From the IMG/VR virus record IMGVR_UViG_3300035130_000143: DNA of 64,000 nucleotides; one strand, written 5' to 3'. Source of the DNA: an uncultured virus (IMG/VR IMGVR_UViG_3300035130_000143). Lineage: Duplodnaviria; Heunggongvirae; Uroviricota; Caudoviricetes. The translations under genes were made by a program, and so were the position numbers. The notes beneath the pieces are model-generated. The model did not search any database, was not told where the DNA came from, and saw nothing but the letters and a program-made list of their open reading frames with translations. This document shows positions 1-64,000 of the stretch, one piece after another (the stretch's first letter is position 1; each line of letters starts with the position of its first letter).

Positions 1-113
1 TTTATTATTCTCCTTCCAGTTTGTTGGGATTACCGGAAACCCTATTCTGGCGCGATTCTCTAGCGCCGCCTTCTCTGCGCCTGACGTTCGAGTCAGGCGC
101 AGAAAGCACGGGG

Positions 114-542
114 CTAGCTCTCTTTCGGAGTCCCGTAAGGGAATTCCTGCCCGTCTGAAAAATTATTCTCAACAGTCGGGCAGATGTCTGCCTGATAGAC
201 GAGGGTAGGTTGAGGATACCCGTCCCTCTCCATCCAACCAAAGATGGATATGCTAGCTGCGGCGAAACGGCCCCGTTGCCGTGCGGCCTGGTCCTGTCCG
301 AATACAACAATGGTTGTACCGAACTGCATTGGCCGCTCTGTCGCTTCAGCCCATAGCTCCAAGAGCATTGCGCCTGGGGCTACAACGACAGATGTGTGAC
401 CTTCAATGCTCTGGCGCAGATGCGCCGCCGATTGAAAGAACGGCGCTGACGGACTTTCAAACCTGACTTCCCCCAGCCCCTTCCTCAGTGCTCGCCGCTG
501 GTCGCCATTCAAGTCATGCTTGCTAAAGTTTCTGACGTACAT
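114..542 (-). CDS. hypothetical protein
   Basis: 142-aa ORF with AGGAG SD upstream. Confidence 0.65.
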   Translation of the reverse strand: MYVRNFSKHDLNGDQRRALRKGLGEVRFESPSAPFFQSAAHLRQSIEGHTSVVVAPGAMLLELWAEATERPMQFGTTIVVFGQDQAARQRGRFAAASISIFGWMERDGYPQPTLVYQADICPTVENNFSDGQEFPYGTPKES

Positions 543-593
543 GATTTTTCTCCTTTTTTCTACGCCCCTGCGCCCTCTGCGCCTGGGCTTGAA

Positions 594-905
594 TTATTTT
601 TCCAAGACGCACACATGCTTTGTGTAAAACAGAATGCGCGTCTCACCATCCCAGTCGCCCACCGTGGGAAACCCCGTCTTGCGAGCAACTGGGCCGGGAT
701 GGCAACAAATTACCAAATCTGCATTATCTGGCGGCTCAACCTCTAGCTCTGCATCGCTGTAAGCATGAGCCAAAAATACCCGCTTCCCCGATTGTGCGAC
801 GAACTGAGCAAAGCCAAAATTATCATAATCGCTCTTGACTCTAACTCCATCGTTCTCCACTGCAAACTTGATGATTGACACCCTTTTCTCCTTTTTCTCT
901 CTCAT
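594..905 (-). CDS. hypothetical protein (true start may be slightly downstream, after the AGGAG at ~890)
   Basis: ORF in the leftward early operon. Confidence 0.55.
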   Translation of the reverse strand: MREKKEKRVSIIKFAVENDGVRVKSDYDNFGFAQFVAQSGKRVFLAHAYSDAELEVEPPDNADLVICCHPGPVARKTGFPTVGDWDGETRILFYTKHVCVLEK

Positions 906-1001
906 CGCGCCTGCTCTGGCGCTCCTGCTCCCCGCGAACGGAATCGAACCGTTCGCTTCCGGCGACCAGCCCAGGGAGCAGCAGGGCCAGAACGGCCCGC
1001 G

Positions 1002-1391
1002 CTACTTCGTCCACGCTACACGCTGAATGCGTGTACCGTATTCTGAAAACTCTACCGTCCACCCCACCGCCCTGGCCGCCGCTACGGCTTTGTCACGGCG
1101 AAACCTCGCCGCTTTGCCGCTGGCGTTGCGCAGTTCCCACAGGTCTGCCAGTGCCCCCCATTTGACTATGACGCCCTGGCGCGTCATGCGCGTCTTCGCG
1201 GCGTCCATCTCGGCGCGAAATTCATAGCCCGTCTTGGTGGGCAATATCGAGACGATGCGAATTGTCTCGCTAGCCACGTGGCTGTCAAAGCTCTTTTGCA
1301 TCAAGGTGCGCTCGTCGTCTTTGAGCGCCTGCGCGTGGAGCAACTGTCCCGCCTGCTTTCCTGCTACTCTTGCCACAAAATTGCGCGTCAT
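1002..1391 (-). CDS. hypothetical early protein (MTRNFVARVAG...)
   Basis: AAAGGAGAG SD before ATG at 1391, downstream of a promoter. Confidence 0.65.
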   Translation of the reverse strand: MTRNFVARVAGKQAGQLLHAQALKDDERTLMQKSFDSHVASETIRIVSILPTKTGYEFRAEMDAAKTRMTRQGVIVKWGALADLWELRNASGKAARFRRDKAVAAARAVGWTVEFSEYGTRIQRVAWTK

Positions 1392-1445
1392 CTTTACTCT
1401 CCTTTTTCTCTCTGTGGCAGGTGCTCCCCCACTCAACTGCCTGTA

Positions 1446-1474
1446 ACTATACACCGGAATTAAAATCCTGTCAA
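1446..1474 (-). promoter_or_regulatory. sigma70 promoter TTGACA-17-TATAGT with TG extended -10
   Basis: near-consensus hexamers, 17-bp spacer. Confidence 0.75.
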
Positions 1475-1518
1475 TGAACAATCCTGCAAGGTTTTACCAA
1501 AAATAGGCCAAAAACAGC

Positions 1519-1911
1519 CTATTTATTGTCTATTTCTCCACATTTTTCCGGGCTGTTTTCTAGCTGAGAAATAAGCCGCCTGATAATAGCAGCCACGCGG
1601 CTTTTGGTAATCCCGTACACCGCGCCAATTTCGTCCAATTTCTCAAAGTCTACCACACGCCGTTTGAGTATATCGCGCTCGCGGGGAGCCAGGATATCCT
1701 GTTCATGCGCGCCGGTCTCATCGCGCCGCAACCGCTCGACGATAGCGTCGTAGTGCGGCGTGATCTTGGCCCGATAGGCGCATAATGAATCGGCGTTCAC
1801 CTCGCCACGCTCAATATTGCCCTCAAGCCTGCCGTTTCGCAGGTAGGCAAAAACAGAGTGAGGGCCTATCCCCAGCCTGCGCGCCGCTTCAGATATTGTC
1901 AAAGTTTGCAT
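1519..1911 (-). CDS. DNA-binding protein: N-terminal excisionase/MerR-like HTH plus sigma70 region-4-like HTH
   Basis: LTISEAARRLGI...Y.RNGRL and LAPRERDILKRR...KLDEIGAVYGITKSRVAAI motifs. Confidence 0.7.
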   Translation of the reverse strand: MQTLTISEAARRLGIGPHSVFAYLRNGRLEGNIERGEVNADSLCAYRAKITPHYDAIVERLRRDETGAHEQDILAPRERDILKRRVVDFEKLDEIGAVYGITKSRVAAIIRRLISQLENSPEKCGEIDNK

Positions 1912-1946
1912 ACTGGCTACTCCTATCGTTATATTTACGCACTTAT

Positions 1947-1975
1947 ATCATACACCACATTTTAACCCGCGTCAA
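1947..1975 (-). promoter_or_regulatory. sigma70 promoter TTGACG-17-TATGAT
   Basis: near-consensus, points into the 1519-1911 gene. Confidence 0.7.
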
Positions 1976-2058
1976 TAGCACAGGAAAAATCTTGCAGGAA
2001 TAGACAATAATCCGGGGGTTTTGGGGCCTTTTCCAGTCAAAACGTGGAGTTTTGTTCA

Positions 2059-2087
2059 TTGACAGGGATTAAAATATAGTGTATAGT
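2059..2087 (+). promoter_or_regulatory. sigma70 early promoter TTGACA-17-TATAGT
   Basis: near-consensus, heads the rightward small-gene array. Confidence 0.8.
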
Positions 2088-2129
2088 TATAGGCGTAATC
2101 AAGAAACAAACACACGAGGAGATAGCAAG

Positions 2130-2330
2130 ATGATAAAGCAGGTAGTAAGCTACAAGGAGCACAGAGCAGAAATTGATAAAGCGATACGCAACCTGGAGAA
2201 CCTGCCAGGCGGGCTAAAGTGCAACTTCCTGCTCGCCATTCGCGGCCAGCAAGGCACGTTGGTAGCCAAACAATGGCTGCGCAGGCGCCCAAGGTCACTG
2301 GCAAGCAATGAGGTCTTGGTTACATTCTAA
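2130..2330 (+). CDS. small early protein
   Basis: GAGGAG SD, first gene after the promoter. Confidence 0.65.
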   Translation: MIKQVVSYKEHRAEIDKAIRNLENLPGGLKCNFLLAIRGQQGTLVAKQWLRRRPRSLASNEVLVTF

Positions 2331-2378
2331 TCCACAACACGCCGAGCCGGGGCGGCCAATCCCTGGCAAAGGAGAGAC

Positions 2379-2672
2379 ATGAATATAAATAAGGCAATGG
2401 CGAAAAGCGAGGCGATAGCGAGGTGGCTCCGGGCGCGTGATTATTGCGCAACGGATCAAATTACGTGGGATTTGATAGACGCGCAAAAGGAAATCGCACG
2501 CATCACCAAAAAGGCACTGAGAGACACTATCGCGCGATTGGATAGATACGCTGAGCAGGCGTATATAGACTCCACTGATCTCGATCTGTCTGCGCGGGAG
2601 CGCCAGAAGGCGCAGACAGAACTGAAGCGCATAAAGAAACTTAGGAGAGAGATGATGGACGGGACACAGTAG
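2379..2672 (+). CDS. small early protein (helical)
   Basis: follows repeat+SD. Confidence 0.7.
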   Translation: MNINKAMAKSEAIARWLRARDYCATDQITWDLIDAQKEIARITKKALRDTIARLDRYAEQAYIDSTDLDLSARERQKAQTELKRIKKLRREMMDGTQ

Positions 2673-2707
2673 CCGGGGCGACTAATCCCCGGCAAAGGAG
2701 AGAGGAA

Positions 2708-2902
2708 ATGAAAGAGATGCCGGTCGCAGAAATACAAATTGCAAGCCAGGTCAAGCTACCCGATAGCGAAGCCACCTACACCGTTCTCGCCAAAAAAGAG
2801 ACTGATAAAACAGTGACATTTTTATTAGAAAATAACTATTATCAAACCCAAGCAACGCAACGTTTTTTTAAAACGGCAACGCTTTGTGTCATCGCAGACT
2901 AA
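2708..2902 (+). CDS. small early protein
   Basis: follows repeat+SD. Confidence 0.7.
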   Translation: MKEMPVAEIQIASQVKLPDSEATYTVLAKKETDKTVTFLLENNYYQTQATQRFFKTATLCVIAD

Positions 2903-2947
2903 TAAACGCCGCCGTCGGGGCGGCCAATCCCCGGCAGAGGAGAGACG

Positions 2948-3160
2948 ATGAGGACGGAAAAATGTTGGTTATTTTCAGACAGAACAGAAATCACAGACAC
3001 GCCGTTTCCGCTCTCTATCGTCGCATACGGCGACGAGATAGAGATAGGGAATAGCACATACAGTATTGAGCAGGTTGAGGAAATGGTAGCCGCGCTACAG
3101 ACTGCTATAATGGTAGCGCAGTGTTATCAATCCCCGGCAGAGGAGAACTTGAAATGTTAG
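2948..3160 (+). CDS. small early protein
   Basis: follows repeat+SD; C-terminus QSPAEE is read through the next repeat. Confidence 0.65.
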   Translation: MRTEKCWLFSDRTEITDTPFPLSIVAYGDEIEIGNSTYSIEQVEEMVAALQTAIMVAQCYQSPAEENLKC

Positions 3161-3369
3161 AATCGCAACTGTCTTACCTGGAAAAATGCACACCGCCGAG
3201 AAACTATTTTTGGAAGTGTTACCTTCAGGACAGAGTACCCGCTATCCAGGCTGAAATTGATAGGCTGCGCAGATTTGCCAACAGACGAGCAGGCAAGGTT
3301 GCTGATAATGTCAATGCAAAAGCGGATGCTTTGCAGGCAAGGCTCGATACGTGTAAAGTAACGCTATAG
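3154..3369 (+). CDS. small early protein
   Basis: follows half repeat+SD. Confidence 0.6.
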   Translation: MLESQLSYLEKCTPPRNYFWKCYLQDRVPAIQAEIDRLRRFANRRAGKVADNVNAKADALQARLDTCKVTL

Positions 3370-3416
3370 TCTACCGCCGAGCCGGGGCGGCTTATCCCCG
3401 GCAGAAAGGAAAGCAA

Positions 3417-3680
3417 ATGGATACAAAAAACATCCTCAATGATTTTTTTTGGACCGATGAGGACTGGAAAAAATATGAACAAGGTACTGTTGAATTAACA
3501 CTACAGGAAATGTACACCTTGTTAAATGCTGTTGAGCTAGTTTCCAATCGTAACAGATTGAACGCTAAGCAGGTCAAAAAATGGCAAGAAATCAGTAAGC
3601 TATTCAAAGGAAAATACGAGGCTGCAATCATGCAGGCGATGGGCGGCCAATCCCCGGCAGAGGAGAAAGGCAATGTTTAA
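3417..3680 (+). CDS. small early protein
   Basis: follows repeat+SD; C-terminus QSPAEE is read through the repeat. Confidence 0.7.
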   Translation: MDTKNILNDFFWTDEDWKKYEQGTVELTLQEMYTLLNAVELVSNRNRLNAKQVKKWQEISKLFKGKYEAAIMQAMGGQSPAEEKGNV

Positions 3681-3930
3681 CGAGGAGTTTTGTACTGACA
3701 ACAATCTTAAAATCTGGCAAACGGCTCGCACCTTACGCCGCGTGTGGGAAATTGATCCAATCTCTGGTGCAGTTGTTGAATACCGCGACGAAATATACAA
3801 AAAGTATCGTGGTCGTTATCACTGGTATAGCCACCTTGATACTACCTGGAGCAATCCAGATTTTTGCTACGGGCCTGGTGCGGGCAAAATGTCAGAGTGC
3901 CCACCATTGCCGCCAGAACTGATCGGCTAA
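3673..3930 (+). CDS. small early protein
   Basis: follows repeat+SD. Confidence 0.7.
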   Translation: MFNEEFCTDNNLKIWQTARTLRRVWEIDPISGAVVEYRDEIYKKYRGRYHWYSHLDTTWSNPDFCYGPGAGKMSECPPLPPELIG

Positions 3931-3976
3931 TACCTGGCGCCGCAGCCGGGGCGGCTAATCCCCGGCAGAGGAGAGA

Positions 3977-4222
3977 GTGATGACCAAAAAAGAAAAGGTA
4001 AAGCAAATCATCCTGAGTGGTCCAGCTCGTACCAAAGCAAGAAACATTGCACTGGCATATCGGCGCAGGCACAAAGAGCATGTTAGCCGCTCCACCGTCC
4101 TCGCAGCACTAAGCGAATTGCGTGACGAGGGATTTGTCAGGCGCGGGTGGGGACGTGGGCGAAATAGCAGATGGGATATAGCCGGGGTGCCCAACCTCAA
4201 TAGAGGCGAGAGTGATGTATAA
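3977..4222 (+). CDS. winged-helix-like DNA-binding protein
   Basis: VSRSTVLAALSELRDEGFV motif; paralog at 37361-37612. Confidence 0.65.
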   Translation: MMTKKEKVKQIILSGPARTKARNIALAYRRRHKEHVSRSTVLAALSELRDEGFVRRGWGRGRNSRWDIAGVPNLNRGESDV

Positions 4223-4631
4223 CGTCACAGATAAAATCAATATCTCTGCTGACGCGATTCGGAGCAGAGCGCGCCAGCTTAAATTAGACACTCTGGACGA
4301 TGTGGTAGCCTACGATCTGTGGGATGCTCAGTGCCGCGAGCGTCCCAAAACGATAGCGGGACAATTCTATCATGTGGCGACTGACCGCCAGAGAACGCGG
4401 GTGTTAAATCTCGCGGTGAGGAAGTACAATAAGCAAATAACGCCACACCAAAAGAAATTGATACTCGCATTTTCAGCAAAACTTGGCGGCGAGGCAGCAA
4501 TTGAACGCCTGACGTATGATGGCCCACGGCTGGGGATTTCGCCACGGGATGTACCGCCCAGTAAAGACTTTGATTCATTAGCTGGGTTGCTCTACGCAGT
4601 AGCCCTAGAATGGCTCAACGAAAAAGACTAG
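4215..4631 (+). CDS. early hypothetical protein
   Basis: ~138-aa ORF within the array. Confidence 0.65.
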   Translation: MYNVTDKINISADAIRSRARQLKLDTLDDVVAYDLWDAQCRERPKTIAGQFYHVATDRQRTRVLNLAVRKYNKQITPHQKKLILAFSAKLGGEAAIERLTYDGPRLGISPRDVPPSKDFDSLAGLLYAVALEWLNEKD

Positions 4632-4663
4632 CCGACGCGACTAATCCCCGGCAAAGAGGAGAA

Positions 4664-4894
4664 ATGATGCTAAAACTGAGTGAATACAAAGAAAGGGTCG
4701 TAGGAATTTGCCAGGAGTTAGGGGGCAGGCTGCCCTACGAGATAGAAGACATTGAAGCCGATGATTGGCAAGCCCTTGCCAGCGAGCTAGCAGAGCTCGC
4801 CAGTTTTGTGAGTGGTCAAGCAAGCCGACTGGCTGCTTACGCAAGCAATGTGAAGCGCCGGGGTAGTCAACCCCCGGCAAGGAGAGAACGATGA
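4664..4894 (+). CDS. small early protein
   Basis: follows repeat+SD. Confidence 0.65.
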   Translation: MMLKLSEYKERVVGICQELGGRLPYEIEDIEADDWQALASELAELASFVSGQASRLAAYASNVKRRGSQPPARRER

Positions 4895-5052
4895 ACGTTA
4901 AATCAACAGCGGACAAAGCCATTGAAATCGCCAATCAGCGCGGCGGGCGCGTGGCAATCGAATACGGTCTTGCCCTCGCCTGCAAGGGGCTGGGCAGCGA
5001 CTTTAAAAATAAAGTCCGGCGTGAGTTGCGCCGCCGGGCGTATCGCATATAG
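4891..5052 (+). CDS. small early protein (53 aa, MNVKSTADKAIE...; not in the ORF track)
   Basis: repeat+SD then ATG, open to TAG 5052. Confidence 0.6.
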   Translation: MNVKSTADKAIEIANQRGGRVAIEYGLALACKGLGSDFKNKVRRELRRRAYRI

Positions 5053-5086
5053 CCAGGCAGTAAGCGTCAGCAGAGGAGAAATTGAA

Positions 5087-5278
5087 ATGAACAAACTAAC
5101 CATACCAAGATTCCCAATCCCAACAGACGAACAAGCTATTGACGCATTCATCGCGGCATGGAATCGCTGCGCTGTCTGGGGGATCGAGATGACACCAGAA
5201 ATGATGCAACCGTCATTACTGGATGAGGAAGACGACCTACATGACTGGTTTGATAATCAAGAGGAGAACGAACGATGA
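5087..5278 (+). CDS. small acidic early protein
   Basis: GAGGAG SD; acidic C-terminus. Confidence 0.6.
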   Translation: MNKLTIPRFPIPTDEQAIDAFIAAWNRCAVWGIEMTPEMMQPSLLDEEDDLHDWFDNQEENER

Positions 5279-5490
5279 ATGACAAAACACAGTACGCCAA
5301 AGAATGCCTGAACAAAGCCAGCCATGGCGAGCACGAAATCGCCAGCATTATGAGCGCAGTTGCAGCCGCGCTGGAAGTGGTAGAGGCGCAACAAACCCGC
5401 ATCGCCACGCTAGAGGCGCGTCTTACCAAGCTCAACGCCCGCCTGCAGGCCGAGATTCACAGGCGGCAAAATAATGAAAATAATCACTAG
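5275..5490 (+). CDS. small coiled-coil protein
   Basis: SD, ATGA overlap. Confidence 0.6.
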   Translation: MNDKTQYAKECLNKASHGEHEIASIMSAVAAALEVVEAQQTRIATLEARLTKLNARLQAEIHRRQNNENNH

Positions 5491-5710
5491 AATACAAATC
5501 ACCGTTCGTCACAATGACGAATATCACAGTGCAGAAAAAGACGTGCGAGAGCCAGCGCGCAAGGCGCTCGTTGATGCGGTAAAAAAGCCGCAGGAATGGA
5601 CATTGCAAAATGAGATAACGCACAGCGGCATGACGTTTATGTCATTTGAAAGGCAGAAAAATGAAACAACAACGGCGCGGGGCGACCAACCCCGGCAAAG
5701 GAGAGAGTGA
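5474..5710 (+). CDS. small early protein
   Basis: ORF within the array. Confidence 0.5.
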   Translation: MKIITRIQITVRHNDEYHSAEKDVREPARKALVDAVKKPQEWTLQNEITHSGMTFMSFERQKNETTTARGDQPRQRRE

Positions 5711-5874
5711 TGAGGTGTAGAAAGTGCAGGACGTGGATGGAAGAAAAGCACACAACAAAAACTATGACAATTCAACAAAGCGCGGTAAAATATCCAGTTT
5801 CACATTACGCGTGCCTTAACTGCAAAACAAAAGCTGTCAGTTACAATGGCGGCGCTCTCAAGTGGAGCAACTAA
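5710..5874 (+). CDS. small zinc-ribbon protein (54 aa, CxxC...CxxC; not in the ORF track)
   Basis: repeat+SD then MRCRKCRTWM...ACLNCK. Confidence 0.6.
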   Translation: MRCRKCRTWMEEKHTTKTMTIQQSAVKYPVSHYACLNCKTKAVSYNGGALKWSN

Positions 5875-5916
5875 CACAAACAGGCGCGGGACGATCAACC
5901 CCGCGCCAAAGGAGAA

Positions 5917-6198
5917 ATGATGAACGCACAAAACAGACGCAACATGGCAAAAATGAGACAGATGTACAATCCAGATAGTGGCGACCTGGCAGTCGGCGCA
6001 AATGGTCAATTCATCAAGGTAACATGGGGAGAGTTTGCCATGTTGGAAATGATAGCCGACCAACAAAGGGAAATTGATGAACTTCAAGCACAGGTAGCGC
6101 GCTTGCTGAACGCAGTACCCAGCGCAGGCATTGTAGTCGAGCAGTCAGCGGAAACAATGCGCGACTGCGTAGCTTTGAAAATTGATAGTATAGGATAG
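5917..6198 (+). CDS. small early protein
   Basis: follows repeat+SD. Confidence 0.65.
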   Translation: MMNAQNRRNMAKMRQMYNPDSGDLAVGANGQFIKVTWGEFAMLEMIADQQREIDELQAQVARLLNAVPSAGIVVEQSAETMRDCVALKIDSIG

Positions 6199-6230
6199 CA
6201 AGCGGCGCGGGATGCGCCAGAGGAGAAACC

Positions 6231-6425
6231 ATGAACAAATTTAACATTAACCCAAGCAACAACTACGAACGTATTGACAACAGCGACGTGTTTACCGGCC
6301 AGCAGCTTTTGAACTTGCTGGAAATAGCGTCGCCAGATATGCAGGCTGTGATTTTGCTGGGCTGTATGCCAACGGACAAACCCCCAACGCACCCCGGTAC
6401 AAAATACGGTCCAGCAGAGGCATAG
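6231..6425 (+). CDS. small early protein, last of the array
   Basis: short hairpin+SD. Confidence 0.6.
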   Translation: MNKFNINPSNNYERIDNSDVFTGQQLLNLLEIASPDMQAVILLGCMPTDKPPTHPGTKYGPAEA

Positions 6426-6442
6426 CGCACATGTCTAATCCA

Positions 6443-6466
6443 GGCCCCCGCCCCAGGGGGCTTTTT
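6443..6466 (+). terminator. rho-independent terminator
   Basis: GCCCC...GGGGC hairpin + T run. Confidence 0.7.
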
Positions 6467-6478
6467 GCTATTTGGGGG

Positions 6479-6507
6479 TTGACGCCGTGTAATACCTGTG
6501 ATATAAT
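6479..6507 (+). promoter_or_regulatory. sigma70 promoter TTGACG-17-TATAAT (probably leaderless transcript)
   Basis: consensus -10; ATG at 6514. Confidence 0.75.
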
Positions 6508-6513
6508 CGTTTT

Positions 6514-6672
6514 ATGAACGGTAATACAAGCACATCGTTTCGATTGCCAAAGGAATTACTTGAGCGCCTGCAAGAAACTGCTAAGGCGCTTGATTTGAAT
6601 ATGGCTCAGGCCATTCGCAGGGCTATTTTGGAATGGCTTGAGCGCAACGAAAAGGACGATGGGAATGATTAG
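6514..6672 (+). CDS. ribbon-helix-helix (CopG-like) regulator, 52 aa, not in the ORF track
   Basis: TSFRLPKELLERLQETAKALDLNMAQAIRRAILEWL pattern. Confidence 0.75.
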   Translation: MNGNTSTSFRLPKELLERLQETAKALDLNMAQAIRRAILEWLERNEKDDGND

Positions 6673-7090
6673 CAATCATACCAAGATTGAAGCAAGGCTA
6701 TTAGTTACCCAGGCGATAGAGAGTGGCTCTATACCGAAAGCGAGCGATGTCAAATGCAAACGCTGTGGCAAGCAAGCATACCACTATCATCATAATGATT
6801 ATACCAAGCCGCTTGATATTACGCCGCTTTGCAGAAAATGCCATGTGATTGTGCATACCGAGCTTAACAAACAGCGTTTCAAGGAATTACAAGACAAAAA
6901 ACCGGATATAAAATTCATGAACGCAACTGAGTTTAATCTCATGACAGGAATTTTCAGATATTTGAAGATTCTCAGAAAATATCAGAGCATTATAGTAGTA
7001 AGACATGGTAAACCAGTATTAGAAATCAAGTTACCAAAAGGTAGTGGCGATATTCTTGAACAATGGGGCTTAAAGCAAGAAAGACGATGA
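6659..7090 (+). CDS. HNH-like zinc-binding domain fused to a Phd/YefM-like C-terminus
   Basis: CKRC...HHNDY...LCRKCHVIVH; MNATEF...IIVVRHGKPVLEI. Confidence 0.6.
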   Translation: MGMISNHTKIEARLLVTQAIESGSIPKASDVKCKRCGKQAYHYHHNDYTKPLDITPLCRKCHVIVHTELNKQRFKELQDKKPDIKFMNATEFNLMTGIFRYLKILRKYQSIIVVRHGKPVLEIKLPKGSGDILEQWGLKQERR

Positions 7091-7184
7091 CGCACAACCA
7101 GAATAGCCCACGTCACTGCCCTAATTGCGGTGCGCGGCTGGACGGTAGCGAGTACCACCATGAGAGTAGCGGCGAGGGCACAGA

Positions 7185-8084
7185 ATGCGTCGTGGTAGGA
7201 TTTTGTCTGTTGTGGTTGATTTTGGTCAAGGCGGTGAGTGGGCAGTGAAAATCATAGCCAAGTTTCGCTATGGCGGCAAGCAACTCGCCATAGTAGAATT
7301 GAATAGCGGCGCAACTGTCACGATGCAGGCCAACGCGCAACAGTGGGTGGGCGACAGCGCGGCCACGTTGCGCGCCGCGCCACAGGAACGCTACACACCG
7401 GTAGTGCCAGGCGCGCGCATTGAGACCCCCGTTGCACAGCAGTCAATGGAGAGTAACGTCAAGGTTCCGTTGGCGCAGGCGATCATCGAGAGCTGTATAG
7501 TTGGGTCTGCTGTTTTTTGCGCCGCTGCCGGCATTGTAACATTTTTCGGCCTCCCCAAGCCAGCTATATTGACAATCGCTCTAACCGCCGTTGCTACCCT
7601 ACGCACAATGTACGAATCGTGGAGAGGCAACGTTAATATGGCAGACTCGCTCCTGACACGCATCGAGGATTTTACCAATATTGATTGGAACCGAGACGGC
7701 CAAACCGGTAGCCAGAAAGCGCCGCCACCACAGTTGCGCTTTGTCAAAGTCGGCGGATATGGCACGACGGACAATCCAGAGCCGTATCGCCCGCAATCCA
7801 CAGAACAACACATCAACATTCCCGGTATGCCGCGCCTGGACGTTGACCCCTGGACGGTTGAACGCCTGGTGGATGTGCTAGAACGCGCCTTTGTCTCTGG
7901 GCGCTGGTCGCGCGCCAATTGCAACGAGCTCGGAATGTCACAGGGGCAGTGGGCCGCACTCAGTCAGTGGCTTGGCCCTGGCGAGGACGGCAAGGGCTGG
8001 AATATCTGGGGCGCGCAAGACCACCTCACCCTACAGGCGTTCGTTGACCAAATTAGAGAGACCGCCAACCAACCAACCGGTTAA
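7185..8084 (+). CDS. membrane protein (two hydrophobic segments); start probably GTG ~7245
   Basis: 299-aa ORF with TM-like stretches. Confidence 0.65.
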   Translation: MRRGRILSVVVDFGQGGEWAVKIIAKFRYGGKQLAIVELNSGATVTMQANAQQWVGDSAATLRAAPQERYTPVVPGARIETPVAQQSMESNVKVPLAQAIIESCIVGSAVFCAAAGIVTFFGLPKPAILTIALTAVATLRTMYESWRGNVNMADSLLTRIEDFTNIDWNRDGQTGSQKAPPPQLRFVKVGGYGTTDNPEPYRPQSTEQHINIPGMPRLDVDPWTVERLVDVLERAFVSGRWSRANCNELGMSQGQWAALSQWLGPGEDGKGWNIWGAQDHLTLQAFVDQIRETANQPTG

Positions 8085-8097
8085 ACCAACCATCAAG

Positions 8098-8565
8098 ATG
8101 CTAGACCTGCTCGACACGACGACCGCCGCGCCAGCCGCTGCGAACTGCCTTCAGCGCGCGCTGGAGTTTTACGCTATCGGCGACAACGCCGGGCTTGAAC
8201 AGACTGCAATCCTGGCCGTGAGAATTGCAGAACAAACGCGCGACCACGCCGCCGAAGCGTGCGCGCTGATACTGGTCGCCGCGTCTGGTCACTGGAACGG
8301 ACGATATCAAATTGAGCGCGCCGAACGGCGATTGTGGGCCGCTGGAGGCTCCAGCATCAACCGCGCTATCGTGGCGTTTGCCCTGGCGTGGGACGATGAT
8401 AGGCTGAATCAGCGCGCAAGGGCCCTGGCCGGCTACCAAAGCGCGCTTGAGCACATCGAGCAGGCCAAACGAACCGCCGCCTGGTGCGGCGACATGCGGG
8501 CGTATCGCCGCGCGCAGGCAGTAGAACGTAGGGTTTACGAGTGGAATAAAAAACAGCGCGACTGA
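8098..8565 (+). CDS. Ala-rich TPR-like helical protein
   Basis: helical-repeat composition. Confidence 0.5.
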   Translation: MLDLLDTTTAAPAAANCLQRALEFYAIGDNAGLEQTAILAVRIAEQTRDHAAEACALILVAASGHWNGRYQIERAERRLWAAGGSSINRAIVAFALAWDDDRLNQRARALAGYQSALEHIEQAKRTAAWCGDMRAYRRAQAVERRVYEWNKKQRD

Positions 8566-8588
8566 CCGGGCCGCGCTGCTTTTTTTGG
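8548..8588. terminator. bidirectional terminator at a convergent junction
   Basis: A-run, CAGCGCG/CGCGCTG stem, T-run. Confidence 0.65.
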
Positions 8589-8620
8589 TGAGTGTTAGGG
8601 TCTGTCTCCCCACTTGTTGG

Positions 8621-8905
8621 TCAATCATTCTCCTTCGCTTCGTTTATTTGTACTGCCAGACTGCACAAATCTTCAAACGCCGCCTCTTGTAGCCACGCAA
8701 AAAGCGCCTGTAGCGCCTCGACCATCTCTGGCGTACAACCAAGCCGCTCTGCCATAATGACCCTCTCGTCTTGTGTACTCACTGAAACCCATTCCTCTTT
8801 CTCGTCATCCCAGTAGCCAAACTCGAAATCTTTTACCTGTGACTTTGCTACAGTTGTGGTTCTCGTTGTAATTTTCACTTTCAACTCTCCGTTATCATTC
8901 TCCAT
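8621..8905 (-). CDS. hypothetical acidic protein
   Basis: ORF coupled to the upstream gene. Confidence 0.55.
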   Translation of the reverse strand: MENDNGELKVKITTRTTTVAKSQVKDFEFGYWDDEKEEWVSVSTQDERVIMAERLGCTPEMVEALQALFAWLQEAAFEDLCSLAVQINEAKEND

Positions 8906-9668
8906 TAACGCCCGGCAAACGCGGCTGGGCATCGCTGCGCGCCTTCCTGGCTGTTTGCTCGGTTACTCCAAACCCCTCTGCAAAGACTTTCGGAAGCGGG
9001 GCAACTCCGTTGTTATAAACGCATTCATAAAGAATGCGCATTAGACCGCTGGCGCTCTTTAGCGCCTCATCTGACCGCAACCGCTCAAGCCGCGCCTGGT
9101 GCTTTGCGTTTTCTCCCCGCAACTGCTCAAGCTCAGCAACGTCACCCTGGGCGGCGAGCCGCTCTTTGGCGCTGCTGGCGCGTAGCTGCTCAAGTTGCGT
9201 CTTGAGTGCGTCATATTGCGCCAGCGGTACGTTTTGTTCCTGGTCGCTTTCACCCAACAGCGCCGCAACTAGAGCCAGGATAGGCAATAGGGCGGGCAGA
9301 CCAATCACACGAACATTTGTGATATTCACGGCATACTCATTCATCCACAGCGCGCCTGGCGCAACTTCTAGTATTTGCGCTTCGGTAACGGCAAAGAGCA
9401 ACTGAGTATAAATACTCGCCAGCGCCGGTACTGCCAGGCCAAAGCTTAGCGCCCAGGAATGGCGGTCTTTGAGCGAGAATCCACGCTGGCGTATTGAGTG
9501 CGCAAAGAGGATCATCAGCACATCTACGGCCAGGGCCGACAGCGCACCCCATACAAGCGAACCCTCTAGGCTGGCAAAGCCGACAGCGCTATGCCGAAAC
9601 GTAGCCAGCGAAATCAAGATGTACAGCATGAAAAACAACTGGCTTGGCGTGATTTTGATTTTATTCAT
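8895..9668 (-). CDS. multi-TM protein with coiled-coil C-terminus (DUF2637-like architecture)
   Basis: four hydrophobic helices then a coiled coil. Confidence 0.7.
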   Translation of the reverse strand: MNKIKITPSQLFFMLYILISLATFRHSAVGFASLEGSLVWGALSALAVDVLMILFAHSIRQRGFSLKDRHSWALSFGLAVPALASIYTQLLFAVTEAQILEVAPGALWMNEYAVNITNVRVIGLPALLPILALVAALLGESDQEQNVPLAQYDALKTQLEQLRASSAKERLAAQGDVAELEQLRGENAKHQARLERLRSDEALKSASGLMRILYECVYNNGVAPLPKVFAEGFGVTEQTARKARSDAQPRLPGVNGE

Positions 9669-10252
9669 TCCTCACCCTCATCTATCAACGCAAGCGCAAT
9701 TCCACAGAATTGCTCGTATGCCGCCAGCAAGTCTGCCGGGTCTGCCGCACAGTCCGCTGCCCAGTCCACTGCACGGCACGCCTCACGCTCCATCGCCCGG
9801 TATGCAGCTCGGTATGTTGCCCAGTCCGAGGCCCAGTCCGCAGCCCGGTACGCCCCTTGGTACGCCTCCCGGTATGCTGCCTGATATGCCGTCTGATACG
9901 CTTCCCGGCGCTCCTCTAATTCACCATCGCTAATTTCACCGGCGACCCAGGCGCGTTTGGCCTGAATTAACTCGTTGCGTCTGACGCGCTGGTCATCGTT
10001 AGCAATCTCACACGTTTCCGCCACACGGCAGGCAAGTTCGTGCTGCTCCGACTCAGACAGAAAACGCTGCAATGCCCAATACTTATCGTCCCACGGGACA
10101 TTCTCTAGCGCCATGATGTCCTGTGGCGTCCAGAATTCTTTGTCACCCATCAAGCGCCTGATGCGCGCGGGCGTATAGTTTTCGCCATCGTCGTCGCCGT
10201 AGAAACCACAAGGTTCCCAGGCGCATATTTGTTCAAAAGTTGCTCGTTTCAT
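9665..10252 (-). CDS. phage protein with tetrapeptide (AYxA/ADWA) repeats
   Basis: imperfect 12-nt tandem repeats ~9740-9905. Confidence 0.7.
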   Translation of the reverse strand: MKRATFEQICAWEPCGFYGDDDGENYTPARIRRLMGDKEFWTPQDIMALENVPWDDKYWALQRFLSESEQHELACRVAETCEIANDDQRVRRNELIQAKRAWVAGEISDGELEERREAYQTAYQAAYREAYQGAYRAADWASDWATYRAAYRAMEREACRAVDWAADCAADPADLLAAYEQFCGIALALIDEGEE

Positions 10253-10569
10253 TCCTCACCTCTCACCCTCTCTATCGCGGCCTGCGCCTTTGCCGTGGCC
10301 TCGGCCAACGCGTCACAGGCCCGCTCACGGTCATTGGCGTTCCCACGGTACAGCCGCTCTGACTTTAAGAGTAGCTCGCACACCTCAAACATTTCTGGCG
10401 CGGCGGCTACCAGGCGGGCGTTGGCTTTATTCTCTTGTGTTGAAAATGTACGTGGCAGTCGCGCTATGCAGTATTTATCTGGCACGCCATGAGCACGCAC
10501 TAATACAACAAATTGTTTTTTTCTCAAATCATACTCAATTATCCATGGTCCTGGCGTATGCTTATTCAT
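10249..10569 (-). CDS. conserved phage protein (HTPGPW...ANARLIAAAPE family)
   Basis: signature motifs. Confidence 0.75.
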   Translation of the reverse strand: MNKHTPGPWIIEYDLRKKQFVVLVRAHGVPDKYCIARLPRTFSTQENKANARLVAAAPEMFEVCELLLKSERLYRGNANDRERACDALAEATAKAQAAIERVRGEE

Positions 10570-11299
10570 TTTACACTCCACGCCAGACTGCAAACGCCCC
10601 AGGCCGCGAGCATCAACGGCACGCTCCAGATGTAACCGCCTATCATTGCCAGAACGCCACTGGCAACCTGCAAGGCCAACGACACTTGACGCCGCTCTTT
10701 TTTAGTCATTTCTCCACCTCTCCGCAATACCAACATGCCCAATGCCCGTTGAAAAACTGCCATAAGCGCATTTTCCCGCCGCACTGCCTGGACGTGCATT
10801 TTTGTGTCTCGACAGGCATCACTCTAGCCTTTGTCATTGCTCAACGCCTCACTGAATACCGACAGGTCAGGCGCGCTTTGCCCGGCGCGATAGCCAAGCA
10901 AAAAGAGCAGGCTTGCGGCTCCGGTAAAATTCTCCGGCTGGTCCATCTCGTAGGCCAGGACTATCACCGTCGCCATTGCACCGATGACATTACGGTGCTC
11001 ATCGAGTAGCCCTGAATGCGCCAGGTCGATATTGGTGTTCACCAGGGCCGCCAGATCAATGCCATTGTCTGCTAGAAATTTATCGAGCGCGTTCACCTTT
11101 TTGCTCCCACCAGTGTGTCCACTGGCCTCTCTGCAGTCGTTCCCTCGTCTCATGGTAAATCCACAAGAGAAGCTCGTCGCCTGCGCTCACCTGCTCCAGC
11201 AGTGTACAGATTAGCCGCGCTTTTTCTTCGTTGCTCATATCCGCCATGAGCCGCGCGGCGGCTTTCAAAACTGCTTCAATTTTGGTCATCGTCTCTTTC

Positions 11300-11641
11300 T
11301 CATTCCTCGTCACAGTTTGGACACGGGCGCGGCGCGAACTCGTTTAGAGGCTGCCGCAGGCAGTACACGTGATAAATTTGCTCTCTGGTTAGCTCGCTTT
11401 CATTTGGACCGGCGTGGTTGCCGCGTATAAGGTCATCTGGCGTATATCGATCGTGAGAGCTTGTCCCATAAATTGCCACGCGCTTCAGGCGGTCATCGAG
11501 GCCGCGCATTCCGTCATGCCCGTATTCCTGACGATAATACTCTTTGAATTCCTCGAGTGACATGCCCCAGGAGACAGGAGCGTCTACAACCGTAGACCAC
11601 TCAAGATAATATTCCTCTAGTTGCATTATGTATCTTGGCAT
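11300..11641 (-). CDS. hypothetical protein
   Basis: MPRYIMQLEEYYLEWSTVVDAP ORF with SD. Confidence 0.6.
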   Translation of the reverse strand: MPRYIMQLEEYYLEWSTVVDAPVSWGMSLEEFKEYYRQEYGHDGMRGLDDRLKRVAIYGTSSHDRYTPDDLIRGNHAGPNESELTREQIYHVYCLRQPLNEFAPRPCPNCDEE

Positions 11642-11924
11642 TGCTTTCTCCTTTCCCTCGGCGTCCAGCGCACCTCTACCTCGATGCGGCACTCTTTGTC
11701 CCACCCAAGCATTTCAAAAATATTCCCAAAATCGTGGGAGTAAAAAAAGTGTGTGCCGCCCTGCAAGCGGTCTTTGCCCTGGCCGGCGTGGTTAATGTAT
11801 GTCTCTACCAGCACGAGCGCAACGTTTCGCTGAATAGCTCCGTCTAAGTTTACTCTCATCGCTACTCCTCATTCCCGGCGGCCAGCGTAAGCCAGCCGCC
11901 GGGGGGTATCGCTGTCCTGGGCTG

Positions 11925-13361
11925 CTATGCGCCCAGGTCCTCGCCGCGCTCGTTGCGCCACTGCATAACGAGAGCCTGATTCTCAAAGAGCAGTTGGGCG
12001 TAGCCTTTGAGTTCCTTGCTGTACCTGTCGCCTTGGGCGTTGGCGACCCGTCCCCATACCAGGCGGTCGAATTTGTGCAACGGGTCGCCGCTGGGGCCAA
12101 CCGCCAGCATGGCGGTCTCGATGTCGTCCAGGGTGGGACCGCATTGTTGCTCCGGCGCTTCGCCTTGCTCTAACTCGTCAAAGTCGGCATTCTCCCAGAC
12201 TGGCGCGTCATCTTCGTCAAACTCAACGCTTTCGACCTGCGCATCCTGGGCCGGGGCTGCCAATTGCGCCACGGGCGGCGCTCCTGGCAAAGCCCGCGCT
12301 GACATATCTTCGAACATAGCGCGCACATAATCAGGGTGCGTTTCCAGGCTCAGGAGATATTTTTCGCGCCGCGCCCGCTTTCCACCCTCGCCGCTGGGAG
12401 TTGAAATGCTCTCGGCCCTCAATTCCAGCACGAACGGAATACCCTGCAGGCGCCCAATGCACTCTTGATACCAGCGCATTTGCCCAGTCAGATTGATAAT
12501 GTTGTGAATGCTTCCCGTCGCCACCTGGTAGTACGCCAGACGTCCCATTTCCGGAATAATGACAATGAGCAGGGCGCGGGGGCGACAGTTCTTGCACCGA
12601 CCATAGCTGTGATCCAGGCCGGGACAAGCCACGGGGTCGCCCTGGGTAATCTTGACGCCGCCGCTCAAGCCGTTGCTGATCTGCGCCACGCCGTTCCTGA
12701 CCAGCACCTCTCCTGTGTTGGGGTTGATGGCATAGTCAATCAACTCGCCGTTGCCCTGGCATACGAGGCCGCCCGCCGACCAGAGTTGATGCCACGCGGG
12801 GAAATTGCGGTCAATCTCATCAAACGGCAAGAGTACGTTCAACCTGGTCGGCTTGTCGCCGTAAATATCAATCAAATCTGGCGCATCCCTGAGCACAAAA
12901 TAGTCGGTCGCGGCAGGGTACTCTTTGCCCGTGCGCGCGCTCGTCTTTTTTATTCCCAGGCGAATGATACCGGCGCGCTTGAGCCGCGCCGTTGCTCTTT
13001 TCTGCAAATCCAAGATAGGCATAATTTTGCTCCTTTTTAGTCCCTCGGCGGCGTCTATTGCGTCCGCCTCTTGTTTGGCTACAATATAGTCACGTTTGGC
13101 TTTTGGAATAGCTCTGCCAAGCTTCGCTACATCGTGGCCCTCGCCCGCGCATAAAATTCTTAGTTTCCCGTCCACCACGCGGGGGTTGATGTCGGCATAG
13201 CATTCTGGACAAGCAAAGTTCACTTGCAACTCGCTCAGGCGCATGGCTTTGCCGTTGACAGCATAATGCCCGTGAGGCAACCCGCGCCCGTCGCTGGCAG
13301 TGGCGGGACAGCGAATACACTCACTGCGCCCATTACGGTATGTCCAGAGATGATTGCACAT
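11925..13361 (-). CDS. Gp3-like/recombination-directionality-factor-like protein (internal SD+ATG at 13022) in frame with an upstream Zn-ribbon segment
   Basis: GIIRLGIKK...YPAATDYF...LVCQGNGE...CPG..C..C.PRALL...T.S..NI..L...LQGIPFVL pattern. Confidence 0.7.
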   Translation of the reverse strand: MCNHLWTYRNGRSECIRCPATASDGRGLPHGHYAVNGKAMRLSELQVNFACPECYADINPRVVDGKLRILCAGEGHDVAKLGRAIPKAKRDYIVAKQEADAIDAAEGLKRSKIMPILDLQKRATARLKRAGIIRLGIKKTSARTGKEYPAATDYFVLRDAPDLIDIYGDKPTRLNVLLPFDEIDRNFPAWHQLWSAGGLVCQGNGELIDYAINPNTGEVLVRNGVAQISNGLSGGVKITQGDPVACPGLDHSYGRCKNCRPRALLIVIIPEMGRLAYYQVATGSIHNIINLTGQMRWYQECIGRLQGIPFVLELRAESISTPSGEGGKRARREKYLLSLETHPDYVRAMFEDMSARALPGAPPVAQLAAPAQDAQVESVEFDEDDAPVWENADFDELEQGEAPEQQCGPTLDDIETAMLAVGPSGDPLHKFDRLVWGRVANAQGDRYSKELKGYAQLLFENQALVMQWRNERGEDLGA

Positions 13362-13479
13362 TAGTATTCACCATCGAAGACAATGTGCGCGGCATGGACA
13401 AGCTCAGGCACGACCACGATTGAATTAAAGTTGCCTAGATTGAACTTGCGCCCATACTTGAATGTTATCTTTTCCACTT

Positions 13480-14184
13480 TCATTCTAGCCACCCCGAAAA
13501 CTTTTCACGCGGCCACGGGTCATCCATCCGGGATGTATCGGGCAGCGGCAACTCCAAACACTCCCGCACCGTCAAAAGCCCGTGCTCTAGCCGATGAGTT
13601 GAGATATGCCCGCGCTTTGTCTGCCAGCGCAAAACACCGCCCTCTAGCGCCCGGACAATGCCCAGCGTAACGCGGGCGTCCTGACGCACGTACTCTATGA
13701 CCTGGCGCTGCTGGTCAATGTCGCCCGTTTCCCACATTTCCACGGCCTTAGCGCCTGACATGTCTTTCGTCTTGCGCTCGCTCAGTTTCAGGCCCGCGGC
13801 CAGGGCGTCGAGCCCAACCATAAAGCCCCGCTCACAAAGCATCTGGAAGGCAGGGTCATAATGGCCCAAGGCCAGGTCGCGCAGATTGTTGTACATTTCC
13901 AGCGATTCAACGCTGGCGGCCAAGACGGGAAAGTCAAAGCCCAGGCCATTGATTGTGGCGATTTTGTAGCCATCTGCGGCATCCCTGCACAATGATTCAA
14001 CAAAACTTTCTATCTGGGCGCTGCTCATTTGGGAAGCATAGTTGTCACCGCCATACGTAAATGCAGGTAGATGAAAAACGAGCTCGTCCATTGCCCAGGC
14101 CAGACACGTCACGTCTAGGTCGCGGCGCGTGTCGTCGCCGTCCGGCCACGCCTGAGTCTCAATGTCAAAGGCTAACCATTTCAT
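13480..14184 (-). CDS. RNase H-like (DEDD) 3'-5' exonuclease
   Basis: AFDIET, TINGLGFDFPVL, IEYVRQDARVT. Confidence 0.85.
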   Translation of the reverse strand: MKWLAFDIETQAWPDGDDTRRDLDVTCLAWAMDELVFHLPAFTYGGDNYASQMSSAQIESFVESLCRDAADGYKIATINGLGFDFPVLAASVESLEMYNNLRDLALGHYDPAFQMLCERGFMVGLDALAAGLKLSERKTKDMSGAKAVEMWETGDIDQQRQVIEYVRQDARVTLGIVRALEGGVLRWQTKRGHISTHRLEHGLLTVRECLELPLPDTSRMDDPWPREKFSGWLE

Positions 14185-14885
14185 TGTAAAACTCCTTGTG
14201 TTTTCTCGTCACCAGCGCGTTGGAATTGCGCATTGTTACTCGTTCCCGTCATACACTACATGTACAGCCGGGGACATGGGTATTTCACGTATAGTATAAA
14301 AGTTGTTACTACGCCGATTGCCATTCTCGTCCAGGTGTCTGGGATGCGAAAACTCATGCTCCAACATTTCATACAAGAGCTTTCTGGCTTCCTGCTCATT
14401 ATGCGCGATGATTACTGAGGCGCCGGGGTTCCAGCGGCCCTGGTGGTCGTCACAAATAAAAACTTTCAATTTACCCATGATAAAACTCCTTGTGCTTTCT
14501 CTGCGCGGCTGCGAGCCACGCCGCCGCCGTGAACGTCTCGCCATTCAATGGCGCGTCACAAAAGCGCACCCATTCCCGCACGTAGCCCTCGACAAGATGC
14601 GGGCTGTTCTCCGGCCTGCGCTCCTCGAATCCCATCGAGCGCCAGAACGCAGCGGCGCGTTTGTTGGCGCGCCGACTAATCCAGGGCGACGGAACAACCA
14701 CCACGACCCCGCGCCGCTCCACGATTCCAGCCCCGCCGTCTATCTTGCGCCCAGGGGGGCACGGGCTGGGGGCTTCGTCAGCCGTGATAGTGCAGTCGTC
14801 GAGCTCCAGGTACGGCTTGCTCTTTCTCCACGCCTGACGGGCCTGCGCGTAATGAACGGCGCGGCTGGTGCGGTACTTTGCGGCG

Positions 14886-15107
14886 CTAGTCTGAATCATG
14901 CTCATCCGTCCAATTGTCCAGCGTCTCGTTTCGCTGCGCCGCGCAGAACTCGTCAAGCGTGGCGTGACCCGCTTCCAATACAGTAGTACCAATTTTCAGC
15001 GCCCTTAGCAGGGTGTTTTTCAGCTTGCCGCCGTCACCCGCATCAACAGCCAGCACGGCCAGCCGCTTGCGCAAATCATTGGGCAACTCTACGCTATAAT
15101 TACTCAT
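14886..15107 (-). CDS. small putative RHH-like regulator
   Basis: YSVELPNDLRKRL; promoter-like TTGACT-17-TAGTAT upstream. Confidence 0.5.
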   Translation of the reverse strand: MSNYSVELPNDLRKRLAVLAVDAGDGGKLKNTLLRALKIGTTVLEAGHATLDEFCAAQRNETLDNWTDEHDSD

Positions 15108-15194
15108 TGCGCCTCCTGTTAACTAAATTACTAATACATAGAAATACTACCATACTATCAAGGAAAAGTCAAGCAATTGGTGAAATCTTTAAGG

Positions 15195-15671
15195 TTACTC
15201 GTAGAGAATAGTAGCCATCACGTCATCTTCGACAAGTCCGCACTTGCGCTCAATTTTGCGCAGGGCGGCCTTGACGCCGGGGGCATCGGGGAGTGTGTCC
15301 AGTTCGGCGCGGATGTAGTCGTCGGGCCAGCCAAACCAGGATAGAATCCAGCGCAGGCGGTTTGTAGTCATGACGGGTGCATAGCGCCATCGCCTATGCC
15401 AGTCGAGCTCGTCCGGGGTAAGGGTATCTTGCCAGCGGGGATCATTGGATGGAATTATCCAGTCGTTGCATTTTAGTTCCACTAAGAGCAGTCGCCACAT
15501 GCCGCCGGGGTGGTCGCCGCTCACTATCAGGTCCGGCACGCCGCCGCCGCATTCGTGAATCGGCTGGACCAAAAAATTCAGCGCGCGCAAGCCGGCCACG
15601 GCTAGCGGCTGGTTGCGGTCAATTTTTGCTTTTTTCATTTTCCGGGTCTCCATTTTAGCGACTTTATCCAC
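15195..15671 (-). CDS. PD-(D/E)XK nuclease (VRR-NUC/resolvase-like)
   Basis: GVPDLIV...LLVELK...LTPDELDWH. Confidence 0.75.
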   Translation of the reverse strand: MDKVAKMETRKMKKAKIDRNQPLAVAGLRALNFLVQPIHECGGGVPDLIVSGDHPGGMWRLLLVELKCNDWIIPSNDPRWQDTLTPDELDWHRRWRYAPVMTTNRLRWILSWFGWPDDYIRAELDTLPDAPGVKAALRKIERKCGLVEDDVMATILYE

Positions 15672-16255
15672 AAATCAAAGCCCTCGATTCTTTCCGCCCT
15701 CTCTGCCGCTTCCTTGGCCCGCTCGTCCATCTCGGTCCAGGCATACGGCGTCCAGCGCGCCAGCGCCAGGCGCGGGGCCTCGTATTCCTCGATACGGACC
15801 GCCTTGGCGATTCCCTTGCAGTTGGGATAGTTGGCGCAACCGTAAAACTCGCCGTACTTGCCCGCGCGCTTGACGACGGGACCGCCGCACGCCGGGCATA
15901 CGCGCACCTCGCGCCGCCGCGTGATAGTCTCGCCCGTCTCCACCCACTTGAGCCAGACGTCGCACAGCGGGCACAGATGCGTGAATGCCCCTGGCGCTCC
16001 ATAGTGGTAGCGACCGCCGCAGGCAGGACATGTGACGTTGGGGCGTCCCGTGGTCCAGTCGGTTTCAGCGGGGGGCCAGGGGCGCGGGGGCAGGCCGGCT
16101 TTTTGCCACGCTCTGTCGTCGTTGCGCCGCATTGCTCGCCCGGCGGCGCTGTTGCGCTCGATCTCGTTGGCCGCCAGGCGCGCGGCGTGGCAGTCCTCGC
16201 AGTAGAGCGCGCCGGGGAACGGGCGGGTGGGGGCGCGGCAGTCTAGGCAGAGCAT
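15635..16255 (-). CDS. multi-zinc-finger protein with a topoisomerase C4 zinc ribbon
   Basis: CPACGGPVVKRAGKYGEFYGCANYPNCK. Confidence 0.8.
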   Translation of the reverse strand: MLCLDCRAPTRPFPGALYCEDCHAARLAANEIERNSAAGRAMRRNDDRAWQKAGLPPRPWPPAETDWTTGRPNVTCPACGGRYHYGAPGAFTHLCPLCDVWLKWVETGETITRRREVRVCPACGGPVVKRAGKYGEFYGCANYPNCKGIAKAVRIEEYEAPRLALARWTPYAWTEMDERAKEAAERAERIEGFDLWIKSLKWRPGK

Positions 16256-16482
16256 TGATTACTTTCCAGCCATTGCGCCAGCACTGTTACCAATTCAGTA
16301 CGGGCAACCTTGCGCGCCGCGTAACGAACCAGGGCCGCTACTGTCTTGTCGTGCTCTGCAAGCGCATCTAGTTTTGCTTCTTGGTCCGGCGCTTTGTCCA
16401 GGCACTCTATTAAAATGTTGTGCAATTCTATGCGCTGCTGAATGAACCACATGCGCCATTGGTCGGGAGTCATGGAGTCTCC

Positions 16483-17139
16483 TTAAAACGGTATACCGTT
16501 GCCATCTTCCCATTTGATCTGACATTCATCGGAGCAATACATCAGGGAAGACTGTTCTCCATGAGACAAAAAGCGCAGGTCACACTGAGCGCAACGCGCC
16601 AAATGGGGCCAGCGGTTTCTGATCCACCAGGCAAGGCGCATCAATGGTAAGCGTCGCCCATATCGCTGGCGCTTTATTTCCTGGTCTATTTCATCCTGGG
16701 GGCATTCCTGGCCGTATCTCCAGCCCCACGTTTTGCCGCCGACGTGAACCAGGTAGTCGCCATAGCTGAATTCGTAGGCATAGTCACACTCGGAACACCA
16801 TTGGCATACTTCCCCGGGGCCGTACTCATTAGCATGGTCGCGCGCTTTTAATTTTGTGTCACATACTGGACAGTTCATGATTTCACTCCTCATAATTCCC
16901 AAAACACCTGTATCGTAATCGCTTTTGCACCGATCTGAACACAAAACAGCATTGTCCAATTTTTTTCCACACTGAATGCAAAATCCTGCACGGGCAATTT
17001 GCTCCATTTTATCCAGGCGTCGCTCCGCAATTTCGTAATAATTACCCGTGACGCCAATTTTTTGATCATCGCGCAGCAGGTCAGCGGTCCAGTACGTTCC
17101 AAGCTCATCTGTATGCCAGGTGACATTCTTGATTTTCAT
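16483..17139 (-). CDS. Cys-rich multi-zinc-finger protein
   Basis: several CxxC...CSxxC motifs. Confidence 0.6.
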   Translation of the reverse strand: MKIKNVTWHTDELGTYWTADLLRDDQKIGVTGNYYEIAERRLDKMEQIARAGFCIQCGKKLDNAVLCSDRCKSDYDTGVLGIMRSEIMNCPVCDTKLKARDHANEYGPGEVCQWCSECDYAYEFSYGDYLVHVGGKTWGWRYGQECPQDEIDQEIKRQRYGRRLPLMRLAWWIRNRWPHLARCAQCDLRFLSHGEQSSLMYCSDECQIKWEDGNGIPF

Positions 17140-17783
17140 GATCTCTCCTCAAAATTCAAACTTGTGAATTTGCCGTGTAATTCACGCGCGGCCTTGTCGT
17201 GGGCGCGGGTGGGGCGGCGACAGTCTAGGCAAGGGGGCATGCTAATCCTTTGTTGCGGCGGTTGCGGCGGTTGTCATCCACTATACAGGATGCAGGAAAA
17301 TACCAAATCTTGTTCCCGTCGCATTCCTGCTCAAGCTCCACCTCGTATGGGTAATATTGACTTATAATTGTATCTGTGATTGTTCCTGGCATCCAGTTCG
17401 GGGCGTCTTTCGTGCCACAATTGGCAAGAATGGTCTGTCCTTTGACGTAATACCTCATGGATTTCTCCTTAATGCGTGTAGCTGGCGGCGGCAGTCCAGG
17501 CAGAGCATTATTAGCCAGTATACTCATGTCCGCAGACGTACCGATAAACGCCAGCGCCAAGCGATTCAAAAGTCATCAGATGAGTTAGCAGCGGATGCGT
17601 GGGCGGATCATCCGCACGCCGAACGTGCGTCGTGCAATATTCACGGATCTCTACCTGTGTTCGCTGGCCGGTCGTGTCTTTGACATGGTACTCGTTAATG
17701 GTTGGACCATATTGTTTGGCCTGACCACTCTGAATACACTTGACTTCGTAGCCATTTTCTGTGTGGTTCATTTTATTTTCCTT

Positions 17784-18473
17784 TCACGGCGTCTCGCCAT
17801 GCTCAAAGCGGGCGGAGCGGGCCACTTTTGCAATTAGCTCTCCCGCTCTTGTCCAGTTAAGTTTTACCAGTTGCAAGTTGTTTTCTTTGAAATAGCGCGG
17901 CATGTCTTCTACCCCAATAGAAAAAACGTGCTTGTGTGTAATCTCGCCTGCAACAAAATACAAGTTGTAAAAACCCCCTTGCGAGTCACTGCACCATTTT
18001 TCATTGTGTGCATTGCGGGCCTTGCTTCCCAGCCACCAAACACAGCTAATACCATGATCCGCGTAGCTCAAGGTGCGCTCTTTCAGGTCGCCCAAGGTGA
18101 TACTTGACAGTTGTATTTCGTGCGCTGTTTGCTTTCCGCTGTCCTCTGTTAATAAAACGTCAGCTATGCGCCCCGCCTTTCTATTCATCACCTCAAGTTC
18201 CACTGTTGCACCAGAGTATTCTTGCTGCAAAAACTCCATTACATAACGCTTGGCATCCATGTGATTTTCGCTTTCGCCACGACTTTTGCACATACTATCA
18301 GGATTAGCATAGTGGCAAAAGTGCGGACGCTTTATCTCTCCAGCTTTGATATACAGAGATTCGCCGCACTCTTGGCATACCAGGGCATCTTTGTCTATCT
18401 GCTCTTTTGGCTTGTCAAAGTGCAAAATACAAATACGTTTTTGGGTGTGGCGATCAAGGGCGACGAATGGCAT
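17784..18473 (-). CDS. CoiA-like nuclease
   Basis: CQECGE...KRPHFCH...ESENH..AK; RIADV...AHEIQLS. Confidence 0.85.
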   Translation of the reverse strand: MPFVALDRHTQKRICILHFDKPKEQIDKDALVCQECGESLYIKAGEIKRPHFCHYANPDSMCKSRGESENHMDAKRYVMEFLQQEYSGATVELEVMNRKAGRIADVLLTEDSGKQTAHEIQLSSITLGDLKERTLSYADHGISCVWWLGSKARNAHNEKWCSDSQGGFYNLYFVAGEITHKHVFSIGVEDMPRYFKENNLQLVKLNWTRAGELIAKVARSARFEHGETP

Positions 18474-19102
18474 TAAAGTAGTTTCCCCTGGCTAGCGCCC
18501 CCGGTGTACTTGATAAGTGTTATCCCCTGACTTGCTAGCGGCTCCTTAAAGCAGTCGTCGGGGCAGACGACGATCCATCTGCACTCACAATATGGAATAT
18601 GTGTTTGATACGTGCGTATCTGCCGCACAAGTTCGCCCATGGATGGTATCTTTGTCTTGATTTCGATACAAAAAGTCAACTGCCAATTAGAAAAAACTGA
18701 CCATTCCTCGTCACGCTCACTATAGTGATATTCGTAATTGCCCCAGGCTTGAACGAGCATATCAATAAAGCCAATCATGTACTTGCTTTTTCCAGAGGTG
18801 ATAGGATACTCCCATGTGATCTTGATTTGCTCTCGCGCTTCTGGAATATCAGCCATATCTGAGAGTTGAGCGTCAATCCAGAAATTTTTGAGACGCCAGT
18901 CCCGTTGCGCCTGCCACTGCTGTCGCTCAAATTCAGCCAGGGAAGCCTTCTGGGGTGTCCATAAGTCATTATCAAGCAAAAAACGTGCCATATTGGCGTC
19001 TAGCCACAGCATCATTTCGTCGTGCTTGGGAGTTTTCAAATCTCCATCTCTAAAGCCTAATTTTTGTTGTAGCGTTGACGCTTTTGGGGTCGCCATGTTC
19101 AT
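18473..19102 (-). CDS. putative PD-(D/E)XK nuclease
   Basis: GFIDML...IEIKT...RQIRTY. Confidence 0.65.
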   Translation of the reverse strand: MNMATPKASTLQQKLGFRDGDLKTPKHDEMMLWLDANMARFLLDNDLWTPQKASLAEFERQQWQAQRDWRLKNFWIDAQLSDMADIPEAREQIKITWEYPITSGKSKYMIGFIDMLVQAWGNYEYHYSERDEEWSVFSNWQLTFCIEIKTKIPSMGELVRQIRTYQTHIPYCECRWIVVCPDDCFKEPLASQGITLIKYTGGASQGKLL

Positions 19103-19235
19103 TCTCCTAGAAATACAAAAGCCCCTCGCGTCGCGGTGTCTAGTCGCAGTCCGGGCCGTTGCCTGGTAAACGCTTGGGGCTTGTTGCCAAAATAAAAACG
19201 GCTCCGATCTGACTGCTCATTGACTAGACGCATAT

Positions 19236-19264
19236 ACTATACACTATCTTGATCTGCCTGTCAA
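19236..19264 (-). promoter_or_regulatory. sigma70 promoter TTGACA-17-TATAGT followed by a structured leader
   Basis: near-consensus hexamers. Confidence 0.75.
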
Positions 19265-19268
19265 TACC

Positions 19269-19433
19269 CAAAATGTTAGCTGTTAGCAGGTTAGCTGCCC
19301 AACCTATACACCAGAGCATGGTAAAAAAGATTTGAAAAACTCCAACTCAACTTGACTTCCCGAAATTTCGCCGCGAGATTTTACATGTCCTTGTATAGTT
19401 TGACCGATAATGTGATAACATGCTAACATTTTG
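19269..19433. other. putative replication origin (imperfect long inverted repeat with GTTAGC iterons)
   Basis: CAAAATGTTAGC / GCTAACATTTTG ends; immediately 3' of the helicase gene. Confidence 0.5.
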
Positions 19434-19435
19434 CC

Positions 19436-21946
19436 CTAAAACTCGATTTCTGCCGCTATTTCGGCCCCGCTTTTGTATTCTTCATTTGCAAGCGCGTCCT
19501 TACGTATATGTAGAGTTTGCTGTACCTTGCCGTTCACACGCTTGTTCTTGGTATAGCGGCCCTTGTTTTTGGAACTGATAACACCCAGGGCGTCAAGCTG
19601 TTTGTGGAGAGCCAGGGCGCTTATGCCGTTCAGGTCGCCCACCAGGGCCTCGACTGCCCGCCGTGCCACGCTGGGCATTAGGTAAATGCCGTCTGTGTCC
19701 TGCCAGCCCACGAGGCGCAGTTTCTCTTTATCTGTCACCACGGCGGCCATGTCGGGAATAGCTATCTGTTCCACAGCCAACAGTTCACGCAAGGCCCCCA
19801 GGTAGCGTGTAGCCTCTAGCGCCTCGGCAGTCGCTTCGGCCATCGTCGTCGCTACAATCTCCCTCAAGCCTTGCAGGTGTATCTCTTGGTATTTGCGCGC
19901 CAGCGGGCCAATATCGGGGTGCTCGCACATCATTTCCCAGGTAAGTTGGTTGGTTGCCAGGTTAGACGCCACGCGCAGAATATTCACGCTATCAGAACGA
20001 ATAGAGCGCAATGCTTCGGCCCACCCTGAACGGTATTCCTTGAACTTGCCTGCTATACGCGCCACGGTCTCCTGTCCGGTTTCAGTCTCAAGCCATGCGA
20101 TCCAGGCGTTACCCACTGCGCACATTTGACTTGATAGCTCTTGCGCTTTTGACAAAGACTCGTTATCCTCGCCGCTTTGCCACAGAAACGGCACAACCAG
20201 GATGCGTGCCAGGCTGGCCGGGTCGCCGTCTGGCACATCCTCGCCGGTGCAGATAGGCCAGCAGTGAAGCGGCTTGGTGTCGCGCAGCTCGGCGGCGCGG
20301 TTCATTCGCTCCTTTTCGCCCCCCTCTACGATATTGTGTACAATACCCACAAACGCACTGGCCCCGCCGCCTGTGTTGGGCTTGAAATTGTCTATTAAGA
20401 GTGGCAGGTCGTGAGGGATGGTAGCGTTGCCCATCAAGGCGTTATTGGTCGCGCCCTCGCCCCATTTGATGAGCAGTGTATCGTCGGCAAAGCCGGGGCC
20501 GTAAACACACATCAAAGTCTGCGCGAATGTCGTCTTGAGACTGCCGGAGCGACCGCTGATAAAAACTGCATAGCGTTCATTGCCCCATTCTGCCAGACGC
20601 GCAACCGGCGCTTGGAACACCACGGCGGACACGGTGCAAGCCCGCTCCGGTGTCATTGACTGTAAGAGCGCATCCAGGCCCTCAAGGCCCATGTTCAGGT
20701 CTGCGCCAGCATCCACGCGATAGGGTAGTTTACGCCTTAACAAAATCTCGATACCGCTCTGTGGCCTGCCTGGAATGAGAAAGCGCCCATTGTCGGCCCA
20801 GCCTGTCCGCTCGTAGCGCAGGATTTTTTTAATGCTGTTCTCACTCGTAAGCAACTTGATAGCTGGCCCCAGGTGCGCGCCCATCTTGGCCCGCACCGGG
20901 TCCAGGCCCCCGCTGGCAGCGTCCAGTTTAGCGCGCAGCTTGTTGTCACTGCCAAAATCCTCGGCGTCTATCTCCAAGCAAAATGGGCCGCCGCGAATGG
21001 CGCACCCGTCTATGACAAAGAGCTTGTCCCCGCCCTCGCGCATAATTTCGTGCGAGATTGACGCCTGGAAATCGGCGATAGGGTTGCTCACAATTAGTGG
21101 CGCATCATCGTACACCGTGCGCTCCGACAAGTGAACGAGCCGCCCGGCCTTGATGTCGTAGGGCCAGGTAGGCGGGCGCTCCACGTTCACGGCGTTAAGA
21201 ATTTGCCGGGCGGCGTTCGTGCGAATCGTCTCGCGCCACTCGTTTTTTAGCGCCGTCTTTTTGCGCTTCACCAGAATAGGCGGCGTTTCAACCTCTACGA
21301 TAAAAGTGTCAATCTCATCCTCGCTCATGCGGGATTGCATTATAATAGCCTTGAGCAGTTCGTACCAATCGGGCTCGGGCGTCTTTGTCTTGAGTAGAGA
21401 TTGGATCCACTCTTCTTTGCGCTGCTTGAGGGCTGCCAGGGCGGCCATAGCGCCAGGCCCATCAAGCGGGCCGTCCTGCTTTTTTTCGCCGCGCCGGGCC
21501 AGCGCATCCCCCAGCGCCCCGTCAAACTCGGCCACGCTCAGGCCCAACCGCTCCCGCAAAACGCGCCGATAGGCAATGTGTTCCGTGGGCGTCTTTTGCG
21601 CTATCAAGTCGAAGGCCGAGGCCAGCGCGTCTGGGCTTGCGCCGTTCTCGCTCAAGGCCTCCACCATATCCGCTATCACGCCGTCAGTCAGCCAGCTCGT
21701 ATCGTCGCCGGCGCGGGCCGGCGCGTCAATGCCGATCATAGCGCAAACGCGCGCCCCGGCCTGGCGGTCGGCCAGTTGGGCGCGAATAGAGGCTATTACC
21801 TGCGCGCGCTCGTTCTGGTCAATGTCTGCCAGCAACGAGCGAATATATGCAACTTTTTCATCCTGGTCCAGGTATGGGTCATCACTTTCTATGAGGTTAC
21901 AGAGGTACACCGCATCATATACGGCCAATTGGCCCGCGTCGCTCAT
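19436..21946 (-). CDS. replicative helicase/initiator, DUF927/Cch-like P-loop ATPase
   Basis: 836 aa; GRSGSLKTT Walker A, LLIDN Walker B, KERMNRAAELR, ICTGE. Confidence 0.8.
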   Translation of the reverse strand: MSDAGQLAVYDAVYLCNLIESDDPYLDQDEKVAYIRSLLADIDQNERAQVIASIRAQLADRQAGARVCAMIGIDAPARAGDDTSWLTDGVIADMVEALSENGASPDALASAFDLIAQKTPTEHIAYRRVLRERLGLSVAEFDGALGDALARRGEKKQDGPLDGPGAMAALAALKQRKEEWIQSLLKTKTPEPDWYELLKAIIMQSRMSEDEIDTFIVEVETPPILVKRKKTALKNEWRETIRTNAARQILNAVNVERPPTWPYDIKAGRLVHLSERTVYDDAPLIVSNPIADFQASISHEIMREGGDKLFVIDGCAIRGGPFCLEIDAEDFGSDNKLRAKLDAASGGLDPVRAKMGAHLGPAIKLLTSENSIKKILRYERTGWADNGRFLIPGRPQSGIEILLRRKLPYRVDAGADLNMGLEGLDALLQSMTPERACTVSAVVFQAPVARLAEWGNERYAVFISGRSGSLKTTFAQTLMCVYGPGFADDTLLIKWGEGATNNALMGNATIPHDLPLLIDNFKPNTGGGASAFVGIVHNIVEGGEKERMNRAAELRDTKPLHCWPICTGEDVPDGDPASLARILVVPFLWQSGEDNESLSKAQELSSQMCAVGNAWIAWLETETGQETVARIAGKFKEYRSGWAEALRSIRSDSVNILRVASNLATNQLTWEMMCEHPDIGPLARKYQEIHLQGLREIVATTMAEATAEALEATRYLGALRELLAVEQIAIPDMAAVVTDKEKLRLVGWQDTDGIYLMPSVARRAVEALVGDLNGISALALHKQLDALGVISSKNKGRYTKNKRVNGKVQQTLHIRKDALANEEYKSGAEIAAEIEF

Positions 21947-22565
21947 GTCTACACGTCCTTATTCCCCCTGCGCTGGGGCGCTAAACCGCCTCTTTTACTC
22001 GCTCTTTTTTCAATTCTATGGCCTGTTCCCACACAGCGAGCTCAACGAGATCGCCAAAGCGCCGTGCTCGCCTTGCGAACCAACGCAAGTCGTGCAGTGT
22101 AAAGTGCAAATACCCACGCGCCTTCTCGTCTAGTGCGGCTCGATTTTTCCACCAGGGTTTATCGTTGTTCATAAGCCCGATCCTCGTCTCTCCGCGCCAG
22201 GGGCGCTAACTACGCTCCGCACTCCCCGAATCCGCCAGGACACTCATCTCTATCTGGGCAATCGTCACAGGGCGACGCCAGTCGGGGCGCTGGCGTATGG
22301 TCTGCGAATTGAGCTAACACTGATTCGTTCCGGCGCGCCAGAAATTGCGCGGCTAGTTTTTCCCCACACTGCCAGCACAGAAAGTCGCCCGGCGCTTTTG
22401 CGCGTCCGCAGTCGCAGAGACCGTCATCCTCTAGCTGTGCTGGTAGCGTATTGGCCCACGCGAGACCGGTTCCCAAGTATGTCATGATTCACTCTCCCTT
22501 GTCGGCCAGTAATAATTCAACTCTGCCACTTCCTCAAAGCCCGCGTAAAACTCCGGGTCCTTGAA

Positions 22566-22717
22566 CCAACACCCCATGCGCACATGGAGCGCACGCTGGC
22601 ATACGAACGGGCTTGTGTATTCTGGACCAACACCCCATGCGCACATGGAGCGCACGCGCGGTAGGAGCCGGTCCACGCTCGCTATAGTCCAACACCCCAT
22701 GCGCACATGGAGCGCAC
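22566..22717 (-). CRISPR. CRISPR-like mini-array: three identical 29-bp repeats GTGCGCTCCATGTGCGCATGGGGTGTTGG, spacers of 33 and 32 bp
   Basis: repeats at 22566-22594, 22627-22655, 22689-22717; internal hairpin CTCCATG-TGCG-CATGGGG; unique spacers. Confidence 0.85.
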
Positions 22718-22830
22718 ACTAAAAACTTAGTGTGCATCCAGGTTTTATTCTGCAAGCAGATACCAGGTTCCTGGTTCACAGTAGTGCATTTCATCGCACT
22801 AACTCCCCAGGCAAGCATCGTCTGTTTGAC
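22689..22830 (-). ncRNA. putative TnpB omegaRNA/tracr-like scaffold overlapping the tnpB 3' end and running into the first repeat
   Basis: GCCTGGGGAG...GTGAACCAGGAA (resembles IS605/IS607 omegaRNA motifs) and a hairpin pairing with the repeat 5' end. Confidence 0.6.
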
Positions 22831-24025
22831 GACTCACTAAAGCGGCCAGGTTCAATGCCGCATTTTCGTCTCTGTCAATGACACCGCCGCAACTATCACA
22901 ACGGTATTCCCTGTCTGACAATTTCAAATCCGACTTGATTGCTCCGCACATCGAACAACGTTTACTCGACGGCTCCCACCTATCAGCCAGCATGACCTTG
23001 CTGCCAACCCAGCGAGCTTTGTACTCAACCTGCCTGCGCAGCTCTCCCCACCCAACATCGCCTATAGCCTGCGCCAGACAATGATTTTTCATCATCCCGC
23101 TGACGTTCAAGTTCTCAAGAACAATGACGGATGGTTTTAATTGAAAAGTCAGGTAAGAACTGATTTCGTGCAATGTGTATTTACGAGCATTGGCAAGATC
23201 AAAGCAAGCTCGTTGCAACTTAGCTTTGGTTTTCAGCCAGTTTGCGCCGCCTTTCTTTCGCCTTGCTAATTCACGGTTCAGTCTATCAATTTTTCTCTGT
23301 GCATTTTTTAGATGTCTTGGGTTTTCAAAGACCTTGCCATTGGAGCACACCGCAAGGCTCTTTATTCCAAAATCAACACCGATAACCTTGCCACTTGTTT
23401 CCAGTTGTTCAATTTCTTCCTCTACCAATACTGAGATAAACCATCGTCCTGCATGCTCTGAAACTGTAGCGTATGTTCCATATTTCGCAGCATCGGTTGG
23501 GATGTAGTCTCGCTCCTTGAGTTTGATAAGGCCAATGCGGGTTAAGCGCACATGGTCAGAGTAAACTTTTGTGCTGGTCAATTGGAATGATTTCCCATCC
23601 TTGTGTCGGCTTTTGAACTGAGGATAACCAGGGTCAAGTTGGAATCCTTTGCGACCTTTTCTCAACCGTTTCCTACAATGCTTCTCCCACTTTCCAGACC
23701 TTTTCAAATCGGAGATACGCTTGACAACCGTGCCGTCTTTCTTCTCCTTAAAATACCGAGTGAAGGCACTGTCTAGGTTTCTGAAAGTTGCCTCTGTTAT
23801 AGCGTAGGGCACTGCTACCACCCAGGGGCATTGTTCATGCTTAAGGGCATTAAAGGCTTTCTTTTGAGCCAGCTTGCTAGTTGTCTCTTTTTGAGCATAT
23901 CTGCGCTCATGGTCTGCCAGTGCCCAATTGTAAACAAATCGAGATACGTCTGTACATTGCTTCAGAAACGCTCTCTGCTTATCATTAGGGTCAAGCTCTG
24001 TTTTATATGCTCGTAAAATTTTCAT
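22799..24025 (-). CDS. tnpB: RNA-guided endonuclease TnpB (IS605/IS607 OrfB; Cas12-like), RuvC triad intact, no tnpA nearby
   Basis: RAYKTELDPN N-terminus; GVDFG, VLENLNV, DRDENAALNL; CSMC...CDSC zinc finger. Confidence 0.95.
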   Translation of the reverse strand: MKILRAYKTELDPNDKQRAFLKQCTDVSRFVYNWALADHERRYAQKETTSKLAQKKAFNALKHEQCPWVVAVPYAITEATFRNLDSAFTRYFKEKKDGTVVKRISDLKRSGKWEKHCRKRLRKGRKGFQLDPGYPQFKSRHKDGKSFQLTSTKVYSDHVRLTRIGLIKLKERDYIPTDAAKYGTYATVSEHAGRWFISVLVEEEIEQLETSGKVIGVDFGIKSLAVCSNGKVFENPRHLKNAQRKIDRLNRELARRKKGGANWLKTKAKLQRACFDLANARKYTLHEISSYLTFQLKPSVIVLENLNVSGMMKNHCLAQAIGDVGWGELRRQVEYKARWVGSKVMLADRWEPSSKRCSMCGAIKSDLKLSDREYRCDSCGGVIDRDENAALNLAALVSRQTDDACLGS

Positions 24026-24042
24026 GCTCATCAATCATCATA

Positions 24043-24120
24043 CCAATACCCCACACACCTACGGGGTACACTCAATATCCCAATTTCCTGACCAATGCCC
24101 CCTGCGCCTTCGGGGTCCAC
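24043..24120 (-). repeat. two degenerate 29-bp copies of the array repeat upstream of tnpB, 20 bp apart
   Basis: GTGGACCCCGAAGGCGCAGGGGGCATTGG (24120-24092) and GTGTACCCCGTAGGTGTGTGGGGTATTGG (24071-24043); each 19/29 identical to the array repeat without gaps. Confidence 0.65.
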
Positions 24121-24128
24121 GTACAAAT

Positions 24129-24533
24129 TCACTGCTGCGCTAGGTACATCAGGACGGCCTGGACATGCTCACAGTTGCCACGTAAGCAGGTGCAGGTCCC
24201 GAAATCTTCTGTGCGCATTTCCACCACGCACGGGCCGTCCACATCTGGCACGATGTAAACATCGGCGGCCCAACTGTGCGGCTTGACCAGAGCAGCCATA
24301 GCCCGCAATGTGCCCACAGGCCATTGCTCAAGCAAAGCGACTATTTCATCAGCAGCCTTGCTTGCACTCTCGTCAAGGCAGGCGCACTGAATGGCCGATT
24401 TTATAATGTCTCTGATTCTATCTTTCACGGTGCTCTCTCTACTGACTCCACCACTTGCCAAGCACGCCGCAAGAGGTCGTAGGCCCGACTCTTGGCGGCG
24501 CGCAACTGGCGTAAATAAGCTGGCGTCCATCAT
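24129..24533 (-). CDS. SWIM-type zinc-finger protein
   Basis: CTC....CEHVQAV; paralogs at 29785 and 30374. Confidence 0.6.
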   Translation of the reverse strand: MMDASLFTPVARRQESGLRPLAACLASGGVSRESTVKDRIRDIIKSAIQCACLDESASKAADEIVALLEQWPVGTLRAMAALVKPHSWAADVYIVPDVDGPCVVEMRTEDFGTCTCLRGNCEHVQAVLMYLAQQ

Positions 24534-24777
24534 TCTTGGGGCACTGGTGGAGTTTAGAGATTGGCATTATTCACAGTACCAAGTCAATTTGCCGTTCAAT
24601 CTGTGAACTGCTCCTACCTCTCTCTTCTCTTCCATCTCAAACGCCTGCGCACTGATTCTGGCTTTCCAAAGACGTTCTAGTTTATCGCGCACCTTTCCTA
24701 TATCATCCACGGCAAGCACTGTGTTTCTTCTAGCATGTGTTTTGTAGTATATCTTGAACATTTTAGCACTCCCTAGA

Positions 24778-24817
24778 AACAAAAAAGACCTTCCCAAACT
24801 CTAATGGCCTTGCGGCC
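24778..24817 (-). repeat. 40-bp direct repeat shared with 26966-27005 (3' arm of a leader hairpin/terminator)
   Basis: AACAAAAAAGACCTTCCCAAACTCTAATGGCCTTGCGGCC at both sites. Confidence 0.85.
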
Positions 24818-25486
24818 AGTGAATTCTCACATTTGATGTCCATGTATCGGGCAAGTCCAGCCGCCCGCTAATTCTCCCGGTCTGTAATTGGGACACACGC
24901 ACTGTTTATAGGTGAGTGTTTGATCTGCCAAATTGATCTCAGGTGCAGCAGAGCCGCTCCACACAAATACTGACTTGGTATTATCCCTAACTTCTAAAAG
25001 CAAGTCGCGAATTTCTTTCAGTAAATCCAGCGCTTGCTCCTGTCTTTCGCGTGCATAATATCTTTCGCGTACATAATATCTGTCGCGTTGAAATGACATG
25101 TCTATCTCTCCTTCAGGTAAAAAAACCTGTCTAGTTATTTGTAAATATGTCCTGACTGAAATCACGGGCGACCACAATTCTCCCCTTGGTGTACCCCTGG
25201 GGTTCAATTAAATCGCTATAGCCATCACGGCGAACCATATAGCCAATAGCATTGCGCTACGCTCATCGTCGCTTCCCTTTTCCTCGCCTAAAAATGCCAA
25301 GAGTGCCAACGTGCAGGATACAACAACGAAGATTCCTCTAATTTCCTCTATCATTTGTGCTTTCTCCTTTTCTCAGGGTGTACCAGAGGTGTGCTCAAGT
25401 CATCCCCTGATCTGTGTCACGCCACAAATCGCGCCTCGTCTGCCGACAGGGCAATCTCAAAACTATTGCGACTTGGTGAACTGTGT

Positions 25487-25819
25487 TCATTTTCCTTTCA
25501 TCTCCCGAGCCTTTGCGCTACCCTCAGCCCAGATGTTGAATGCCAGGTCTGTCCCGAAGCTGCAAAAGTCGTCGGGCCACGGGGAAAGCTGCCCATATTC
25601 ATCTACATCAATCTCTTGACCTTGCCAACAAAATACCACGGCGTTGGCCTCTATTTCGTCCCGGATCACGGCTAGGCGAATGCGGTCAATCATGTTCTCC
25701 GTTGAGAAAAAAGCCTCGTAGGGCATGAACGCTTTCAGGCGTTGCCATTCTTCCTCAATGGCAAAGTCCGACACAGCCTTGCCCCCTGGTACGAAATGCA
25801 CCCTCGTCACTTTTCCCAT
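25487..25819 (-). CDS. hypothetical protein
   Basis: 110-aa ORF in the operon. Confidence 0.55.
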   Translation of the reverse strand: MGKVTRVHFVPGGKAVSDFAIEEEWQRLKAFMPYEAFFSTENMIDRIRLAVIRDEIEANAVVFCWQGQEIDVDEYGQLSPWPDDFCSFGTDLAFNIWAEGSAKAREMKGK

Positions 25820-26949
25820 CTCGCCGTGGGATAGGTCCAGTTCGGCGCGGGCTCAGTTTGCCAGTTCATCGGCGGTCGGTGGTTTCGGCATCGTTTTCTT
25901 TCCTTTGGACTGCTGCCCATTCTTCCCACAAATCGCCAAGTAATTGCCCCGTCTTTCGTGGGCCGTTCATGGCCCGCGTCCACCCTTGACTATGCGGATA
26001 GCACAGATTGTCACCCGCGAACGTGCGAGTATAGGCTTTCCTGGCACAAAAATCACAGGCGTCTCTGGTGGGTTTAAGCATTGTCATCCCCCATTTCCGC
26101 ACAGGGATACGCTTGGTATAATTCAGCAAACTGCTTGACTGCTGCTTCAATGGCTTCTGCCACAGACATCTCCAAAACCTTGCGGCTGTATACAACAGTC
26201 TCCATGCCAACCATAGCCTTAGAAGTCATCAACAATACGTCATCGGCGTACAGTGTCGATGACCAGGCCGATAGCGCAACCTCTACAACGTTTTGTTCGA
26301 TAGTTTGGTACTTTGGCCCACGCCAGGTTTGTTTGCGGTGGTAGAGCAGTTGGTAACTAGCGTTTTGGGTTCGATATTGCTCAATCATTGTTTTTCCTTT
26401 CCTCATGCTGTAACTCCAGGGTATGCTACTCTGCGCTCGCACGCAAGTGATAATGGTGGCTTTCGTATTGCGGCGGCTCCCCCACGGGGATAACCATAAG
26501 TTCTGGCAAGCCTGCTGAATCATCATTGTATGACCAGCGCCGCACACGGCAGAATCGGGCATGTTTTCGAGGGCATTCATAGCTATTCTCGTCTATGAAA
26601 TCCACTACAACGCCGTGTACACGCTTGTCCCCATTTGCCAGAGTGACGGGCGATCCCCGCCGATTGCCACCGCCGAAAATTCTCCAATCTGTAAAAATCT
26701 CGTCCATAAAACTAAAACGGCAGATCATCAGCCGTGGCCGCCACACGGTCCAGTTGCGCGTCGCACGCGCCAAGCTCGCCGCAACCACAGGGGCACGGTT
26801 CTAGCGGGAATTGCTCCCTGAGTGATTTGCGCCGCTCGGTTCTCTTTGCTGCAATCGGGCGGTTCATCTTTGGGTAGCCCCACAACAGAATACCCAGACC
26901 ATCGTTGTATAGGCGGGTATAGCTCGTGTTGATTTTTGATGCGTTCATG

Positions 26950-27179
26950 ATTCTCTCCTTCAGGTAACAAAAAAGACCTTCCCAAACTCTAATGGCCTTG
27001 CGGCCCCGGTGAAATTCTGAACGTGTTAAAGCGTGGCAATCGCCTACGTTGCAAAATAGCCCAAGACCACTAGAGTCTGCAAAGGTCTTTATTTTACCGG
27101 GTTTATTGTTGTTAATTCCCCCCGGCTTGCCATTCCGACGGGGCTACTCTATTCTATACGATTTTGCCGCGCGTGTCAA
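26950..27179 (-). promoter_or_regulatory. promoter TTGACA-17-TAGAAT (27151-27179) plus a structured attenuator/antisense-type leader
   Basis: long inverted repeat AAAGACC..ACTCTAGTGGTCTTG / CAAGGCCATTAGAGT..GGTCTTT followed by a T run and SD. Confidence 0.65.
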
Positions 27180-27392
27180 TACCCAGTTCTGTTGTATTCC
27201 CCCACATGCCAGACGCCACACAATACTTCGGCGGTCTCCTGCGCCACGGCTCTGAGTCAATGTGCGCCGTGGGCTGACTGCCGTGGCGCGCTCTATTGCG
27301 CCGCTGTGCCGCCGCTCGCGCCCGGGACGACCAAATGCGTCGGGCAATGATAGCTGCGCAGGATAGTTCATTGGGGGAGATGTCGGTCATTG

Positions 27393-27890
27393 TCACTGCA
27401 TCTCGTCACGTCGCTGCAAGACCAGCGACCACAGGAAGCCGCCCAAGACCTTTGCCCCAAATTGCTTGAGACAAATGTCCCATAGAATCGGGAGCCCAAA
27501 GGCCCCGACGGGGAACGCCAGCGAGTCAACCGCTGACGACAGCAGATTGCTTCCGTTGATACGCTTCCAGCGCGGCCTGTCTCGCAGGGCGTGATAGAGC
27601 ATCGCGTCGGCGGCCCCGGCCAGGGCAAACGCCGCGAACGAGGCCAAGGCAATGCGCCCGGCGTTGCGATTCAAAGCGTAGGACAATATCGATCCGCTGA
27701 TTATGAGCAAGACCATCTTGCGCCATAGTTTGTCATGCCGCCAAGCGTCATGTAATCCATCGCGGGCCGTCAAGTCTAGTCCGATAAATGCAAAAGCATT
27801 AAATACACTCGCATTCGGCCCAAAATGGGCCGTCACCAAGTTGGCCGCCACGATAGCAACCAGGTACAAAGTTATGTAAAGCATTTTCAA
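27393..27890 (-). CDS. VUT/YhhQ-family (queuosine precursor) transporter
   Basis: AIVAANL...GLDLTARD..H..W, IALAS..AF, RINGSN..S..VDS..F, KV.GG..W. Confidence 0.85.
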   Translation of the reverse strand: MKMLYITLYLVAIVAANLVTAHFGPNASVFNAFAFIGLDLTARDGLHDAWRHDKLWRKMVLLIISGSILSYALNRNAGRIALASFAAFALAGAADAMLYHALRDRPRWKRINGSNLLSSAVDSLAFPVGAFGLPILWDICLKQFGAKVLGGFLWSLVLQRRDEMQ

Positions 27891-28519
27891 AATCCTTTCA
27901 ATCTTCTCTGCCCCGCTCTTGCGCGCATGTGCGGCAAGATGTATTTTAGTTTGCCGTCCGGCTCGATGGCAAACCCCGTCCCGTCAAATGATTCCGCGAA
28001 ATCCCAAAAATGGTACATGCGCTTTTTGGAGTTGACACGCCCTATATGTCTCCACAGCCCGCGCTCGCCAGCCTCGACTAGCAACGCGATAACCTCTTGA
28101 GACATTTTCCACTCTGTCGTTCCGCCCACGAAAACAGCGTCCAGGGCGTCCCAGGGAACCATCTCGCTTGTGATTCCATCTTGCAACGCCGGGGCCACGG
28201 GGAAGCCCAAGCCCTTGAGTGACTTATGCCAATGTGGAAAGCGACTCAAGGTTGCTTTTGCATCCCCCACTACGTCGGGAGCAACCACAAACAAGCAGCG
28301 TGGCGCAAAGTCCGTCAGCGTCGCCAGCCATTCCACGAACGGACGCGGGCTAAAGTTCTCATTGAAACAGTCATTGTCTGCCGCCCAGGGCGCACTACCA
28401 TTGCGCAAAAATCCAGGCACGCCACGCTTGCGGATGGAAATGAAATACCCAAAGTGAGCAGGGTGTTTACAAACATGCTCAAAATACAATGGGGTTGCAG
28501 TAGAATTGAGCAACATCAT
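27887..28519 (-). CDS. putative TGT/DpdA-like TIM-barrel enzyme
   Basis: WAADNDCF, APDVVGD, ALQDG, VFVGG, HIGRVN, ESFDGTG; translationally coupled to the VUT gene. Confidence 0.5.
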   Translation of the reverse strand: MMLLNSTATPLYFEHVCKHPAHFGYFISIRKRGVPGFLRNGSAPWAADNDCFNENFSPRPFVEWLATLTDFAPRCLFVVAPDVVGDAKATLSRFPHWHKSLKGLGFPVAPALQDGITSEMVPWDALDAVFVGGTTEWKMSQEVIALLVEAGERGLWRHIGRVNSKKRMYHFWDFAESFDGTGFAIEPDGKLKYILPHMRARAGQRRLKGF

Positions 28520-29193
28520 AATTCCACCGCCAGCAAACCCAACACCGGCCGGCCTAACCCAAGCTGGCGCGGCTGCACGTGCCGCCTGGTCGGACAGGCT
28601 GCCACGGACGCTACCCAACGCTGGCGGCGGCGGTCTAGGTAGGGGGGCATTCGTCAACCCCCCGCCAATTCTCAATCAACGCAGTCAATTCTTGGCTGGC
28701 AATGAGCAACACCGCCGTTATAGTTTCCATCCTAAAAATAAGCTCGTCTTGAGTCAGGTCGGGACGACACGAGTGCTCGATATTTACTCTCGCCTCGCGG
28801 ATGGCGCGGCGCAGCCTATATGCTTGTTCTTGATGGTCCATCGTCTCTCCTTTCTGGGGGCGCGGCAGTCTAGGCAGTTCACTTTAATACCTGCAAGCAG
28901 CCAGCATCGTCGTACACCGTTAGTAGATTATCCGACGATAGCGGACCACTCAAGATTTCCCTGGCCTCTACTTCTGTAATAAGACCCTGGTTGAATACAT
29001 TTTGTACTGTGGCAAGGCGCAGAGAACGTCCCACCGATACGGAGTCTTGCTTGCCCCAAAACGATGCAGCGGGGTGGCGCGGGCAGTCTATTTGGTGATA
29101 TGGTGGAGATGCGCCGCAGTCCAGGCATACATTTTGTGTGAGTTGTCCCAGTTTCATTTTGGTTTCTCCTTTCGCGTTGTCTTGTCCGGGTGT

Positions 29194-29397
29194 TCATTTT
29201 CTCTTTATTCGCATTTCCAGCGTATACTCCAGTGCATCAAGCCACGCCGCAAAATTCCGCATACTTGGCCACGACCGCCCTCGCTCCACGTCGGAAATGA
29301 ACGAGATAGATAGGCCACACTTTTCTGCTACCTGCCGCTGTTTTAACCCCTCGGCCTCGCGCAGTCGGCGCAGTAGCTTGCCTGGATGTTCAATCAT
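29194..29397 (-). CDS. XRE-family HTH regulator
   Basis: LRRLREAEGLKQRQVAEKCGLSISFISDVERG. Confidence 0.9.
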   Translation of the reverse strand: MIEHPGKLLRRLREAEGLKQRQVAEKCGLSISFISDVERGRSWPSMRNFAAWLDALEYTLEMRIKRK

Positions 29398-29693
29398 CGT
29401 AACTCCCGTCTGGTGTACTCGTAGACAAAATCATCCTGCCAGTGCCAGCGCCCGTCTTCGTCGCATTCCTCGACCACCCGCGCTCCTTCTGGCGACAGTG
29501 ACCAACAGCGAAACTCTCCAGGGTGCATTTCGCAGGTGCATAGCCCGTGGCGGCTCAGGCGATATAGCCTTTTGCGTGTGTCGACCTGACGATTGCTGCG
29601 TATTTCCCAGGCTATCTGCTCAAAATCGGGCGCATGGTCGTACATGGCGAATAGTATTTCTATGTCGGTTGAGTCTAGTTTTATCATTGCCAT
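29394..29693 (-). CDS. winged-helix protein
   Basis: LDSTDIEIL...RKRLYRLSRHGL...WSLSPEG. Confidence 0.6.
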   Translation of the reverse strand: MAMIKLDSTDIEILFAMYDHAPDFEQIAWEIRSNRQVDTRKRLYRLSRHGLCTCEMHPGEFRCWSLSPEGARVVEECDEDGRWHWQDDFVYEYTRRELR

Positions 29694-29784
29694 TTCACCT
29701 CATCACAATTCCACCTGCGTCGAAAGCGCCAGGACAGAATGTACGCCACAAACCTGGTAACGGCTGCCGCTTGGCGCAAGAGGG

Positions 29785-30018
29785 TCATTGCTCACTCCTC
29801 AAATACAGCCTGACGGCGCGGATGTGGTCACAGTCGCCGTTAAGCGACTCGCTACATTCTGGCCTATTTCCTGCCTTGCGCCAACACCGCCATCTCTGAC
29901 GAGAGTTGGTAAACACTGTATAAAACCTACGCCTTTCCAGGTCGGCTACATCAAAATAATGTGGCAGGATGTTACCGCGCATATCCAGTGCGGGCTGTAC
30001 TAGCTGACGTTTTGTCAT
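29785..30018 (-). CDS. SWIM-like zinc-finger protein
   Basis: C...CDHIRAVRLYL. Confidence 0.55.
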   Translation of the reverse strand: MTKRQLVQPALDMRGNILPHYFDVADLERRRFYTVFTNSRQRWRCWRKAGNRPECSESLNGDCDHIRAVRLYLRSEQ

Positions 30019-30373
30019 TTCTGCTCTCCCTTGTGTATCGCTTGCTCAGCGCGGTTCTCAAACTCCGGCTCTGACGCGGGCAGTTCTGTCGCCTGTTCAT
30101 AGGCGCTGTCTGCGCACCAGCCGTGCATCCAGGCGCGGCGCAGAGTCAATGGATTGGTACCGTAGACGTTGAACGGGCTTTCTGTATTCAGGCTGTCGTG
30201 ACAGATAGCGCATTTCATCGCACATACCCCATACACCCCCGCCCTCTAATGCCCCAGTTGGAGCAAACCCAAAACCAGCCCCACCAGTCGGACCGGGCGC
30301 GGATCATTGGCGCGCTGCAGAGTGGGCAGGTCATTTCACACGCTCCCCGCAAAACGGGCAGATGGATATTTAC

Positions 30374-30715
30374 TCATTTCTCCTGCTCCAAATACAACCT
30401 GACGGCTTTGATGTGGTCGCAGTTGTTGCGATTCTCTATTGAGCAGTTGCAACACCAGTCGTCAAAAAAACGCCAAACGTGAAAATTTCCGCCATCACCG
30501 TGAGGGACAACGTAATATTGATCATAATAGCGTGATGTCAGCACCGCCATTGCCTGTATTTTATCCACCGGCTGGCGCTCCATCAGTTCCATGATAGCGT
30601 CAGCGGCCTCGTCTACTCCATATAACGAAATCTCAACCTGGTCCAGGCCGCAGGTTTCGCTATCGGCCAACCACCAAACAAGATCGTTGAGGATTTGCTT
30701 GATTTCGTCTTTCAT
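30374..30715 (-). CDS. SWIM-like zinc-finger protein
   Basis: CCNC.....NNCDHIKAVRLYL. Confidence 0.6.
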   Translation of the reverse strand: MKDEIKQILNDLVWWLADSETCGLDQVEISLYGVDEAADAIMELMERQPVDKIQAMAVLTSRYYDQYYVVPHGDGGNFHVWRFFDDWCCNCSIENRNNCDHIKAVRLYLEQEK

Positions 30716-31034
30716 TTCTCCACCTCTGGCACTGGCGGCAGTTTCCACCAGCGCACGACAGCGGACGTAGTGCGCACGCCGTCCGGTGTGTATACCCACC
30801 ACTCGCCAGAGTAGGGATTATAGTATCCTGCGCGTCGCCAATTGTCGCCTACCTCTACGATGATGTCATCCACATCAGCGGGGGGCGTCTCTGCCGGGAA
30901 ACCCTCTACCAATTCTCTCACCCGCTCTGGAACCTCGCCAGGCAGGCAATCGAGCAATTTGGCAGTCTGGTCAATGGCTGGCGCAAAATCAGCGCCTATG
31001 CTGCGCAGACTCGTCGGTTCTGGTCTCTTTCTTG

Positions 31035-31991
31035 TCATTTCTTCACCTCTGGCATTTCGCGCCATTCGCGCCCGTCGAGCAAATGTCCGGCACGCTTTTT
31101 TCCAACCCTAAAACAAATGGTTCCGTCTTCAAATACGTGTTCTGGCGTGCTTGGTTTTAATGTATCATTGGACTGATCCGCACCTTGCCATTCCCCATTC
31201 TGCTTATGGAAATAACTCATCCCTGCCGCCTGGCACTGGTCACGCAACGAACGAAACCAATCAGGGTGTGTCGGGCGTGCGCCTGGACCAGTCTCGCCGC
31301 CGACAATTGTCCAGTCTAGGGGTTGTTCGCCGGGATAGACCGGTCCGCTTTCCGACCACCAATCATAGCTGCTTGCGCCTATGTACTCTTGCAAGCTGAT
31401 TGGCCCTAGTAGCGGCTCGCAACTCACAAACCGCACTGCCGCCGGCGTTTGCAAAAGTAGCGGTATGCGCTCGTCGGCGGTCTGTTGGTTCTCAGCCGTG
31501 ACGCCAAGCCAGACGTTGGGAAGCGGCCAGATTACATCACCGTAATTCATTGGTCTGCCACACGTTCCAGATAGCCTAAAAAACAGCCCACGCATAGACT
31601 CCCAGACCTTGCGCCGTCTGAAATTGGTTGTCAAAAAATCTAATACACGATGCGGTCTTTTGGTCAAGACTTGAAATGTGTGTTGACCGCCCATCAGCAT
31701 AACGCCAAAGACCATGTTCAGAAAATCGTCATCAACGTTTCTATGAAACAAATCACCCATCGAGCACACAAACACCATGCGCGGCTTGCGCCACTTCAAC
31801 GGTTCGACTAGCCGATCATGACGCAACGTCACCTTGAAATTGTCCGGTGTGGGTGGGTAGCCATAGCGCCCGGCCAAACGTCTACTCATGCGCTCTGCGT
31901 AGCAGTTGCGGCAACCTGATGAAATTTTGGTGCAGCCGTGAACGGGATTCCACGTCTCGTCCGTCAACTCAATTTTAGTTCTTGCCATCAT
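31035..31991 (-). CDS. DUF5131 (phage Gp37/Gp68) radical-SAM-like protein
   Basis: TWNPVHGCTKISSGCRNCYA, FVCSMGDLFH, LTKRP, RFVSCEPLL, IVGGETG. Confidence 0.9.
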   Translation of the reverse strand: MMARTKIELTDETWNPVHGCTKISSGCRNCYAERMSRRLAGRYGYPPTPDNFKVTLRHDRLVEPLKWRKPRMVFVCSMGDLFHRNVDDDFLNMVFGVMLMGGQHTFQVLTKRPHRVLDFLTTNFRRRKVWESMRGLFFRLSGTCGRPMNYGDVIWPLPNVWLGVTAENQQTADERIPLLLQTPAAVRFVSCEPLLGPISLQEYIGASSYDWWSESGPVYPGEQPLDWTIVGGETGPGARPTHPDWFRSLRDQCQAAGMSYFHKQNGEWQGADQSNDTLKPSTPEHVFEDGTICFRVGKKRAGHLLDGREWREMPEVKK

Positions 31992-32926
31992 TCTTTCCTC
32001 TTGGGTCTTTCTTGTGCCGCGTCTTGTTCCATATTTCCCAATTCTCAAAAAAGCGCTGCTCGCGCTTACTCAATTTATCCCACGCGCTCGGCTCTGGCTC
32101 TGGCGGCGCGTTGAGCTTGTCGTGCGCCGCCCGACACCTGGCGCACATAACATCGCCCGGTTCTCCGTCACGAACCACCCACACCGCGCCGTCCTTGAGT
32201 TGTACGCCCTCGCAGGGATAGCGGTCCCCTGGAGAACACAGCGCCCGCGCCTTGTCCATACTGTTGTCCACCACGGGAATGTGGACAATCGGTGGGCGCT
32301 TCCACGAATCAGGGCCGGAGCGGGCAAGGACTTTCATTGCTCTAGTGCAACTGGACGCAGTTTTCAGGAACGAATATCAAATCTTGCTGCGCCACGACCA
32401 CCAGACTGCGCTTGAAAAAAACCTCATGGGCTTCAAGGTCGTTCTTGGCCTGACGACCACGCCAGACGCAGGGCAGAAACGGGCCGCCGCGATAGATGAC
32501 GGTTCGGCGCGCTTTGATCTCAGAGCGCAACTCATCTCTATCCATTGACTGGCCTGCCGATAACCAGAACCTTCCTCGCGGGCGTTTCTTCCCCTGACAT
32601 GAAATCGATTCTACGCTCTATGGTTTCTGGGAACACATGTTTCACAGGAACCAGTTTGCAGACAAGAGAAATGTCGTCAAATTCTTCTATTGTTACGATA
32701 ATCTCACCGCCGTGCTCGGTTCTCAGTACTGTCAGTTGTTCTATAAGAGTATCCAAAGTCATTTTGTGGTGCTCCTTCGTAACCCTGGTTGCGTAGCCAT
32801 TCGGCCACGCTATGCTTGCGCAGTTCGGCGTCAGTTAAATCGTTGAATCTTTCGGCCACGCGCAGACGAATAGCACGCCTGGTCTTGGTGGAGTAGCGCA
32901 CGCCGTTGATGAGACCAACAGCGGCC

Positions 32927-33364
32927 CTAACCATCCTGTCCAGGCAGTAATCCCGCCAGCGCCTTGCAAATCGCCAGCGATAGGCTTGCGTCCAATGCAG
33001 TGCTAATTTGCCGACCGTCATGCCACAGCCCAGCAAACCAATTACCATGAGGGCGATTTAGATCGGGTGTCAATCCACGCTCGTCACACACCCGCTCAAG
33101 CGCAGCGACTGCCAGGTTACAGTCGCTTGAGTAGAACGGTACGACTTCCAGACAACTAATGAGATGTCCCAATACTCGCGCCTCGCCTTCGAGCGGGTCA
33201 TCGCAAAAGCAATTATTTAAATAGACTGGCTGCATGGCGTTTCCACTGCCATCGCAGGCAACCACCTGGTATCCAGCGTCAGGCATAATGTAGCATTGAG
33301 CCTCGCCCAGTATTTCCAGGCCAAGCAACTGGGCGATTTTTACGTCAAGCTCGCGTTTATTCAT
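32927..33364 (-). CDS. phage ABA-sandwich-like protein
   Basis: ELDVKIAQLLG...VPFYSSD...LAICKAL. Confidence 0.6.
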   Translation of the reverse strand: MNKRELDVKIAQLLGLEILGEAQCYIMPDAGYQVVACDGSGNAMQPVYLNNCFCDDPLEGEARVLGHLISCLEVVPFYSSDCNLAVAALERVCDERGLTPDLNRPHGNWFAGLWHDGRQISTALDASLSLAICKALAGLLPGQDG

Positions 33365-33759
33365 TGTTGCACCCTCTCCACGAGCTCCACCCAGTCCACG
33401 GCTAGCGTACCGGGCGGGGCGGGCATGATGTCGAGCGGCGCAAGCCCCAGCCAGTCCATTGCCCAGAACCGGCGCACTAGATCGGGGTCGCCGTGGGTGT
33501 TCATGAGCAGCCTGTCAACCGGGCAGGGGGCGCCTGCACGACAAGTCCATATCTCGCGGCGATCACTGCCGTAATACTCCAAGAACGCCTGGGCGCTCTC
33601 TAGTGTATCAAAGACCAGCAAGGGGCCATTGGGGCTGCTGGCGCGCTCGCCCTGCCTGTAAATCACCACCAGGTCACTGTCGCCCACGACGCACGACCGC
33701 ATGACGGGTGTAAGCCCGTCCATCGTCACCACTTTGTAGTAATAATGAGGCTCGCTCAT
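33361..33759 (-). CDS. hypothetical protein, tandem paralog
   Basis: shares YYKVV, SSP.GPL, WTCRAG and AP.GTL..DWVELVERV with the upstream gene. Confidence 0.65.
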   Translation of the reverse strand: MSEPHYYYKVVTMDGLTPVMRSCVVGDSDLVVIYRQGERASSPNGPLLVFDTLESAQAFLEYYGSDRREIWTCRAGAPCPVDRLLMNTHGDPDLVRRFWAMDWLGLAPLDIMPAPPGTLAVDWVELVERVQQ

Positions 33760-34151
33760 CGTTCTACCCTCTCTACCAACTCTACCCAATCAGCCAGGAG
33801 CGTACCCGCCGGAGCGACCGTGATAAGGTTGGCATTAAACCACTCGCCACGCCAAAACTGAGCTACCTGCTCTAGTTCGAAGAGCCAAAACGAAATAAAA
33901 ATAATTCGTTTGGTAGGGCGGACGCCGCCAGCGCGGCATGTCCATAGCTCTGCGTCGTATTCAGACATAGCCGCGTCAGCCTGGGCATGTTCTAACGAAT
34001 CGTAAATGAACAGTGGCCCATGGGGACTCGATGCTCTCTTGCCGCATTGATATTTTACGCGAATGCGTGAATCGCGCACGTAAATTGAATATTTTTCGTT
34101 GCCAGCATTGGGTTCGCTTGATACTATTTTATAATAGAGCTTGTGTGTCAT
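33756..34151 (-). CDS. hypothetical protein, tandem paralog
   Basis: paralog of 33361-33759. Confidence 0.65.
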   Translation of the reverse strand: MTHKLYYKIVSSEPNAGNEKYSIYVRDSRIRVKYQCGKRASSPHGPLFIYDSLEHAQADAAMSEYDAELWTCRAGGVRPTKRIIFISFWLFELEQVAQFWRGEWFNANLITVAPAGTLLADWVELVERVER

Positions 34152-34408
34152 TCTCTTGCTCCCACAAATATGGCTTCCATATGCCCAAAAGTCCATTACA
34201 ATACGAGACCATCTTATAGCCCACCAGGTCCATAACGCGCTGTGCCGTCGCGCGTGGCGGGCAGTCTTGCTCTCGAATGTAAGCCAGGGTATAGCCCTCG
34301 CCATCTGGCAATTCAAATACAGCGGCGGGGTTAAATAGAGCACAGGTATAAAATTCTTGTGCTCTTTCTATTGTAGGTTGAGCGCCGCTAAACCATTTTA
34401 TATGTGTG

Positions 34409-34576
34409 TTAAGCGTCATTCTCTTGCTCCATTCCCAGGTCCAGCGCCAGCATTATCACGGCTTGCACGATGAACTTGGAGCGATTGAAACCCAGGCGGC
34501 GAGCATAGCGCAATGCTCGCCAAAAGTCGCGGCGCATTGACGGCTGAACGCTAATACGGAATCTATCGTTTTTCAT
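34409..34576 (-). CDS. small RHH-like protein (55 aa, not in the ORF track)
   Basis: RFRISVQ...ARRLGFNRSKFIVQAV. Confidence 0.5.
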   Translation of the reverse strand: MKNDRFRISVQPSMRRDFWRALRYARRLGFNRSKFIVQAVIMLALDLGMEQENDA

Positions 34577-34985
34577 TCAAGTTGCCTCTAGTGTGCATCA
34601 AAATCACACCCAGCCAGTTTTTGCCCTCAATGTTTTTGCATTTTGGGCAATCGCAATTTCCCCACTCATTATCATGCCAGGCATTGCCCTCAGTGATTGG
34701 CTCGCTCCCGGTCAAGAGTAATAACTGGCGCAGCCAGGGAATCTCAAACTTCTTCTGCACCAGATCATACATTACTAGATACTTGATTTGCTCCCAGTCT
34801 GGACGCAACGTACACTTTCTACCTAGCTTTTTCGCCAGTGCTGGCGTAGCTGCTGCAAGGATGGCTTGACGCTCTATTGGGTCAAGTGTTTTCGCTGCCT
34901 GGAATTTGTGCTCCACCGTCAATTGTCCATCGTGATGATAGAAATTCGAAAATGGCAGATATTTACCTTGAAACCTATCAATCAT
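34563..34985 (-). CDS. NADAR (YbiA/DUF1768) family hydrolase
   Basis: FSNFY, TVEHKFQAAKT, AKKLGR..LRPDWE, L..TG....EGN.WHD..WG, GKNWLG..LM. Confidence 0.9.
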   Translation of the reverse strand: MIDRFQGKYLPFSNFYHHDGQLTVEHKFQAAKTLDPIERQAILAAATPALAKKLGRKCTLRPDWEQIKYLVMYDLVQKKFEIPWLRQLLLLTGSEPITEGNAWHDNEWGNCDCPKCKNIEGKNWLGVILMHTRGNLNEKR

Positions 34986-35062
34986 TTTTCACCTCTACTC
35001 TATCATAGCACAATATGGGAAAAAACACAATACTTCACAACCTTAAAATTTCCCAAAACCTA

Positions 35063-35091
35063 TTGACGCCGTTGTCAATCCATGATAGAAT
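35063..35091 (+). promoter_or_regulatory. sigma70 promoter TTGACG-17-TAGAAT heading the ncRNA block
   Basis: near-consensus, at the strand-divergence point. Confidence 0.75.
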
Positions 35092-36441
35092 GTATCTGCT
35101 CAACCGGGGCGCGGCAGACACCATAGCGTGCAACGCGAGACGCCCCGGTTGAGTGAAGGGGTCAACTCGGCGGTAACAGGTGTGTGACGAGGTAAATGAG
35201 GCCGAGAGTCAATGACGGCACACCGGCCCCTGGGGCGCGGCAAAGGGTTTGTTCAGGTTTCCCTGACAGGCTAACGCCAAAACTGTCGAGCTAATATGCC
35301 AGCCCGCGCCCCAACTTTAACAACTGGTTCGTCAATCGCTCGAATCGCGGCGTGCTCATGGATTATCCCGACTTGGAGCGCAGGGGTTGCGGCGCTCTGT
35401 CCTGTCACATGGAAAAGGGGTTTAGCAACGGCCTTCCCCAAGGCGATGGTTGCTTTCGCGGCGACTTAGTAGTCGCCAAAGGTGACAGCGCGGCGCGATT
35501 CGAGCGGCGGATGAGCCACAAGGACTGACGCGCGAGATGTAGGGGTTGAATCCGGGATTACAATTCTGTACTAGGTACAGATTTGCCGTAGGTGAAAAAG
35601 GGATGCCAGTGGGGTGAACCTGGCCCGCATCAGTCCTTTAATAATCTGATTCGCTCGAATCGCATCGCCGGTGGAGCGTCTGCTATTGTTGACTGCCTGG
35701 GGCCACGTTCGCTTTAGGAGATAGCAGAAAAACCTAAACAAGTGCAAGCTACACTTGCTAAAGTCGAAGCCATAGCACACATTGACGAGCGCACAAGCGC
35801 CAGCAACAGAGATGGATAGACAATAGCGGCGATGTGATTCGAGCGGCGGATGAGCCGTCTTTTGGCAGAGTTGGGAAGTGTTTGCTCACCAAGAGTTTGG
35901 AGAACGCCCGTGAGGTATAACGCATTGACCCGTCGGCGGATGTAAACACGCAGGTGGCGCGGCCAGGTTCATGCGGTTGCTAGAGTAAAACTAGCTCTAC
36001 CCTGTGACAGCCCGCAAGAAATTTCAAGGCAAAGCCGCAAGCTCAAAATGTCACCCGCGCCACACTTTAACAATTTGCTGCTCTGTTCGTGACTAGTCGT
36101 AGCCTGGAAATGCCCAGGCTTGACGGCAGAGCGGCAAAACACAGGGCGTGTAGCGCGCCAGTCTGCGAGTGACATAAATCTAGCAAGCGCGTTGACACAT
36201 GGTAAAGCCAGTCATTCTGGTGAAGCGCGTTCAAATCGCCAGCGCCCCACATCCCGCAGCGGTGAAAGTCCGTGGCCTATAGCTAAGGCCGTGGTGAATC
36301 TTAGTTAGGTGACGAGAGCGCGAAAGCGTGGGTAGCCCTAGCAAACGGACAGTCGGGGATGACAACCGAAAGCCGTGCTGGTTTCCGCAGCAAAACAGGA
36401 CGCCCCGCCGCCGGTCGGTCAAGAGAAATAACCGGCAACAT

Positions 36442-36512
36442 AGCGCGGTAGAGTAACGGCTACTCGGCGGTCTCATAAGCCGCACAAGCGGGTTCGAGCC
36501 CCGCCCGCGCAA
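36442..36512 (+). tRNA. tRNA-Met(CAT), initiator-like; CCA not encoded
   Basis: cloverleaf: AGCGCGG/CCGCGCA, D-stem GAGT/ACTC, anticodon loop CTCATAA, T-loop TTCGAGC. Confidence 0.85.
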
Positions 36513-36854
36513 CTATACCCAACAGCCCAGTCGTTCGTACCGTGGGTGTCGGGAGCGGCGGTATCCTGGGCCACTGCTCAAATTGTCTACTAGAGCCTTT
36601 GAAACGAAATGCCAGGACGGGAGACAAGGGCATCAGCAAAGCGGGGAGCGTTCTAGTTAAGCTCCCAACGGTTGTACCTGGCGCTCGACTGGCTACAGTG
36701 GCATGTGACCAGCCGCGCCAGTTTTTAACAACGCCTCATTAGTAATAGCTTTGATGAGGCAAAATCGGAGCGCCGCGTCTGCCCAATACAGACGCGGCGT
36801 AAACAATAGAGCGCCGCGCCAGTTATGGCAACAGGCGCGGCGCTGAAGTTATCG

Positions 36855-36928
36855 CTATCCCCGCTCCCGTACTCCACGTAATGGATTTCGGAAATGTTGC
36901 AAAAGAGACGGGAGCGGGGTGGTTTTTT
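36855..36928 (+). terminator. long hairpin + T run ending the ncRNA block
   Basis: CCCCGCTCCCGT ... ACGGGAGCGGGG then GTTTTTT. Confidence 0.6.
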
Positions 36929-37041
36929 GGGAGATGAAATGGACCTGCGATATTGGACAAAAAAGGTATTAGAAAAATGCGATCCGACGAGTGAACCGGT
37001 CTAGGAAGACAAGGAGCATGCCTGGGACAAGGGGAAGCGAC

Positions 37042-37377
37042 ATGGATAGACTTGACGAGATTCGCGCAAGACACGAACGCGTCATGGAGTGGTCGAACAG
37101 ACGCCAGCGCGGAGTATCAACTGCGCGTGAGGACATCGGTTATCTTCTGGGGCTTCTGGTAGAGCATCCCGCGAGCGAGCCGCCTGGGGACAATCGGGTG
37201 GTCATAGTGCGCGTGAGTGGTAAGCGCATGGCCGGGCTGTATCAGCGCGGGCAGTGGTTTGTGTACCAGCGTGTTGGCTTTGCTCCCAGGGGAGATGTGG
37301 AAAGTTGGCAAGAACTTCCCCCGGTTGAGGGCGTGTGTACTCCGAGGGCACAAAGGGGTTATGATGGCAAAGACTAA
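37042..37377 (+). CDS. hypothetical protein with a DUF551-like C-terminus
   Basis: PASEPP...V.SWQELPP; paralog at 30712-31038. Confidence 0.55.
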   Translation: MDRLDEIRARHERVMEWSNRRQRGVSTAREDIGYLLGLLVEHPASEPPGDNRVVIVRVSGKRMAGLYQRGQWFVYQRVGFAPRGDVESWQELPPVEGVCTPRAQRGYDGKD

Positions 37378-37612
37378 AAAAGAGCGGGTGCGGGCGCTGA
37401 TCCTGGCGCGGCGTGGGCAGAATGTCAAAGCGCGTACCATCGAGGATGATTACGTTATTGCTTACGACGACGATGTTTCTCGGTCCACGGTGGCGAGCGT
37501 GTTCCAGGAACTGTGCCAGGCTGGGCTTGCCTGGTGGGGATGGGGCGGCGGGCGTAATGCGTGTTGGCTTGTGTGTAGTTGTGATTTGTTTACGAGGTCG
37601 GAAGATGAATGA
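37361..37612 (+). CDS. winged-helix-like protein, paralog of 3977-4222
   Basis: TKKERVR...VSRSTV....EL...GWGGGRN. Confidence 0.65.
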   Translation: MMAKTKKERVRALILARRGQNVKARTIEDDYVIAYDDDVSRSTVASVFQELCQAGLAWWGWGGGRNACWLVCSCDLFTRSEDE

Positions 37613-37724
37613 ATGGACGCCGAAAGGCCGACGCGCTATTGAAGTGCTCTCACGGTGTAAGTTTTTGCCTGGGAGCTATGACAAGCGGTTCGTGCGCGCA
37701 ATGGACGAAAGGAGACTATGAGAG

Positions 37725-38243
37725 ATGGACTTGAACGATTGGGCGCAAAAGGCATTAGAGAAGTGCGATCCGGCAAGCAAGCCGGTTTCGCTATACTGGT
37801 TTGAGCATGTGAAATATGATTCGGATGTGGACTGGTGCTATGAGTGCGCCATTGCCCTCATGGAATATTTCAACGGCGAGACCGAGCGCCCCGAAACGGT
37901 CTGGGAAGACGAGGAGATTCCCGATTGGTCCCCTGGGCCTGATAGCGTTGCTCTTGCTGGCGGCTGGGCAATCGAATCGGACACCGCGAGATTTTGCGCT
38001 CGGTGCGGGCGCAGGCTGGAATTTTGCCCGACTGACTATTTTTGCAAGAGTGAGCTGGAATATTATGAGAATTACACCCCCAGGGGTGACTGGCGCAGTT
38101 TTCAGATATTCCTGGATGCAATGGATGAATACTGCGCCTCAGGACGGGACTGGTATTCGCGGGCATTGAGGCTTGCCGAGAAATACCTGGGGACCGAAAC
38201 TATTGACCGGTGGGGACGGCGCACAGTTGAGGTAAAAGGCTAG
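37725..38243 (+). CDS. hypothetical protein
   Basis: 172-aa ORF. Confidence 0.65.
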   Translation: MDLNDWAQKALEKCDPASKPVSLYWFEHVKYDSDVDWCYECAIALMEYFNGETERPETVWEDEEIPDWSPGPDSVALAGGWAIESDTARFCARCGRRLEFCPTDYFCKSELEYYENYTPRGDWRSFQIFLDAMDEYCASGRDWYSRALRLAEKYLGTETIDRWGRRTVEVKG

Positions 38244-38806
38244 TGAACCAACAGACTCCCCTCGTCATCACAGCCCAGACCATCCCTGCCGCCGAAGGAA
38301 TGAAAGTGCATTTTTCACAGAAGTCCAACGAATGGGCCACGCCTCAAGATGTGTTTGACAAACTGGATAGCATGTTTGGGCCATTCTCTTTGGACCCCTG
38401 CGCCACTCCCGAAAACGCAAAGTGCGAGCGGTTTTTCACGGCAAAAGAAGACGGGATAAAACAGGACTGGGGTACACACACTGTTTTTATGAATCCGCCA
38501 TACGGTAGGCAGATCGGGCGGTGGATTGCCAAAGCCTACCACGAAAGCTTGCAGGGCGCTATGGTGGTCTGCTTGATTCCAGCACGTACAGACACAGCAT
38601 ACTGGCATGATTACGTTATGCGCGCTGGCGAGGTTTATTTGCTACGCGGGCGCATAAAGTTCGTGGGGAGCAATAGTTCTGCGCCTTTTCCATCTTGCGT
38701 TGTGGTTTTTTATCCAAGAGATCATGACCAGTCACCTCTTTTTTTCTCGCTTGATTCACGTGCGGAGCGATGGGAAAGATACCACGAGGACGATATTCAT
38801 GAATAA
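38243..38806 (+). CDS. phage N6-adenine DNA methyltransferase (Dam-like)
   Basis: EWATPQ, LDPCAT, FMNPPYG, LIPARTDT..WH, GRIKF. Confidence 0.92.
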   Translation: MNQQTPLVITAQTIPAAEGMKVHFSQKSNEWATPQDVFDKLDSMFGPFSLDPCATPENAKCERFFTAKEDGIKQDWGTHTVFMNPPYGRQIGRWIAKAYHESLQGAMVVCLIPARTDTAYWHDYVMRAGEVYLLRGRIKFVGSNSSAPFPSCVVVFYPRDHDQSPLFFSLDSRAERWERYHEDDIHE

Positions 38807-38927
38807 CAATCAAGTCCCTTTAGTCGCGACGGCGCAAACCATTCCCGGATTTGTGGCATGCGATCTGAGCGCGCCGGGTTTATCCGGTCCCTGGAAAAGC
38901 GGACGTTTGAGCAGAGGACATGGTGGA

Positions 38928-39476
38928 ATGACGAAAATGCTGATGCTTGACTTAGGTGCTGGATTAGGTGGCGCGTCTGAGGCAATGCGCCGACGCGGGT
39001 GGAATGTCGTAACGGTGGACATCAACCCGGAGTTTAACCCCGACATCGTGGCTGACTTACGCACGTGGTCCTGGGACGGCCCGCGCCCAGACCTGGTGTG
39101 GGCCAGCCCGCCCTGTGATGAATTTGCCAAGTTCGCCATGCGTTGCTGGTATGACGTGGATGCACTGGCTACCCCTGATGTGTCGCTGGTGTTGGCCTGT
39201 AAGCGTGTCATAGATGAGTGTCACCCGCGATTCTGGATTATCGAGAACGTGCGGGGAGCCATACAATTTCTTGAACCGATATTGGGCACGCCGCGCAAGT
39301 TTCGCCCCTATTATTTGTGGGGACACTTCCCATGCTTGGGTGATGTGAAAAGGCACACATGGGGCACAAAAACAAAAAAACTATCCTCTACCGCAAAGGC
39401 CGAACGCGCTGAGATACCATACTCGTTGAGCAAGGCTGTGGCCCTGGCGATAGAGCGACAGGGTGAATTGTTGTGA
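38928..39476 (+). CDS. compact C5-cytosine methyltransferase-like protein
   Basis: LDLGAGLGG, WASPPC, IIENVRG. Confidence 0.8.
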   Translation: MTKMLMLDLGAGLGGASEAMRRRGWNVVTVDINPEFNPDIVADLRTWSWDGPRPDLVWASPPCDEFAKFAMRCWYDVDALATPDVSLVLACKRVIDECHPRFWIIENVRGAIQFLEPILGTPRKFRPYYLWGHFPCLGDVKRHTWGTKTKKLSSTAKAERAEIPYSLSKAVALAIERQGELL

Positions 39477-39606
39477 CTGATAGGCCAACCATAGCCACAT
39501 TTTGTTCAGTGGCGTGGGTAAAGGGGACCGGGGCGCGCTTATTGCCTGAACGCGCCCCGGTTGAGGAGAAATACTACAAAAAGCTGATGGTTGAGGATAT
39601 TTTATC

Positions 39607-40308
39607 ATGAACGGTGTGGAAATGTCAAGAGTTATTTACGGCGACGCCCGCGAGATAGACCTGGCGCAGTTTGACCGCTACCAAACGATAGCGGCAGACC
39701 CGCCGTGGTTTTACAACGATCAGCGCAAAGTGCGCAAGGATGGCGCTACCCCCACGGCAGGTATAGGCGCGTGTCATCACTATGACCAAATGACCGTTGA
39801 AGAAATCTGCGCCATGCCCGTTGCCCAATTGGCCGCATCCCGCTGTCATCTCTACCTCTGGGCAACCGCTCCACTCTTACCCGACGCCTTGCAGGTCATG
39901 AACGCCTGGGGCTTTGAATACGCGACTGTTGCCTTTGCCTGGGTAAAGATGAACCCTGGCGCGTGGGGCGAGGCGCAGATCAGGATAAATCAACTAGATA
40001 TGTTTGGAACGCCGGACGAGCAGGTCGCGGCGTTCATGGATAACCTGGCTTTTTTCGGTCCTGGTTTTTACACCGGCTCAAACGTAGAACTTGTGCTGCT
40101 CGGACGGCGCGGTAAACCGTTCGCCCACGCCAAGGGCCGGAAAGCCGCGCAGGCCATCTTTGCTCCACGAGGAGAACACAGCGCCAAGCCTGAGCGGGTG
40201 CAAGACTTGATAGAATGGATGTACCCTGGCGCCGCGCCGCGTCTTGAGCTTTTCGCAAGGCGAGCGCGAGTAGGATGGGATGTATTTGGCAATGAAATAC
40301 AAGATTGA
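39607..40308 (+). CDS. MT-A70 family adenine methyltransferase
   Basis: ADPPW, LYLWAT, AWGFEY...WVK, EHSAKP, LELFARR..GWDVFGNE. Confidence 0.92.
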   Translation: MNGVEMSRVIYGDAREIDLAQFDRYQTIAADPPWFYNDQRKVRKDGATPTAGIGACHHYDQMTVEEICAMPVAQLAASRCHLYLWATAPLLPDALQVMNAWGFEYATVAFAWVKMNPGAWGEAQIRINQLDMFGTPDEQVAAFMDNLAFFGPGFYTGSNVELVLLGRRGKPFAHAKGRKAAQAIFAPRGEHSAKPERVQDLIEWMYPGAAPRLELFARRARVGWDVFGNEIQD

Positions 40309-40347
40309 CGCGCCGGTTGTAAAATCGGCGCTAGAGCCACGAGAGCT

Positions 40348-41175
40348 GTGGCAAAGGCGGCTGTGGTGAGTAAATCAGTAGCGCAATACATTGTAGACGG
40401 ATTAAAATTGGAATTAAACCCAAAACTAGAGCAGCACACTGAAACTGATCTTGATACCGTATGCGCTATAACCGGTGAGCGCATTACTCAAGGCATTTTC
40501 TGGAAACATGTAATTCCTTCCTCAACAGGAGAATATTTGGGCCTCATGAGCGGTATGGCGTTCCCGTACCTGGGTATCCCCGCTGCCATGGCGTTCAAAG
40601 GCAGTTGGAACATGGGAAGCCGTCTGATTTTTGAGGACGGAACCATGTATCATCCGTACATTTCTACTGCAAGCGCAGAGAAAAGCGAACGTACCTGTTG
40701 GCGCGACCTGGTGCGCGACGTGTGGCCTGCGCGCCAGGGGCAATCGTGTCTCTGCATCATCACCGATGACTACAAAAAGAAAATTTGGCCGATGGCGCGG
40801 ACTGGAGAATTGGGTATGAATACACCAGTTCTTTTGTTAGATTCAGACAGGCTGCCGCCATCAAAAAACATAGCCTCACCCAGGCGCCTGGTTAGCCGTC
40901 TGGCATTACATAGATTGACAATTAACTGGGAAAAATTGATAGCGGTTCTCGATTTTGTCGAAACTGTTCGCGCTGCTGGCTTCGGTAGACAGGCTATCTC
41001 GGAAAGCCTGTTTACGTTCTACGCGGCGCTGATGGAGAATCAATCAACTGTGTCGAGCTGGGAAGCTCGATTGGTCGAACTGCGCGAGACGCCAGAGTTT
41101 GCCGTGGCGCTATTGATTGCGCAAAAAGATGTCGCTGAACAAGGCAAACGAGAAAAGCAACTTAGTTTTTTATAA
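40348..41175 (+). CDS. csf1: type IV CRISPR large subunit Csf1 (Cas8-like), putative
   Basis: position upstream of csf2, size, CAITG motif, KKKIWP motif. Confidence 0.65.
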   Translation: MAKAAVVSKSVAQYIVDGLKLELNPKLEQHTETDLDTVCAITGERITQGIFWKHVIPSSTGEYLGLMSGMAFPYLGIPAAMAFKGSWNMGSRLIFEDGTMYHPYISTASAEKSERTCWRDLVRDVWPARQGQSCLCIITDDYKKKIWPMARTGELGMNTPVLLLDSDRLPPSKNIASPRRLVSRLALHRLTINWEKLIAVLDFVETVRAAGFGRQAISESLFTFYAALMENQSTVSSWEARLVELRETPEFAVALLIAQKDVAEQGKREKQLSFL

Positions 41176-41186
41176 GGAGAATAAAA

Positions 41187-42629
41187 ATGCAAGCGAAACA
41201 TTTTCAATTGGCGCTGACGGCTAAAGAGGCCATCAGTCACCACGACCCAACGACGGGAAACGACAGTAATATTCTGACGTTCAACCGTCAATTACAGTTC
41301 GTCAAGCGCGACCCAACCGACACGCCGGTTTTTAGCCATCTGGTCGAGGCGCTTTGTGAGCAGAATCCTATGCCCGCGAGCGTGGGCGCGCTGACGAGTC
41401 GTCTGAATTTGCCGGAATGGTTGAGTGCGGCTTACATTCGTCTCTTGTTAGACATCCACAATAAAGCTGACACCGACACTGACGAAAGTCGAGAGAAAAA
41501 GACAAAGAAAAAAGATGGGCAAGGGCTGTTGTCGGGCATGCAGCGGTATCGCATGCTCGAAAACCGCCTGCAAACGTCAGCGGTAAAATGCTCAACACTA
41601 CACGGTTTGTGGTCTGTACTGACACATGATTTGTTGTTGGAAATGCATGACAGCAAACACGACGAGGCCATAGCCGCGTTCTGGACGCTTCCCCCCAGCG
41701 TCCAGTATTCTATGCTCACGACGATGAGCAAGCAACACCGCGCAGTTTCAACTCTGGCGCGTGTCTGGCACGCGGCAAACAAATGCCAGAGCGCAGAGTA
41801 TTGCGCGGCTGCAAAGATTCCTTATGCGCCCCAGGAGATGGCAGCGCGCTCGTTCACCGACGAGGATTTTCCAGAGCCGCCAGACGAGATAGTACTAGAT
41901 GTGCCCGCGATTAGCGTCAACAGTCTACGTCATCAACTGGTGCGCGAGCCGTCCTGGTTGCACCTGTGTTCATTGTTGGGGATTGAACCTCAGGCTAGAG
42001 GCGAGGGACCGTTGCCCGTGGGGGCCGACGCGATTTTTGCCAATGGCGGAAACATTGAAAAAGGCGCGAGCCAGCCAAGCAACACATTTTATCTGGCTGG
42101 CGAGATTCGCAAAGCCTACCCATCACTGGACTTGTTGGGCGGTACAACCTCGTCGTTTGACCTGGGCGAAAGTAAGCTGGAACTTTCGGCCTGGATTGTC
42201 TGCAAGGAAAATGCGGACAATCTGCCCGCCGCGCTACAGAATACGGCGCAGGCCCAAACCAGCGTGTTTGAAATGCTAGACGAGGTAACGCGCACGCGCC
42301 ACGCCACAGCAGACGGACAGGGCCAGATGATTTACAACTACGAGACCCTGGTAGCAGGTACGCAGGTCTTTGTCGAGTTGGCGCTAACGCCATACACCAC
42401 GGCGCTGACCGAGGGTGCGCTGGCGGCGGCGCTGGATTACTATGAGCGGAATGACAATGTGATAGGCGGCCAGTCCGCTCGCGGGCATGGGCACGTGAGC
42501 GTTGAATGGCTGACGGACAAGCCGCAGGGCATGGCTGACTATGAGCAGTTTGTCACAGAGCGCAAGGATGAATTGTACAACGGCCTCGTGAACAAGACGC
42601 TGTGCTCTGGCGCGCAGGTGATTAAATAG
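41187..42629 (+). CDS. csf2: type IV Cas7 (Csf2) with a large helical insertion resembling Cas11
   Basis: LTAKEAISHH, VPAISVNSLRHQL, FANGG, YPSLDLLGG, TRTR, QMIYNYETLVAGT, IGGQSARGHG. Confidence 0.88.
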   Translation: MQAKHFQLALTAKEAISHHDPTTGNDSNILTFNRQLQFVKRDPTDTPVFSHLVEALCEQNPMPASVGALTSRLNLPEWLSAAYIRLLLDIHNKADTDTDESREKKTKKKDGQGLLSGMQRYRMLENRLQTSAVKCSTLHGLWSVLTHDLLLEMHDSKHDEAIAAFWTLPPSVQYSMLTTMSKQHRAVSTLARVWHAANKCQSAEYCAAAKIPYAPQEMAARSFTDEDFPEPPDEIVLDVPAISVNSLRHQLVREPSWLHLCSLLGIEPQARGEGPLPVGADAIFANGGNIEKGASQPSNTFYLAGEIRKAYPSLDLLGGTTSSFDLGESKLELSAWIVCKENADNLPAALQNTAQAQTSVFEMLDEVTRTRHATADGQGQMIYNYETLVAGTQVFVELALTPYTTALTEGALAAALDYYERNDNVIGGQSARGHGHVSVEWLTDKPQGMADYEQFVTERKDELYNGLVNKTLCSGAQVIK

Positions 42630-42630
42630 C

Positions 42631-43377
42631 GTGGACGAGATTGCACGCGCTGGATTTTTAGCGCATGCCATGTTGCCTGTATACAAGCGGCGCGTGGCGC
42701 GGGCTAGAGAGTGGATTCGTCGGGCATTGGAGTTGTGCCATAGTCCATACGTGGCATGGAGCGTGGGCGGCAAAGATTCATCTGTCATGTTGGATTTGGT
42801 GTTGGAGCAATCGCCCATAGAGGCCCGCGTGTTGGTTAGTGGAGAGACCAGGTATTTATTTCCAGAATTTAACGGAATAATTGAATGGTGGCAGAGAAAG
42901 CATGGAAACAAGTTGATGGTCTCTCTTATTGAAACTGATAGGGTATGGTCAAGCAACATGGCGTTTGATGAACAGCGCAAGGCCGGGCGCAACGACATCA
43001 TGAACTTACTTCCGACAGAAGCGCATGACCTGGTTTTTTTAGGCTTGCGCGACAAGGAAAGTAATCGGCGCGAGTTAGCCAATAAGCGCGGCATTATCCG
43101 TCGCTATGCACAATCGCGAAAAAAGAATATCCGGGGAACTTACGTGTGTGTACCAATAGCCAAACTGACCACAAGGGACATAGCAGCATACACCGTAACT
43201 AATCAAATACCAGTATTCAATGTGTATACAGAATGCGGATTTGATGAACGCACAACTCTGCGTCTGACGGGAGATGCGGTGCGGCAAATGGCATTTCAGC
43301 GATTGCGCATAACTAACCCAAAAGAGTATAATGCCTTGCTGCACAGATTTCCCGAACTCAACCAATGGAATGGATAA
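42631..43377 (+). CDS. cysH: CysH/PAPS-reductase-family PP-loop protein of a type IV-B locus
   Basis: YVAWSVGGKDSSVM, FLGLRDKES.RR, PIAKLTTRDI. Confidence 0.85.
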   Translation: MDEIARAGFLAHAMLPVYKRRVARAREWIRRALELCHSPYVAWSVGGKDSSVMLDLVLEQSPIEARVLVSGETRYLFPEFNGIIEWWQRKHGNKLMVSLIETDRVWSSNMAFDEQRKAGRNDIMNLLPTEAHDLVFLGLRDKESNRRELANKRGIIRRYAQSRKKNIRGTYVCVPIAKLTTRDIAAYTVTNQIPVFNVYTECGFDERTTLRLTGDAVRQMAFQRLRITNPKEYNALLHRFPELNQWNG

Positions 43378-43779
43378 ATGGATGTACTTCTGTATCAAGT
43401 TAATCGCAACCTGAACCGAGCATATCGCACGGCAGAAGCATTCGGTGTGGCGCGTATGTTATTGCTAGATTGCGGCAGCGCGCTATTGGCCGGAAATCTA
43501 TTCAAGGCGCGAGACCGGGTGAAACTTGTATCAATTGACAAGTGGCCTGCTCCCTGGGGGCTGTTGGCGCTAGAAACTTACTACCCACACTCAATAGAAA
43601 TCACGGACTGGTCAGAAGTGACTACTATTGTAATTGGCGGGGAATCTCATGGGCTGCCGCGCAATCTCGAAGCAGCACAGCGTGCGCGAATACTTACGGT
43701 TGGCGCAATATCGGGACTAACCGTTGAGGCCGCCCTGGCTATAGCATTATATGAATGGAGGCGAAATGATTCGTATTAA
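43378..43779 (+). CDS. SpoU/TrmH-like SPOUT methyltransferase (minimal)
   Basis: RNLNRAYRTAEAFG, IVIGGESHGLP, GLTVEAALAIALYEW. Confidence 0.8.
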   Translation: MDVLLYQVNRNLNRAYRTAEAFGVARMLLLDCGSALLAGNLFKARDRVKLVSIDKWPAPWGLLALETYYPHSIEITDWSEVTTIVIGGESHGLPRNLEAAQRARILTVGAISGLTVEAALAIALYEWRRNDSY

Positions 43780-44527
43780 AGAACTTGACGCCCTAACCTC
43801 AAAATTTGCACAGTGCGCTCTTGACCCCCTGCGCGTGACGTTCTACCTGGAACACAACGCTCGCGTGGTCAACTATGACCCAATTCATCTTGATGGACTG
43901 CTGGCCCGCGCCGTGGTCGAACGCGCCACGCGGGGGCGCTTGCTGGCTGACTGCGAGGACGGCTACTGGATACCGTTGCCGCTTCAAATGTTGTGGCAGA
44001 GCGATGATGGGTTTCCGCTCTGGGCGTCCACCATGCTCTATCCAGCCGCAAAGACCATAAAAGACGTTTATGTACGCCACAAGCGCAACTCTGGCGGCGA
44101 GTTGCACAATAGAAAGAAAATGATTACCCGGAAAGGCTCCTGGATGGAGCGGCGCATACCCACCCCCACGCTGGTGTGTGACCGGTACGAGGCATATTGT
44201 GTCGGCAACCTGGACGCCGTGCAAAATCTACTTGGCGGCTTTGCACGCATTGGCAAGTTGCGCCTGGCGCGGGTCAACGGCGTCAAAGTTGAACCAGTAG
44301 ATGAATTTTCACTTTGGCGAGGCGACAAACTGGCGCGGCCCGTGCCCGCTGAATCAAAGCTGATTGACCTGGTTGAGAAACCGTCTTTAGTCGGCTGGAC
44401 GCCGCCGCACTGGAAACCGTCATTGTTCTCGCCTGGCTGGCAGGCGGGAACAAGGCGAGCAGAGAACTTGCGAGAGTTTTTGGACTTGACATATTTACAG
44501 GAGATAGATTATTTTGACGCAGTGTAA
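43766..44527 (+). CDS. csf3: type IV Cas5 (Csf3)
   Basis: PLRVTF...IHLDGLLA, PLWAS, YCVGN...V..LL....IGK, RPVP, PPHW. Confidence 0.85.
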   Translation: MIRIKELDALTSKFAQCALDPLRVTFYLEHNARVVNYDPIHLDGLLARAVVERATRGRLLADCEDGYWIPLPLQMLWQSDDGFPLWASTMLYPAAKTIKDVYVRHKRNSGGELHNRKKMITRKGSWMERRIPTPTLVCDRYEAYCVGNLDAVQNLLGGFARIGKLRLARVNGVKVEPVDEFSLWRGDKLARPVPAESKLIDLVEKPSLVGWTPPHWKPSLFSPGWQAGTRRAENLREFLDLTYLQEIDYFDAV

Positions 44528-44768
44528 TGTGAACCGACTTGTGGATATTTGGCTTTTTTTGTCCGAGCGCCCAAGCCGTGGTACGGCTGTGTCTGATGCG
44601 CTTGGACTTCCTCGGTCATACATTTATAACCACGGCTTGCATCAAATGGAAGAGCGGGGCTTTTTATTGAGCCAGGATGAAAAAAGTCGTCTGTACCCGT
44701 TCAAGATTTGCGATATGGAAAACTTTCGCCTGATGCCGTGTGCAGAGCGCCCACGGCGCAGGTTGTGA
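44514..44768 (+). CDS. small winged-helix-like protein
   Basis: VSDALGLPRSYIY...MEERGFLLSQDE. Confidence 0.5.
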   Translation: MTQCNVNRLVDIWLFLSERPSRGTAVSDALGLPRSYIYNHGLHQMEERGFLLSQDEKSRLYPFKICDMENFRLMPCAERPRRRL

Positions 44769-44783
44769 TGCGTTGAGGCGGCT

Positions 44784-45923
44784 GTGGTGAAAGCGTTCTA
44801 TGCCGACGACCGAGTGAAGTTGTATCGGGCCGACGCCCTTGACCTCTTGCGCAGTCTTGACGCCGCCAGCGTCAGCCTCATTTTTGCCGACCCGCCCTAT
44901 AAAGGCGTAAAAAATCTCTGGTGGGACAACCAATGGAAAAGCGACGCCGACTTTTTGGCCTGGATAGGCGCGCTCTGCGATGGGTTTAAGCGTGTGTTGG
45001 CTCCCAATGGCAGCTTCTACGTCTGCGCTAGTCCGGCGATGGCCTGGGCAGTTGAGGGCCAGGTGCGCCAGCGGTTCAATGTGCTAAACTCTATCCGGTG
45101 GTACAAAGACGCGGGCTGGCACAAAAAAGCGCGACCAGAGGACCTGAGAAGCTACCTGGAGCCGTGGGAGAGCATCATTTTCGCAGAACAATGGTGGGCC
45201 GATGCCAGCGCCGAGGGTGAGGCGGGCTACTATTCCCAGTGCAAGGCGTTGCACAAAAATGTCTACGCGCCCATTGGTCGCTACATCCAACAGGAGCGGG
45301 AGCGGGCGGCCCTGAGCAGGAATGACGTTGAGGTTGCTCTTGGGTACGTGTCAGGTAACGACCCGACAAGAGGGACGGCGTTGTGCTATCGGTGGGAAGA
45401 AGGATCAAGCCTACCGACTAAAGATGCCTATGAGCGCCTGCGCGTGTACCTGAACACGCATGGGAATGGTTGTGGTGAGTACTTGCGCGAAAGCTATGAG
45501 TATCTGCGCGAAAGCTACGAGGACTTGCGCGCAGAGTATGAAAGCCTGCGCCGCCCATTCACCCTCACCAAAGACCGTCCCTCAACTGATCTGTGGACCT
45601 ACGAGTCGGTGCAGCCAGACGACGAAAAGCACCCGACCGAAAAGCCGCTAGAAATGCTCTTAGACATCGTAAAGACATCGAGCCGCCCGATGGACCTTGT
45701 TGTTGACCCGTTCCTGGGGCGCGGCGCAACTGCCGTGGCGGCCCAGGGGTTGGGCCGCCGCTTTGTCGGGGGCGATATTCAAGAGCACTGGGTCAGCGCC
45801 ACGGTTTCCAGACTGAAAGAGGCTCGGGGAGAAATGCACATGCGGGTCAGGCGCAGGGATGAGCCGCAAAAACAAGCAGGACAAATTGACCTGTTTGAAA
45901 TACTAGAACGAGGGCTAGAGTGA
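44784..45923 (+). CDS. N4/N6 DNA methyltransferase (beta class) with an inserted XRE-like HTH
   Basis: ADPPY, HPTEKP, DPFLGRG; insert IQQERERAALSRNDV...RWEEGSSLP. Confidence 0.9.
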   Translation: MVKAFYADDRVKLYRADALDLLRSLDAASVSLIFADPPYKGVKNLWWDNQWKSDADFLAWIGALCDGFKRVLAPNGSFYVCASPAMAWAVEGQVRQRFNVLNSIRWYKDAGWHKKARPEDLRSYLEPWESIIFAEQWWADASAEGEAGYYSQCKALHKNVYAPIGRYIQQERERAALSRNDVEVALGYVSGNDPTRGTALCYRWEEGSSLPTKDAYERLRVYLNTHGNGCGEYLRESYEYLRESYEDLRAEYESLRRPFTLTKDRPSTDLWTYESVQPDDEKHPTEKPLEMLLDIVKTSSRPMDLVVDPFLGRGATAVAAQGLGRRFVGGDIQEHWVSATVSRLKEARGEMHMRVRRRDEPQKQAGQIDLFEILERGLE

Positions 45924-46046
45924 ACTTGTTTTGCGCTGACGACCGAGTGAAGCTATACCAGGCTGACGTCCTACACTGGGCGCGTTGGTACAAGGATGAG
46001 ATAGTTTGGGAAAATCGAACCCCCGGGGGCGTAAAGAGAGGTGATT
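45921..46046 (+). pseudogene. 5' remnant of a DNA methyltransferase gene
   Basis: VNLFCADDRVKLYQADVLHWARWYK resembles the starts of the 44784 and 50925 genes. Confidence 0.6.
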
Positions 46047-47264
46047 GTGGAATTGAACGATTTTACTTTTAGCGGAATGATTTTGATACTTCTAGGCGCG
46101 GCGCTCGCTTATGTGCGTGCTGTTCCACGGGCGCTATGGCAGTTTATCAAGACGCGATTTACAATTGTCATAGATGTGACTGAGCGGGACGTGTTTTATG
46201 ATTGGGTGGCGAACTGGCTGGCCGAGCAAGAGCACTTCAAGAAATGTCGCCGTCTATCTGTGTCTGCACAGCGCAAGAGAGAGGATGATGTCGCGGAGCT
46301 AACTTCTGACTCAGGGCGCAAAGCCTGGCAAATCAAAGTTGTTCCTGCCCAGGGAGAGCATTTCTTTATGTGGCGCGGTTGCAGAGTATGGATGCACAAA
46401 GATCGCGAAAAGCTCAAAGAGACAGGAGTGTTCCTGGGATTTTTCGAGTCAGTTCAATTTACATTTCTAACACGTAATCGCACACTTGTTGAAAGTTTCT
46501 TGGATGAGGTGCGTCAATTCAATGTCTCAGACGACGATGCCAGGCTTGCCATTTACACAAATCAATATTCCTCTTGGAGACTGTTTTCTTTGGTTCATCC
46601 ACGGTCGCCAAATACCGTTGTCCTAAGCGATGATAAAATGCAATCTCTCATTAAAGATATAGAACAGTTTTTTGCGTCAAAGTTATGGTATAGAGAACAC
46701 GCTATACCGTATCGGCGCGGCTATCTTTTACATGGCCCACCAGGGAACGGCAAAAGCAGTTCGGTGCGGGCGCTTGCGTCTCATTTCGGGCGTGATGTGT
46801 ATATCCTGCGCGCCGGAAAAGACTTGGACGATGCGAATTTTATGGAGTTGTTGATTGATTTGCCAGAGAATGCTTTTTTGTTGATAGAGGACGTTGATAA
46901 AATTTCCGATGACAGAAACGAGAACAGATTGACTCGTAGCGGCTTTCTCAATGCACTTGACGGGATTGCGGCCACGACTGGCAGAGTCGTTTTCATGACG
47001 ACAAACTTTGTAGACGAATTGGATGAGGCGCTAATGCGCCCCGGTCGCGCCGATGTAGTTTGGTTCATTGACACACCTACGAGGCAACAGGCTGAAATTT
47101 ATCTCAATCGCTTTCTGGATACTGCCAACACAGAGCGTGTTATATCGGCCATGAGCGATTTGAACGGCAGAATGTCTATGGCTGCTTTGCAGGCTGAGAT
47201 TATTCGTCGCTGTACTCCAGGGGCGCAAGGAGTGAAAATCAATGAACAAGCTCAAGAACAATAG
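46041..47264 (+). CDS. BCS1-like AAA+ ATPase with an N-terminal TM segment
   Basis: IPYRRGYLLHGPPGNGKSS, LLIEDVD, SGFLNALDG, MTTN, ALMRPGRAD. Confidence 0.9.
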   Translation: MIVELNDFTFSGMILILLGAALAYVRAVPRALWQFIKTRFTIVIDVTERDVFYDWVANWLAEQEHFKKCRRLSVSAQRKREDDVAELTSDSGRKAWQIKVVPAQGEHFFMWRGCRVWMHKDREKLKETGVFLGFFESVQFTFLTRNRTLVESFLDEVRQFNVSDDDARLAIYTNQYSSWRLFSLVHPRSPNTVVLSDDKMQSLIKDIEQFFASKLWYREHAIPYRRGYLLHGPPGNGKSSSVRALASHFGRDVYILRAGKDLDDANFMELLIDLPENAFLLIEDVDKISDDRNENRLTRSGFLNALDGIAATTGRVVFMTTNFVDELDEALMRPGRADVVWFIDTPTRQQAEIYLNRFLDTANTERVISAMSDLNGRMSMAALQAEIIRRCTPGAQGVKINEQAQEQ

Positions 47265-47645
47265 TTTTGAGGGCGGGAGCATGGAGAATCCCTACAGCGG
47301 CGACCGGGGAGAACACGAGATTGCACAGAAAGAAATTCGGCTGGCGTCCTCGTGAAACGCAAGCGCGCCCTGAAGATACAGCCAGGAGACCGTGTACTCT
47401 GCCAGATATTCAACCCCGTCACCGGCGGCTTTGGCCGCCCGTTCGAGGGAGTAATTGAGGACACCGAGGGCCTCATGTACCTGGTGCGCCCACGTGGGCG
47501 GGGGTACTTGGAGCCGTTGCAGAGGAAGGAGATCAAAGTGGTAAAGGGGATAGGATGGGGGTAGCTTGCCAGACCATTCCCCTGACGAGTTCGAGGCCCT
47601 GGGCCTGTCGCTGGTCGAGGGCGAGGATAATCAGATACCCCTGGG

Positions 47646-48806
47646 ATGGGGATAGAGGAGAGTAGAATGTTGCTACACAGAGACGACAAAGGCCGCGCCG
47701 TGCTGACGTGCGGCGGCGCGAAATACATCTTAGACGGGGGCTGCGTCTACGACGAGCGCGGCAAGCAAGTCGGCGCTGCGGCCCTGCTCGCGGCGCTGGA
47801 AAAAGGAGCAGGGGAAAAGAGCCGCCCGCCCCTCACCATTTTCATTGATGACATCGGGCGCACCTGGCTGGCCTGCGGGGCGCACGAGTGTCTAGTAGCG
47901 CACCCTGACTATCTGACCGACACAGACGCCGTATCGAGGGACCGCTACCTGCGCAACCTGTCCAATTTCATCCACGCCAGCGCAAGCAACGACGCGCTGG
48001 TGGTGGGCGACAATCCGTTGGACGCGCCGCCGCCCAGTCTCCCGCTCGAGCGGCATAACGAGCGGGAGTTGAGCGTGGGGATAGATGACGGGCGCACCGC
48101 CATTGAGGACTGGTGGATAGCGCGCGCGCCCACTGACGCGGTTAAGTTTTGGCAATCAGTGCTGCGTGAGATTCGCAAGCTGACCGGTAACGAGACGACC
48201 CTGCGCCGAGGGAGCGACGCCCTGGCGAGCGCGGCGGTCGAGGCTCGTGAATTCGGTCTGACCGCCGATTTCACCTTGACCGTAGACGGTTCGAGAGACT
48301 ACCGCTACAACCAGAAAAAACAGCAGTGGTCTCACAACCTCTTGCCTGTTGACTTTGGTCGGGCGCTCTACGAGGCCCTGCGCGAAAAGTCGCGCCTGCC
48401 AGACGAGCGCGCCCGCTTTGCAGCCCCGCAGGATGGGGCGCTGGTGGTAGAGCTGTTGGAGCATTGCGCGATTGACGCCTTTGACCTGCGCATCGGGGAC
48501 GTCGTGTATGAATATGCGTTTGGGGAGTGGTTCCCTGGTTCAGCGCGCGTGGACGACATCGGCCTGGAGCTTTACCGACTGCTTAGGCCGCCTACCGGGC
48601 CAAAGTACGTTGTGGTCTACGAATACAAACGCGTCCGCGTGCGCTGGAATAGTGAGGCCCTGGGGGCGCAAGTCACAGCCGATGGATGGCTGCTGTTTGA
48701 AAACGGCGAGATTGTGGTGGTTGCGCAGGCGATGACAGCCCGCAACGAAACCAGCGCCCTGGTCATCCCCAGGAGCGCCATAGTCAAGATGGAGGCGGAC
48801 GAATGA
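47646..48806 (+). CDS. hypothetical protein
   Basis: ~380-aa ORF with GAGGAG SD. Confidence 0.7.
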   Translation: MGIEESRMLLHRDDKGRAVLTCGGAKYILDGGCVYDERGKQVGAAALLAALEKGAGEKSRPPLTIFIDDIGRTWLACGAHECLVAHPDYLTDTDAVSRDRYLRNLSNFIHASASNDALVVGDNPLDAPPPSLPLERHNERELSVGIDDGRTAIEDWWIARAPTDAVKFWQSVLREIRKLTGNETTLRRGSDALASAAVEAREFGLTADFTLTVDGSRDYRYNQKKQQWSHNLLPVDFGRALYEALREKSRLPDERARFAAPQDGALVVELLEHCAIDAFDLRIGDVVYEYAFGEWFPGSARVDDIGLELYRLLRPPTGPKYVVVYEYKRVRVRWNSEALGAQVTADGWLLFENGEIVVVAQAMTARNETSALVIPRSAIVKMEADE

Positions 48807-49474
48807 ACGAAGTTAAACAAATAACCGATTACAGAAAGGCGTGCGATTGCAAAGGGACATCAAGCTCTGGAACCCACATCACCAGGGCTCCAGGGATCAG
48901 CGACAACAAAGTTACCTACCGAGAATGGTCGTCCGCAATCCCTGCCTGCAATGTGTGTGGCAAGCTGTGGAAAAAAATTGAGCAGGCAGAGCGCCCATCC
49001 CGCCTCGACCGCTTTATGGCCCGCACGCGCGAGGCCGTCGCCTGGGGCACGTGCCCGCGCCTGCCGGTCGGAGCCGTAGTCGCCCGTGGCGGGCGGCTGA
49101 TTAGCGAGGGCTGGAACGGAGCGCCGTCAGGCCAGCCGCACTGCACCGACGTGGGTTGCATCGTCGTCAATGACCACTGCGCCCGCGCCATTCACGCCGA
49201 AGACAACGCCCTGTGGTTCGCGGGCGAGCAGGCGTGCATTGGGGCGGATCTGTACGTCTCACACGTCCCCTGCTACAATTGCGCCAACCTGATCTTGCGC
49301 GCCCGCATCGCCCGCGTGATATTCGAGCACATCTACAAAGTGGACCAGGCCGCCGTGGCCCTGCTCGTGACGCGGTGCAACTTGTACCGCTACCAGGACG
49401 GCGAGTTGCTGCCGGTCTGGTCGGTTGAGCAGGTAGACCGGTGGGGGCAGAAGGAAAAGGAGTATAGGATATGA
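48803..49474 (+). CDS. dCMP deaminase with an N-terminal extension
   Basis: VGAVV, GWNG, HAEDNA, PCYNCA. Confidence 0.9.
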   Translation: MNEVKQITDYRKACDCKGTSSSGTHITRAPGISDNKVTYREWSSAIPACNVCGKLWKKIEQAERPSRLDRFMARTREAVAWGTCPRLPVGAVVARGGRLISEGWNGAPSGQPHCTDVGCIVVNDHCARAIHAEDNALWFAGEQACIGADLYVSHVPCYNCANLILRARIARVIFEHIYKVDQAAVALLVTRCNLYRYQDGELLPVWSVEQVDRWGQKEKEYRI

Positions 49475-50140
49475 CCCCCCTGATCGTTTCCGCCTACAAT
49501 CTCCCTGCCGCCTGGGAGCGTTCCATTGAAGCCCTGCTGGCCCACGGCCGGCCGACGCCCACGCAGTACGACGCCGAAGGCGAGCCGCCGTCGCTCGAGG
49601 CCGTCATGATAATGACGGTCCTCAACCCGATGGGTGAGCCGCGCGCCCATCGCAACATCCCCGAAGGGCTGGATGGCCTGCGGTAGTACGTGGCCGACGT
49701 GGTAGAGGGGGCGCGCGACTACATGGTGGACCAGGGAATCTGGACCTACTCCTACCACCGGCGCCTGTGCGAGTATCCTGGCTTGAGCTACACACGCGGA
49801 CCGGGCGAGGCCATCGGCGGCGTCATTGACCAGGTGGACCTGGCTATCGAGCGCCTGGCCGCTTTCGCTGGACATGCACCTGCACTGGCGATCCAGGGAT
49901 GCGTACAGGGCCGCCTTTATGAACCTGTACGCTTTTTCAGCCTGGCAGGCCGTGGTCGCTGCCGAGCTTGGCCGTCGCCTGGCCGAGCCGGTGACGGTGG
50001 GCGTCTTATGCGACATTACCGACAGTTACCATATTTACGGGCGCGACATCGACGCGGCCCGGCGGTTCCTGCGCAAGATGGAAAAGCGCGGGTTTGCAGA
50101 GCGGATGTGGACGACGGATGATGTGGAGAGGTTGGGGTGA
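49471..50140 (+). pseudogene. thyA: thymidylate synthase-like pseudogene (in-frame TAG plus a frameshifting internal deletion)
   Basis: WTYSYHRRL, IDQVD, WRSRDAYRAAFMN, DSYHIYG; catalytic PC segment absent. Confidence 0.75.
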
Positions 50141-50913
50141 AGCCTTATTATGACAAGGGCGGCATAACTATCTGGTGCGGGGATTGCCTTGAGGTTATGC
50201 CGCGCCTGGACGGTTCCTTTGACGCTATCATTTCAGACTGGCCCTATGGAACCACGGCTTGTCACTGGGATAGCGTCATTCCCCTGGAGCCGCTCTGGAA
50301 AGAGTGCAAGCGGTTGAGTAATCTTGCTGTGCTGTTTGGAAGTCAGCCGTTTACAACTGACTTGATAAACTCTAATCGAGAATGGTTCAGGTATGAATGG
50401 ATATGGGAAAAGCAGCAAGGAACGGGCTATTTGAATGCCAACCGTGTACCAATGAAGTCGCATGAGAATGTTCTTGTTTTCTATCCACGTCTTGGAACAT
50501 TTAACCCCCAGAAAGAAGATGGGGAACCTTACCGCGCCACTCGTGGCGCGGTAGGCGGGTTTGTACGGGACAAGACTGTGGGCGGCTGGCAAACCGAAAG
50601 CGACGGCAGTCGTTTCCCCAAAACAGTTTTGCGTTACAATGATGAAAAAGGCCATCATCCAACTCAAAAGCCAGAACCGCTCTTGGCCTATCTCGTCCGC
50701 ACCTATACCAACCCTGGCGACATCATCCTTGACAACACAGTGGGTAGCGGCACGACCCTGGTAGCCGCGCAAAACGAGGGCCGCCGCGCCGTAGGCATAG
50801 AGCTAGACGAGGAATACTGCCGCGTGGCCGTGGATCGCCTGCGCCAGCGGTCGTTCTGGTCATTGCCTGCCGACGACGACGCGGGGGAGCGGCAGTTGGG
50901 GCTGGAGTTGTGA
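50137..50913 (+). CDS. N4/N6 DNA methyltransferase
   Basis: SDWPYG, HPTQKP, LDNTVGSGTT, GIELD. Confidence 0.92.
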   Translation: MKPYYDKGGITIWCGDCLEVMPRLDGSFDAIISDWPYGTTACHWDSVIPLEPLWKECKRLSNLAVLFGSQPFTTDLINSNREWFRYEWIWEKQQGTGYLNANRVPMKSHENVLVFYPRLGTFNPQKEDGEPYRATRGAVGGFVRDKTVGGWQTESDGSRFPKTVLRYNDEKGHHPTQKPEPLLAYLVRTYTNPGDIILDNTVGSGTTLVAAQNEGRRAVGIELDEEYCRVAVDRLRQRSFWSLPADDDAGERQLGLEL

Positions 50914-50924
50914 GGACATTTTAA

Positions 50925-52892
50925 ATGGCAAGCCTCTTTTACCAGGATGATAAAGTCAAACTTTATAAGGATGATGTTCTGTCCTGGGCGCTTGATTACA
51001 AAAAGCAAATAGATTCCAGCGAAGCATTGCCTTTTAACGCCGTTCTCTGTGACCCCCCATACGGTTTATCAGAACCCCCGCCGATAGATGAGATTTTGCA
51101 GGCTTGGCTATCTGGCGAGCGGTACGAGTACAACAAGGGCGGCATGATGAACCACGCTTGGGATAGCCTGCCCCCAGGCCCGCAAATCTGGCGCGCTCTC
51201 TACGACATCACCTATCCAGGGGGCTACCTTTTTGCCTTTAGCTCCACGCGCACGGCAGACCTGCTCAGTATTGCCTGTCGCCTGGGCGGGTGGGAGCCGT
51301 TCGACCGCATCGCCTCATTTGCCTGGGTACAATCGCAGGGAATGAAGAAAGGCGCGGATATTAGCAAAAAGCTGGACAAGGAAACGGGGGCAGAGAGGGA
51401 AGTTGTGGGAGAGTACCAATGGCCTGATGGCAAAGCGCGTGATACCAAAGAACACACAACAAAACGAAAGGGTATTTACGGCGATATAAAAAGCAGTGGA
51501 GGCATAAACGACAGAAATATCACCGCCCCGGCCACGCCCCTCGCCAGGCTATTCCACGGCTACGGCACGGACCTGGCTCCGAAGCATGAGCCGATCCTAC
51601 TTTTCCGCAAGCCCCGCGAGGGCCGCACGTTCGCCGCTTGCGCGCGGAAATTTGGGAGCGGGGGGCTGCACATTGAGGCATGCAGAGTAGCAAGTGACGG
51701 TAGTCACAAAAGGCCATTTCAGCCAACAAGCAACGAGCGTAGTGTATATGGAAGACAGCGTGAGTTTCAACCCACAAATGCCGCTGGTCGCTGGCCGCCG
51801 AATGTCCATTTTTCGCACGTCCCCCACGACCGCCTTTGCCCCGCCTGCAACGGAGAGGGCCTGATAACTGTCTCGTCCGTTCCTGTATCGCTGTGTGAAA
51901 ACTGCCTGTCGGACGAGGGCGGAACTTGGCTGGCTGACGCGCCAGAAATTTGTCCAGATTGCGGTGGACGCACAACTGACAGAAGGATGCACGATAACAA
52001 ACTGCCTTGTTCAGAATGTTATGGCGAGGGGATGGTCGGGGGCTGCGTGCGGGTAGGGAGTAAGAGGGTGAAGGGAACTGCGCCAATCGGACGACCATCG
52101 CGGGGAATGCCTAAAACATCACGAGGACTTTATAATTTGGGCTTGTCTACCAATAACGACGTTGTGAAGTACACTGACCCAGACGGCAAAGAGCAAGTAG
52201 ACGACTGGCTCTGCGTCCCTGGCTGTCCCGTGCTCGCCCTGGATGAAATGGCGGGGGAGCGGAAAAGTGGGGGCAGAACCGACACTGGTAAGCGCCAAAG
52301 GCAAAGCGGTTTTGCAATGACCGGCGGAAACTGCGAGCCGTCAACAGGTTCAGCAAGCCGCTTCTATCCCTGCCACGATTGGTCGCTGGAGATAGCCGAG
52401 CGCCTGGCGGGGGAGACGCCGTTTTTTTACTGCCCAAAGGCATCCCCCTCGGAACGTCAATTCGGCCTGCCCCAATTCCTACCCCGCACCCGCAACCCGC
52501 GCAAGCGCCGCCGTCAGGACCTCGACGGCTCGTGGCTTCAGCGAGCCGTGTGCCGCCACCCCACGCTCAAGCCGATGAAATTGATTATCTGGCTGGCGAC
52601 GCTGCTCAGGCCGCCGGTAGAGGTAAAGCCGCGCATTTGTATCCCGTTCGCGGGCGCAATGAGTGAGGCCATAGCGGCGCGGCTTGCGGGCTGGAATGAC
52701 ATACACGCGATAGAGCGCGAGGACGTCTACTGCGCCTGGGGCGCGGCGCGTTACCGGGGAATGAGCAAATGGGCCTACCTGACTCAAAAAACCGACCCCG
52801 CCGAGATTCGCAAACTGGCCCAATCCGCCGAGGCGCGCGAATCCTGGCAAAACAATGAACGTCAGACTACTCTGTGGGAGTTTCTGGACTAG
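50925..52892 (+). CDS. large N4/N6 DNA methyltransferase with a zinc-finger insertion
   Basis: CDPPYG, GRWPPN, four CxxC, HPTLKP, IPFAG. Confidence 0.85.
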   Translation: MASLFYQDDKVKLYKDDVLSWALDYKKQIDSSEALPFNAVLCDPPYGLSEPPPIDEILQAWLSGERYEYNKGGMMNHAWDSLPPGPQIWRALYDITYPGGYLFAFSSTRTADLLSIACRLGGWEPFDRIASFAWVQSQGMKKGADISKKLDKETGAEREVVGEYQWPDGKARDTKEHTTKRKGIYGDIKSSGGINDRNITAPATPLARLFHGYGTDLAPKHEPILLFRKPREGRTFAACARKFGSGGLHIEACRVASDGSHKRPFQPTSNERSVYGRQREFQPTNAAGRWPPNVHFSHVPHDRLCPACNGEGLITVSSVPVSLCENCLSDEGGTWLADAPEICPDCGGRTTDRRMHDNKLPCSECYGEGMVGGCVRVGSKRVKGTAPIGRPSRGMPKTSRGLYNLGLSTNNDVVKYTDPDGKEQVDDWLCVPGCPVLALDEMAGERKSGGRTDTGKRQRQSGFAMTGGNCEPSTGSASRFYPCHDWSLEIAERLAGETPFFYCPKASPSERQFGLPQFLPRTRNPRKRRRQDLDGSWLQRAVCRHPTLKPMKLIIWLATLLRPPVEVKPRICIPFAGAMSEAIAARLAGWNDIHAIEREDVYCAWGAARYRGMSKWAYLTQKTDPAEIRKLAQSAEARESWQNNERQTTLWEFLD

Positions 52893-53085
52893 CGTTATCG
52901 GCTTCACTCTCCAGCGCGCTAGCCTCACGCGTCAATTCTTCCTCTAGCACCTGGATAGCGCCCCGGATGCGCATCAGCATTTCAGCCAATGCTTGTCTGC
53001 GCTGGTCCAATTCTGCATGCATCTGTTGCCCTTTGGCGAGCTCCTGACGCAATTCCTCAAGCCGTTGCTCTAGCCGTTCTCGCAT
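52867..53085 (-). CDS. small coiled-coil protein
   Basis: heptad-rich; end of the tail operon. Confidence 0.6.
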   Translation of the reverse strand: MRERLEQRLEELRQELAKGQQMHAELDQRRQALAEMLMRIRGAIQVLEEELTREASALESEADNASPETPTE

Positions 53086-53390
53086 ATTTGCTCCACATGG
53101 ATACTCCGCTCGTCAACGTCAACAACGCGGTACTGACGATTGTTCATTGACAACACATCGTCAGGCTGCACGCCGGGCCTGTTGCAGATAAGACAATCTC
53201 CAACGTGCGCGCCGTCTAAGAAAACGGCGTGTTTTGTTCGCTCTGTCTTGACTCGCTTGAGCATAAACATTTCGTCTCTTTGGTTGACCAAACCGTACCT
53301 CGCCAGCCCTCAGCGGTTCCGGCCCATTACCGTAACATCCTGCGTTCTCGCAAGACTGGCTTGACCTGCACTTATTATATCAATCAACCA

Positions 53391-53882
53391 TCATGATGTC
53401 AATGTCAAAAACGCCGACGGCAAACTAACCGCTCCTGTATCGTCATTGTGCATTGCCAGCACATAATTTGCGGACGGGCTGGTCTTCGGTTGGCTGTTTT
53501 CCGCCAATACGCCGACCAAAGCAAATTTTTCCTCATAGAACCGATAGACCATAATAGTGTGGTCATCAGGCGCGGCATCCGCCGTCAGTGTATTGCCGCC
53601 GCTCACAGCAGCATTCTCCACCATTGGCGGGACCTGCTCTCTCAATTCTGGCTCATAGTCCGCCGTCGCTTGCACCTCGTCCCACAGCAGGCCAAGCGTC
53701 CCTTCTGACACAGCAAAGCTCAGGCTTCCTGATGCAACAAGCTCTACACGAATCCAGCGCAAAAAGTCCCGCTTGATATTTAACTGCTTGAGCGTATCAG
53801 GATGCGTAATAGCTTGCATTTTCGCCAGCATCAAAGTTAGCGCGCCGCTGGCAATCGCTCTCCATAATTCGTGATTTATCAT
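53391..53882 (-). CDS. hypothetical tail-associated protein
   Basis: ORF downstream of the tail fibre. Confidence 0.55.
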   Translation of the reverse strand: MINHELWRAIASGALTLMLAKMQAITHPDTLKQLNIKRDFLRWIRVELVASGSLSFAVSEGTLGLLWDEVQATADYEPELREQVPPMVENAAVSGGNTLTADAAPDDHTIMVYRFYEEKFALVGVLAENSQPKTSPSANYVLAMHNDDTGAVSLPSAFLTLTS

Positions 53883-54100
53883 CTCTTTCTCCTATTCAAA
53901 AAAACTAGACGCTGGCTGCTCGATGGCATTACTGCTAGCGACTGTTGCTGATTGCACGGTCATAAATGGCTGCTCCAGATCAGACTGATCCAGTCTCAAT
54001 CTGCCCGCGCCAGCTTTTGTTTTACGCAATCTGAGCACAACAGTTATGCCTGTTGCCGCCCCGACGCTTTTCAAAAAATCGTATCTTTTCATTTTGTCTC

Positions 54101-56593
54101 CTATGCAAAAAGTCTCAAGTATCGCGTACCAGACGAGGTTATCACCTTGATATACTCGTCCTGACCGCTCAGTCCAGTGTAAATTGTGCCACCGGTAAAA
54201 TCGATAAACGGCTGGTCAATGTCAGCCTGGTCTAGCAGCAACACCGGAATGGCCGCCGCTGTGTCCGGTTGGTCAACGTGCAGTTGCGCCGCTGGCGCTG
54301 TTGTTCTGACTCCCACGCGCCCGTTACTGCCCTTGATTTCCAAGAGATTTTGCAATCCTGTGCCGTCATTGGCGCGGAACCGCCACAATCCTGGCACGCT
54401 GCCCAGGCCCGGTACGCCGTCAACCCTGACTTGAAACGCCGCTGCAATTTGATACGCTGCACCATCGTAACCAAAGCCAGAAAACGCAAACACACGGTCG
54501 CCATTTTGCACGATAGCCCCGGCGCGGTCTTTGTAGCCAAAAAATGCCGCGCTGCCAGCATCGTTGGCTGTGTCATCGAATTGACCATCTCCCAGAACGT
54601 GCAGGGCCACAGCGGGGGAGCTTTCAAAAATGCCTAGACCAGTAGCGGTAAAATGCGCGATGTCAGAACCACCGACCTCGATGTCCAACTGGTCATCGTT
54701 TGGCGCGCTGATAGTTGTGTCGCCGTCGGCATCAAAGATCAGCGCATCGGCGTTGCCGTTCAGGTCCAGCGTTGCAGTGCCGTCTAATAACAAGTTACCG
54801 CTGGCCTCTACTGTCAAGCGTACTATGTTGTTATTGCTCGCTAATTCCAATATTCCATTAGCCGTAGTTGGACCAATTCTCATTTTGAGATTAGTGTAAT
54901 CCCAAAGTACCCATGCGCCTTGATTCTGAGAAGTCGTTCCAAAAACTAAATTACTTACATTGGCGTCTGGAACTAAAAATGTAGCGCCGCCCTGACCACT
55001 ATTTTCAACAACCAAATCATCAGCTAGCGCACTGGCTATTACTGCCCCAGCGCTAGCTGTGTGTACATGTAATGTACCGTCTGGAGAATTAGTGCCAATC
55101 CCTAATTCATTATTAGTATCATCCCAAAACAAATTGGCATTGTCTTGCTGAATCACGCCTGCCGCCCCGGCAAAAAACACGCTGCCTGCCGTGGCGTTAG
55201 TGTCGGTCGTACCTACTACCAGCGAGCCGCCCTGCCCTGCGCCGCTATGCGTGTGCGCCGGCAGGTCTCCCGCCGCTATTGCCGCGCTGCTCAAAACGCC
55301 GCCTGCATCCGACTGTACAAAGCCTGCGCCCAGGCCGCCCAGGGTAATTTGACTGTCGGAACCGCGCACCTCTAGCGCGTCAGCATCAGCACTTGTCTTG
55401 ACACAAAAGTCAACATCGCGCTCATCGTTATTGACAAGCACCTCGCCTTGTCCAACCACGCCGTTGTATCCAGACAACTGCAACAGGTTGCGCTGCGTGG
55501 TATCCATTGCTACGCTAAATGTTAAGCTGCCGCCTATGTCGCCATTTGTGACATCTAATGATTCGCTCAGGATAAATGCGAACTGGCCTTTAGCGCCAGT
55601 AGAAGTGTCTCCATAAAATTCTATGATTCCCAAGTCATCGTCATCAGCAGGGCTGGCGCCGTTTTTGTAAAACTGCAAGCGCCCGCTCAAAGCATCAGCA
55701 TTAGTATTTTCAATCTCCAGCGTGGGCCATGTGCTATTTGATGACTTTAGAGAAACGTCCACGCTATCAAATAGCCAGTTGACGCCCGTCCATTCTACCT
55801 GATTATTGCCGCTGACGTATTGTCCAACACCATCCGCGCCGTCTCCAAAATTCAATGGCTGGTCATCGGACACCTCAAGCCCGGCGTCAAAATTGTGCAA
55901 CCCTGACCAGTTAGGTGTCTGGTCCCATATTACATCCGTCGCGTCAGTTGTCAGCGCATACCCCGCCGCGCCCGGATGCGCGTAGGCTTCCCAGTCAGCC
56001 GCGCCGCCCCGGATAATTGCGCCTTGCGCCCACGAGGCCAGGTCAGTAAGCGGAAGCGGACCGCTCGATAGCACACCCCCTACATTAGATTGCACGGCTC
56101 CTGCGCCAAGAGCGCCCAGTGTAATCTGACCGTCAGAACCTTGCACCTGGAGCGCATCGGCTACACCAGTGGCCTCGACGTGAAAATCAACGTCAAGGCC
56201 GCCATCGTTGAATTTTATCACGGGCTGCGCGTTGGTGGAAATGATACGTAGATAATTCAGTCCGCCATCGTCGTATAGCGTCAGCGCATCAGCGGCATTA
56301 TCTGGCACGTACAGGTCGCCGCCGTTCAGATTTAAGTCGCCGCTGGTCAGCACGATCTGGTCGGGCGCGGGCGTTGAATCAAATACGAGCCGTCCGCCGC
56401 CGGGCAGGCCAATATAGGCGTCATCGTTCATCGTCAGGTCATTGACGCTGACCCACGTCACGCCATTATCTTCCAGGTGGTAATATTGATTTCCGGCGGC
56501 TGGCAAGACGCCGCCGCCGCCAGTATGAACTTCCTGGCGCGTGACAAAATAGTGCGTGAGGTTCTCTATTAATTCAGGATTATTTTTTTGCAT
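54101..56593 (-). CDS. tail fibre/spike protein
   Basis: 830 aa, G/D/N/T-rich, LGIGTNSP..TLHV motifs, internal repeats. Confidence 0.8.
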   Translation of the reverse strand: MQKNNPELIENLTHYFVTRQEVHTGGGGVLPAAGNQYYHLEDNGVTWVSVNDLTMNDDAYIGLPGGGRLVFDSTPAPDQIVLTSGDLNLNGGDLYVPDNAADALTLYDDGGLNYLRIISTNAQPVIKFNDGGLDVDFHVEATGVADALQVQGSDGQITLGALGAGAVQSNVGGVLSSGPLPLTDLASWAQGAIIRGGAADWEAYAHPGAAGYALTTDATDVIWDQTPNWSGLHNFDAGLEVSDDQPLNFGDGADGVGQYVSGNNQVEWTGVNWLFDSVDVSLKSSNSTWPTLEIENTNADALSGRLQFYKNGASPADDDDLGIIEFYGDTSTGAKGQFAFILSESLDVTNGDIGGSLTFSVAMDTTQRNLLQLSGYNGVVGQGEVLVNNDERDVDFCVKTSADADALEVRGSDSQITLGGLGAGFVQSDAGGVLSSAAIAAGDLPAHTHSGAGQGGSLVVGTTDTNATAGSVFFAGAAGVIQQDNANLFWDDTNNELGIGTNSPDGTLHVHTASAGAVIASALADDLVVENSGQGGATFLVPDANVSNLVFGTTSQNQGAWVLWDYTNLKMRIGPTTANGILELASNNNIVRLTVEASGNLLLDGTATLDLNGNADALIFDADGDTTISAPNDDQLDIEVGGSDIAHFTATGLGIFESSPAVALHVLGDGQFDDTANDAGSAAFFGYKDRAGAIVQNGDRVFAFSGFGYDGAAYQIAAAFQVRVDGVPGLGSVPGLWRFRANDGTGLQNLLEIKGSNGRVGVRTTAPAAQLHVDQPDTAAAIPVLLLDQADIDQPFIDFTGGTIYTGLSGQDEYIKVITSSGTRYLRLFA

Positions 56594-57771
56594 TATGCCG
56601 CCTTTGTGCCTAATCCAGTCTGCGCCAATTTTTGAGCAAACGTGTCAGTTTTGCCCCCGCGCAATTGCAATCCCCAGGGCGCAGTATACGTCACTGATTC
56701 GATGAACATGGCGCGGGGGTCCTGGCGCAAGTCATCTGGTTCGGCCTCGCCCACCAAAAAGTCGGAAAATGCCAGCCATTTGCCAGGCAACACGTGCCAG
56801 GGCAGCACGCGCCCCCCGCCCAGGGTGGTGATTTTTTGCTCCGGGTCACTCAATTGTTGCTGGTATTCCAGCGTCATTGGAGCCTGTTCGTACACGGGCA
56901 TTTGATTAGCATAAATTCCAAACAGGTAACGGTTGTATGATGCGTCGCCAAACGATAGTAGACGCTTTATTACCTGCCAGCCGCTATTTTGTCTATTTTC
57001 ATACGGCGCTACTTGGCGAGTGTTGCTCGTAATTCTCGACCAGCTTGTGTCAATCACGTCATTTAATTGCGCATCCAGCACGGCTATTATTTTGTCCGAC
57101 AGGTCTATATCCACACCCGCCGCCGCATCGTAGGGCATTTTATCGTACATATAAATGTAGCCCAGGCATTCGACCGAAACCTGCGGGGCGTTGGCGCTGC
57201 CCAGGTTGACGCTTTTTGAATTTGTTGGATAGGCATTTTCTAATAAATAGGTGGCGAGTTGATCGGCTGCCCGCGCATCGCTGATGTCGCCGCCCGATAG
57301 GGACGTGGGCCAATAGCCATATTTTGCAATAGAATCAGTATCATCCTGACTCAATTGTTTCTGAGCGCCAAATACCGGTGTAACGCCCGTCGTGTCGAGC
57401 GTCGTGTACTCTAAATCAACGTCGTTATCCACGTCCATCATAGGACCCGCTACAAAATCAAGCGGACCAATGGACGTGCTCACCTTATTGACAAATCCTT
57501 CCCAGATGATGACGCTTGCGCTATCTGTTACCTCGATGTGCCTGCCTAAACCTTCCGTGATCCATTTTTCAAGCTCGCGTTGATTGGTATTGATCTTGAA
57601 CTGCGCAGACCAGTAACCGCCAATCGCCTGGATAGTGTGCGAATAGTTCTCGATTTGCCTGGCGAGCGTGGGCAATACGGGCGTCCCTGGCAATATGTAA
57701 TTGTCTGGCGAACCGCCAATGATGGGATTGAACGCCGTGATGGTGGGCGAAAACTCTTGTTTGTGACTCAT
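56593..57771 (-). CDS. minor tail protein (hub/Tal-like)
   Basis: gene order; IIWEGFV, DTDSIAKYG motifs. Confidence 0.7.
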   Translation of the reverse strand: MSHKQEFSPTITAFNPIIGGSPDNYILPGTPVLPTLARQIENYSHTIQAIGGYWSAQFKINTNQRELEKWITEGLGRHIEVTDSASVIIWEGFVNKVSTSIGPLDFVAGPMMDVDNDVDLEYTTLDTTGVTPVFGAQKQLSQDDTDSIAKYGYWPTSLSGGDISDARAADQLATYLLENAYPTNSKSVNLGSANAPQVSVECLGYIYMYDKMPYDAAAGVDIDLSDKIIAVLDAQLNDVIDTSWSRITSNTRQVAPYENRQNSGWQVIKRLLSFGDASYNRYLFGIYANQMPVYEQAPMTLEYQQQLSDPEQKITTLGGGRVLPWHVLPGKWLAFSDFLVGEAEPDDLRQDPRAMFIESVTYTAPWGLQLRGGKTDTFAQKLAQTGLGTKAA

Positions 57772-60347
57772 CGCTCGCCCCGCAGTGACAGGTAGCGCGC
57801 GTTGTTGAATGCCTGCATTCTTGCGCCCATCGAGAAGCGTCCAGCCCAGCCGTCAGTTGTGCCCCCGGTGTCCCAGTTCATCAACAAAAACCAAAGGCGC
57901 TGGTCGGCGTTGCTCTGTAGAAATGCCAGCGCGCCCTTCGTGCGCCAGATGGACAGCACGCGCCCGGTCGTATCGCGCGTCAGCGAGCGAATGGTAGCCT
58001 TTGGGTTGGTTGTACTATCAATGCTCAAAGTCTCATCCTGCGCCACTGCGCCGCCGTCTGTTTTCTCTGTTTTGATCTGAGCGTCTATCAACATTTCGTC
58101 AGCGGGCATTAGAATCAGGTCGTAAAAATCAAGCGTGCCCGCGCCTTGTGAGCTGGCGTGAATCTCGATAATGAGCGTTTCCAATCGCTCGTCGCCCGTC
58201 AATACCCCCGTGCCGTCTGGGATGTCAATGCGGCCCAGGTCTACGATTTCAGGAAAGTCAACGTCTTTCACCGACGCCGGGCTATTGCTACTGTTGTAAG
58301 TCTGGTCTCCAATGTCAATAGTGAGTTGGAGTTCAAAATCATCCACCGCCCCCGCCGTTTGATCTACGCGGGCAAATGCGTGGTACGAACCGTACCATTG
58401 CAATGTGGGGTTAATTACGCTTGAGCCAACGTCCTGAAACGTCCATTTCCACCGGCGCGCCATCGCTACCGCCCCGCCAGGAGACCAGCGCCCTATGCGC
58501 TCAGTGGGAGCCTGGGCGCTCGTGGTAATGGTGGCGGGCGCATCAGCCGTTGCATCTATGGCGGGTATTTCTTGCTGGTCGCTACAGTTCAGATACGGCG
58601 TGAAATTTAAGCCCCGCTCGTTGGAGCGCAGAGCCATAATGACGCGCGCAATGTCAGCGTCCGTACCGTAACGCGCCTGATTGTCAAGCGCAGCGCGCAA
58701 AAGCGCCTCAATGTCGCCCAGGACTTGGCCCTCGTCTGTTTCTACGTAAGGCCAGAGAGTGGTATACACATCGCGGTTCTGTTGTGTCGGGGGCGTGGGC
58801 GCCGCCGCCGCCGTGACGATCAAGCGTACCCAGTAGCCCGTGACGGCGTTCACGGCGTTGGCGGCCCACGTACTTTCCTCTTGCCAATGCACTGAATTGA
58901 CGCCCGTGGTATCGAGCGGCTGACCGCCGTCGTCTGTATTGTCAGCCACGGTCAGCGCGGCCCACGCGCCGCCATTCCAAAATTCCCAACCATTGCCAAA
59001 TGTACAGCCTGTTTGCCCGGCTGACAAATCGAAAACGAGTGAGAAAAACGGGCCGCCGCCCGTGATACTGCTCAGCGGGCCATCTTCAATGCCAAAATAT
59101 AGCACATCGTTGACTGCTGGCACAGCGGGCAAGAGATTGTACGGCGTCCCAGAACCTAGCAGATTGGCCGAAAACACGCCGCCGTCGTCATACCAGACAT
59201 GTGTCAGGCCCTTGTAATTGTGTTTGTTGGCTATGTACACTTCAGCGTCGCACGTTGCGGAGCGCCCAGCGCCTTTGGATGAGATATAGGTAATGTGCAA
59301 CTCTGCCGGAGCGCCTACGCCGTCCACGATACTATAAAACTCACGGTGTATATTCAGCGGCGAGCCATTATCTTCGGCGGCAACGACGATACTATTACCT
59401 GACTGCCAATCAGGCTTGTTGATGATGAGTTGAATCAGGCTCACGAGGCTGGGCGTGTCATATTGATTTCCCATCACCCAGGCCCCAGGATTCCACGCAA
59501 TGCCCGCGCTCAGGTCGCGGGCTTCCCAGTCAGTTGTCGTGGTTAGAGTATCCGTATCGGCATCATCCTGGACTTTAACGGACAGCACTGGCGCGCCGCC
59601 GTCGTTGGCCGCCGCCTCGTAGCGCACAAGGGCTGTCGTGATGATACTGCCCTGCGGAATGGTCACGTTCTGAAAGCGCACCAGGCCGTCATATTCAAGG
59701 TTCGCAATAGCATTGCCCATATAGTTTGAGTTTGATGTCAGCGTCATGGCCGGGCTATTGTCATAACTTCCGTCATCGCTATGCAGCACGGGGTAGAAAA
59801 TATCGTCGGTTTCGTGACCCTCGCCGCCCATCCCGCTGATTTCAATGCAGGCTTCGTCTCCTGGCGGATTTGCCAGCCAGTTACCGCGCTCAATACTAAT
59901 GGAAAAGTTGACCATGCCTGGCGTCTTGCCAGCGAATGGCTCGCGCAAAATCTGGTCCAGGCCAGGAATAGCATAATCATAGATGAGCGCGTAGCGTCTT
60001 TCGGTCTCGCACCCCGCCTTGTCTACCCAATACACGGGAGTATTTTGCCACGCGGCAGTCCAATACTGGACGGCTTTTTCCATCAGCCGTTCAAGTTCTT
60101 GCAACTGATGCGCCCAACTGTCTTGCGTAGCGGCGCTGGCTGACAACTCTATAGTCTCAATCGCGTTGCCGCGCTGGCGATTCACCAGCCGTCGCCCCTC
60201 GGCCAGCGGGGAACTTTGCCACGTCCCGCCGCCTTTGGCCTGGACGATGGTCATGCGGCGCGATTCGACTTTGAAAAATGGCTCAAGCAATGAAACCGTG
60301 CCTGCCGCCGTACCGTCTGTAAATTCTAACAGTGGATAACTGGTCAT
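57768..60347 (-). CDS. minor tail protein (Dit-like position) with inserted beta-sandwich domains
   Basis: follows the tape measure; RFQNVTIPQGSIITTA module. Confidence 0.7.
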   Translation of the reverse strand: MTSYPLLEFTDGTAAGTVSLLEPFFKVESRRMTIVQAKGGGTWQSSPLAEGRRLVNRQRGNAIETIELSASAATQDSWAHQLQELERLMEKAVQYWTAAWQNTPVYWVDKAGCETERRYALIYDYAIPGLDQILREPFAGKTPGMVNFSISIERGNWLANPPGDEACIEISGMGGEGHETDDIFYPVLHSDDGSYDNSPAMTLTSNSNYMGNAIANLEYDGLVRFQNVTIPQGSIITTALVRYEAAANDGGAPVLSVKVQDDADTDTLTTTTDWEARDLSAGIAWNPGAWVMGNQYDTPSLVSLIQLIINKPDWQSGNSIVVAAEDNGSPLNIHREFYSIVDGVGAPAELHITYISSKGAGRSATCDAEVYIANKHNYKGLTHVWYDDGGVFSANLLGSGTPYNLLPAVPAVNDVLYFGIEDGPLSSITGGGPFFSLVFDLSAGQTGCTFGNGWEFWNGGAWAALTVADNTDDGGQPLDTTGVNSVHWQEESTWAANAVNAVTGYWVRLIVTAAAAPTPPTQQNRDVYTTLWPYVETDEGQVLGDIEALLRAALDNQARYGTDADIARVIMALRSNERGLNFTPYLNCSDQQEIPAIDATADAPATITTSAQAPTERIGRWSPGGAVAMARRWKWTFQDVGSSVINPTLQWYGSYHAFARVDQTAGAVDDFELQLTIDIGDQTYNSSNSPASVKDVDFPEIVDLGRIDIPDGTGVLTGDERLETLIIEIHASSQGAGTLDFYDLILMPADEMLIDAQIKTEKTDGGAVAQDETLSIDSTTNPKATIRSLTRDTTGRVLSIWRTKGALAFLQSNADQRLWFLLMNWDTGGTTDGWAGRFSMGARMQAFNNARYLSLRGER

Positions 60348-63268
60348 GGTATCGCCTCTGCCAATACGCGTCGGATCATAGCCTCGAATTGCGCCTCGTC
60401 CATTCCGCTGTTGATATTATTGCCGCCCAGTTGAAATGTGTTTTGCGTGCTGTTGCTGACGCCGGCCATCGTGGGCGGCGCAAAAACAGGCGCTTGCGTC
60501 ATCGTTGTGGCAGACGAGCCGCCAAAGTTCAAGTCGGCCTGCGTCTGCTCAATGATCTGCTGCATCGCTGCTGTTGTGGCCTCTACGATCTCGGATGCGC
60601 TGGCGTCAGCCGTTAGCCCCCCCAACACCTCTTGAGCATCGAGGCCGTGTTCTTGTACCAGTTTCATCAAATCAAGTTGCTGTTGCAAGAGCTGCATTTG
60701 CTGCTGCGCCTCTTGAAATTCTGCAATCCGCGCCTCTTGTTCAGCGCGTTCGGCGGCCAACCTGGCGCGTTCCGCCTCAAGCTCGCCGATTTGCTGGAGC
60801 GCCTTTTGCTGGTCCTCGAGGTCGGCGGTAGGGTCTTCAAGCGCCCGCCGCCATTGCTCTAGCGACTCATCTACTGTTTTTAGCTCCTCGTCTAGCGGCT
60901 TCAGCTCATCCTCTAGCGTCTTCATGGCCGTCTGGCCCAGGCCAGAAAGCGCGTCAAAGAGTCGGCCTGGCAATTCCTCGGCAGCCTTTGCCGCCGCCTC
61001 CATTTCACGTTCTATATCACGCGCCACTTTTTCGGCTAGCTTTTCGGCCTCTCGCTCAGCCTTTTCTCGCTCGCGCTCTGCATCGCGTTCGGCCTCTTTG
61101 CGCTGGCGTTCAGCCTCTTTTTCGACCTCTTTGGCCGCGCGCTCGGCTTCTTTTTCAGCTTCTTTGATAGCCTCGGCCTGCGCTTTTGTAGCTTCAATGG
61201 AACCAACTTGTGTATCAATGAGTGCATCCAATTGCGCCCGGTAGTCTTCCATCGAAAGTGTACCGCTTGCAAGTCTGGCGTTTAGCGCGTCCATGCCCTC
61301 GGCCAGCGCGCGCCCTTCCTCACCAACCAGGCCATAATCGTCTTGAACGCCGCGCACAAGCTCTTGATATTCTTCAAGCGACAGCGCGCCCTCGTCAAGC
61401 AATTGGTTCAGGCCATCTATCGCCGCGCTTGCGGCTCCGGCGGCGTCAACGTCGCTCAGGGCTTCAGCCTGTTCCAATAATGCAACCGTGTGCTCTTGCG
61501 CGGCCTGCGCGGCTTCCTCTTGCCGCTGGCGCGTTTCCTCAAGTTTTTGTTGATAAGCTTCCTGTTTTTCTCTGCTTTCCTCAAGCGCCCATACGAGCCG
61601 TTTTTGCGCCGCCTCTTCCTCATCGGTGACAATCACGCCGTCCTCTTTGGCTTTTATCAGCGTGAACATTTTGGCATCCACTGCGGACATGGCCTCGTCA
61701 ACGGCCTTTAATTCCTCAGCGGTCATCTTGATGGCATCAATGTCGGCCTCGCGGGCGGCTTTCGCTTCAATTTCAGCCCAGGTCAACCCCTGCGTAGCCT
61801 GAATTGAATCCATGATGGCCTCTTGATTTTCGCGTTCAGCGTTAGTCAAGTTTTCCCAATCTACTTTGGATTGCTGAATGCGCTTGTGCATTTCAAATGA
61901 GGCCTGGTCCACGGCGACGATAGACTGGCCCGTCTCTTTTAGCGCCTCATTGGCAAGCTCCACCTGGGTTATGTATTGACTATAGTTTTCTGTTCCTTCC
62001 TGTATTTCCCGATCAAGCGCAGAGACCGCAGCGCCCATCGTGGCGGCAAATTCCGCGTCAGTGCCCAACATATCCCCCAGGATGCCGCCAGTGACAATAT
62101 TCTTGTTGTATTTCTCGGTTGCCTGCTCCATCTTGGCGGCGATAGAGTCTATTTCCGCGCCCCACGCCGTACTTCCTGCTGTCAGGTCTTTTAGCCCGTC
62201 GGCAACTCCCGCGCCGCTCTCCCGGGCGGCGTCTTGGGCCTTTTCCATTTTTTCAAATTGTGCATCTGCCCGTTCAAGCGCAGCTACCAAAATGGCAAGC
62301 TCTACACCTAGCGCGCCCAGGGCCTTGCCAGATGTGCCCAATTTTTCAATGAGCGGCCCCAGGCCCCCGCTGAATTTTGTAGCAATGCCAAACGCGCCAG
62401 TCATGGCTGTTACCAGCGCGATAGTTGAGCTTTCCATCTCTGCGATAGTCCCAGCGGCCACCCCTGCAGCCCCGGCCAGCTTTTGTCCAACCTCAATGCG
62501 TGTGTCCTCGATCTTGGCCCGCGCCTGCTCCATTTTGGCGGCGTTGTCCTCGACTCTATCGCCTAGCGTCGCCAGGCTACGCTCGCTGGCCTCGAACACG
62601 GCTTGGGCAAACGCCTGCTCTCGCGTCATGTCAAAATTAGCCTCTTGCAACTCTATGATGCGCTCGCGCACATAGCCCGCGCTCAGGCCGTAGGCATCGA
62701 GACGGGGAATTGAGGTATTTGCAAGCATTAGCGCAAAGTCACTAACCCTATCGCCCGCGCTTTGCGTCTGGTCTCCCAGTCGGGTGGCCGCCTCAACTAC
62801 CTTTTCCATTTCGGCGGCGTTGCCGACAATGCCCATCTGCAACAACTGTGAGGCCGATGTCATGGCCTCCATCTTGTTGACGGTCCCGCCCGCGCCGCGC
62901 TGGAACGCTTCAAGGTTTGCAGCCGCGCCCCCGGCCTGTTCAGCAAAAGCCTCAAAGCGCGCTTGCTGGCGGTCGAAATTAGCGCCCAGTTCTGCCAGCC
63001 CCAGCCCGGAGCGGATCAACTCCTCGGCTTGTGAATAGGCTTTTTCGACAAGCTCAACGCTGGCGGCCAACTCAACGTTGCTCTGGGCCGATTCCTCAAT
63101 AGACGTATCAACCCCCTTGAGCGCCTGCGACATCTGCATAGCGCCAGATTTCGCCTCGCCGGTAGCCGCCTCCATAGCATCAAGCCCGGCCAGGTAGCGG
63201 TCTAGCCCGGCTTGAAATTGTTCATCCAGGAGTACGGCTTCTAGCCCTATTCGCTCGCCGTCCGTCAT
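60344..63268 (-). CDS. tail tape measure protein
   Basis: ~975 aa, A/E/Q-rich helical, upstream of the minor tail genes. Confidence 0.85.
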   Translation of the reverse strand: MTDGERIGLEAVLLDEQFQAGLDRYLAGLDAMEAATGEAKSGAMQMSQALKGVDTSIEESAQSNVELAASVELVEKAYSQAEELIRSGLGLAELGANFDRQQARFEAFAEQAGGAAANLEAFQRGAGGTVNKMEAMTSASQLLQMGIVGNAAEMEKVVEAATRLGDQTQSAGDRVSDFALMLANTSIPRLDAYGLSAGYVRERIIELQEANFDMTREQAFAQAVFEASERSLATLGDRVEDNAAKMEQARAKIEDTRIEVGQKLAGAAGVAAGTIAEMESSTIALVTAMTGAFGIATKFSGGLGPLIEKLGTSGKALGALGVELAILVAALERADAQFEKMEKAQDAARESGAGVADGLKDLTAGSTAWGAEIDSIAAKMEQATEKYNKNIVTGGILGDMLGTDAEFAATMGAAVSALDREIQEGTENYSQYITQVELANEALKETGQSIVAVDQASFEMHKRIQQSKVDWENLTNAERENQEAIMDSIQATQGLTWAEIEAKAAREADIDAIKMTAEELKAVDEAMSAVDAKMFTLIKAKEDGVIVTDEEEAAQKRLVWALEESREKQEAYQQKLEETRQRQEEAAQAAQEHTVALLEQAEALSDVDAAGAASAAIDGLNQLLDEGALSLEEYQELVRGVQDDYGLVGEEGRALAEGMDALNARLASGTLSMEDYRAQLDALIDTQVGSIEATKAQAEAIKEAEKEAERAAKEVEKEAERQRKEAERDAEREREKAEREAEKLAEKVARDIEREMEAAAKAAEELPGRLFDALSGLGQTAMKTLEDELKPLDEELKTVDESLEQWRRALEDPTADLEDQQKALQQIGELEAERARLAAERAEQEARIAEFQEAQQQMQLLQQQLDLMKLVQEHGLDAQEVLGGLTADASASEIVEATTAAMQQIIEQTQADLNFGGSSATTMTQAPVFAPPTMAGVSNSTQNTFQLGGNNINSGMDEAQFEAMIRRVLAEAIP

Positions 63269-63522
63269 GTCTCCTCTTTTGGCCTGCTCAAGTATGCAAT
63301 CCAATCACTCATAGTGCGCTCTGATTTCCATACCTCGACCATTCTGCCGCGATGCTCGTCGCTCAATTCGTCCCAGATATGGAGTGGAACGCGCCAGGCG
63401 TAGGCCGCCCGGTCGTAGGTGAACTGTTGATTATGATACCAACTGCCTAGCGATCCGGACGCTTTTGCTAACACCTCACGAATTTGTGATAGCGTCCAGC
63501 CGTCCGATTTGTTCCATCGCAC
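63265..63522 (-). CDS. tail assembly chaperone, downstream frame
   Basis: overlaps the upstream ORF and precedes the tape measure. Confidence 0.6.
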   Translation of the reverse strand: MRWNKSDGWTLSQIREVLAKASGSLGSWYHNQQFTYDRAAYAWRVPLHIWDELSDEHRGRMVEVWKSERTMSDWIAYLSRPKEET

Positions 63523-64000
63523 GTCGAAATGTATCGGCGGCTAATTGCCGCCCCGCCTCTGTAAAATTGCTCTGACCCTGGATGAGCTTAACCAGCCAAA
63601 TTAACTCCTGATTGGAAACCACGACCTCGGTTTCTATCCAGTGCATTTTGCGCTCGTCTGGGTCTTCTGGTATTTCGAGCCCGCGCCGCTCTTGTTTTTC
63701 TACCCAGCCGTTTTCGGGCGGGTCCGGCATTCCATCCAGTAGATAAACGCGCGCCGTGCGCGTCCATACCAGCCCGTTAAGCTCACGCCTTAGTTCAATA
63801 TAGCGCGCCCAAAGCGCCTTTTCTTCCTCTGTGCCGTCTAGTATGGTTTTCTCGGTGTGCGTGCGCGTTTCGGTCCAATTGCCAAACGGGCCGCCGCCGC
63901 ACTTGATCTCGTAGGTGGGCCGCTCTGGCATAGCGCCGTGCTCTTTTTCAAATTCTGCTTGTACCTGGGCACGCACCTTTGTAATGAGGAAATCCGACAC
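63476..64000 (-). CDS. tail assembly chaperone, upstream frame (start at the window edge)
   Basis: position before the tape measure. Confidence 0.6.
   Translation of the reverse strand: MSDFLITKVRAQVQAEFEKEHGAMPERPTYEIKCGGGPFGNWTETRTHTEKTILDGTEEEKALWARYIELRRELNGLVWTRTARVYLLDGMPDPPENGWVEKQERRGLEIPEDPDERKMHWIETEVVVSNQELIWLVKLIQGQSNFTEAGRQLAADTFRRAMEQIGRLDAITNS

Follow-up and report, generated by a model that had tools for sequence, protein, structure and literature searches.

The window analysed here, a 64,000-nt stretch of DNA from an uncultured virus, contains 17 small ORFs, 14 of which have a copy of the same repeat directly before them, and the locus raises the question of what this repeat is and what it does. 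As a preliminary description of the locus had proposed, the ORFs stand between a single promoter (2059-2087) and a single terminator (6442-6463) (Table 1). On the + strand these two rank highest up to position 6470 (promoter, 11 of 12 matches; terminator with T run); the next promoter, at 6479-6507, has an equal score (11/12). The -10/leader stretch (2079-2115) was found again in runs X1 and X2, on further contigs that differ from the window on either side of it. The ORFs were said to be unrelated to each other, and no BLASTP match was found among the 17 at E<=1e-5.

The array itself proved real. Allowing at most two mismatches to the strict pattern GCCGGGG-N8-CCCCGGC, a search of the 64 kb yielded nine matches against 0.52 expected, a number equalled in 0 of 100 shuffles; eight of the nine lie on the + strand, between 2346 and 5696. 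The copies were also used to build a covariance model, which, run unfiltered on the whole window, returned 10 sites at E<=3e-4, every one on the + strand (2336-5917), and weaker sites at 6194 (E 0.12), 5028 (E 1.2) and 3107 (E 2). The model also scored an unrelated long hairpin at 39517, and the decayed copy at 4181 was detected by eye and by direct-repeat search only. Altogether there are 14 copies, 10 with a hairpin and four decayed, each ending 10-14 nt 5′ of an ATG.

The hairpin was predicted by RNAfold at eight of the 14 sites (2346, 2672, 3381, 3945, 4857, 5675, 5884 and 6203); at 2914 a competing hairpin was predicted and at 4631 only 4 bp. One or both arms are lost at 3127, 3637, 4181 and 5052, where the ribosome-binding site (RBS) is kept. 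In the predicted folds of copies with the canonical hairpin the RBS is unpaired. Two further observations of the preliminary description, a covarying stem at 5884 (unit 13) and ORFs reading through the repeat, were borne out: g3 and g5 read through decayed copies, g9 and g13 through intact ones. Six of the intact copies are plain hairpins, two intact ones are embedded in coding sequence and four copies are decayed, so that the fold is dispensable at some genes.

Table 1. Promoter, genes (g), repeat units and terminator of the array, with window coordinates. L1, first loop of the pseudoknot.
Feature	Position	Strand	Description	Score
Promoter	2059..2087	+	sigma-70-type promoter of array, TTGACA-17-TATAGT	11/12 matches
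g0	2130..2330	+	66 aa, first gene; own leader, without repeat; no family	
Unit 1	2339..2378	+	pseudoknot-competent, GCCG:CGGC, L1=1; stem 2346-2352/2361-2367 with one G.U; then RBS	56.7 bits
g1	2379..2672	+	97 aa; stop overlaps first base of unit 2	
Unit 2	2665..2707	+	hairpin + RBS; flank and loop non-complementary, hairpin only	-15.5 kcal/mol, z -2.7
g2	2708..2902	+	64 aa	
Unit 3	2907..2947	+	pseudoknot-competent, L1=2; U.G in stem; competing GCCGCC/GGCGGC hairpin predicted	
g3	2948..3160	+	70 aa; reads through half-unit 4, end QSPAEENLKC	
Unit 4	3128..3153	+	right half only, CAAT-CCCCGGC + RBS	
g4	3154..3369	+	71 aa	
Unit 5	3374..3416	+	pseudoknot-competent, GCCG:CGGC, L1=1	
g5	3417..3680	+	87 aa; reads through unit 6, end QSPAEEKGNV	
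Unit 6	3630..3672	+	decayed left arm; right half + RBS retained	31.2 bits
g6	3673..3930	+	85 aa	
Unit 7	3938..3979	+	pseudoknot-competent, L1=2	
g7	3980..4222	+	80 aa; weak winged-helix hints; paralogue 37217-37612	
Unit 8	4181..4214	+	left arm intact, right arm decayed; within g7 end	
g8	4215..4631	+	138 aa, orphan	
Unit 9	4624..4663	+	weakened stem (GCCGACG); 4 bp predicted	
g9	4664..4894	+	76 aa; reads through intact unit 10; stop overlaps next start (ATGA)	
Unit 10	4850..4890	+	hairpin only; loop TAGTCAAC	-17.5 kcal/mol, z -2.75
g10	4891..5052	+	53 aa	
Unit 11	5052..5086	+	decayed, RBS retained	E 1.2
g11	5087..5278	+	63 aa	
g12	5275..5490	+	71 aa; without repeat; start overlaps g11 stop	
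g13	5474..5710	+	78 aa; without repeat; reads through unit 12	
Unit 12	5668..5709	+	hairpin, 7-nt loop	43.2 bits
g14	5710..5874	+	54 aa; two CxxC pairs, zinc-ribbon-like (from sequence)	
Unit 13	5883..5916	+	covarying 8-bp stem GGCGCGGG/CCCGCGCC + RBS	-18.1 kcal/mol, z -4.5; 23.2 bits
g15	5917..6198	+	93 aa	
Unit 14	6204..6230	+	short variant, 5-bp stem GGCGC/GCGCC + RBS	E 0.12
g16	6231..6425	+	64 aa, last gene	
Terminator	6442..6473	+	intrinsic terminator-like hairpin + T run, array end	

The full form of the element, about 30 nt long, reads A-N-[NNCG]-A-[GCCGGGG]-[CGNN]-NWAT-[CCCCGGC]-A. Besides the 7-bp stem (S2) it contains a 4-bp helix (S1), formed by the opening 4 nt of the loop with the tetranucleotide immediately 5′ of the stem; judged by covariation, S1 and S2 together give an H-type pseudoknot. 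L1 has 1-2 nt over 7 bp, L2 0 nt and L3 4 nt over 4 bp, lengths that may be compatible with the groove-spanning rules of such folds. S1 is possible in four of the ten intact window copies (2346, 2914, 3381 and 3945). The preliminary description had overlooked both the pseudoknot of the full form and its spread across many unrelated phages.

Two scans of IMG/VR, each leaving one helix free, bear on the fold. In the first the stem was fixed and the flank and loop positions 3-4 were free; the core GCCGGGG-CGNNNNAT-CCCCGGC was present in at least 121 contigs. Among the matches listed, flank and loop pair fully at L1=1 in 65 of 91 unique 8-nt-loop contexts and at L1=2 in nine more; six pair types are represented. 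Of the 91 contexts, 68 have Watson-Crick pairs at both of the free outer positions (mean of 2000 shuffles 24, maximum 39). In the second scan flank and loop were fixed and the stem was free, and 20 of 27 loci had a perfectly complementary 7-bp stem, in seven different sequences. Counted over 103 rows, 93.3% of cells were paired, against 84.8% in shuffles and 31-55% with the partners slid; both-sided changes occurred in eight of 11 pairs (2/4 in S1, 6/7 in S2), and none of these measures was reached in shuffles (0/500). In this count the outer S1 pair is AU in 42, GC in 20, CG in 18 and GU in six. These counts are inflated by related contigs, and conservation of the fixed motif parts is uninformative because the search patterns fixed them. 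On the sense strand G.U pairs are seen, as at 2346 and 2914 of the window. The fold is under selection on the gene-sense strand. Strand-specific covariation and G.U pairs are signs of an RNA, which makes the RNA-signal role suggested earlier plausible; none of the RNA runs contained the region.

The element is common to otherwise unrelated phages and is no private repeat of the window phage. Sorted by their flanks, 98 loci among the matches listed form 66 mutually unrelated groups; the types with pairing are found in 21, 17, 6, 6, 2 and 1 of these, and an unpaired member is present in 18. No genes shared among the carrier phages were found. The element stands a few nt after the stop codon of a small gene and 1-5 nt before the next RBS. 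At 58 loci, an RBS with start codon and ORF of at least 40 aa was present within 35 nt in 42 cases in sense and in one case in antisense orientation, and an ORF end within 25 nt upstream in 43 and five cases, respectively. The sense bias was seen only by this mirrored test of RBS and stop codon; the cruder longest-open-frame test, over 100 nt on either side, gave no sense bias upstream (26 sense, 35 antisense) or downstream (28 and 33). Same-strand mini-arrays of 2-3 copies occur at 11 of 79 other loci. In some phages a promoter, a T-rich run or a tRNA gene follows the element instead of an RBS, therefore a role tied solely to translation start cannot be general. In searches with the covariance models of Rfam 15, with limits of E 5 and E 10, no family matched at the motif, the element was not found in cultured phages, and no published description was found in the literature searched. 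A genome-wide scan with the version including the RBS gave only 55 single matches, with unrelated loops.

The repeat had also been taken for a recombination site, and the comparison of relatives supports this. A relative in a second wetland run, X2, represented by short contigs (depth 3-4.5) not linkable into one genome, shares 3128-3953 with the window at 99-100% identity (no difference in 3128-3468, one in 3445-3605, two in 3802-3953). Its divergence points, 3128 and after 3953, both lie within repeat loops (units 4 and 7). At 3128 the relative has a full element where the window has half-unit 4, and what precedes this position in the relative has no counterpart in the window. Other element-bearing phages break there too: among 119 IMG/VR loci listed, 37 pairs were alike on both sides, seven upstream only and three downstream only, and in four in-register sets (L073/L095/L110/L131, L145/L165, L074/L143/L147 and L087/L139) the identity of about 90-100% ends at the 3′ or 5′ edge of the element. 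Homology between phage genomes breaks exactly at the element.

On balance we favour the reading that the window repeat is a locally amplified version of an inter-cistron RNA element widespread in phages, which would act as mRNA punctuation and serves as a crossover site. Two known systems had been named as analogues, and the analogy stands for the mode of action and fails for membership. PeSLs (promoter-early stem-loops) of T4-type phages are described as short conserved cassettes, composed of a sigma-70 promoter and a terminator stem-loop, that border small non-essential orphan genes and shuffle them by inter-cassette recombination (Arbiol et al. 2010, PMC2839356). The window repeat likewise borders small orphan genes, and gene gain and loss by recombination between copies is found here as well. 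However, no promoter-like match overlaps a repeat unit, the window copies are followed by a purine-rich RBS and not by a T run, the hairpin or pseudoknot is fused to the RBS within one transcription unit, and the element is common to unrelated phages, whereas the PeSLs described there belong to one lineage. The start-associated sequence (SAS) of Cluster K mycobacteriophages, GGGATAGGAGCCC, is a 13-bp repeat that contains the RBS; it precedes the start codons of some of the non-structural genes by 3-8 nt, in a single orientation, and in about half of the copies an inverted repeat adjoins it on the upstream side (extended SAS, ESAS), with imperfect 17-bp arms and a 4-13 bp spacer, and a role in translation is suspected (Pope et al. 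2011, PMC3203893). The accessible part of that report mentions no pseudoknot. As far as described there, SAS is alike in position, an RBS repeat just before start codons, but the window consensus is CCCCGGC-ARAGGAGAGA, and SAS is confined to one phage cluster, unlike the window element.

The array also resembles structured elements between the cistrons of other early polycistronic messages. RNase III sites between T7 early genes and the 5′ stabiliser hairpins (STAB-SD) of Gram-positive mRNAs define and stabilise mRNA segments. A T7-type RNase III site has about 20 bp of double-stranded RNA, for which the stems here (5-8 bp, typically 7 bp) are too short. REP/BIME elements of enterobacterial operons are repeated intergenic hairpins at which recombination takes place and which stabilise the mRNA upstream of them; they are host genomic repeats, whereas the window motif was absent from the two genome sets searched (5 and 401 genomes). 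H-type pseudoknots are known from the T4 gene 32 leader and from viral recoding signals. The element shares their order S1-L1-S2-S1′-L3-S2′, the L1 of 1-2 nt that crosses a 7-bp stem and the A/U-rich L3; it differs in being intergenic, without slippery site or in-frame extension downstream.

The products of the array give little indication of function. No Pfam or PHROG family was found for the array ORFs; g7 matched GntR at E 0.003, below the cut-off, and g8, the largest ORF, was the only member of its kind among 5.8 billion clusters. The host-takeover or anti-defence role assigned to them earlier is therefore without support.

The element could instead be the operator of a trans-acting RNA-binding protein, either a global translational repressor for early-gene shut-off or an endonuclease cutting at or near the RBS, comparable to RegA and RegB of T4. 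Bases of the loop and the junctions are more conserved than pairing demands (among the matches listed, A at -7 in 65/91, the L1 A in 59/91, A at +22 in 65/91), and the site adjoins the RBS. But the window yielded no RNA-binding or RNase family, and no protein recurs beside the element across 80 loci; as the carrier phages share no genes, any binder must be host-derived. We consider an operator unlikely.

Covariation does not distinguish RNA from single-stranded DNA, and same-strand orphan ORFs split by a folded repeat, with junctions exactly at the element, would also suit a cassette array whose sites are folded in single-stranded DNA for a dedicated recombinase, like integron attC. Yet the array is preceded by a sigma-70 region 4/HTH protein gene and followed by genes for an RHH and an HNH protein, no integrase was found near it, and by inspection the motif consensus lacks a core resembling GTTRRRY, the attC core. 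The element is moreover tied to the spacing of stop codon and RBS, and the half-copies of the window fit homologous or illegitimate exchange, which makes such a site very unlikely.

Still lower we rank a selfish or neutral repeat spread by recombination, or simply a terminator or 3′ hairpin belonging to the preceding gene, the pseudoknot being devoid of any role. Decayed copies are tolerated, and T-rich, terminator-like tails follow a minority of family members elsewhere; but no T run follows any window copy, the terminator-like sites of the + strand (3846, 4782 and 6442) all lie away from the repeats, and because both helices covary across 66 unrelated groups, selection must act on the fold. 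A processive antitermination signal of nut/put type in early operons beside the immunity region is hardly credible: the element often lies near Cro/CI-type HTH repressors (21) and integrases (15), the commonest neighbours in 80 loci, with 1-3 copies per genome, and at locus L004 downstream of a divergent repressor and promoter, but here one operon has at least 10 copies, none between promoter and first gene, in some phages the element directly precedes promoters, and its architecture is presumably unlike boxA/boxB or put.

As punctuation in a polycistronic message, the favoured RNA element would work through a compact, mechanically stable knot that may keep the RBS single-stranded, independently of the sequence and the ribosomes upstream, and that may protect the RNA segments on either side, as a cap, from exonucleases or 5′-end-dependent decay. 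Because the same 30-40 nt or so stand at many gene borders, in the phage's own genome and in co-infecting phages, crossover would occur at the element, and homologous recombination there could move whole genes together with their translation signal. This process may have built the array of 17 tiny orphan genes in the window phage. Tentatively, the element may represent an undescribed class of phage RNA pseudoknots that would serve as a universal inter-gene adapter, at once mRNA punctuation and a common crossover point for trading small accessory genes, of which the window would be the most extreme known expansion.

Fourteen copies of the repeat were located in the array, and all 14 end 10-14 nt ahead of a start codon. 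The pattern GCCGGGG-N8-CCCCGGC, with up to two mismatches, had nine matches in the 64 kb, whereas 0.52 were expected. A covariance model made from the window copies and run unfiltered across the whole window revealed ten sites at E ≤ 3e-4, every one on the + strand between 2336 and 5917, and weaker sites at 6194, 5028 and 3107; the copy at 4181, found by direct-repeat search, brought the total to 14. The 17 ORFs between promoter and terminator (53-138 aa, + strand) gave no pair matching at E ≤ 1e-5 in BLASTP comparisons among themselves; three of them, the first gene (g0), g12 and g13, have no repeat. The preliminary description of repeat copies, each directly ahead of a small unrelated ORF, between one promoter and one terminator, thus holds for the array.

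Positions of the array signals and of other features in the window
Feature	Position	Strand	Remark
HTH/sigma-70 region 4 protein	1519-1911	-	130 aa, divergent; HTH domain N-terminal
Array promoter	2059-2087	+	Consensus promoter, 11 of 12 positions; opens the array
-10 region and leader of array promoter	2079-2116		
ORF g7	3977-4222	+	
Terminator-like hairpin and T run	6442-6463	+	Closes the array
Second strong promoter	6479-6507	+	After the array terminator
Ribbon-helix-helix (CopG/Arc-like) gene, then HNH endonuclease-like ORF	6514-7090	+	Right after the array terminator; own extended -10 promoter
TnpB/Cas12f-like IS605 OrfB gene	22799-24034	-	Within the phage genome
Vut_1 transporter-like ORF	27393-27890		Outside the modification cluster
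DUF5131	31035-32048		Outside the modification cluster
Paralogue of g7	37217-37612	+	33 kb from g7
DNA-modification gene cluster	37725-52892	+	Dam, MT-A70, two N6/N4 methylases, PAPS-reductase-like protein, BCS1-type AAA ATPase, dCMP deaminase
GC hairpin	39517-39571	+	11 bp (ACCGGGGCGCG...CGCGCCCCGGT), then GAGGAGAAA; about 40 nt ahead of the MT-A70 methyltransferase gene at 39607

In the predicted folds, the expected hairpin with an unpaired ribosome-binding site forms at eight of the 14 sites. Site 2914 has a competing predicted fold, just 4 bp are left at 4631, and one arm or both are gone at 3127, 3637, 4181 and 5052. The covariation previously noted in the stem at 5884 was confirmed (GGCGCGGG/CCCGCGCC; -18.1 kcal/mol, z -4.5), as was the reading of some ORFs through the repeat: two, ending in QSPAEE, run through decayed copies and two others through intact ones. 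The GC hairpin ahead of the MT-A70 gene scored E 0.0026 with the covariance model, yet it is distinct from the repeat element. The modification cluster, together with DUF5131 and the Vut_1-like ORF, suggests from gene content that the DNA may be heavily modified. The divergent HTH/sigma-70 region 4 protein may be a regulator of the array promoter.

Pfam and PHROG searches of the array ORFs yielded no family passing the threshold, and the anti-defence or host-takeover role proposed for these genes found no support. For the largest array ORF, an orphan, no relative was found among 5.8 billion protein clusters. There were weak winged-helix hints for g7, and g14 has a CxxC pattern like that of a zinc ribbon. 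The sole array ORF having any relative within the window is g7, whose paralogue is 38% identical over 79 aa (E 2e-11), and the array ORFs have no homologue in the IMG/VR loci carrying the element.

The element was sought in cultured phages, bacterial genomes and metagenomic viruses. In 50,697 cultured-phage records the array had no megablast match; with short-query blastn one of two motif versions had no match and the other 12 matches at chance level. The strict motif was not found in five bacterial genomes, nor in 401 genomes of one class. The version including the ribosome-binding site occurs as single copies in a few viral or metagenome contigs with the same CCGAG flank: seven single-copy loci in metagenome contigs comprised five true family members and two bacterial chance matches, and 55 single matches in genome contigs, with unrelated loops, were set aside as chance. 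A core scan of IMG/VR (GCCGGGGCG-N3-4-ATCCCCGGC, with the flank and loop positions 3-4 left free) revealed at least 121 loci. Among the matches listed there were 109 unique contexts, and the conserved span extended from the A at -7 through the A just past the stem; a typical family member reads ACCGA...CGGTATAT. The 98 listed loci that combine an 8-nt loop with sufficient flanking sequence fell into 66 groups of unrelated flanks.

The window's flanking proteins have no relatives in IMG/VR. Small ORFs of varied kinds lie 3′ of the element, and most of the 54 tested belong to no PHROG family. Cro/CI-type HTH proteins, at 21 of 80 loci, and tyrosine integrases, at 15, were the most frequent neighbours, which points to the early regions of temperate phages as the probable carriers. 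L004, a complete 29.6-kb viral contig, is laid out like the window, with a divergent repressor and promoter followed by small genes accompanied by three variants of the element. Two or three same-strand copies were present in 11 of 79 loci; the window, with 14, is the largest array known here, far above any other locus seen.

Matches with a 7-nt loop on the same 7-bp stem (viral contigs L089, L090, L094, L109, L113, L116, L159 and L185) have the loop CGCTGAT, CGTAGAT or CGCAGAT, and another small hairpin stands before it; in L089 and L185 a tRNA-Thr gene lies downstream. Only two of 18 such matches showed flank-loop pairing, and they were omitted as a different class.

In 65 of the 91 unique listed contexts the first four loop nucleotides can pair in full with the 4 nt ending one base 5′ of the stem, and nine more contexts pair with a 2-nt gap. 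The pair types were ACCG:CGGT (29), GCCG:CGGC (17), CCCG:CGGG (7), CGCG:CGCG (6), GGCG:CGCC (1) and AGCG:CGCT (1), and four further contexts pair through G.U wobble. The two unconstrained pairs were Watson-Crick in 68 of 91 contexts, compared with a mean of 24 and a maximum of 39 in 2000 shuffles. Two cautions apply: part of the motif is set by the search patterns, and such counts are inflated by related contigs, a point addressed by the analysis of the 66 groups. A second scan, with flank and loop fixed and the stem left free, revealed 27 loci; in 20 of them the 7-bp stem was fully complementary, with seven sequences represented, while two had one wobble or mismatch, and five were non-complementary and chance-like. 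A formal pairing count over 103 rows, including these five chance rows and seven window copies, found 93.3% of cells paired, compared with 84.8% after shuffling and 31-55% with slid partners. Both-sided changes occurred in eight of 11 pairs, and none of 500 shuffles reached any observed measure.

The covariation of S1, the 4-bp flank-loop helix, argues that it forms together with the 7-bp stem S2, since a 4-bp helix with an 8-nt loop is no match for a 7-bp GC stem. The pattern of pairing implies an element made up of S1, L1 (1-2 nt, usually A), S2, no L2, and L3 (4 nt, NWAT); these sizes would fit classical H-type pseudoknot geometry. On this comparative evidence we regard the pseudoknot as very probably real in the element family. 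In the window S1 pairing is possible in only four of the ten intact copies (2346, 2914, 3381 and 3945). The element matches no Rfam 15 family, either in the window or at 12 further loci. A CRISPR-repeat mimic, a riboswitch, a ribozyme and a ToxI-like RNA were rejected on this lack of an Rfam match and on architecture, which differs from that of each.

Sense-strand G.U pairs are present in the element. In a mirrored strand test on 58 loci, a start codon with its ribosome-binding site and an ORF of 40 aa or more came within 35 nt downstream in 42 loci on the sense strand versus one on the antisense strand; upstream, an ORF ended within 25 nt in 43 versus five. The longest open frame in 100 nt on each side showed no strand bias (upstream 26 sense versus 35 antisense, downstream 28 versus 33), and we count this as a contrary result; the measure separates strands poorly for genes of 50-100 aa in GC-rich DNA. 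As a rule, 11-16 nt separate the end of the upstream stop from the stem, and the following start comes 11-25 nt past it. Since the stop codon stands 6-11 nt before S1, a recoding or readthrough role was considered; it was rejected on one example inspected by eye, L096, in which the upstream ORF and the downstream gene lie in different frames. A minority of elements have no ribosome-binding site after them: some lead into a promoter or a T-rich run, and in L118 and L121 a tRNA-Trp gene begins 7 nt 3′ of the element, so that the fold is not tied only to translation starts. A tRNA suspected to follow the motif in L075 was not confirmed.

The proposal that the repeat is a recombination site gained support when relatives were compared. 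X2, a wetland run differing in sample and study from X1, the likely source run, contains 11% of the region's words; no RNA run is listed as containing the region. Its contigs, aligned to the window at ≥80% likeness, are short (depth 3-4.5) and not linkable into one genome. They match the window at 3128-3468 with no differences, at 3445-3605 with one and at 3802-3953 with two. In the first contig about 590 nt upstream of 3128 are unlike the window, and the 30 letters before 3128 are the left half of the full element that the window misses, the first 22 of them being absent from the window; at 3128 the window has the right half only, joined to the end of g3. The third contig leaves the window after 3953, two bases inside the loop of the repeat copy there (unit 7), and continues with another loop and arm and with other sequence downstream. 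The shared block is thus bounded, at the two ends observed, by positions within repeat loops. The downstream ribbon-helix-helix gene region is only about 83% alike in X2 (32 differences in 189 nt), which would fit a recent transfer of the 3128-3953 block.

In X1, two other contigs share only the element with the window, the rest being unrelated sequence. Among the 7021 pairs of 119 listed IMG/VR loci, 37 were alike on both sides of the element, seven upstream only and three downstream only. Four sets were aligned in register (L073/L095/L110/L131, L145/L165, L074/L143/L147 and L087/L139), and in each an identity of about 90-100% stops where the element begins or ends. Judging by these breakpoints, recombination junctions probably fall at the element by preference. 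Short contigs of X1 and X2 repeat the array promoter's -10 region and leader with 4-5 differences, next to other -35 flanks and other first genes, so that exchange may also occur at the leader.

The fold of the element is selected on the sense strand, the element lies between cistrons, it is common to unrelated phages, and genome junctions fall at it. In a polycistronic message it would act as punctuation between cistrons: the ribosome-binding site beside it would stay free, unaffected by structure or ribosomes further upstream, and the flanking RNA segments would be protected. In other systems 5′ stabiliser hairpins and intercistronic processing sites protect RNA segments. No element precedes the first array gene, whose leader is its own; this suits a function between cistrons better than one at primary 5′ ends. 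Identical over some 30-40 nt, including the ribosome-binding site, the units would provide crossover points, and a gene exchanged there would travel together with its own translation signal. For the specific combination of punctuation and stabiliser we put the chances at even. Its rivals are an operator bound by a protein, an attC-like site acting as DNA, an antitermination signal and, lastly, a neutral repeat or plain 3′ hairpin.

We class the element with the repeated regulatory cassettes at phage gene borders. Compared with the PeSL cassettes of T4-type phages (PMC2839356), it would work alike, but both the defining promoter and the terminator tail are missing from it. It also resembles the start-associated sequences (SAS/ESAS) of Cluster K mycobacteriophages (PMC3203893), but its sequence and fold differ. 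In contrast to both systems as described, the element is spread across unrelated phages. A literature search found no description of the motif, and the core RNA motif appears to be undescribed so far.

Phage genomes are mosaic, yet the sites of exchange between unrelated phages are rarely identified. Here a defined 30-nt element with a covariation-backed fold stands at such junctions in several phage lineages, with 14 copies arrayed in one genome. Should the RNA role prove right, the pseudoknot and ribosome-binding site would form a compact, portable unit to try out in operon design, and the element would offer a handle for locating accessory-gene regions in viral metagenomes. Modular phage evolution by short shared signals becomes directly testable.

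Follow-up and report, generated by a model that had tools for sequence, protein, structure and literature searches.

Can a TnpB nuclease carried by a phage take its guides from a CRISPR-type array placed where a single omegaRNA guide would be expected? The question is raised by a locus in an uncultured virus of the Caudoviricetes (IMG/VR record IMGVR_UViG_3300035130_000143), in which tnpB is followed, on its own strand, by a short series of repeats and spacers. By the window we mean the whole stretch of this DNA that was analysed, 64,000 nucleotides long. Below we consider whether the nuclease is intact, how the array is attached to it, whether the attachment is conserved and what mechanism could best account for it.

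The nuclease gene and the repeats behind it

The features of the gene and of the array are as follows.

22799..24025, minus strand: tnpB coding sequence, 408 aa from ATG, with RuvC D-E-D triad and CxxC...CxxC zinc finger intact
23636..23725, minus strand: basic insertion, residues ~101-130 (~30 aa), after the REC helix and before the GYPQFKS strand
22689..22717, minus strand: repeat 1 (29 nt), fused to the scaffold
22656..22688, minus strand: spacer 1 (33 nt), occupying the omegaRNA guide position of a TnpB
22627..22655, minus strand: repeat 2 (29 nt), exact copy
22595..22626, minus strand: spacer 2 (32 nt), unique in the window
22566..22594, minus strand: repeat 3 (29 nt), exact copy

The open reading frame (24034..22799) would yield 411 aa if started at the in-frame TTG at 24034; from the ATG at 24025, where the conserved start MKILRAYK begins, it yields 408 aa, and the stop codon occupies 22801-22799 on the minus strand. 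Three Pfam domains were found above cut-off in the order expected for a TnpB of IS200/IS605: HTH_OrfB_IS605 (PF12323, E 6e-16), OrfB_IS605 (PF01385, RuvC, E 2e-20) and Cas12f1-like_TNB (PF07282, zinc ribbon, E 2.5e-21); PHROG 506, ‘transposase’, matched with E 3e-104. Both the RuvC residues D218, E304 and D386 and the zinc-finger residues C357, C360, C376 and C379 (408-aa numbering) are invariant across a 24-row alignment (A3) and line up with those of solved TnpB-type nucleases, so that the first-pass annotation was right to describe a TnpB of ~408 aa with three RuvC acidic residues and a Zn finger. The AlphaFold model (mean pLDDT 85.2) had ISFba1 TnpB 8iaz as its top Foldseek match (E 4e-28), and it matched ISDra2 TnpB 8h1j with E 3e-25 and TM 0.70/0.77. 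Judged by its Pfam domains, D-E-D triad, zinc finger and predicted TnpB fold, the nuclease is intact. Comparison of the tnpB region with GenBank phages gave no DNA match and a best tblastn match of 41% identity.

A basic stretch in the REC lobe had been described as longer than in typical TnpBs, and indeed solved TnpBs show a gap of ~30 aa opposite to it; it is present in 12 of the 24 rows of alignment A3 and missing from 12 of the 23 rows other than the window's. It is predicted to be helical (helices 99-109, 113-122 and 127-130; pLDDT 89-95 in the AlphaFold model). Since four loci with arrays (L011, L012, L013 and L079) do not have the insertion in this alignment, by sequence comparison it has no link to the array.

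The three copies of the 29-nt repeat are exact and lie on the tnpB strand (0 such matches expected, 100 shuffles), the first of them 81 nt after the stop codon. The repeat folds into a 10-bp hairpin with a 4-nt loop (-14.1 kcal/mol), and both spacers are unique within the window at <=3 mismatches; copy number, hairpin, spacer lengths, distance and strand all agree with the initial description. The next gene starts at 22485, 80 nt past repeat 3. One DNA run (X1), which may be the source sample, and no RNA run, was listed as carrying the stretch; its assembly is broken at the repeats, where the depth is about threefold, and its contigs hold no sequence variants or joints at the locus. A promoter and terminator scan gave results no better than shuffles.

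With its 29-nt palindromic repeat and 32-33-nt spacers the array has the geometry of type I-E, one of the two types (I-E/IV-A) that had been proposed: the array of E. coli K-12 also has a 29-nt repeat, with periods of 61 (10 times) and 62 (twice), and the same 61/62 period is found in the clade of the window. A central G/C hairpin in the repeat is a further likeness. The locus differs from type I-E in having no cas genes nearby and in the 3′ tail of the repeat (..TTGG).

A scaffold joined to the first repeat

Two features lie between the coding sequence and the array and overlap both.

22718..22831, minus strand: omegaRNA-like scaffold, beginning inside the 3′ end of tnpB, spanning the stop codon and finishing in stem D
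22714..22735, minus strand: stem D (5′ arm 22735-22727, loop 22726-22723, 3′ arm 22722-22714)

RNAalifold predicted 39 scaffold pairs from four sequences and 24 pairs from nine, in each case with compensatory change at 13 of them, and model R1 gives 146 bits at the window locus. The Rfam model Transposase-2 RNA matched three of the related loci below its gathering score (L012, E 4e-4; L011, E 5e-3; L082, E 0.9), while a search of the window itself with Rfam gave no match. By this covariation, selection acts on the structure of the scaffold.

The 3′ arm of stem D shares its final 4 nt with the start of repeat 1, and for this reason we liken stem D to an anti-repeat:repeat duplex joined in cis, which it resembles in sequence. 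The arm covaries with the start of the repeat, as GCAC:GTGC in the window and L012 and as GAAC:GTTC in L013 and L082, and its overlap with the repeat reaches 7-8 nt in L085 and L141. Pairing in trans between the scaffold and the window's repeats 2 and 3 would amount to only 4-5 bp, complementarity being confined to the repeat itself.

Conservation of the coupling and relation to known systems

Arrays were found in 3 of the 73 loci of relatives and in 4 of 81 further viral loci, and the array-bearing loci are exactly those that share the scaffold. With the window included, a mini-array of 2-5 repeats stands at the same place in 8/8 loci of the scaffold type with intact tnpB, a count that covers loci with DNA context and leaves out the closest 30 proteins (P0001-P0030, 52-67% identity), which fall in the same clade as the window TnpB. 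Because the array recurs at one place in all eight, the coupling of TnpB and array is not due to chance. Repeats of the clade are 29-30 nt long, with the hairpin kept by compensatory changes; over 14 intervals in the eight loci the period is 61 nt (six times) or 62 nt (eight times). The 14 spacers (31-34 nt) are all different and share no 10-mer, and spacers thus vary among related loci; the loci are far apart in sequence, and spacer differences between them give no turnover rate.

In a 53-row tree built from loci of known DNA context, the eight array-bearing proteins make up one branch (SH-aLRT 97), and the array label needs a single change, matched by 0 of 500 shuffles. An earlier tree scattered the label, but only through its 30 rows of database proteins whose DNA context was not known. 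Phylogeny and the presence of arrays in orthologues had been named as checks on the idea of a nascent, independent type V-like system, and both came out for it in so far as TnpB and array form a conserved unit. The word ‘nascent’ has to be given up: protein identity among clade members is only 44-55%, and the association is, on this sequence divergence, older than the divergence of the clade. No flanking gene is common to the loci, so the module travels as a unit; the clade, one of TnpB-sized nucleases, sits mostly on phage-like contigs.

Two sets of direct repeats were rejected as arrays, a 72-nt tandem duplication, apparently coding, in L125 and 16-mer copies 96 nt apart in L009. The last pattern scan of IMG/VR returned just the contig of L085 again and two chance matches in coding DNA.

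Several published systems resemble the locus. TranC (Jin et al., Cell 2025; taken here from the accessible text of bioRxiv 10.64898/2026.03.27.714800, bioRxiv 10.1101/2025.09.28.678669, PMC13565253 and PMC13639567) are transposon-CRISPR intermediates. According to that text they share with our clade a TnpB-sized RuvC nuclease from an IS605-type TnpB, a short downstream array at the omegaRNA guide position, the absence of cas1/cas2, a phage location in some cases (CauTranC9) and the logic of a tracr-like scaffold with a crRNA-like repeat. The TranC clades covered by the accessible part of the bioRxiv preprint have repeats of 32-38 bp, whereas repeats here are of 29-30 nt and spacers of 31-34 nt; a further difference from TranC as described there is that this clade has kept its scaffold and repeat 1 joined in cis. 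The match of LaTranC (PDB 9jfo/9jfq) to the window protein is limited to the C-terminal third (residues 267-402, E 7.5e-21), against E 1.7e-44 for ISDra2 TnpB; membership in the LaTranC clade was rejected, there being no full-length similarity, and other TranC clades were compared by description.

Cas12r of Thermus phages (Lalka) has 29-bp I-E-like repeats and 31-33-nt spacers, and its crRNA consists of 26 nt of repeat and 18 nt of spacer; the accessible text of the preprint (bioRxiv 10.64898/2026.04.20.719267) reports interference, crRNAs and protection from both spacers of a two-spacer array, and proposes adaptation by the host I-E system. As described there, Cas12r is like our system in the absence of adaptation genes and in a guide located 3′ of the repeat. 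LalCas12r has 564 aa, however, and the window TnpB 408 aa; the Cas12r array, in the same description, begins 15 bp past the gene, with neither scaffold nor tracrRNA, whereas the window array is scaffold-fused. Homology of the two proteins was rejected (BLASTP E 0.37 against Lalka27a gp54, LalCas12r). The clade of the window and Cas12r are independent lineages that converged on one array type.

The V-U6 to V-U45 candidates (40 groups, compared by description only) are small TnpB-like proteins consistently linked with a downstream CRISPR array and, in the accessible text, with no other cas genes; duplication of an omegaRNA segment or insertion beside an existing array was proposed there for their origin (Altae-Tran et al. 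2023, PMC10691335). With ISDra2 and ISFba1 TnpB (PDB 8h1j, 8exa, 8iaz) the window protein has in common the fold, the order of domains, the zinc finger and the D-E-D triad of RuvC, and the locus shares a scaffold that is encoded at the 3′ end of the gene and past it and is immediately followed by the guide; it differs from them by the lack of TnpA, a single copy, several guide units and the extra helical REC insertion of ~30 aa. In type V and TranC-like fashion, a RuvC effector with an adjacent array is conserved throughout the clade (8/8 loci). By the sequence features compared, the locus belongs to the published class of transposon-to-CRISPR intermediates (V-U variants, TranC, Cas12r), and its lineage is distinct from LaTranC and LalCas12r, the two of these compared by sequence.

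A proposed mechanism and its alternatives

We consider it probable (about 0.6) that the locus is a functional TnpB-plus-mini-array module, in which a short CRISPR-type array has its first repeat linked in cis to an omegaRNA scaffold. The published parallel of Cas12r counts in favour of this reading; the shortness of all the arrays, the 4-5 bp available for pairing in trans and the failure of the searches to find a protospacer, or a host I-E system with this repeat, count against it. We infer that tnpB, scaffold and array would be transcribed together, and that TnpB would bind the scaffold and use as guide the ~16-20 nt after a repeat. Spacer 1, for which the guide layout is certain, would form a natural single-guide RNA, and processing could make spacer 2 and the stretch that follows repeat 3 usable too, if the anti-repeat arm of the scaffold (4-8 nt) pairs with each repeat. 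New spacers would be written in trans, at the scaffold-proximal repeat, by a type I-E-like Cas1-Cas2 of the host, which would account for the I-E ruler (29/32-33), for the identity of the repeats and for the degeneracy of the final repeat in the five-repeat array of L079 (its distal repeats have 2 and 6 mismatches). The module would likely be used for cutting competing mobile elements or co-infecting phages.

Pfam found no Cas genes and no tnpA among the 64 window ORFs (Y1 TnpA, PF01797, absent), so the reported absence of tnpA holds; Cas1, Cas6e and Y1 TnpA were likewise missing from the related IMG/VR records, four in all, of which two are complete. These absences, together with the I-E-like geometry, suggest that spacers are written by the host in trans. 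Of the trans acquisition put forward by the first-pass annotation, then, the lack of adaptation genes and the fit of the geometry stand, and the acquisition step itself stays conjectural. The same holds for its proposal that competitors or host genes are targeted: the spacer search that was to provide targets and a TAM found no protospacer for any spacer tested, hence neither was derived. Specifically, neither spacer has a protospacer within the window at <=3 mismatches, nor do the first 22 nt of each in IMG/VR; the array region gave chance-level 20-33-nt matches only against GenBank phages and PLSDB plasmids (E up to 10), and the arrays of the window and L079 matched only themselves in the four related viral records. 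Exact matches in the window reach at most 10-12 nt, which is chance level, for the spacers, for the inter-unit 20-mer and for the post-repeat sequences alike.

One could speculate further, as a tentative joint reading, that the guide slot of the omegaRNA has been made writable by the host type I-E Cas1-Cas2. A scaffold ending in an I-E-type repeat would put each new spacer at the cis-guide position, TnpB would become a self-updating single-guide nuclease without adaptation genes of its own, and mimicry of the host I-E repeat would have at least two independent origins among phage TnpB lineages that are unrelated, one in this clade and one in Cas12r.

A possible, though somewhat doubtful, alternative is a re-programmable omegaRNA in which only spacer 1 is used: a new acquisition at the scaffold-proximal repeat would replace the active guide, the older one, pushed downstream, would be inert and soon lost, and the array would be a short history rather than a multi-guide library. 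This would fit a scaffold that is fused in cis to repeat 1 alone and has an arm complementary to later repeats over just 4-8 nt, as well as the limit of 2-5 repeats in all eight loci, the decay of distal repeats in L079 and spacer 1 of L082, which looks like a terminator hairpin and would cut off the units downstream. The window repeats, on the other hand, are 100% identical, which may reflect recent copying or selection, and the analogous Cas12r uses both spacers as far as its accessible description goes; Cas12r has no scaffold, though.

The module reading also has to be weighed against the unlikely case that the mini-array serves the type I-E Cascade of the host, as hijack or decoy, with tnpB and scaffold as a neighbour supplying transcription. 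Repeat length, hairpin and the 61/62 period are those of type I-E, and phage mini-arrays or repeat-like RNAs by which host Cas proteins are used or blocked are described in the accessible text of PMC10651486 and bioRxiv 10.1101/2024.10.29.618823. Against this, repeat 1 lies inside a conserved covarying scaffold stem, at a fixed distance, in 8/8 loci; the array is inherited along with the TnpB clade on the tree; and a search of 185,579 species genomes with the degenerate repeat pattern turned up no array, only three single chance-like matches (Firmicutes MAGs). The exact repeat is absent from IMG/VR and the repeat matches none of the CRISPR repeat families in Rfam, so that the genome pattern search and Rfam identified no host type I-E system with this repeat, which is a weak negative.

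Upstream of tnpB the window carries two further units.

24043..24071, minus strand: unit B, 29-nt repeat-like hairpin, 17 nt before the tnpB ATG
24092..24120, minus strand: unit A, degenerate and repeat-like, with a weak fold, 20 nt upstream of unit B

Unit B has 10/29 mismatches to the repeat and, through compensatory changes, the identical fold (10-bp stem, 4-nt loop). Such units were seen in the window alone, one of seven loci having upstream sequence; on the speculative reading of a writable guide slot, units A and B could form a cr-like RNA that regulates tnpB. The left and right ends of IS605 carry hairpins flanking the element, and in the window repeat-like hairpins lie on both sides of tnpB on the same strand; still, it is very improbable that the repeats are TnpA-binding right-end hairpins of an IS200/IS605 element which transposition or recombination has multiplied and which are devoid of adaptive function, given a constant 61/62-nt period over 14 intervals with unique spacers in eight diverged loci, which needs a ruler, the lack of Y1 TnpA in the window ORFs and in the four viral records, the one tnpB copy per record and the upstream units in 1/7 loci only. 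The marks of a mobile IS200/IS605 (Y1 TnpA, multiple copies, recognisable ends) were not found, the hairpins upstream being confined to the window. A search of IMG/VR for relatives of the neighbouring primase came back empty and so yielded no tnpB-less sister phage that would mark the borders of an insertion.

Read as a TnpB-plus-mini-array module, the locus would be a natural example of the step from transposon nuclease to CRISPR effector: a 408-aa TnpB and a complete omegaRNA scaffold are kept, yet the guide position holds a repeat-spacer array with a type I-E ruler. Along with the unrelated Cas12r it suggests a recurrent coupling, in phages, of TnpB to arrays open to extension by the adaptation machinery of the host. 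How an array becomes attached to a TnpB, by duplication or by capture, would become testable in a small system. In practical terms, the nucleases of this clade are of TnpB size and may be open to programming through a CRISPR array.

The tnpB gene and the array behind it

The locus comprises the following features:

24034 (TTG) or 24025 (ATG) to the stop codon at 22801-22799, minus strand: tnpB, from the ORF call
22689-22717, 22627-22655 and 22566-22594, minus strand (that of tnpB): three exact copies of a 29-nt repeat, from the repeat scan
24092-24120, minus strand: unit A, 29 nt, with 10/29 mismatches to the repeat
24043-24071, minus strand: unit B, 29 nt, with 10/29 mismatches to the repeat

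Alignment placed the conserved TnpB start, MKILRAYK, at the ATG (24025). The protein has, in order, the Pfam domains HTH_OrfB_IS605, OrfB_IS605 and a Cas12f1-like TNB zinc ribbon; the D-E-D triad and four zinc-finger cysteines were unchanged across 24 clade members, bearing out the RuvC triad and zinc finger read by the first-pass annotation. The AlphaFold model (pLDDT 85.2) showed closest structural likeness to the solved TnpBs of ISFba1 and ISDra2, then to Cas12f and the TranC nuclease LaTranC. A basic stretch that had looked longer than in typical TnpBs is indeed an insertion of ∼30 residues relative to the solved TnpBs, predicted with high confidence to form three short helices lengthening the REC helix. 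Of the 24 aligned clade members, 12 had it, but the array-bearing relatives L011, L012, L013 and L079 lacked it; therefore, it is not what couples protein to array, and we ruled it out in that role.

The first-pass annotation had also reported three identical hairpin repeats with 33- and 32-nt spacers on the tnpB strand, 81 nt after the stop, and no tnpA; the exact copies and the distance from stop to repeat 1 were confirmed, and its description was correct at every point checked. No exact triple repeat was expected in 100 shuffles; both spacers are single-copy in the window, and the repeat forms a hairpin whose 10-bp stem carries a 4-nt loop.

Units A and B, 20 nt apart, take up nearly all of the 104 nt that separate tnpB from the upstream gene. 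One match with 10/29 mismatches is expected per window by chance; two adjacent ones at tnpB are not. Unit B has the exact fold of the repeat, through compensatory changes, and such units were absent from all six other loci with upstream sequence. They may be what remains of a left end or of an earlier array, or else a cr-like regulatory RNA.

The surroundings are phage-like: a DUF927 primase/helicase adjoining the locus, a polymerase-like fragment, a tail-fibre-like protein, at least five DNA methyltransferases and numerous ORFs with PHROG-only matches or none. A Pfam scan of the 64 window ORFs found no cas gene and no Y1 transposase. DNA-modification genes are unusually dense at 38243-52892 (plus strand): Dam-like, MT-A70, two N6_N4 methylases and a 655-aa methylase-like protein, together with a PAPS-reductase-domain protein, a SpoU-type methylase, a dCMP/cytidine deaminase and a BCS1-like AAA ATPase. 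On the minus strand, a 478-aa protein with a Gp3-like recombination-directionality domain (11925-13361), a CoiA-like nuclease (17784-18473) and a small sigma-70 region-4 protein (1519-1911) are regulatory or recombination genes of the phage. A tRNA-Met (CAT) gene (36442-36513) sits where the leftward gene block switches to rightward.

A scaffold RNA joined to the first repeat

From ∼30 nt before the tnpB stop to the first repeat, conservation at the nucleotide level reaches past the coding region. RNAalifold predicted 39 pairs in an alignment of four sequences and 24 pairs in one of nine, 13 of them with compensatory changes in either case. Rfam Transposase-2 RNA, a motif found 3′ of IS605 orfB genes, matched below its gathering score in three relatives (L012, E 4e-4; L011, E 5e-3; L082, E 0.9); the window itself had no Rfam match.

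The last helix of this omegaRNA-like scaffold, stem D, has its 5′ arm within the scaffold, while its 3′ arm ends inside repeat 1, taking in the first 4 nt of the repeat in the window, L012, L013 and L082, and the first 7-8 nt in L085 and L141. Arm and repeat start covary (GCAC:GTGC versus GAAC:GTTC). In TnpB omegaRNAs the guide follows immediately after the scaffold. The scaffold of array-less relatives ends in ...TAGGTTCTGAGGAACGGT, whereas its counterpart in the array clade, ...TAGGTCCAGGATGGAACCC, continues into the 5′ arm of stem D; a repeat-pairing arm therefore stands where the canonical scaffold ends and the guide begins. With stem D joined to repeat 1, the order thus runs: scaffold, anti-repeat arm, short loop, repeat and spacer. 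Judged by sequence and predicted pairing, unit 1 makes up a natural single-guide RNA, and more repeat-spacer units come after it.

Relatives with and without arrays

TnpB homologues are very many: of 7992 candidates scored, 6626 matched, the best of them at 66-67% identity. We scanned 660 nt around each gene end in a first set of 73 loci from IMG/VR and metagenomes; interspaced repeats were seen in three only, L011, L012 and L013, the three closest full-length relatives (49-52% identity). A scaffold-motif scan of IMG/VR found L079 and the pair L077/L078, two copies of one sequence without tnpB, and a profile-based scan added 78 loci; among these 81 (L077-L157), tnpB-adjoining arrays were present in L079, L082, L085 and L141. 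In all eight loci with intact tnpB and scaffold, the window included, a mini-array (2-5 repeats) occupies the same position; no intact array-less exception was found in IMG/VR, which holds few members and where the last pattern scan added none.

On a tree of 53 TnpBs with known DNA context, the eight array loci formed one branch (SH-aLRT 97), sister to the array-less L004, L080, L083 and L095; the array label required one change, equalled by none of 500 shuffles. Besides the window, the tree, a quick IQ-TREE search without bootstrap, held 34 loci of the first 73, from which partial matches, identical duplicates and four broken frames had been dropped, and 18 later ones: L079 and the 17 best-matching of the 78 loci from the profile-based scan. 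In an earlier tree, which took in database proteins irrespective of DNA context, the 30 closest (P0001-P0030) all fell inside the same clade, supported at 100%; its membership therefore goes far beyond the eight loci read.

Four related IMG/VR records, of which two (68 and 105 kb) are complete and have terminal repeats, carry one tnpB copy each and no Cas1, Cas6e or Y1 TnpA, control genomes being positive. Module-flanking genes are not common to different loci, and a search of IMG/VR with the adjoining primase found no related phage without the module. An orphan scaffold that lacks tnpB and has one terminal hairpin unit lies between phage structural-type genes in two IMG/VR contigs (L077, 1482-1626; L078, in opposite orientation); it looks like a decayed or collapsed module.

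Repeats vary among the eight loci around a common pattern, GT..CCCAC-loop-GTGGGG..TTGG, with compensatory stem changes. No 10-mer is common to any two of their 14 spacers (31-34 nt), and the period is 61 in six intervals and 62 in eight. In the type I-E array of E. coli K-12, compared by sequence, the repeat is 29 nt long and the period is 61 in ten intervals and 62 in two. L079 carries five repeats, of which the two distal ones have 2 and 6 mismatches, a decay like that at the leader-distal end of ordinary arrays. Between the scaffold and first true repeat of L079 lies a diverged repeat-like unit and, after it, ∼25 nt (1570-1653), which may be an older, fixed first unit. Spacer 1 of L082 (2754-2787) is a perfect terminator-like hairpin (A-run, stem, T-run), which would end transcription ahead of later units. 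The proposed search of spacers against phage and host databases found no protospacer, whether in the window, among GenBank phages and PLSDB plasmids, or in IMG/VR and the related viral records; the species-genome collection held no array with the window repeat.

Known systems and the likely mode of action

Altae-Tran et al. 2023 (PMC10691335) described 40 candidate V-U groups in which arrays lie downstream of TnpB-like proteins, and considered two ways in which these could have arisen, by duplication of the omegaRNA or by insertion alongside an array. According to papers citing them, Jin et al. 2025 gave such intermediates the name TranC and proposed that the omegaRNA had been divided, in function, into a tracrRNA and a crRNA. 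A 2026 preprint (bioRxiv 10.64898/2026.03.27.714800) reports a TnpB-sized TranC9 from a phage, with repeats of 32-38 bp in the clades characterised. For Cas12r of Thermus phages, another preprint (bioRxiv 10.64898/2026.04.20.719267) gives 29-bp repeats resembling the host I-E repeat, 31-33-nt spacers targeting integrative elements, a crRNA of 26 nt repeat and 18 nt spacer for which one repeat is enough, and a proposed role of the host I-E module in adaptation. The first-pass interpretation, a nascent, independent type V-like system, was thus right in kind but overstated in novelty, as V-U groups, TranC and Cas12r were already published.

The Cas12r repeat of Thermus phage Lalka27a (L159, 3525-3614) equals the window repeat at 16/29 positions, including the central GCGCATGG, yet the nucleases are unrelated by BLASTP (E 0.37, similarity undetectable); the Lalka27a array begins 15 bp past the gene with no scaffold, whereas in the window a scaffold precedes repeat 1. 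LaTranC matches the window TnpB in the C-terminal third only. The window clade thus stands as a lineage of its own within a known kind; no description of it was found in the literature searched, the TranC and V-U clade tables apart.

We favour, at a probability of roughly 0.6, a functional module: the cis-fused scaffold would hand TnpB spacer 1 as guide, later repeat-spacer units could possibly guide it too, and a host I-E-type Cas1-Cas2 would insert spacers at the scaffold-proximal repeat. The main alternative, distinctly less probable, is that the first unit alone is ever used, the remaining units being history. Use of the array by a host Cascade fits the evidence poorly and is improbable; repeats as multiplied transposon ends fit it poorly as well and are more improbable still. 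What distinguishes the window clade is that it combines a TnpB-sized protein with an array of I-E-type geometry and keeps a complete scaffold fused to repeat 1.

What the first reader, a model, noticed from the sequence alone, without database searches (positions are those of the whole stretch)
22689..22830. omegaRNA-like scaffold fused to the first repeat by an anti-repeat hairpin (natural single-guide)
Seen (minus strand): ...GCCTGGGGAG...GTGAACCAGGAACC...TGGA-T-GCACACTAA-GTTT-TTAGTGTGC-GC-TCCA, where GTGCGCTCCA is the first 10 nt of the repeat. The upstream segment can therefore pair with the repeat 5' end, competing with the repeat's own hairpin. Inference: a scaffold-repeat-spacer 1 transcript acts as a single guide, and the same anti-repeat could act in trans as a tracrRNA for repeats 2 and 3, capturing the omegaRNA-to-tracr/crRNA split.
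Basis: partly seen in the sequence, partly recalled or inferred. Interest (0 to 1): 0.8.

Follow-up and report, generated by a model that had tools for sequence, protein, structure and literature searches.

The report
TnpB guide RNA running into mini-CRISPR array
A phage-like element carries a small RNA-guided nuclease (TnpB) whose guide-RNA scaffold is joined by a conserved hairpin to the first repeat of a three-repeat CRISPR-like array, a natural example of the recently described step from transposon guide RNAs to CRISPR.

Summary
On the minus strand, tnpB (24034-22799, 411 aa) overlaps a 139-nt omegaRNA-like scaffold (22827-22689). The scaffold ends in the first of three identical 29-nt repeats.

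- **The hairpin is conserved.** The 9-bp hairpin (22735-22714) closes on the first 4 nt of repeat 1. It is present in 30 of 30 aligned relatives and covaries.
- **The repeat is a copied omegaRNA end.** It is the omegaRNA's 3'-terminal module: hairpin plus pseudoknot tail. Of 56 related loci, 42 carry 2-8 copies, 7 carry one copy like a classical omegaRNA, and 7 cannot be judged. Of 102 spacers, 88 are 32 or 33 nt.
- **A pseudoknot ties repeat to scaffold.** A 2-bp covarying contact links the repeat tail to the scaffold's 5' AAAC, as in ISDra2 omegaRNA (PMC10097598).
- **One part of the reading fails.** The proposed outer TGGA:TCCA pairing that "competes" with the repeat hairpin is at chance level: 44.4% paired against 44.7% in shuffles. 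It costs about 7 kcal/mol.
- **Trans use is plausible but weak and untested.** Trans pairing would rest on 3-6 bp plus the pseudoknot.

The kind is already published (TranC, Jin et al. 2025; V-U variants). This is a new member of a known kind, and this scan has noted the same kind before on other DNA.

The parts
22799..24034 (-). tnpB gene, 411 aa (P0001), with no transposase beside it. The RuvC motifs GVDFG, VLENLN and IDRDENAALN are retained.
   Evidence: Searches give the ORF. Pfam HTH_OrfB_IS605, OrfB_IS605 and Cas12f1-like_TNB. NCBIfam guided_TnpB 267.6 bits (cut-off 100); C2c8 and Cas12f2 far below their cut-offs. D221, E307 and D389 invariant in 11 sequences; these motifs align with those of ISDra2 TnpB.
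22689..22827 (-). omegaRNA-like scaffold plus first terminal module (139 nt). It starts 26 nt before the tnpB stop codon (28 nt before the last base of the ORF).
   Evidence: Covariance model R1: 125.6 bits (the window was in the training set). Consensus structure: 89.6% of cells paired against 41-45% for slid controls, covariation 0.528 against at most 0.107. Coordinates.
22824..22827 (-). 5' AAAC of the scaffold. A2 and A3 pair with tail positions -3 and -4 of the repeat (pseudoknot).
   Evidence: Column 3/344: AU 48, UA 4, GC 3, GU 4, unpaired 2. Column 2/345: AU 60 of 61. Seven double-change cells against 0.8 +/- 0.8 in shuffles (0 of 500).
22770..22811 (-). Stem P1 (CCTGG 22811-22807 with CCAGG 22774-22770). 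It encloses hairpin P2 (22801-22797 with 22786-22782) and the conserved ACTGTGAA.
   Evidence: 5 of 5 pairs in each helix change on both sides; 97.8% and 99.4% of cells paired.
22738..22767 (-). Stem P3 (CCTGG 22767-22763 with CCTGG 22742-22738, with a U-U mismatch in the window). It encloses P3b (22759-22756 with 22753-22750).
   Evidence: helix 3 is 98.4% paired and 5 of 5 pairs covary. The window is the one UU cell at column 65/94 of A2.
22714..22735 (-). P4, the 'anti-repeat' connector hairpin: GCACACTAA / loop GTTT / TTAGTGTGC. The last 4 nt (GTGC, 22717-22714) are the first 4 nt of repeat 1.
   Evidence: 30 of 30 relatives have it, with 3-6 repeat nucleotides inside. Helix 5: 6 of 6 pairs change on both sides; for example, repeat nt 3 and its partner read CG 18, AU 16, GU 9.
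22689..22717 (-). Repeat 1, the omegaRNA terminal module. It holds internal hairpin P5 (CTCCATG 22712-22706, loop TGCG, CATGGGG 22701-22695) and the 6-nt tail TGTTGG (22694-22689).
   Evidence: Homologous single modules follow the same scaffold in L053, L057, L059, L061, L069 and L071.
22656..22688 (-). Spacer 1 (33 nt), the guide of the scaffold-repeat 1 RNA if that RNA works as an omegaRNA.
   Evidence: No target found.
22566..22655 (-). Repeat 2 (22655-22627), spacer 2 (22626-22595, 32 nt) and repeat 3 (22594-22566).
   Evidence: No target found for spacer 2.

Best explanation
The stretch is the 3' part of the guide-RNA (omegaRNA) scaffold of a phage-borne TnpB nuclease that has no transposase beside it.

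Shown here:
- The scaffold starts 26 nt before the tnpB stop codon. It folds into stems P1-P3, a connector hairpin P4 and a terminal hairpin P5, followed by a 6-nt tail that base-pairs back to the scaffold's 5' AAAC (pseudoknot).
- The 29-nt 'CRISPR repeat' is this terminal module: the last 4 nt of P4, then P5, then the tail. In this lineage the module plus its guide has been multiplied into a short array.

Inferred from homology:
- The transcript scaffold-repeat 1-spacer 1 is an ordinary single-molecule omegaRNA, a natural single guide, and directs TnpB to DNA matching spacer 1.

Inferred by analogy with TranC, not tested:
- Repeat 2-spacer 2 and repeat 3 with its flank can be used only if a scaffold is supplied to them. 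This would be in trans, or from the same precursor. They would be held by the 4-bp remnant of P4, the 2-3-bp pseudoknot and the protein.

Inferred from sibling loci:
- New spacers enter next to the scaffold. The scaffold end therefore behaves as the array's leader, and the newest spacer is the one wired in cis.
For: TnpB identity and an intact RuvC triad.

Scaffold structure:
- 35 pairs, 89.6% of 2029 cells paired against 41-45% when partners are slid.
- 33 of 35 pairs change on both sides; 0 of 500 shuffles reach the observed values (on 64 model matches, 63 distinct).
- P4 is present in 30 of 30 sequences, with 3-6 repeat nucleotides in its 3' arm.
- Pseudoknot. It has the same place and polarity as the ISDra2 pseudoknot (-5..-3 with -103..-105), described in the section 'omegaRNA architecture' of PMC10097598 (passages read). 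That section also calls omegaRNA a 'natural sgRNA'.

Repeat equals omegaRNA end (55 loci plus the window with a strong model match; near-identical sibling contigs had been dropped):
- 42 have 2-8 modules.
- 7 have one module with at least 190 nt of sequence beyond it.
- 7 cannot be judged.
- L059 (1 module) and L058 (4 modules) are 100% identical over 1519 bp, ending exactly at the last base of module 1. L014 and L018 do the same.

Array regularity: of 102 spacers, 48 are 32 nt, 40 are 33 nt, 8 are 34 nt, 2 are 31 nt and 4 have other lengths.

Polarity: in the 2 sibling pairs that share part of an array (L030/L031, L072/L073), the shared spacers are distal and the differing ones lie next to the scaffold.

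Precedent: TranC systems use both reRNA and crRNA. I know this from passages in reviews and a preprint; the Cell paper itself is not held.
Against: - No RNA data. No RNA run is listed for this DNA, so RNA ends, processing and the use of spacers 2 and 3 are unknown.
- Trans pairing is weak. Only 3-6 nt of the repeat pair with the anti-repeat, and cognate duplexes (mean -4.7 kcal/mol) barely exceed non-cognate ones (-3.5, sd 2.6).
- The pseudoknot evidence is thin. It rests on 2 base pairs, and only one of them varies.
- No target was found for either window spacer, so no TAM/PAM can be read and activity is not shown.
- The single-sequence MFE of the window RNA differs from the consensus fold outside P4.
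- The window's P3 has a U-U mismatch.
- The alignment used for pair counts was fitted to the model's structure, which leans the counts towards it.
- The polarity inference rests on 2 informative sibling pairs. In 3 other sibling sets all spacers differ, and in 2 the arrays are the same.
Confidence: 0.75

Rival explanations
1. Only the scaffold-proximal unit works. The locus is functionally a one-guide omegaRNA whose guide is renewed at the scaffold-repeat junction. The distal repeat-spacer units are pushed-down, inactive leftovers that decay and are lost. No tracrRNA-like trans action exists.
For: Arrays are short: 1-8 modules, mostly 2-4. Distal repeats are often degenerate, with 3-8 mismatches in the last copy of L030, L032, L035, L049, L060, L074 and L077. 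Trans pairing potential is only 3-6 bp. Variation between siblings sits at the proximal spacer.
Against: Internal repeats are usually identical to repeat 1, as in the window (0 mismatches in 3 copies). This includes the 4 nt that serve only P4. Published TranC systems use both RNA forms (passages). Degenerate distal repeats are also normal in working CRISPR arrays (general knowledge).
Confidence: 0.25
2. One reading: the upstream TGGA-T-GCAC pairs with GTGC-GC-TCCA of any repeat. It competes with the repeat's own hairpin and serves as a true anti-repeat or conformational switch for repeats 1-3.
For: The complementarity exists in the window. The window's P3 is weakened by a U-U mismatch, which would free TGGA.
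Against: Across 63 distinct sequences the four outer pairs are paired in 44.4% of cells against 44.7 +/- 1.0 in shuffles (358 of 500 at least as high), and the covariation score equals the shuffles. Ensemble probability is about 0.02. The extended hairpin gives -16.3 kcal/mol against -23.2 for P4 beside P5. TGGA and TCCA each belong to helices that covary with other partners.
Confidence: 0.05
3. The array is an independent type I-E-style mini-array carried by the phage to feed the host's Cascade. Its position beside tnpB is incidental.
For: 29-nt palindromic repeats and 32-33-nt spacers are the geometry of type I-E arrays (the I-E geometry is general knowledge). Phage-borne mini-arrays are known (recalled; cf. 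PMC11656645, search listing only).
Against: The repeat always follows the same scaffold in the same orientation (51 of 52 array loci carry the ACTGTGAACCAGGAA motif 61-148 nt upstream). Its 5' end covaries with the scaffold's anti-repeat and its tail with the scaffold's 5' end. Single-module relatives exist. No cas gene was found among the 59 window ORFs scanned against Pfam. No Rfam CRISPR-DR match at E up to 1.
Confidence: 0.05
4. The hairpin is a transcription terminator or a purely DNA-level leader signal between tnpB and the array, not part of a guide RNA.
For: It is a stable hairpin lying between a gene and an array. The sequence around its loop is A+T-rich in one subfamily.
Against: No U-tract follows it, and the terminator scan does not list it on either strand. 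It covaries as RNA pairs, including G-U pairs. It lies inside a 139-nt structure that matches the layout of omegaRNAs.
Confidence: 0.05

Closest known systems
TranC, transposon-CRISPR intermediates (Jin et al., Cell 2025, 188:6283). Known to me only through passages in PMC13565253, PMC13639567 and bioRxiv 10.64898/2026.03.27.714800; the paper itself is not held.
   Same: A TnpB-sized nuclease derived from IS605/IS607 TnpB, with a short CRISPR array downstream in the place of the omegaRNA guide. The reRNA is seen as split into a tracr-like and a cr-like part. Some are phage-borne: CauTranC9 averages 414 aa and sits in a Caudoviricetes genome.
   Different: - Repeats reported for TranC clades 3, 9, 11 and 20 are 32-38 bp. 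Here they are 29 nt with 32-33-nt spacers.
- P0001 matches LaTranC only over its last ~136 residues (E 7.5e-21), but matches ISDra2 TnpB at E ~1e-44, so it is not the LaTranC lineage.
- Here the repeat keeps a whole hairpin, and only 3-6 nt pair with the scaffold.
- Whether this lineage is one of the published clades could not be checked.
ISDra2 TnpB-omegaRNA (PDB 8H1J, 8BF8; Nakagawa et al. 2023, PMC10097598)
   Same: It is the best-matching natural solved protein; an AI-designed nuclease, 9yyg, scores higher. It has the same RuvC motifs. Its scaffold of about 116-140 nt overlaps the gene's 3' end. It has a guide-proximal pseudoknot between the tail and the scaffold's 5' region. A hairpin loop joins a tracr-like and a cr-like part ('natural sgRNA').
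   Different: ISDra2 has one guide, a TnpA partner and transposon ends. Here there are 3 modules, no TnpA in the window, and two hairpins (P4, P5) before the tail. The duplicated unit starts in P4 rather than in the loop of the last stem.
Type V-U / V-U* candidate systems (Altae-Tran et al. 2023, PMC10691335; Makarova et al. 2025, PMC12669027)
   Same: TnpB-like effectors with a downstream array and no other cas genes. Arrays are proposed to arise by serial duplication of omegaRNA segments. About 50 independent events have been inferred.
   Different: I could not assign this lineage to a numbered V-U branch, because the supplement could not be read. NCBIfam C2c8 (V-U2) and Cas12f2 models score far below their cut-offs.
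Type I-E CRISPR arrays
   Same: 29-nt repeat with a central G+C-rich hairpin, 32-33-nt spacers, and spacer turnover at one end.
   Different: The repeat tail (GGTTGG-like) pairs with the TnpB scaffold. There are no cas genes in the window and no Rfam CRISPR-DR match.

Membership tests
TnpB-omegaRNA (OMEGA, IS200/IS605-type) | TnpB protein with HTH/WED-RuvC-zinc-finger architecture and an intact RuvC D-E-D triad | tested here: met
TnpB-omegaRNA (OMEGA, IS200/IS605-type) | Structured scaffold RNA that overlaps the 3' end of tnpB and ends directly at the guide | tested here: met
   coordinates. No Rfam family matches it.
TnpB-omegaRNA (OMEGA, IS200/IS605-type) | Pseudoknot between the guide-proximal tail and the 5' part of the scaffold | tested here: met
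   2 bp, one of them covarying. Compared with ISDra2. The support is modest.
TnpB-omegaRNA (OMEGA, IS200/IS605-type) | Part of a transposon: TnpA partner, left and right ends, several copies per genome | tested here: not met
   No Y1 or serine recombinase among the neighbours or the 59 window ORFs scanned. No further copy of the module in 64 kb. Copy number in the host is not testable, because no genome is held.
TranC / type V-U (TnpB-derived CRISPR) | CRISPR-like array downstream of and co-oriented with the TnpB-like gene, conserved among relatives | tested here: met
   42 of 49 judgeable loci have 2-8 modules. Also seen in MAGs labelled Uhrbacteria, Paceibacterota and Dehalococcoidaceae.
TranC / type V-U (TnpB-derived CRISPR) | Repeat derived from the 3' part of the reRNA/omegaRNA | tested here: met
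TranC / type V-U (TnpB-derived CRISPR) | Anti-repeat in the scaffold able to pair with every repeat (tracrRNA function) | tested here: inconclusive
   Only 3-6 nt of the repeat, plus a 2-3-bp pseudoknot. Cognate duplexes -4.7 against non-cognate -3.5 kcal/mol.
TranC / type V-U (TnpB-derived CRISPR) | DNA cleavage guided by both reRNA and crRNA | not testable with these tools
   Needs biochemistry.
TranC / type V-U (TnpB-derived CRISPR) | Placement in a named clade (TranC 1-24, V-U6-45) | not testable with these tools
LaTranC is only a distant match.
Type I-E CRISPR-Cas | cas genes (cas1, cas2, cas3, Cascade) at the locus | tested here: not met
   none in the window. ORFs under 120 aa were mostly not scanned, so a cas2 could be missed.
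Type I-E CRISPR-Cas | 29-nt repeats and 32-33-nt spacers | tested here: met
Named miniature Cas12 (Cas12f2, C2c8) | Score above the NCBIfam family cut-off | tested here: not met
   C2c8 64.9 bits against a cut-off of 350; Cas12f2 55.1 against 450.

The most novel reading that the evidence does not exclude
In this lineage the omegaRNA scaffold doubles as the CRISPR leader. A trans-acting, ruler-type integrase (type I-E-like Cas1-Cas2 of the host) would insert 32-33-nt spacers at the scaffold-repeat junction. The newest spacer would then always be hard-wired into a cis single guide. Older spacers would depend on a scaffold supplied in trans through a minimal 3-6-bp stem plus a 2-3-bp pseudoknot. 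The split point also lies one helix upstream of the one seen in ISDra2 and Cas12f. The crRNA therefore keeps a complete hairpin, a form between the tracrRNA-dependent and the palindromic-repeat routes to Cas12.
Probability: 0.3. Interest if true: 0.7.

Novelty: new member of a known kind. Interest (0 to 1): 0.45.

Why it matters
It is a clean natural snapshot of how a transposon guide RNA becomes a CRISPR array. One-module and multi-module forms of the same RNA exist side by side, down to loci that are 100% identical up to the last base of the first module. The family gives a ready set of covarying contacts (P4, pseudoknot) for testing how much RNA-RNA pairing a split guide needs. Its type I-E-like spacing, together with spacer turnover next to the scaffold, raises a testable question: can a TnpB locus borrow a host's adaptation machinery? 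The nuclease is 411 aa (relatives 366-455 aa) and is carried by a phage-like element, which fits the idea that phages use such systems against rival elements. The general principle is already in print, so the value lies in the detail, not in a new kind of system.

Tried and rejected
- **Repeat searches.** Exact searches for the repeat or its core found nothing in viral contigs, genome contigs or metagenome contigs.
- **Spacer searches.** No second match in the window at up to 3 mismatches. Only chance-level hits in the phage collection (E 2-7). No exact 20-mer in viral contigs.
- **Rfam.** At E up to 1 over 21500-24500, only a sub-threshold P13 hit elsewhere.
- **Own genome.** Not held.
- **Window DNA against known phages.** No match.
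- **Viral-contig TnpB relatives.** The eight relatives (32-47% identity) have no arrays and only weak or no scaffold matches.
- **Single-sequence folds.** The 401-nt and 139-nt RNAs are dominated by repeat-repeat or repeat-scaffold pairings and were not used beyond P4.
- **RNAalifold on the MAFFT alignment.** It found P1-P3b but missed P4 and P5, because the variable-length P4 was misaligned. This was solved with a covariance model.
- **Sequencing runs.** No RNA holder listed; the one DNA run may be the source.
- **Papers.** The supplement of PMC10691335 gave no text. The Cell 2025 TranC paper is not held. bioRxiv supplements are closed, so clade assignment stays open.
- **Cas12 hacker / Cas12p** (bioRxiv 10.1101/2025.01.20.633832; abstract and sections 5 and 7 read). 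Considered and set aside: it is 500-700 aa, binds thioredoxin, and no link was shown.
- **Cas-delta** (PMC12721324; passages read). Under 1000 aa and tracrRNA-free, so not comparable.
- **Terminator reading of P4.** Not listed by the scan.
- **Mobility of the tnpB-scaffold unit.** The L058/L059 left boundary falls in a repeated promoter cassette, not at a recognisable transposon end. Left open.
Full report
**What is in the window.**

On the minus strand, an ORF of 411 codons (24034-22799, P0001) is a TnpB.
- Pfam finds HTH_OrfB_IS605, OrfB_IS605 and the Cas12f1-like TNB domain.
- NCBIfam's guided_TnpB model scores 267.6 bits against a cut-off of 100. The C2c8 and Cas12f2 models stay far below their cut-offs.
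- The three RuvC motifs (GVDFG, VLENLN, IDRDENAALN) are invariant among 11 aligned relatives. They align with the corresponding motifs of ISDra2 TnpB, which is the best-matching natural protein of known structure (E about 1e-44). LaTranC matches only the last ~136 residues (E 7.5e-21).

Downstream of the stop codon (22801-22799) come 81 nt, then three identical 29-nt repeats (22717-22689, 22655-22627, 22594-22566). These are separated by spacers of 33 and 32 nt.

The surrounding 64 kb looks like a phage. It holds a primase/helicase-like protein, DUF5131, a Gp3-like factor, a tail-fibre-like protein and at least five DNA methyltransferases. It has no TnpA and no cas gene among the 59 ORFs scanned against Pfam. 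No whole genome is held for it.

**Checking the observation.**

GCACACTAA-GTTT-TTAGTGTGC is a 9-bp hairpin (22735-22714), and its last four bases, GTGC, are the first four of repeat 1. It appears in the MFE and centroid folds.

**Relatives.**

Protein search found thousands of TnpBs. The nearest are 66-67% identical. Fetching DNA around relatives gave 8 viral loci, 80 metagenome loci and 80 genome loci.

- In the metagenome set, most relatives (44-67% identity) carry a CRISPR-like array with a 61-63-nt period just after the gene.
- Of 52 array loci, 51 have the motif ACTGTGAACCAGGAA 61-148 nt before the first repeat.
- Several relatives that my first repeat screen called array-less turned out to have the same scaffold followed by a single repeat-like unit.

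I counted modules after the scaffold in 55 loci plus the window. These were the loci with a strong model match. Eleven near-identical sibling contigs had been dropped (L015-L018, L021, L029, L031, L040, L041, L043, L073), as had loci without such a match. The result:

| Modules after the scaffold | Loci |
|---|---|
| 2-8 | 42 |
| 1, with at least 190 nt of sequence beyond it | 7 (L053, L057, L059, L061, L066, L069, L071; L066 is a weak match) |
| Cannot be judged (75 nt or less left) | 7 |

L059 (one module) and L058 (four modules) are 100% identical over 1519 bp. The identity ends at the last base of module 1. L014 and L018 behave the same way. So the CRISPR repeat is the 3'-terminal module of this lineage's omegaRNA, copied together with a guide.

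Of 102 spacers, 48 are 32 nt, 40 are 33 nt, 8 are 34 nt, 2 are 31 nt and 4 have other lengths.

In genome records the scaffold is found only beside the closest relatives. These are MAGs labelled Uhrbacteria, Paceibacterota and Dehalococcoidaceae, with 3, 2 and 4-5 modules. The many actinomycete, Chromatiales-type purple sulfur bacterial and Prevotella TnpBs at 32-38% identity lack it.

**Structure.**

A MAFFT alignment of 30 compact scaffolds gave three covarying stems with RNAalifold. Folding the last part of each sequence on its own showed two adjacent hairpins in 30 of 30:
- P4, whose 3' arm ends 3-6 nt inside the repeat;
- P5, inside the repeat, followed by a 4-7-nt tail.

I built a covariance model with P1, P2, P3, P3b, P4 and P5 and realigned 64 matches with E at most 1e-14. 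The window was one of the 30 training sequences, so its own score is not independent. On that alignment:
- 89.6% of 2029 cells form standard pairs, against 41-45% when the 3' partners are slid by 1-3 columns.
- 33 of 35 pairs change on both sides.
- The covariation score is 0.528, against at most 0.107 for the slid controls and 0.191 for shuffles (0 of 500 reach it).

For the outer part of P4, the part that uses the repeat's first four bases, all six pairs change on both sides. For example, repeat base 3 with its partner reads C-G 18, A-U 16, G-U 9. The alignment is fitted to the model, which favours the structure. The slid controls and the independent per-sequence folds argue that the signal is real.

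**A pseudoknot.**

I scanned the tail columns against all others. The third base of the scaffold (AAAC) pairs with the fourth-last base of the repeat: A-U 48, U-A 4, G-C 3, G-U 4, unpaired 2. The second base pairs with the third-last: A-U 60 of 61. There are 7 double-change cells against 0.8 +/- 0.8 in shuffles.

This is the place and polarity of the ISDra2 omegaRNA pseudoknot (-5..-3 with -103..-105). That pseudoknot is described in the section 'omegaRNA architecture' of PMC10097598 (passages read). The same section calls the omegaRNA a 'natural sgRNA', in which a tetraloop joins a tracr-like and a cr-like part. The repeat is therefore tied to the scaffold at both of its ends.

TGGA (22741-22738) and TCCA (22711-22708) are complementary in the window. 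However, TGGA is the 3' arm of P3 and TCCA is in the 5' arm of P5, and both helices covary with their own partners.
- Counted across the family, the four proposed pairs are paired in 44.4% of cells against 44.7 +/- 1.0 in shuffles. Their covariation equals the shuffles.
- In the window's own ensemble they have a probability of about 0.02.
- The extended hairpin gives -16.3 kcal/mol against -23.2 for P4 beside P5.

I read them as chance.

**How it most likely works.**

*Shown:* the anatomy above.

*Inferred from homology:* the RNA from about 22827 through repeat 1 into spacer 1 is a normal omegaRNA and guides TnpB to DNA matching spacer 1.

*Inferred by analogy with TranC:* repeat 2-spacer 2, and repeat 3 with its flank, could be used with a scaffold supplied in trans. 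TranC systems use both reRNA and crRNA (passages; the Cell paper is not held). The RNA-RNA contacts available in trans are small: 4 bp of P4 in the window (3-6 in relatives) plus the 2-3-bp pseudoknot. Cognate anti-repeat/repeat duplexes average -4.7 kcal/mol against -3.5 (sd 2.6) for non-cognate ones.

The rival reading is that only the scaffold-proximal guide is active and the distal units are leftovers. It fits the short arrays and the degenerate last repeats. I give it 0.25.

**Array dynamics.**

Among sibling loci:
- Two pairs share part of an array. In both, the shared spacers are distal and the differences lie next to the scaffold. L031 has two spacers and L030 one in front of a shared spacer and flank. 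L072 and L073 differ only in spacer 1.
- In three other sets all spacers differ.
- In two sets the arrays are the same.

Together with the uniform 32-33-nt spacers, this suggests ruler-type, polarised acquisition with the scaffold end acting as leader. The geometry (29 + 32/33) is that of type I-E arrays. No adaptation gene is in the window. This is an inference resting on two informative comparisons.

**Targets.**

Neither window spacer matches the window, the phage collection or the viral contigs.
- Spacer 1 of L014 matches 32 of 32 a site about 350 bp upstream of tnpB in sibling contigs L016-L018. The site is diverged in L015.
- Spacer 1 of L036 matches the antisense strand of its own tnpB.

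This is too little to read a TAM.

**Comparison with what is known.**
- The origin of type V arrays by duplication of omegaRNA segments was proposed in PMC10691335 (passages read). That paper describes 40 new V-U branches.
- PMC12669027 speaks of about 50 independent TnpB-array associations (passage).
- TranC (Jin et al. 2025) showed functional RNA splitting.
- A preprint reports a 414-aa phage-borne TranC9 with 38-bp repeats.

The present locus works like these and belongs to the same kind. I could not place it in a named clade. It differs in three ways: its 29-nt repeats, a repeat that keeps a whole hairpin, and a split point one helix upstream of the loop that Nakagawa et al. single out.

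Notes of this scan on other genomes describe the same kind of locus (e1-5925203, e1-5816081). They agree with this reading but are not independent evidence.

**Verdict.**

This is a new member of a known kind, of moderate interest. Its value lies in the comparative detail (P4, pseudoknot, one-module against multi-module siblings, scaffold-proximal turnover), not in a new principle.

Noticed in passing
L014:1636-1667; L016:1438-1469; L017:2305-2336; L018:389-420; L015:1006-1037: Spacer 1 of L014 matches 32 of 32 a site in an ORF about 350 bp upstream of tnpB in sibling contigs L016-L018. The site is diverged in L015. Contig L014 starts inside that site, so self-targeting cannot be told apart from targeting of a sibling element.
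   Followed up: partly
L036:407-439 (minus) and L036 spacer 1: Spacer 1 of L036 is identical over 33 nt to the antisense strand of its own tnpB gene. The module call in L036 is among the weaker ones.
   Followed up: no
L071:425-571(-) and 1-122(-); L045:18-161(-); L078:2627-2798(-); L023:2224-2362(+); L057:138-282(-); L061:97-241(-); L048:2575-2697(+): Extra full copies of the scaffold lie near some relatives. Some have too little room for a tnpB between them, and in L023 one sits in the middle of the array. The whole omegaRNA, not only its last module, is therefore sometimes duplicated.
   Followed up: no
window 23633-23737 (-), residues 100-134 of P0001: A Lys/Arg-rich insertion of about 35 residues (DGTVVKRISDLKRSGKWEKHCRKRLRKGRKGFQLD) is shared with P0002-P0004 and P0024. 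It is absent from six other close relatives and from ISDra2 TnpB.
   Followed up: no
L059:931-2449 and L058:2748-4266: A 1519-bp unit (promoter region, tnpB, scaffold, module 1) is 100% identical in two different contexts. The right boundary is the end of module 1. The left boundary falls in a promoter cassette that recurs at L058:1702-1769. Mobility or modular phage recombination was not resolved.
   Followed up: partly
window 38243-52892 (+): A cluster of DNA-modification genes: Dam, MT-A70, two N6_N4 methylases, a 655-aa methyltransferase-like protein, a PAPS-reductase-domain protein, a SpoU-type methylase and a dCMP-deaminase-like protein. This suggests heavy genome modification by this phage.
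   Followed up: no
window 22921-22892 (-): A sigma-70-like site (TTGTCA, 18 nt, GATAGT, with a TG) lies inside the tnpB 3' part, about 65 nt before the scaffold start. The scan found 4 sites against 1.8 +/- 1.3 expected, so the evidence is weak.
   Followed up: no
L042 spacer 1 (2553-2585); L039 spacer 1 (3328-3360): Two unrelated arrays have first spacers that begin A(G/A)AAAGCCCCG and contain a G+C-rich inverted repeat like a terminator hairpin.
   Followed up: no
L072 and L073, spacer 1: The scaffold-proximal spacers are 42 and 46 nt, against 32-34 nt for nearly all others.
   Followed up: no
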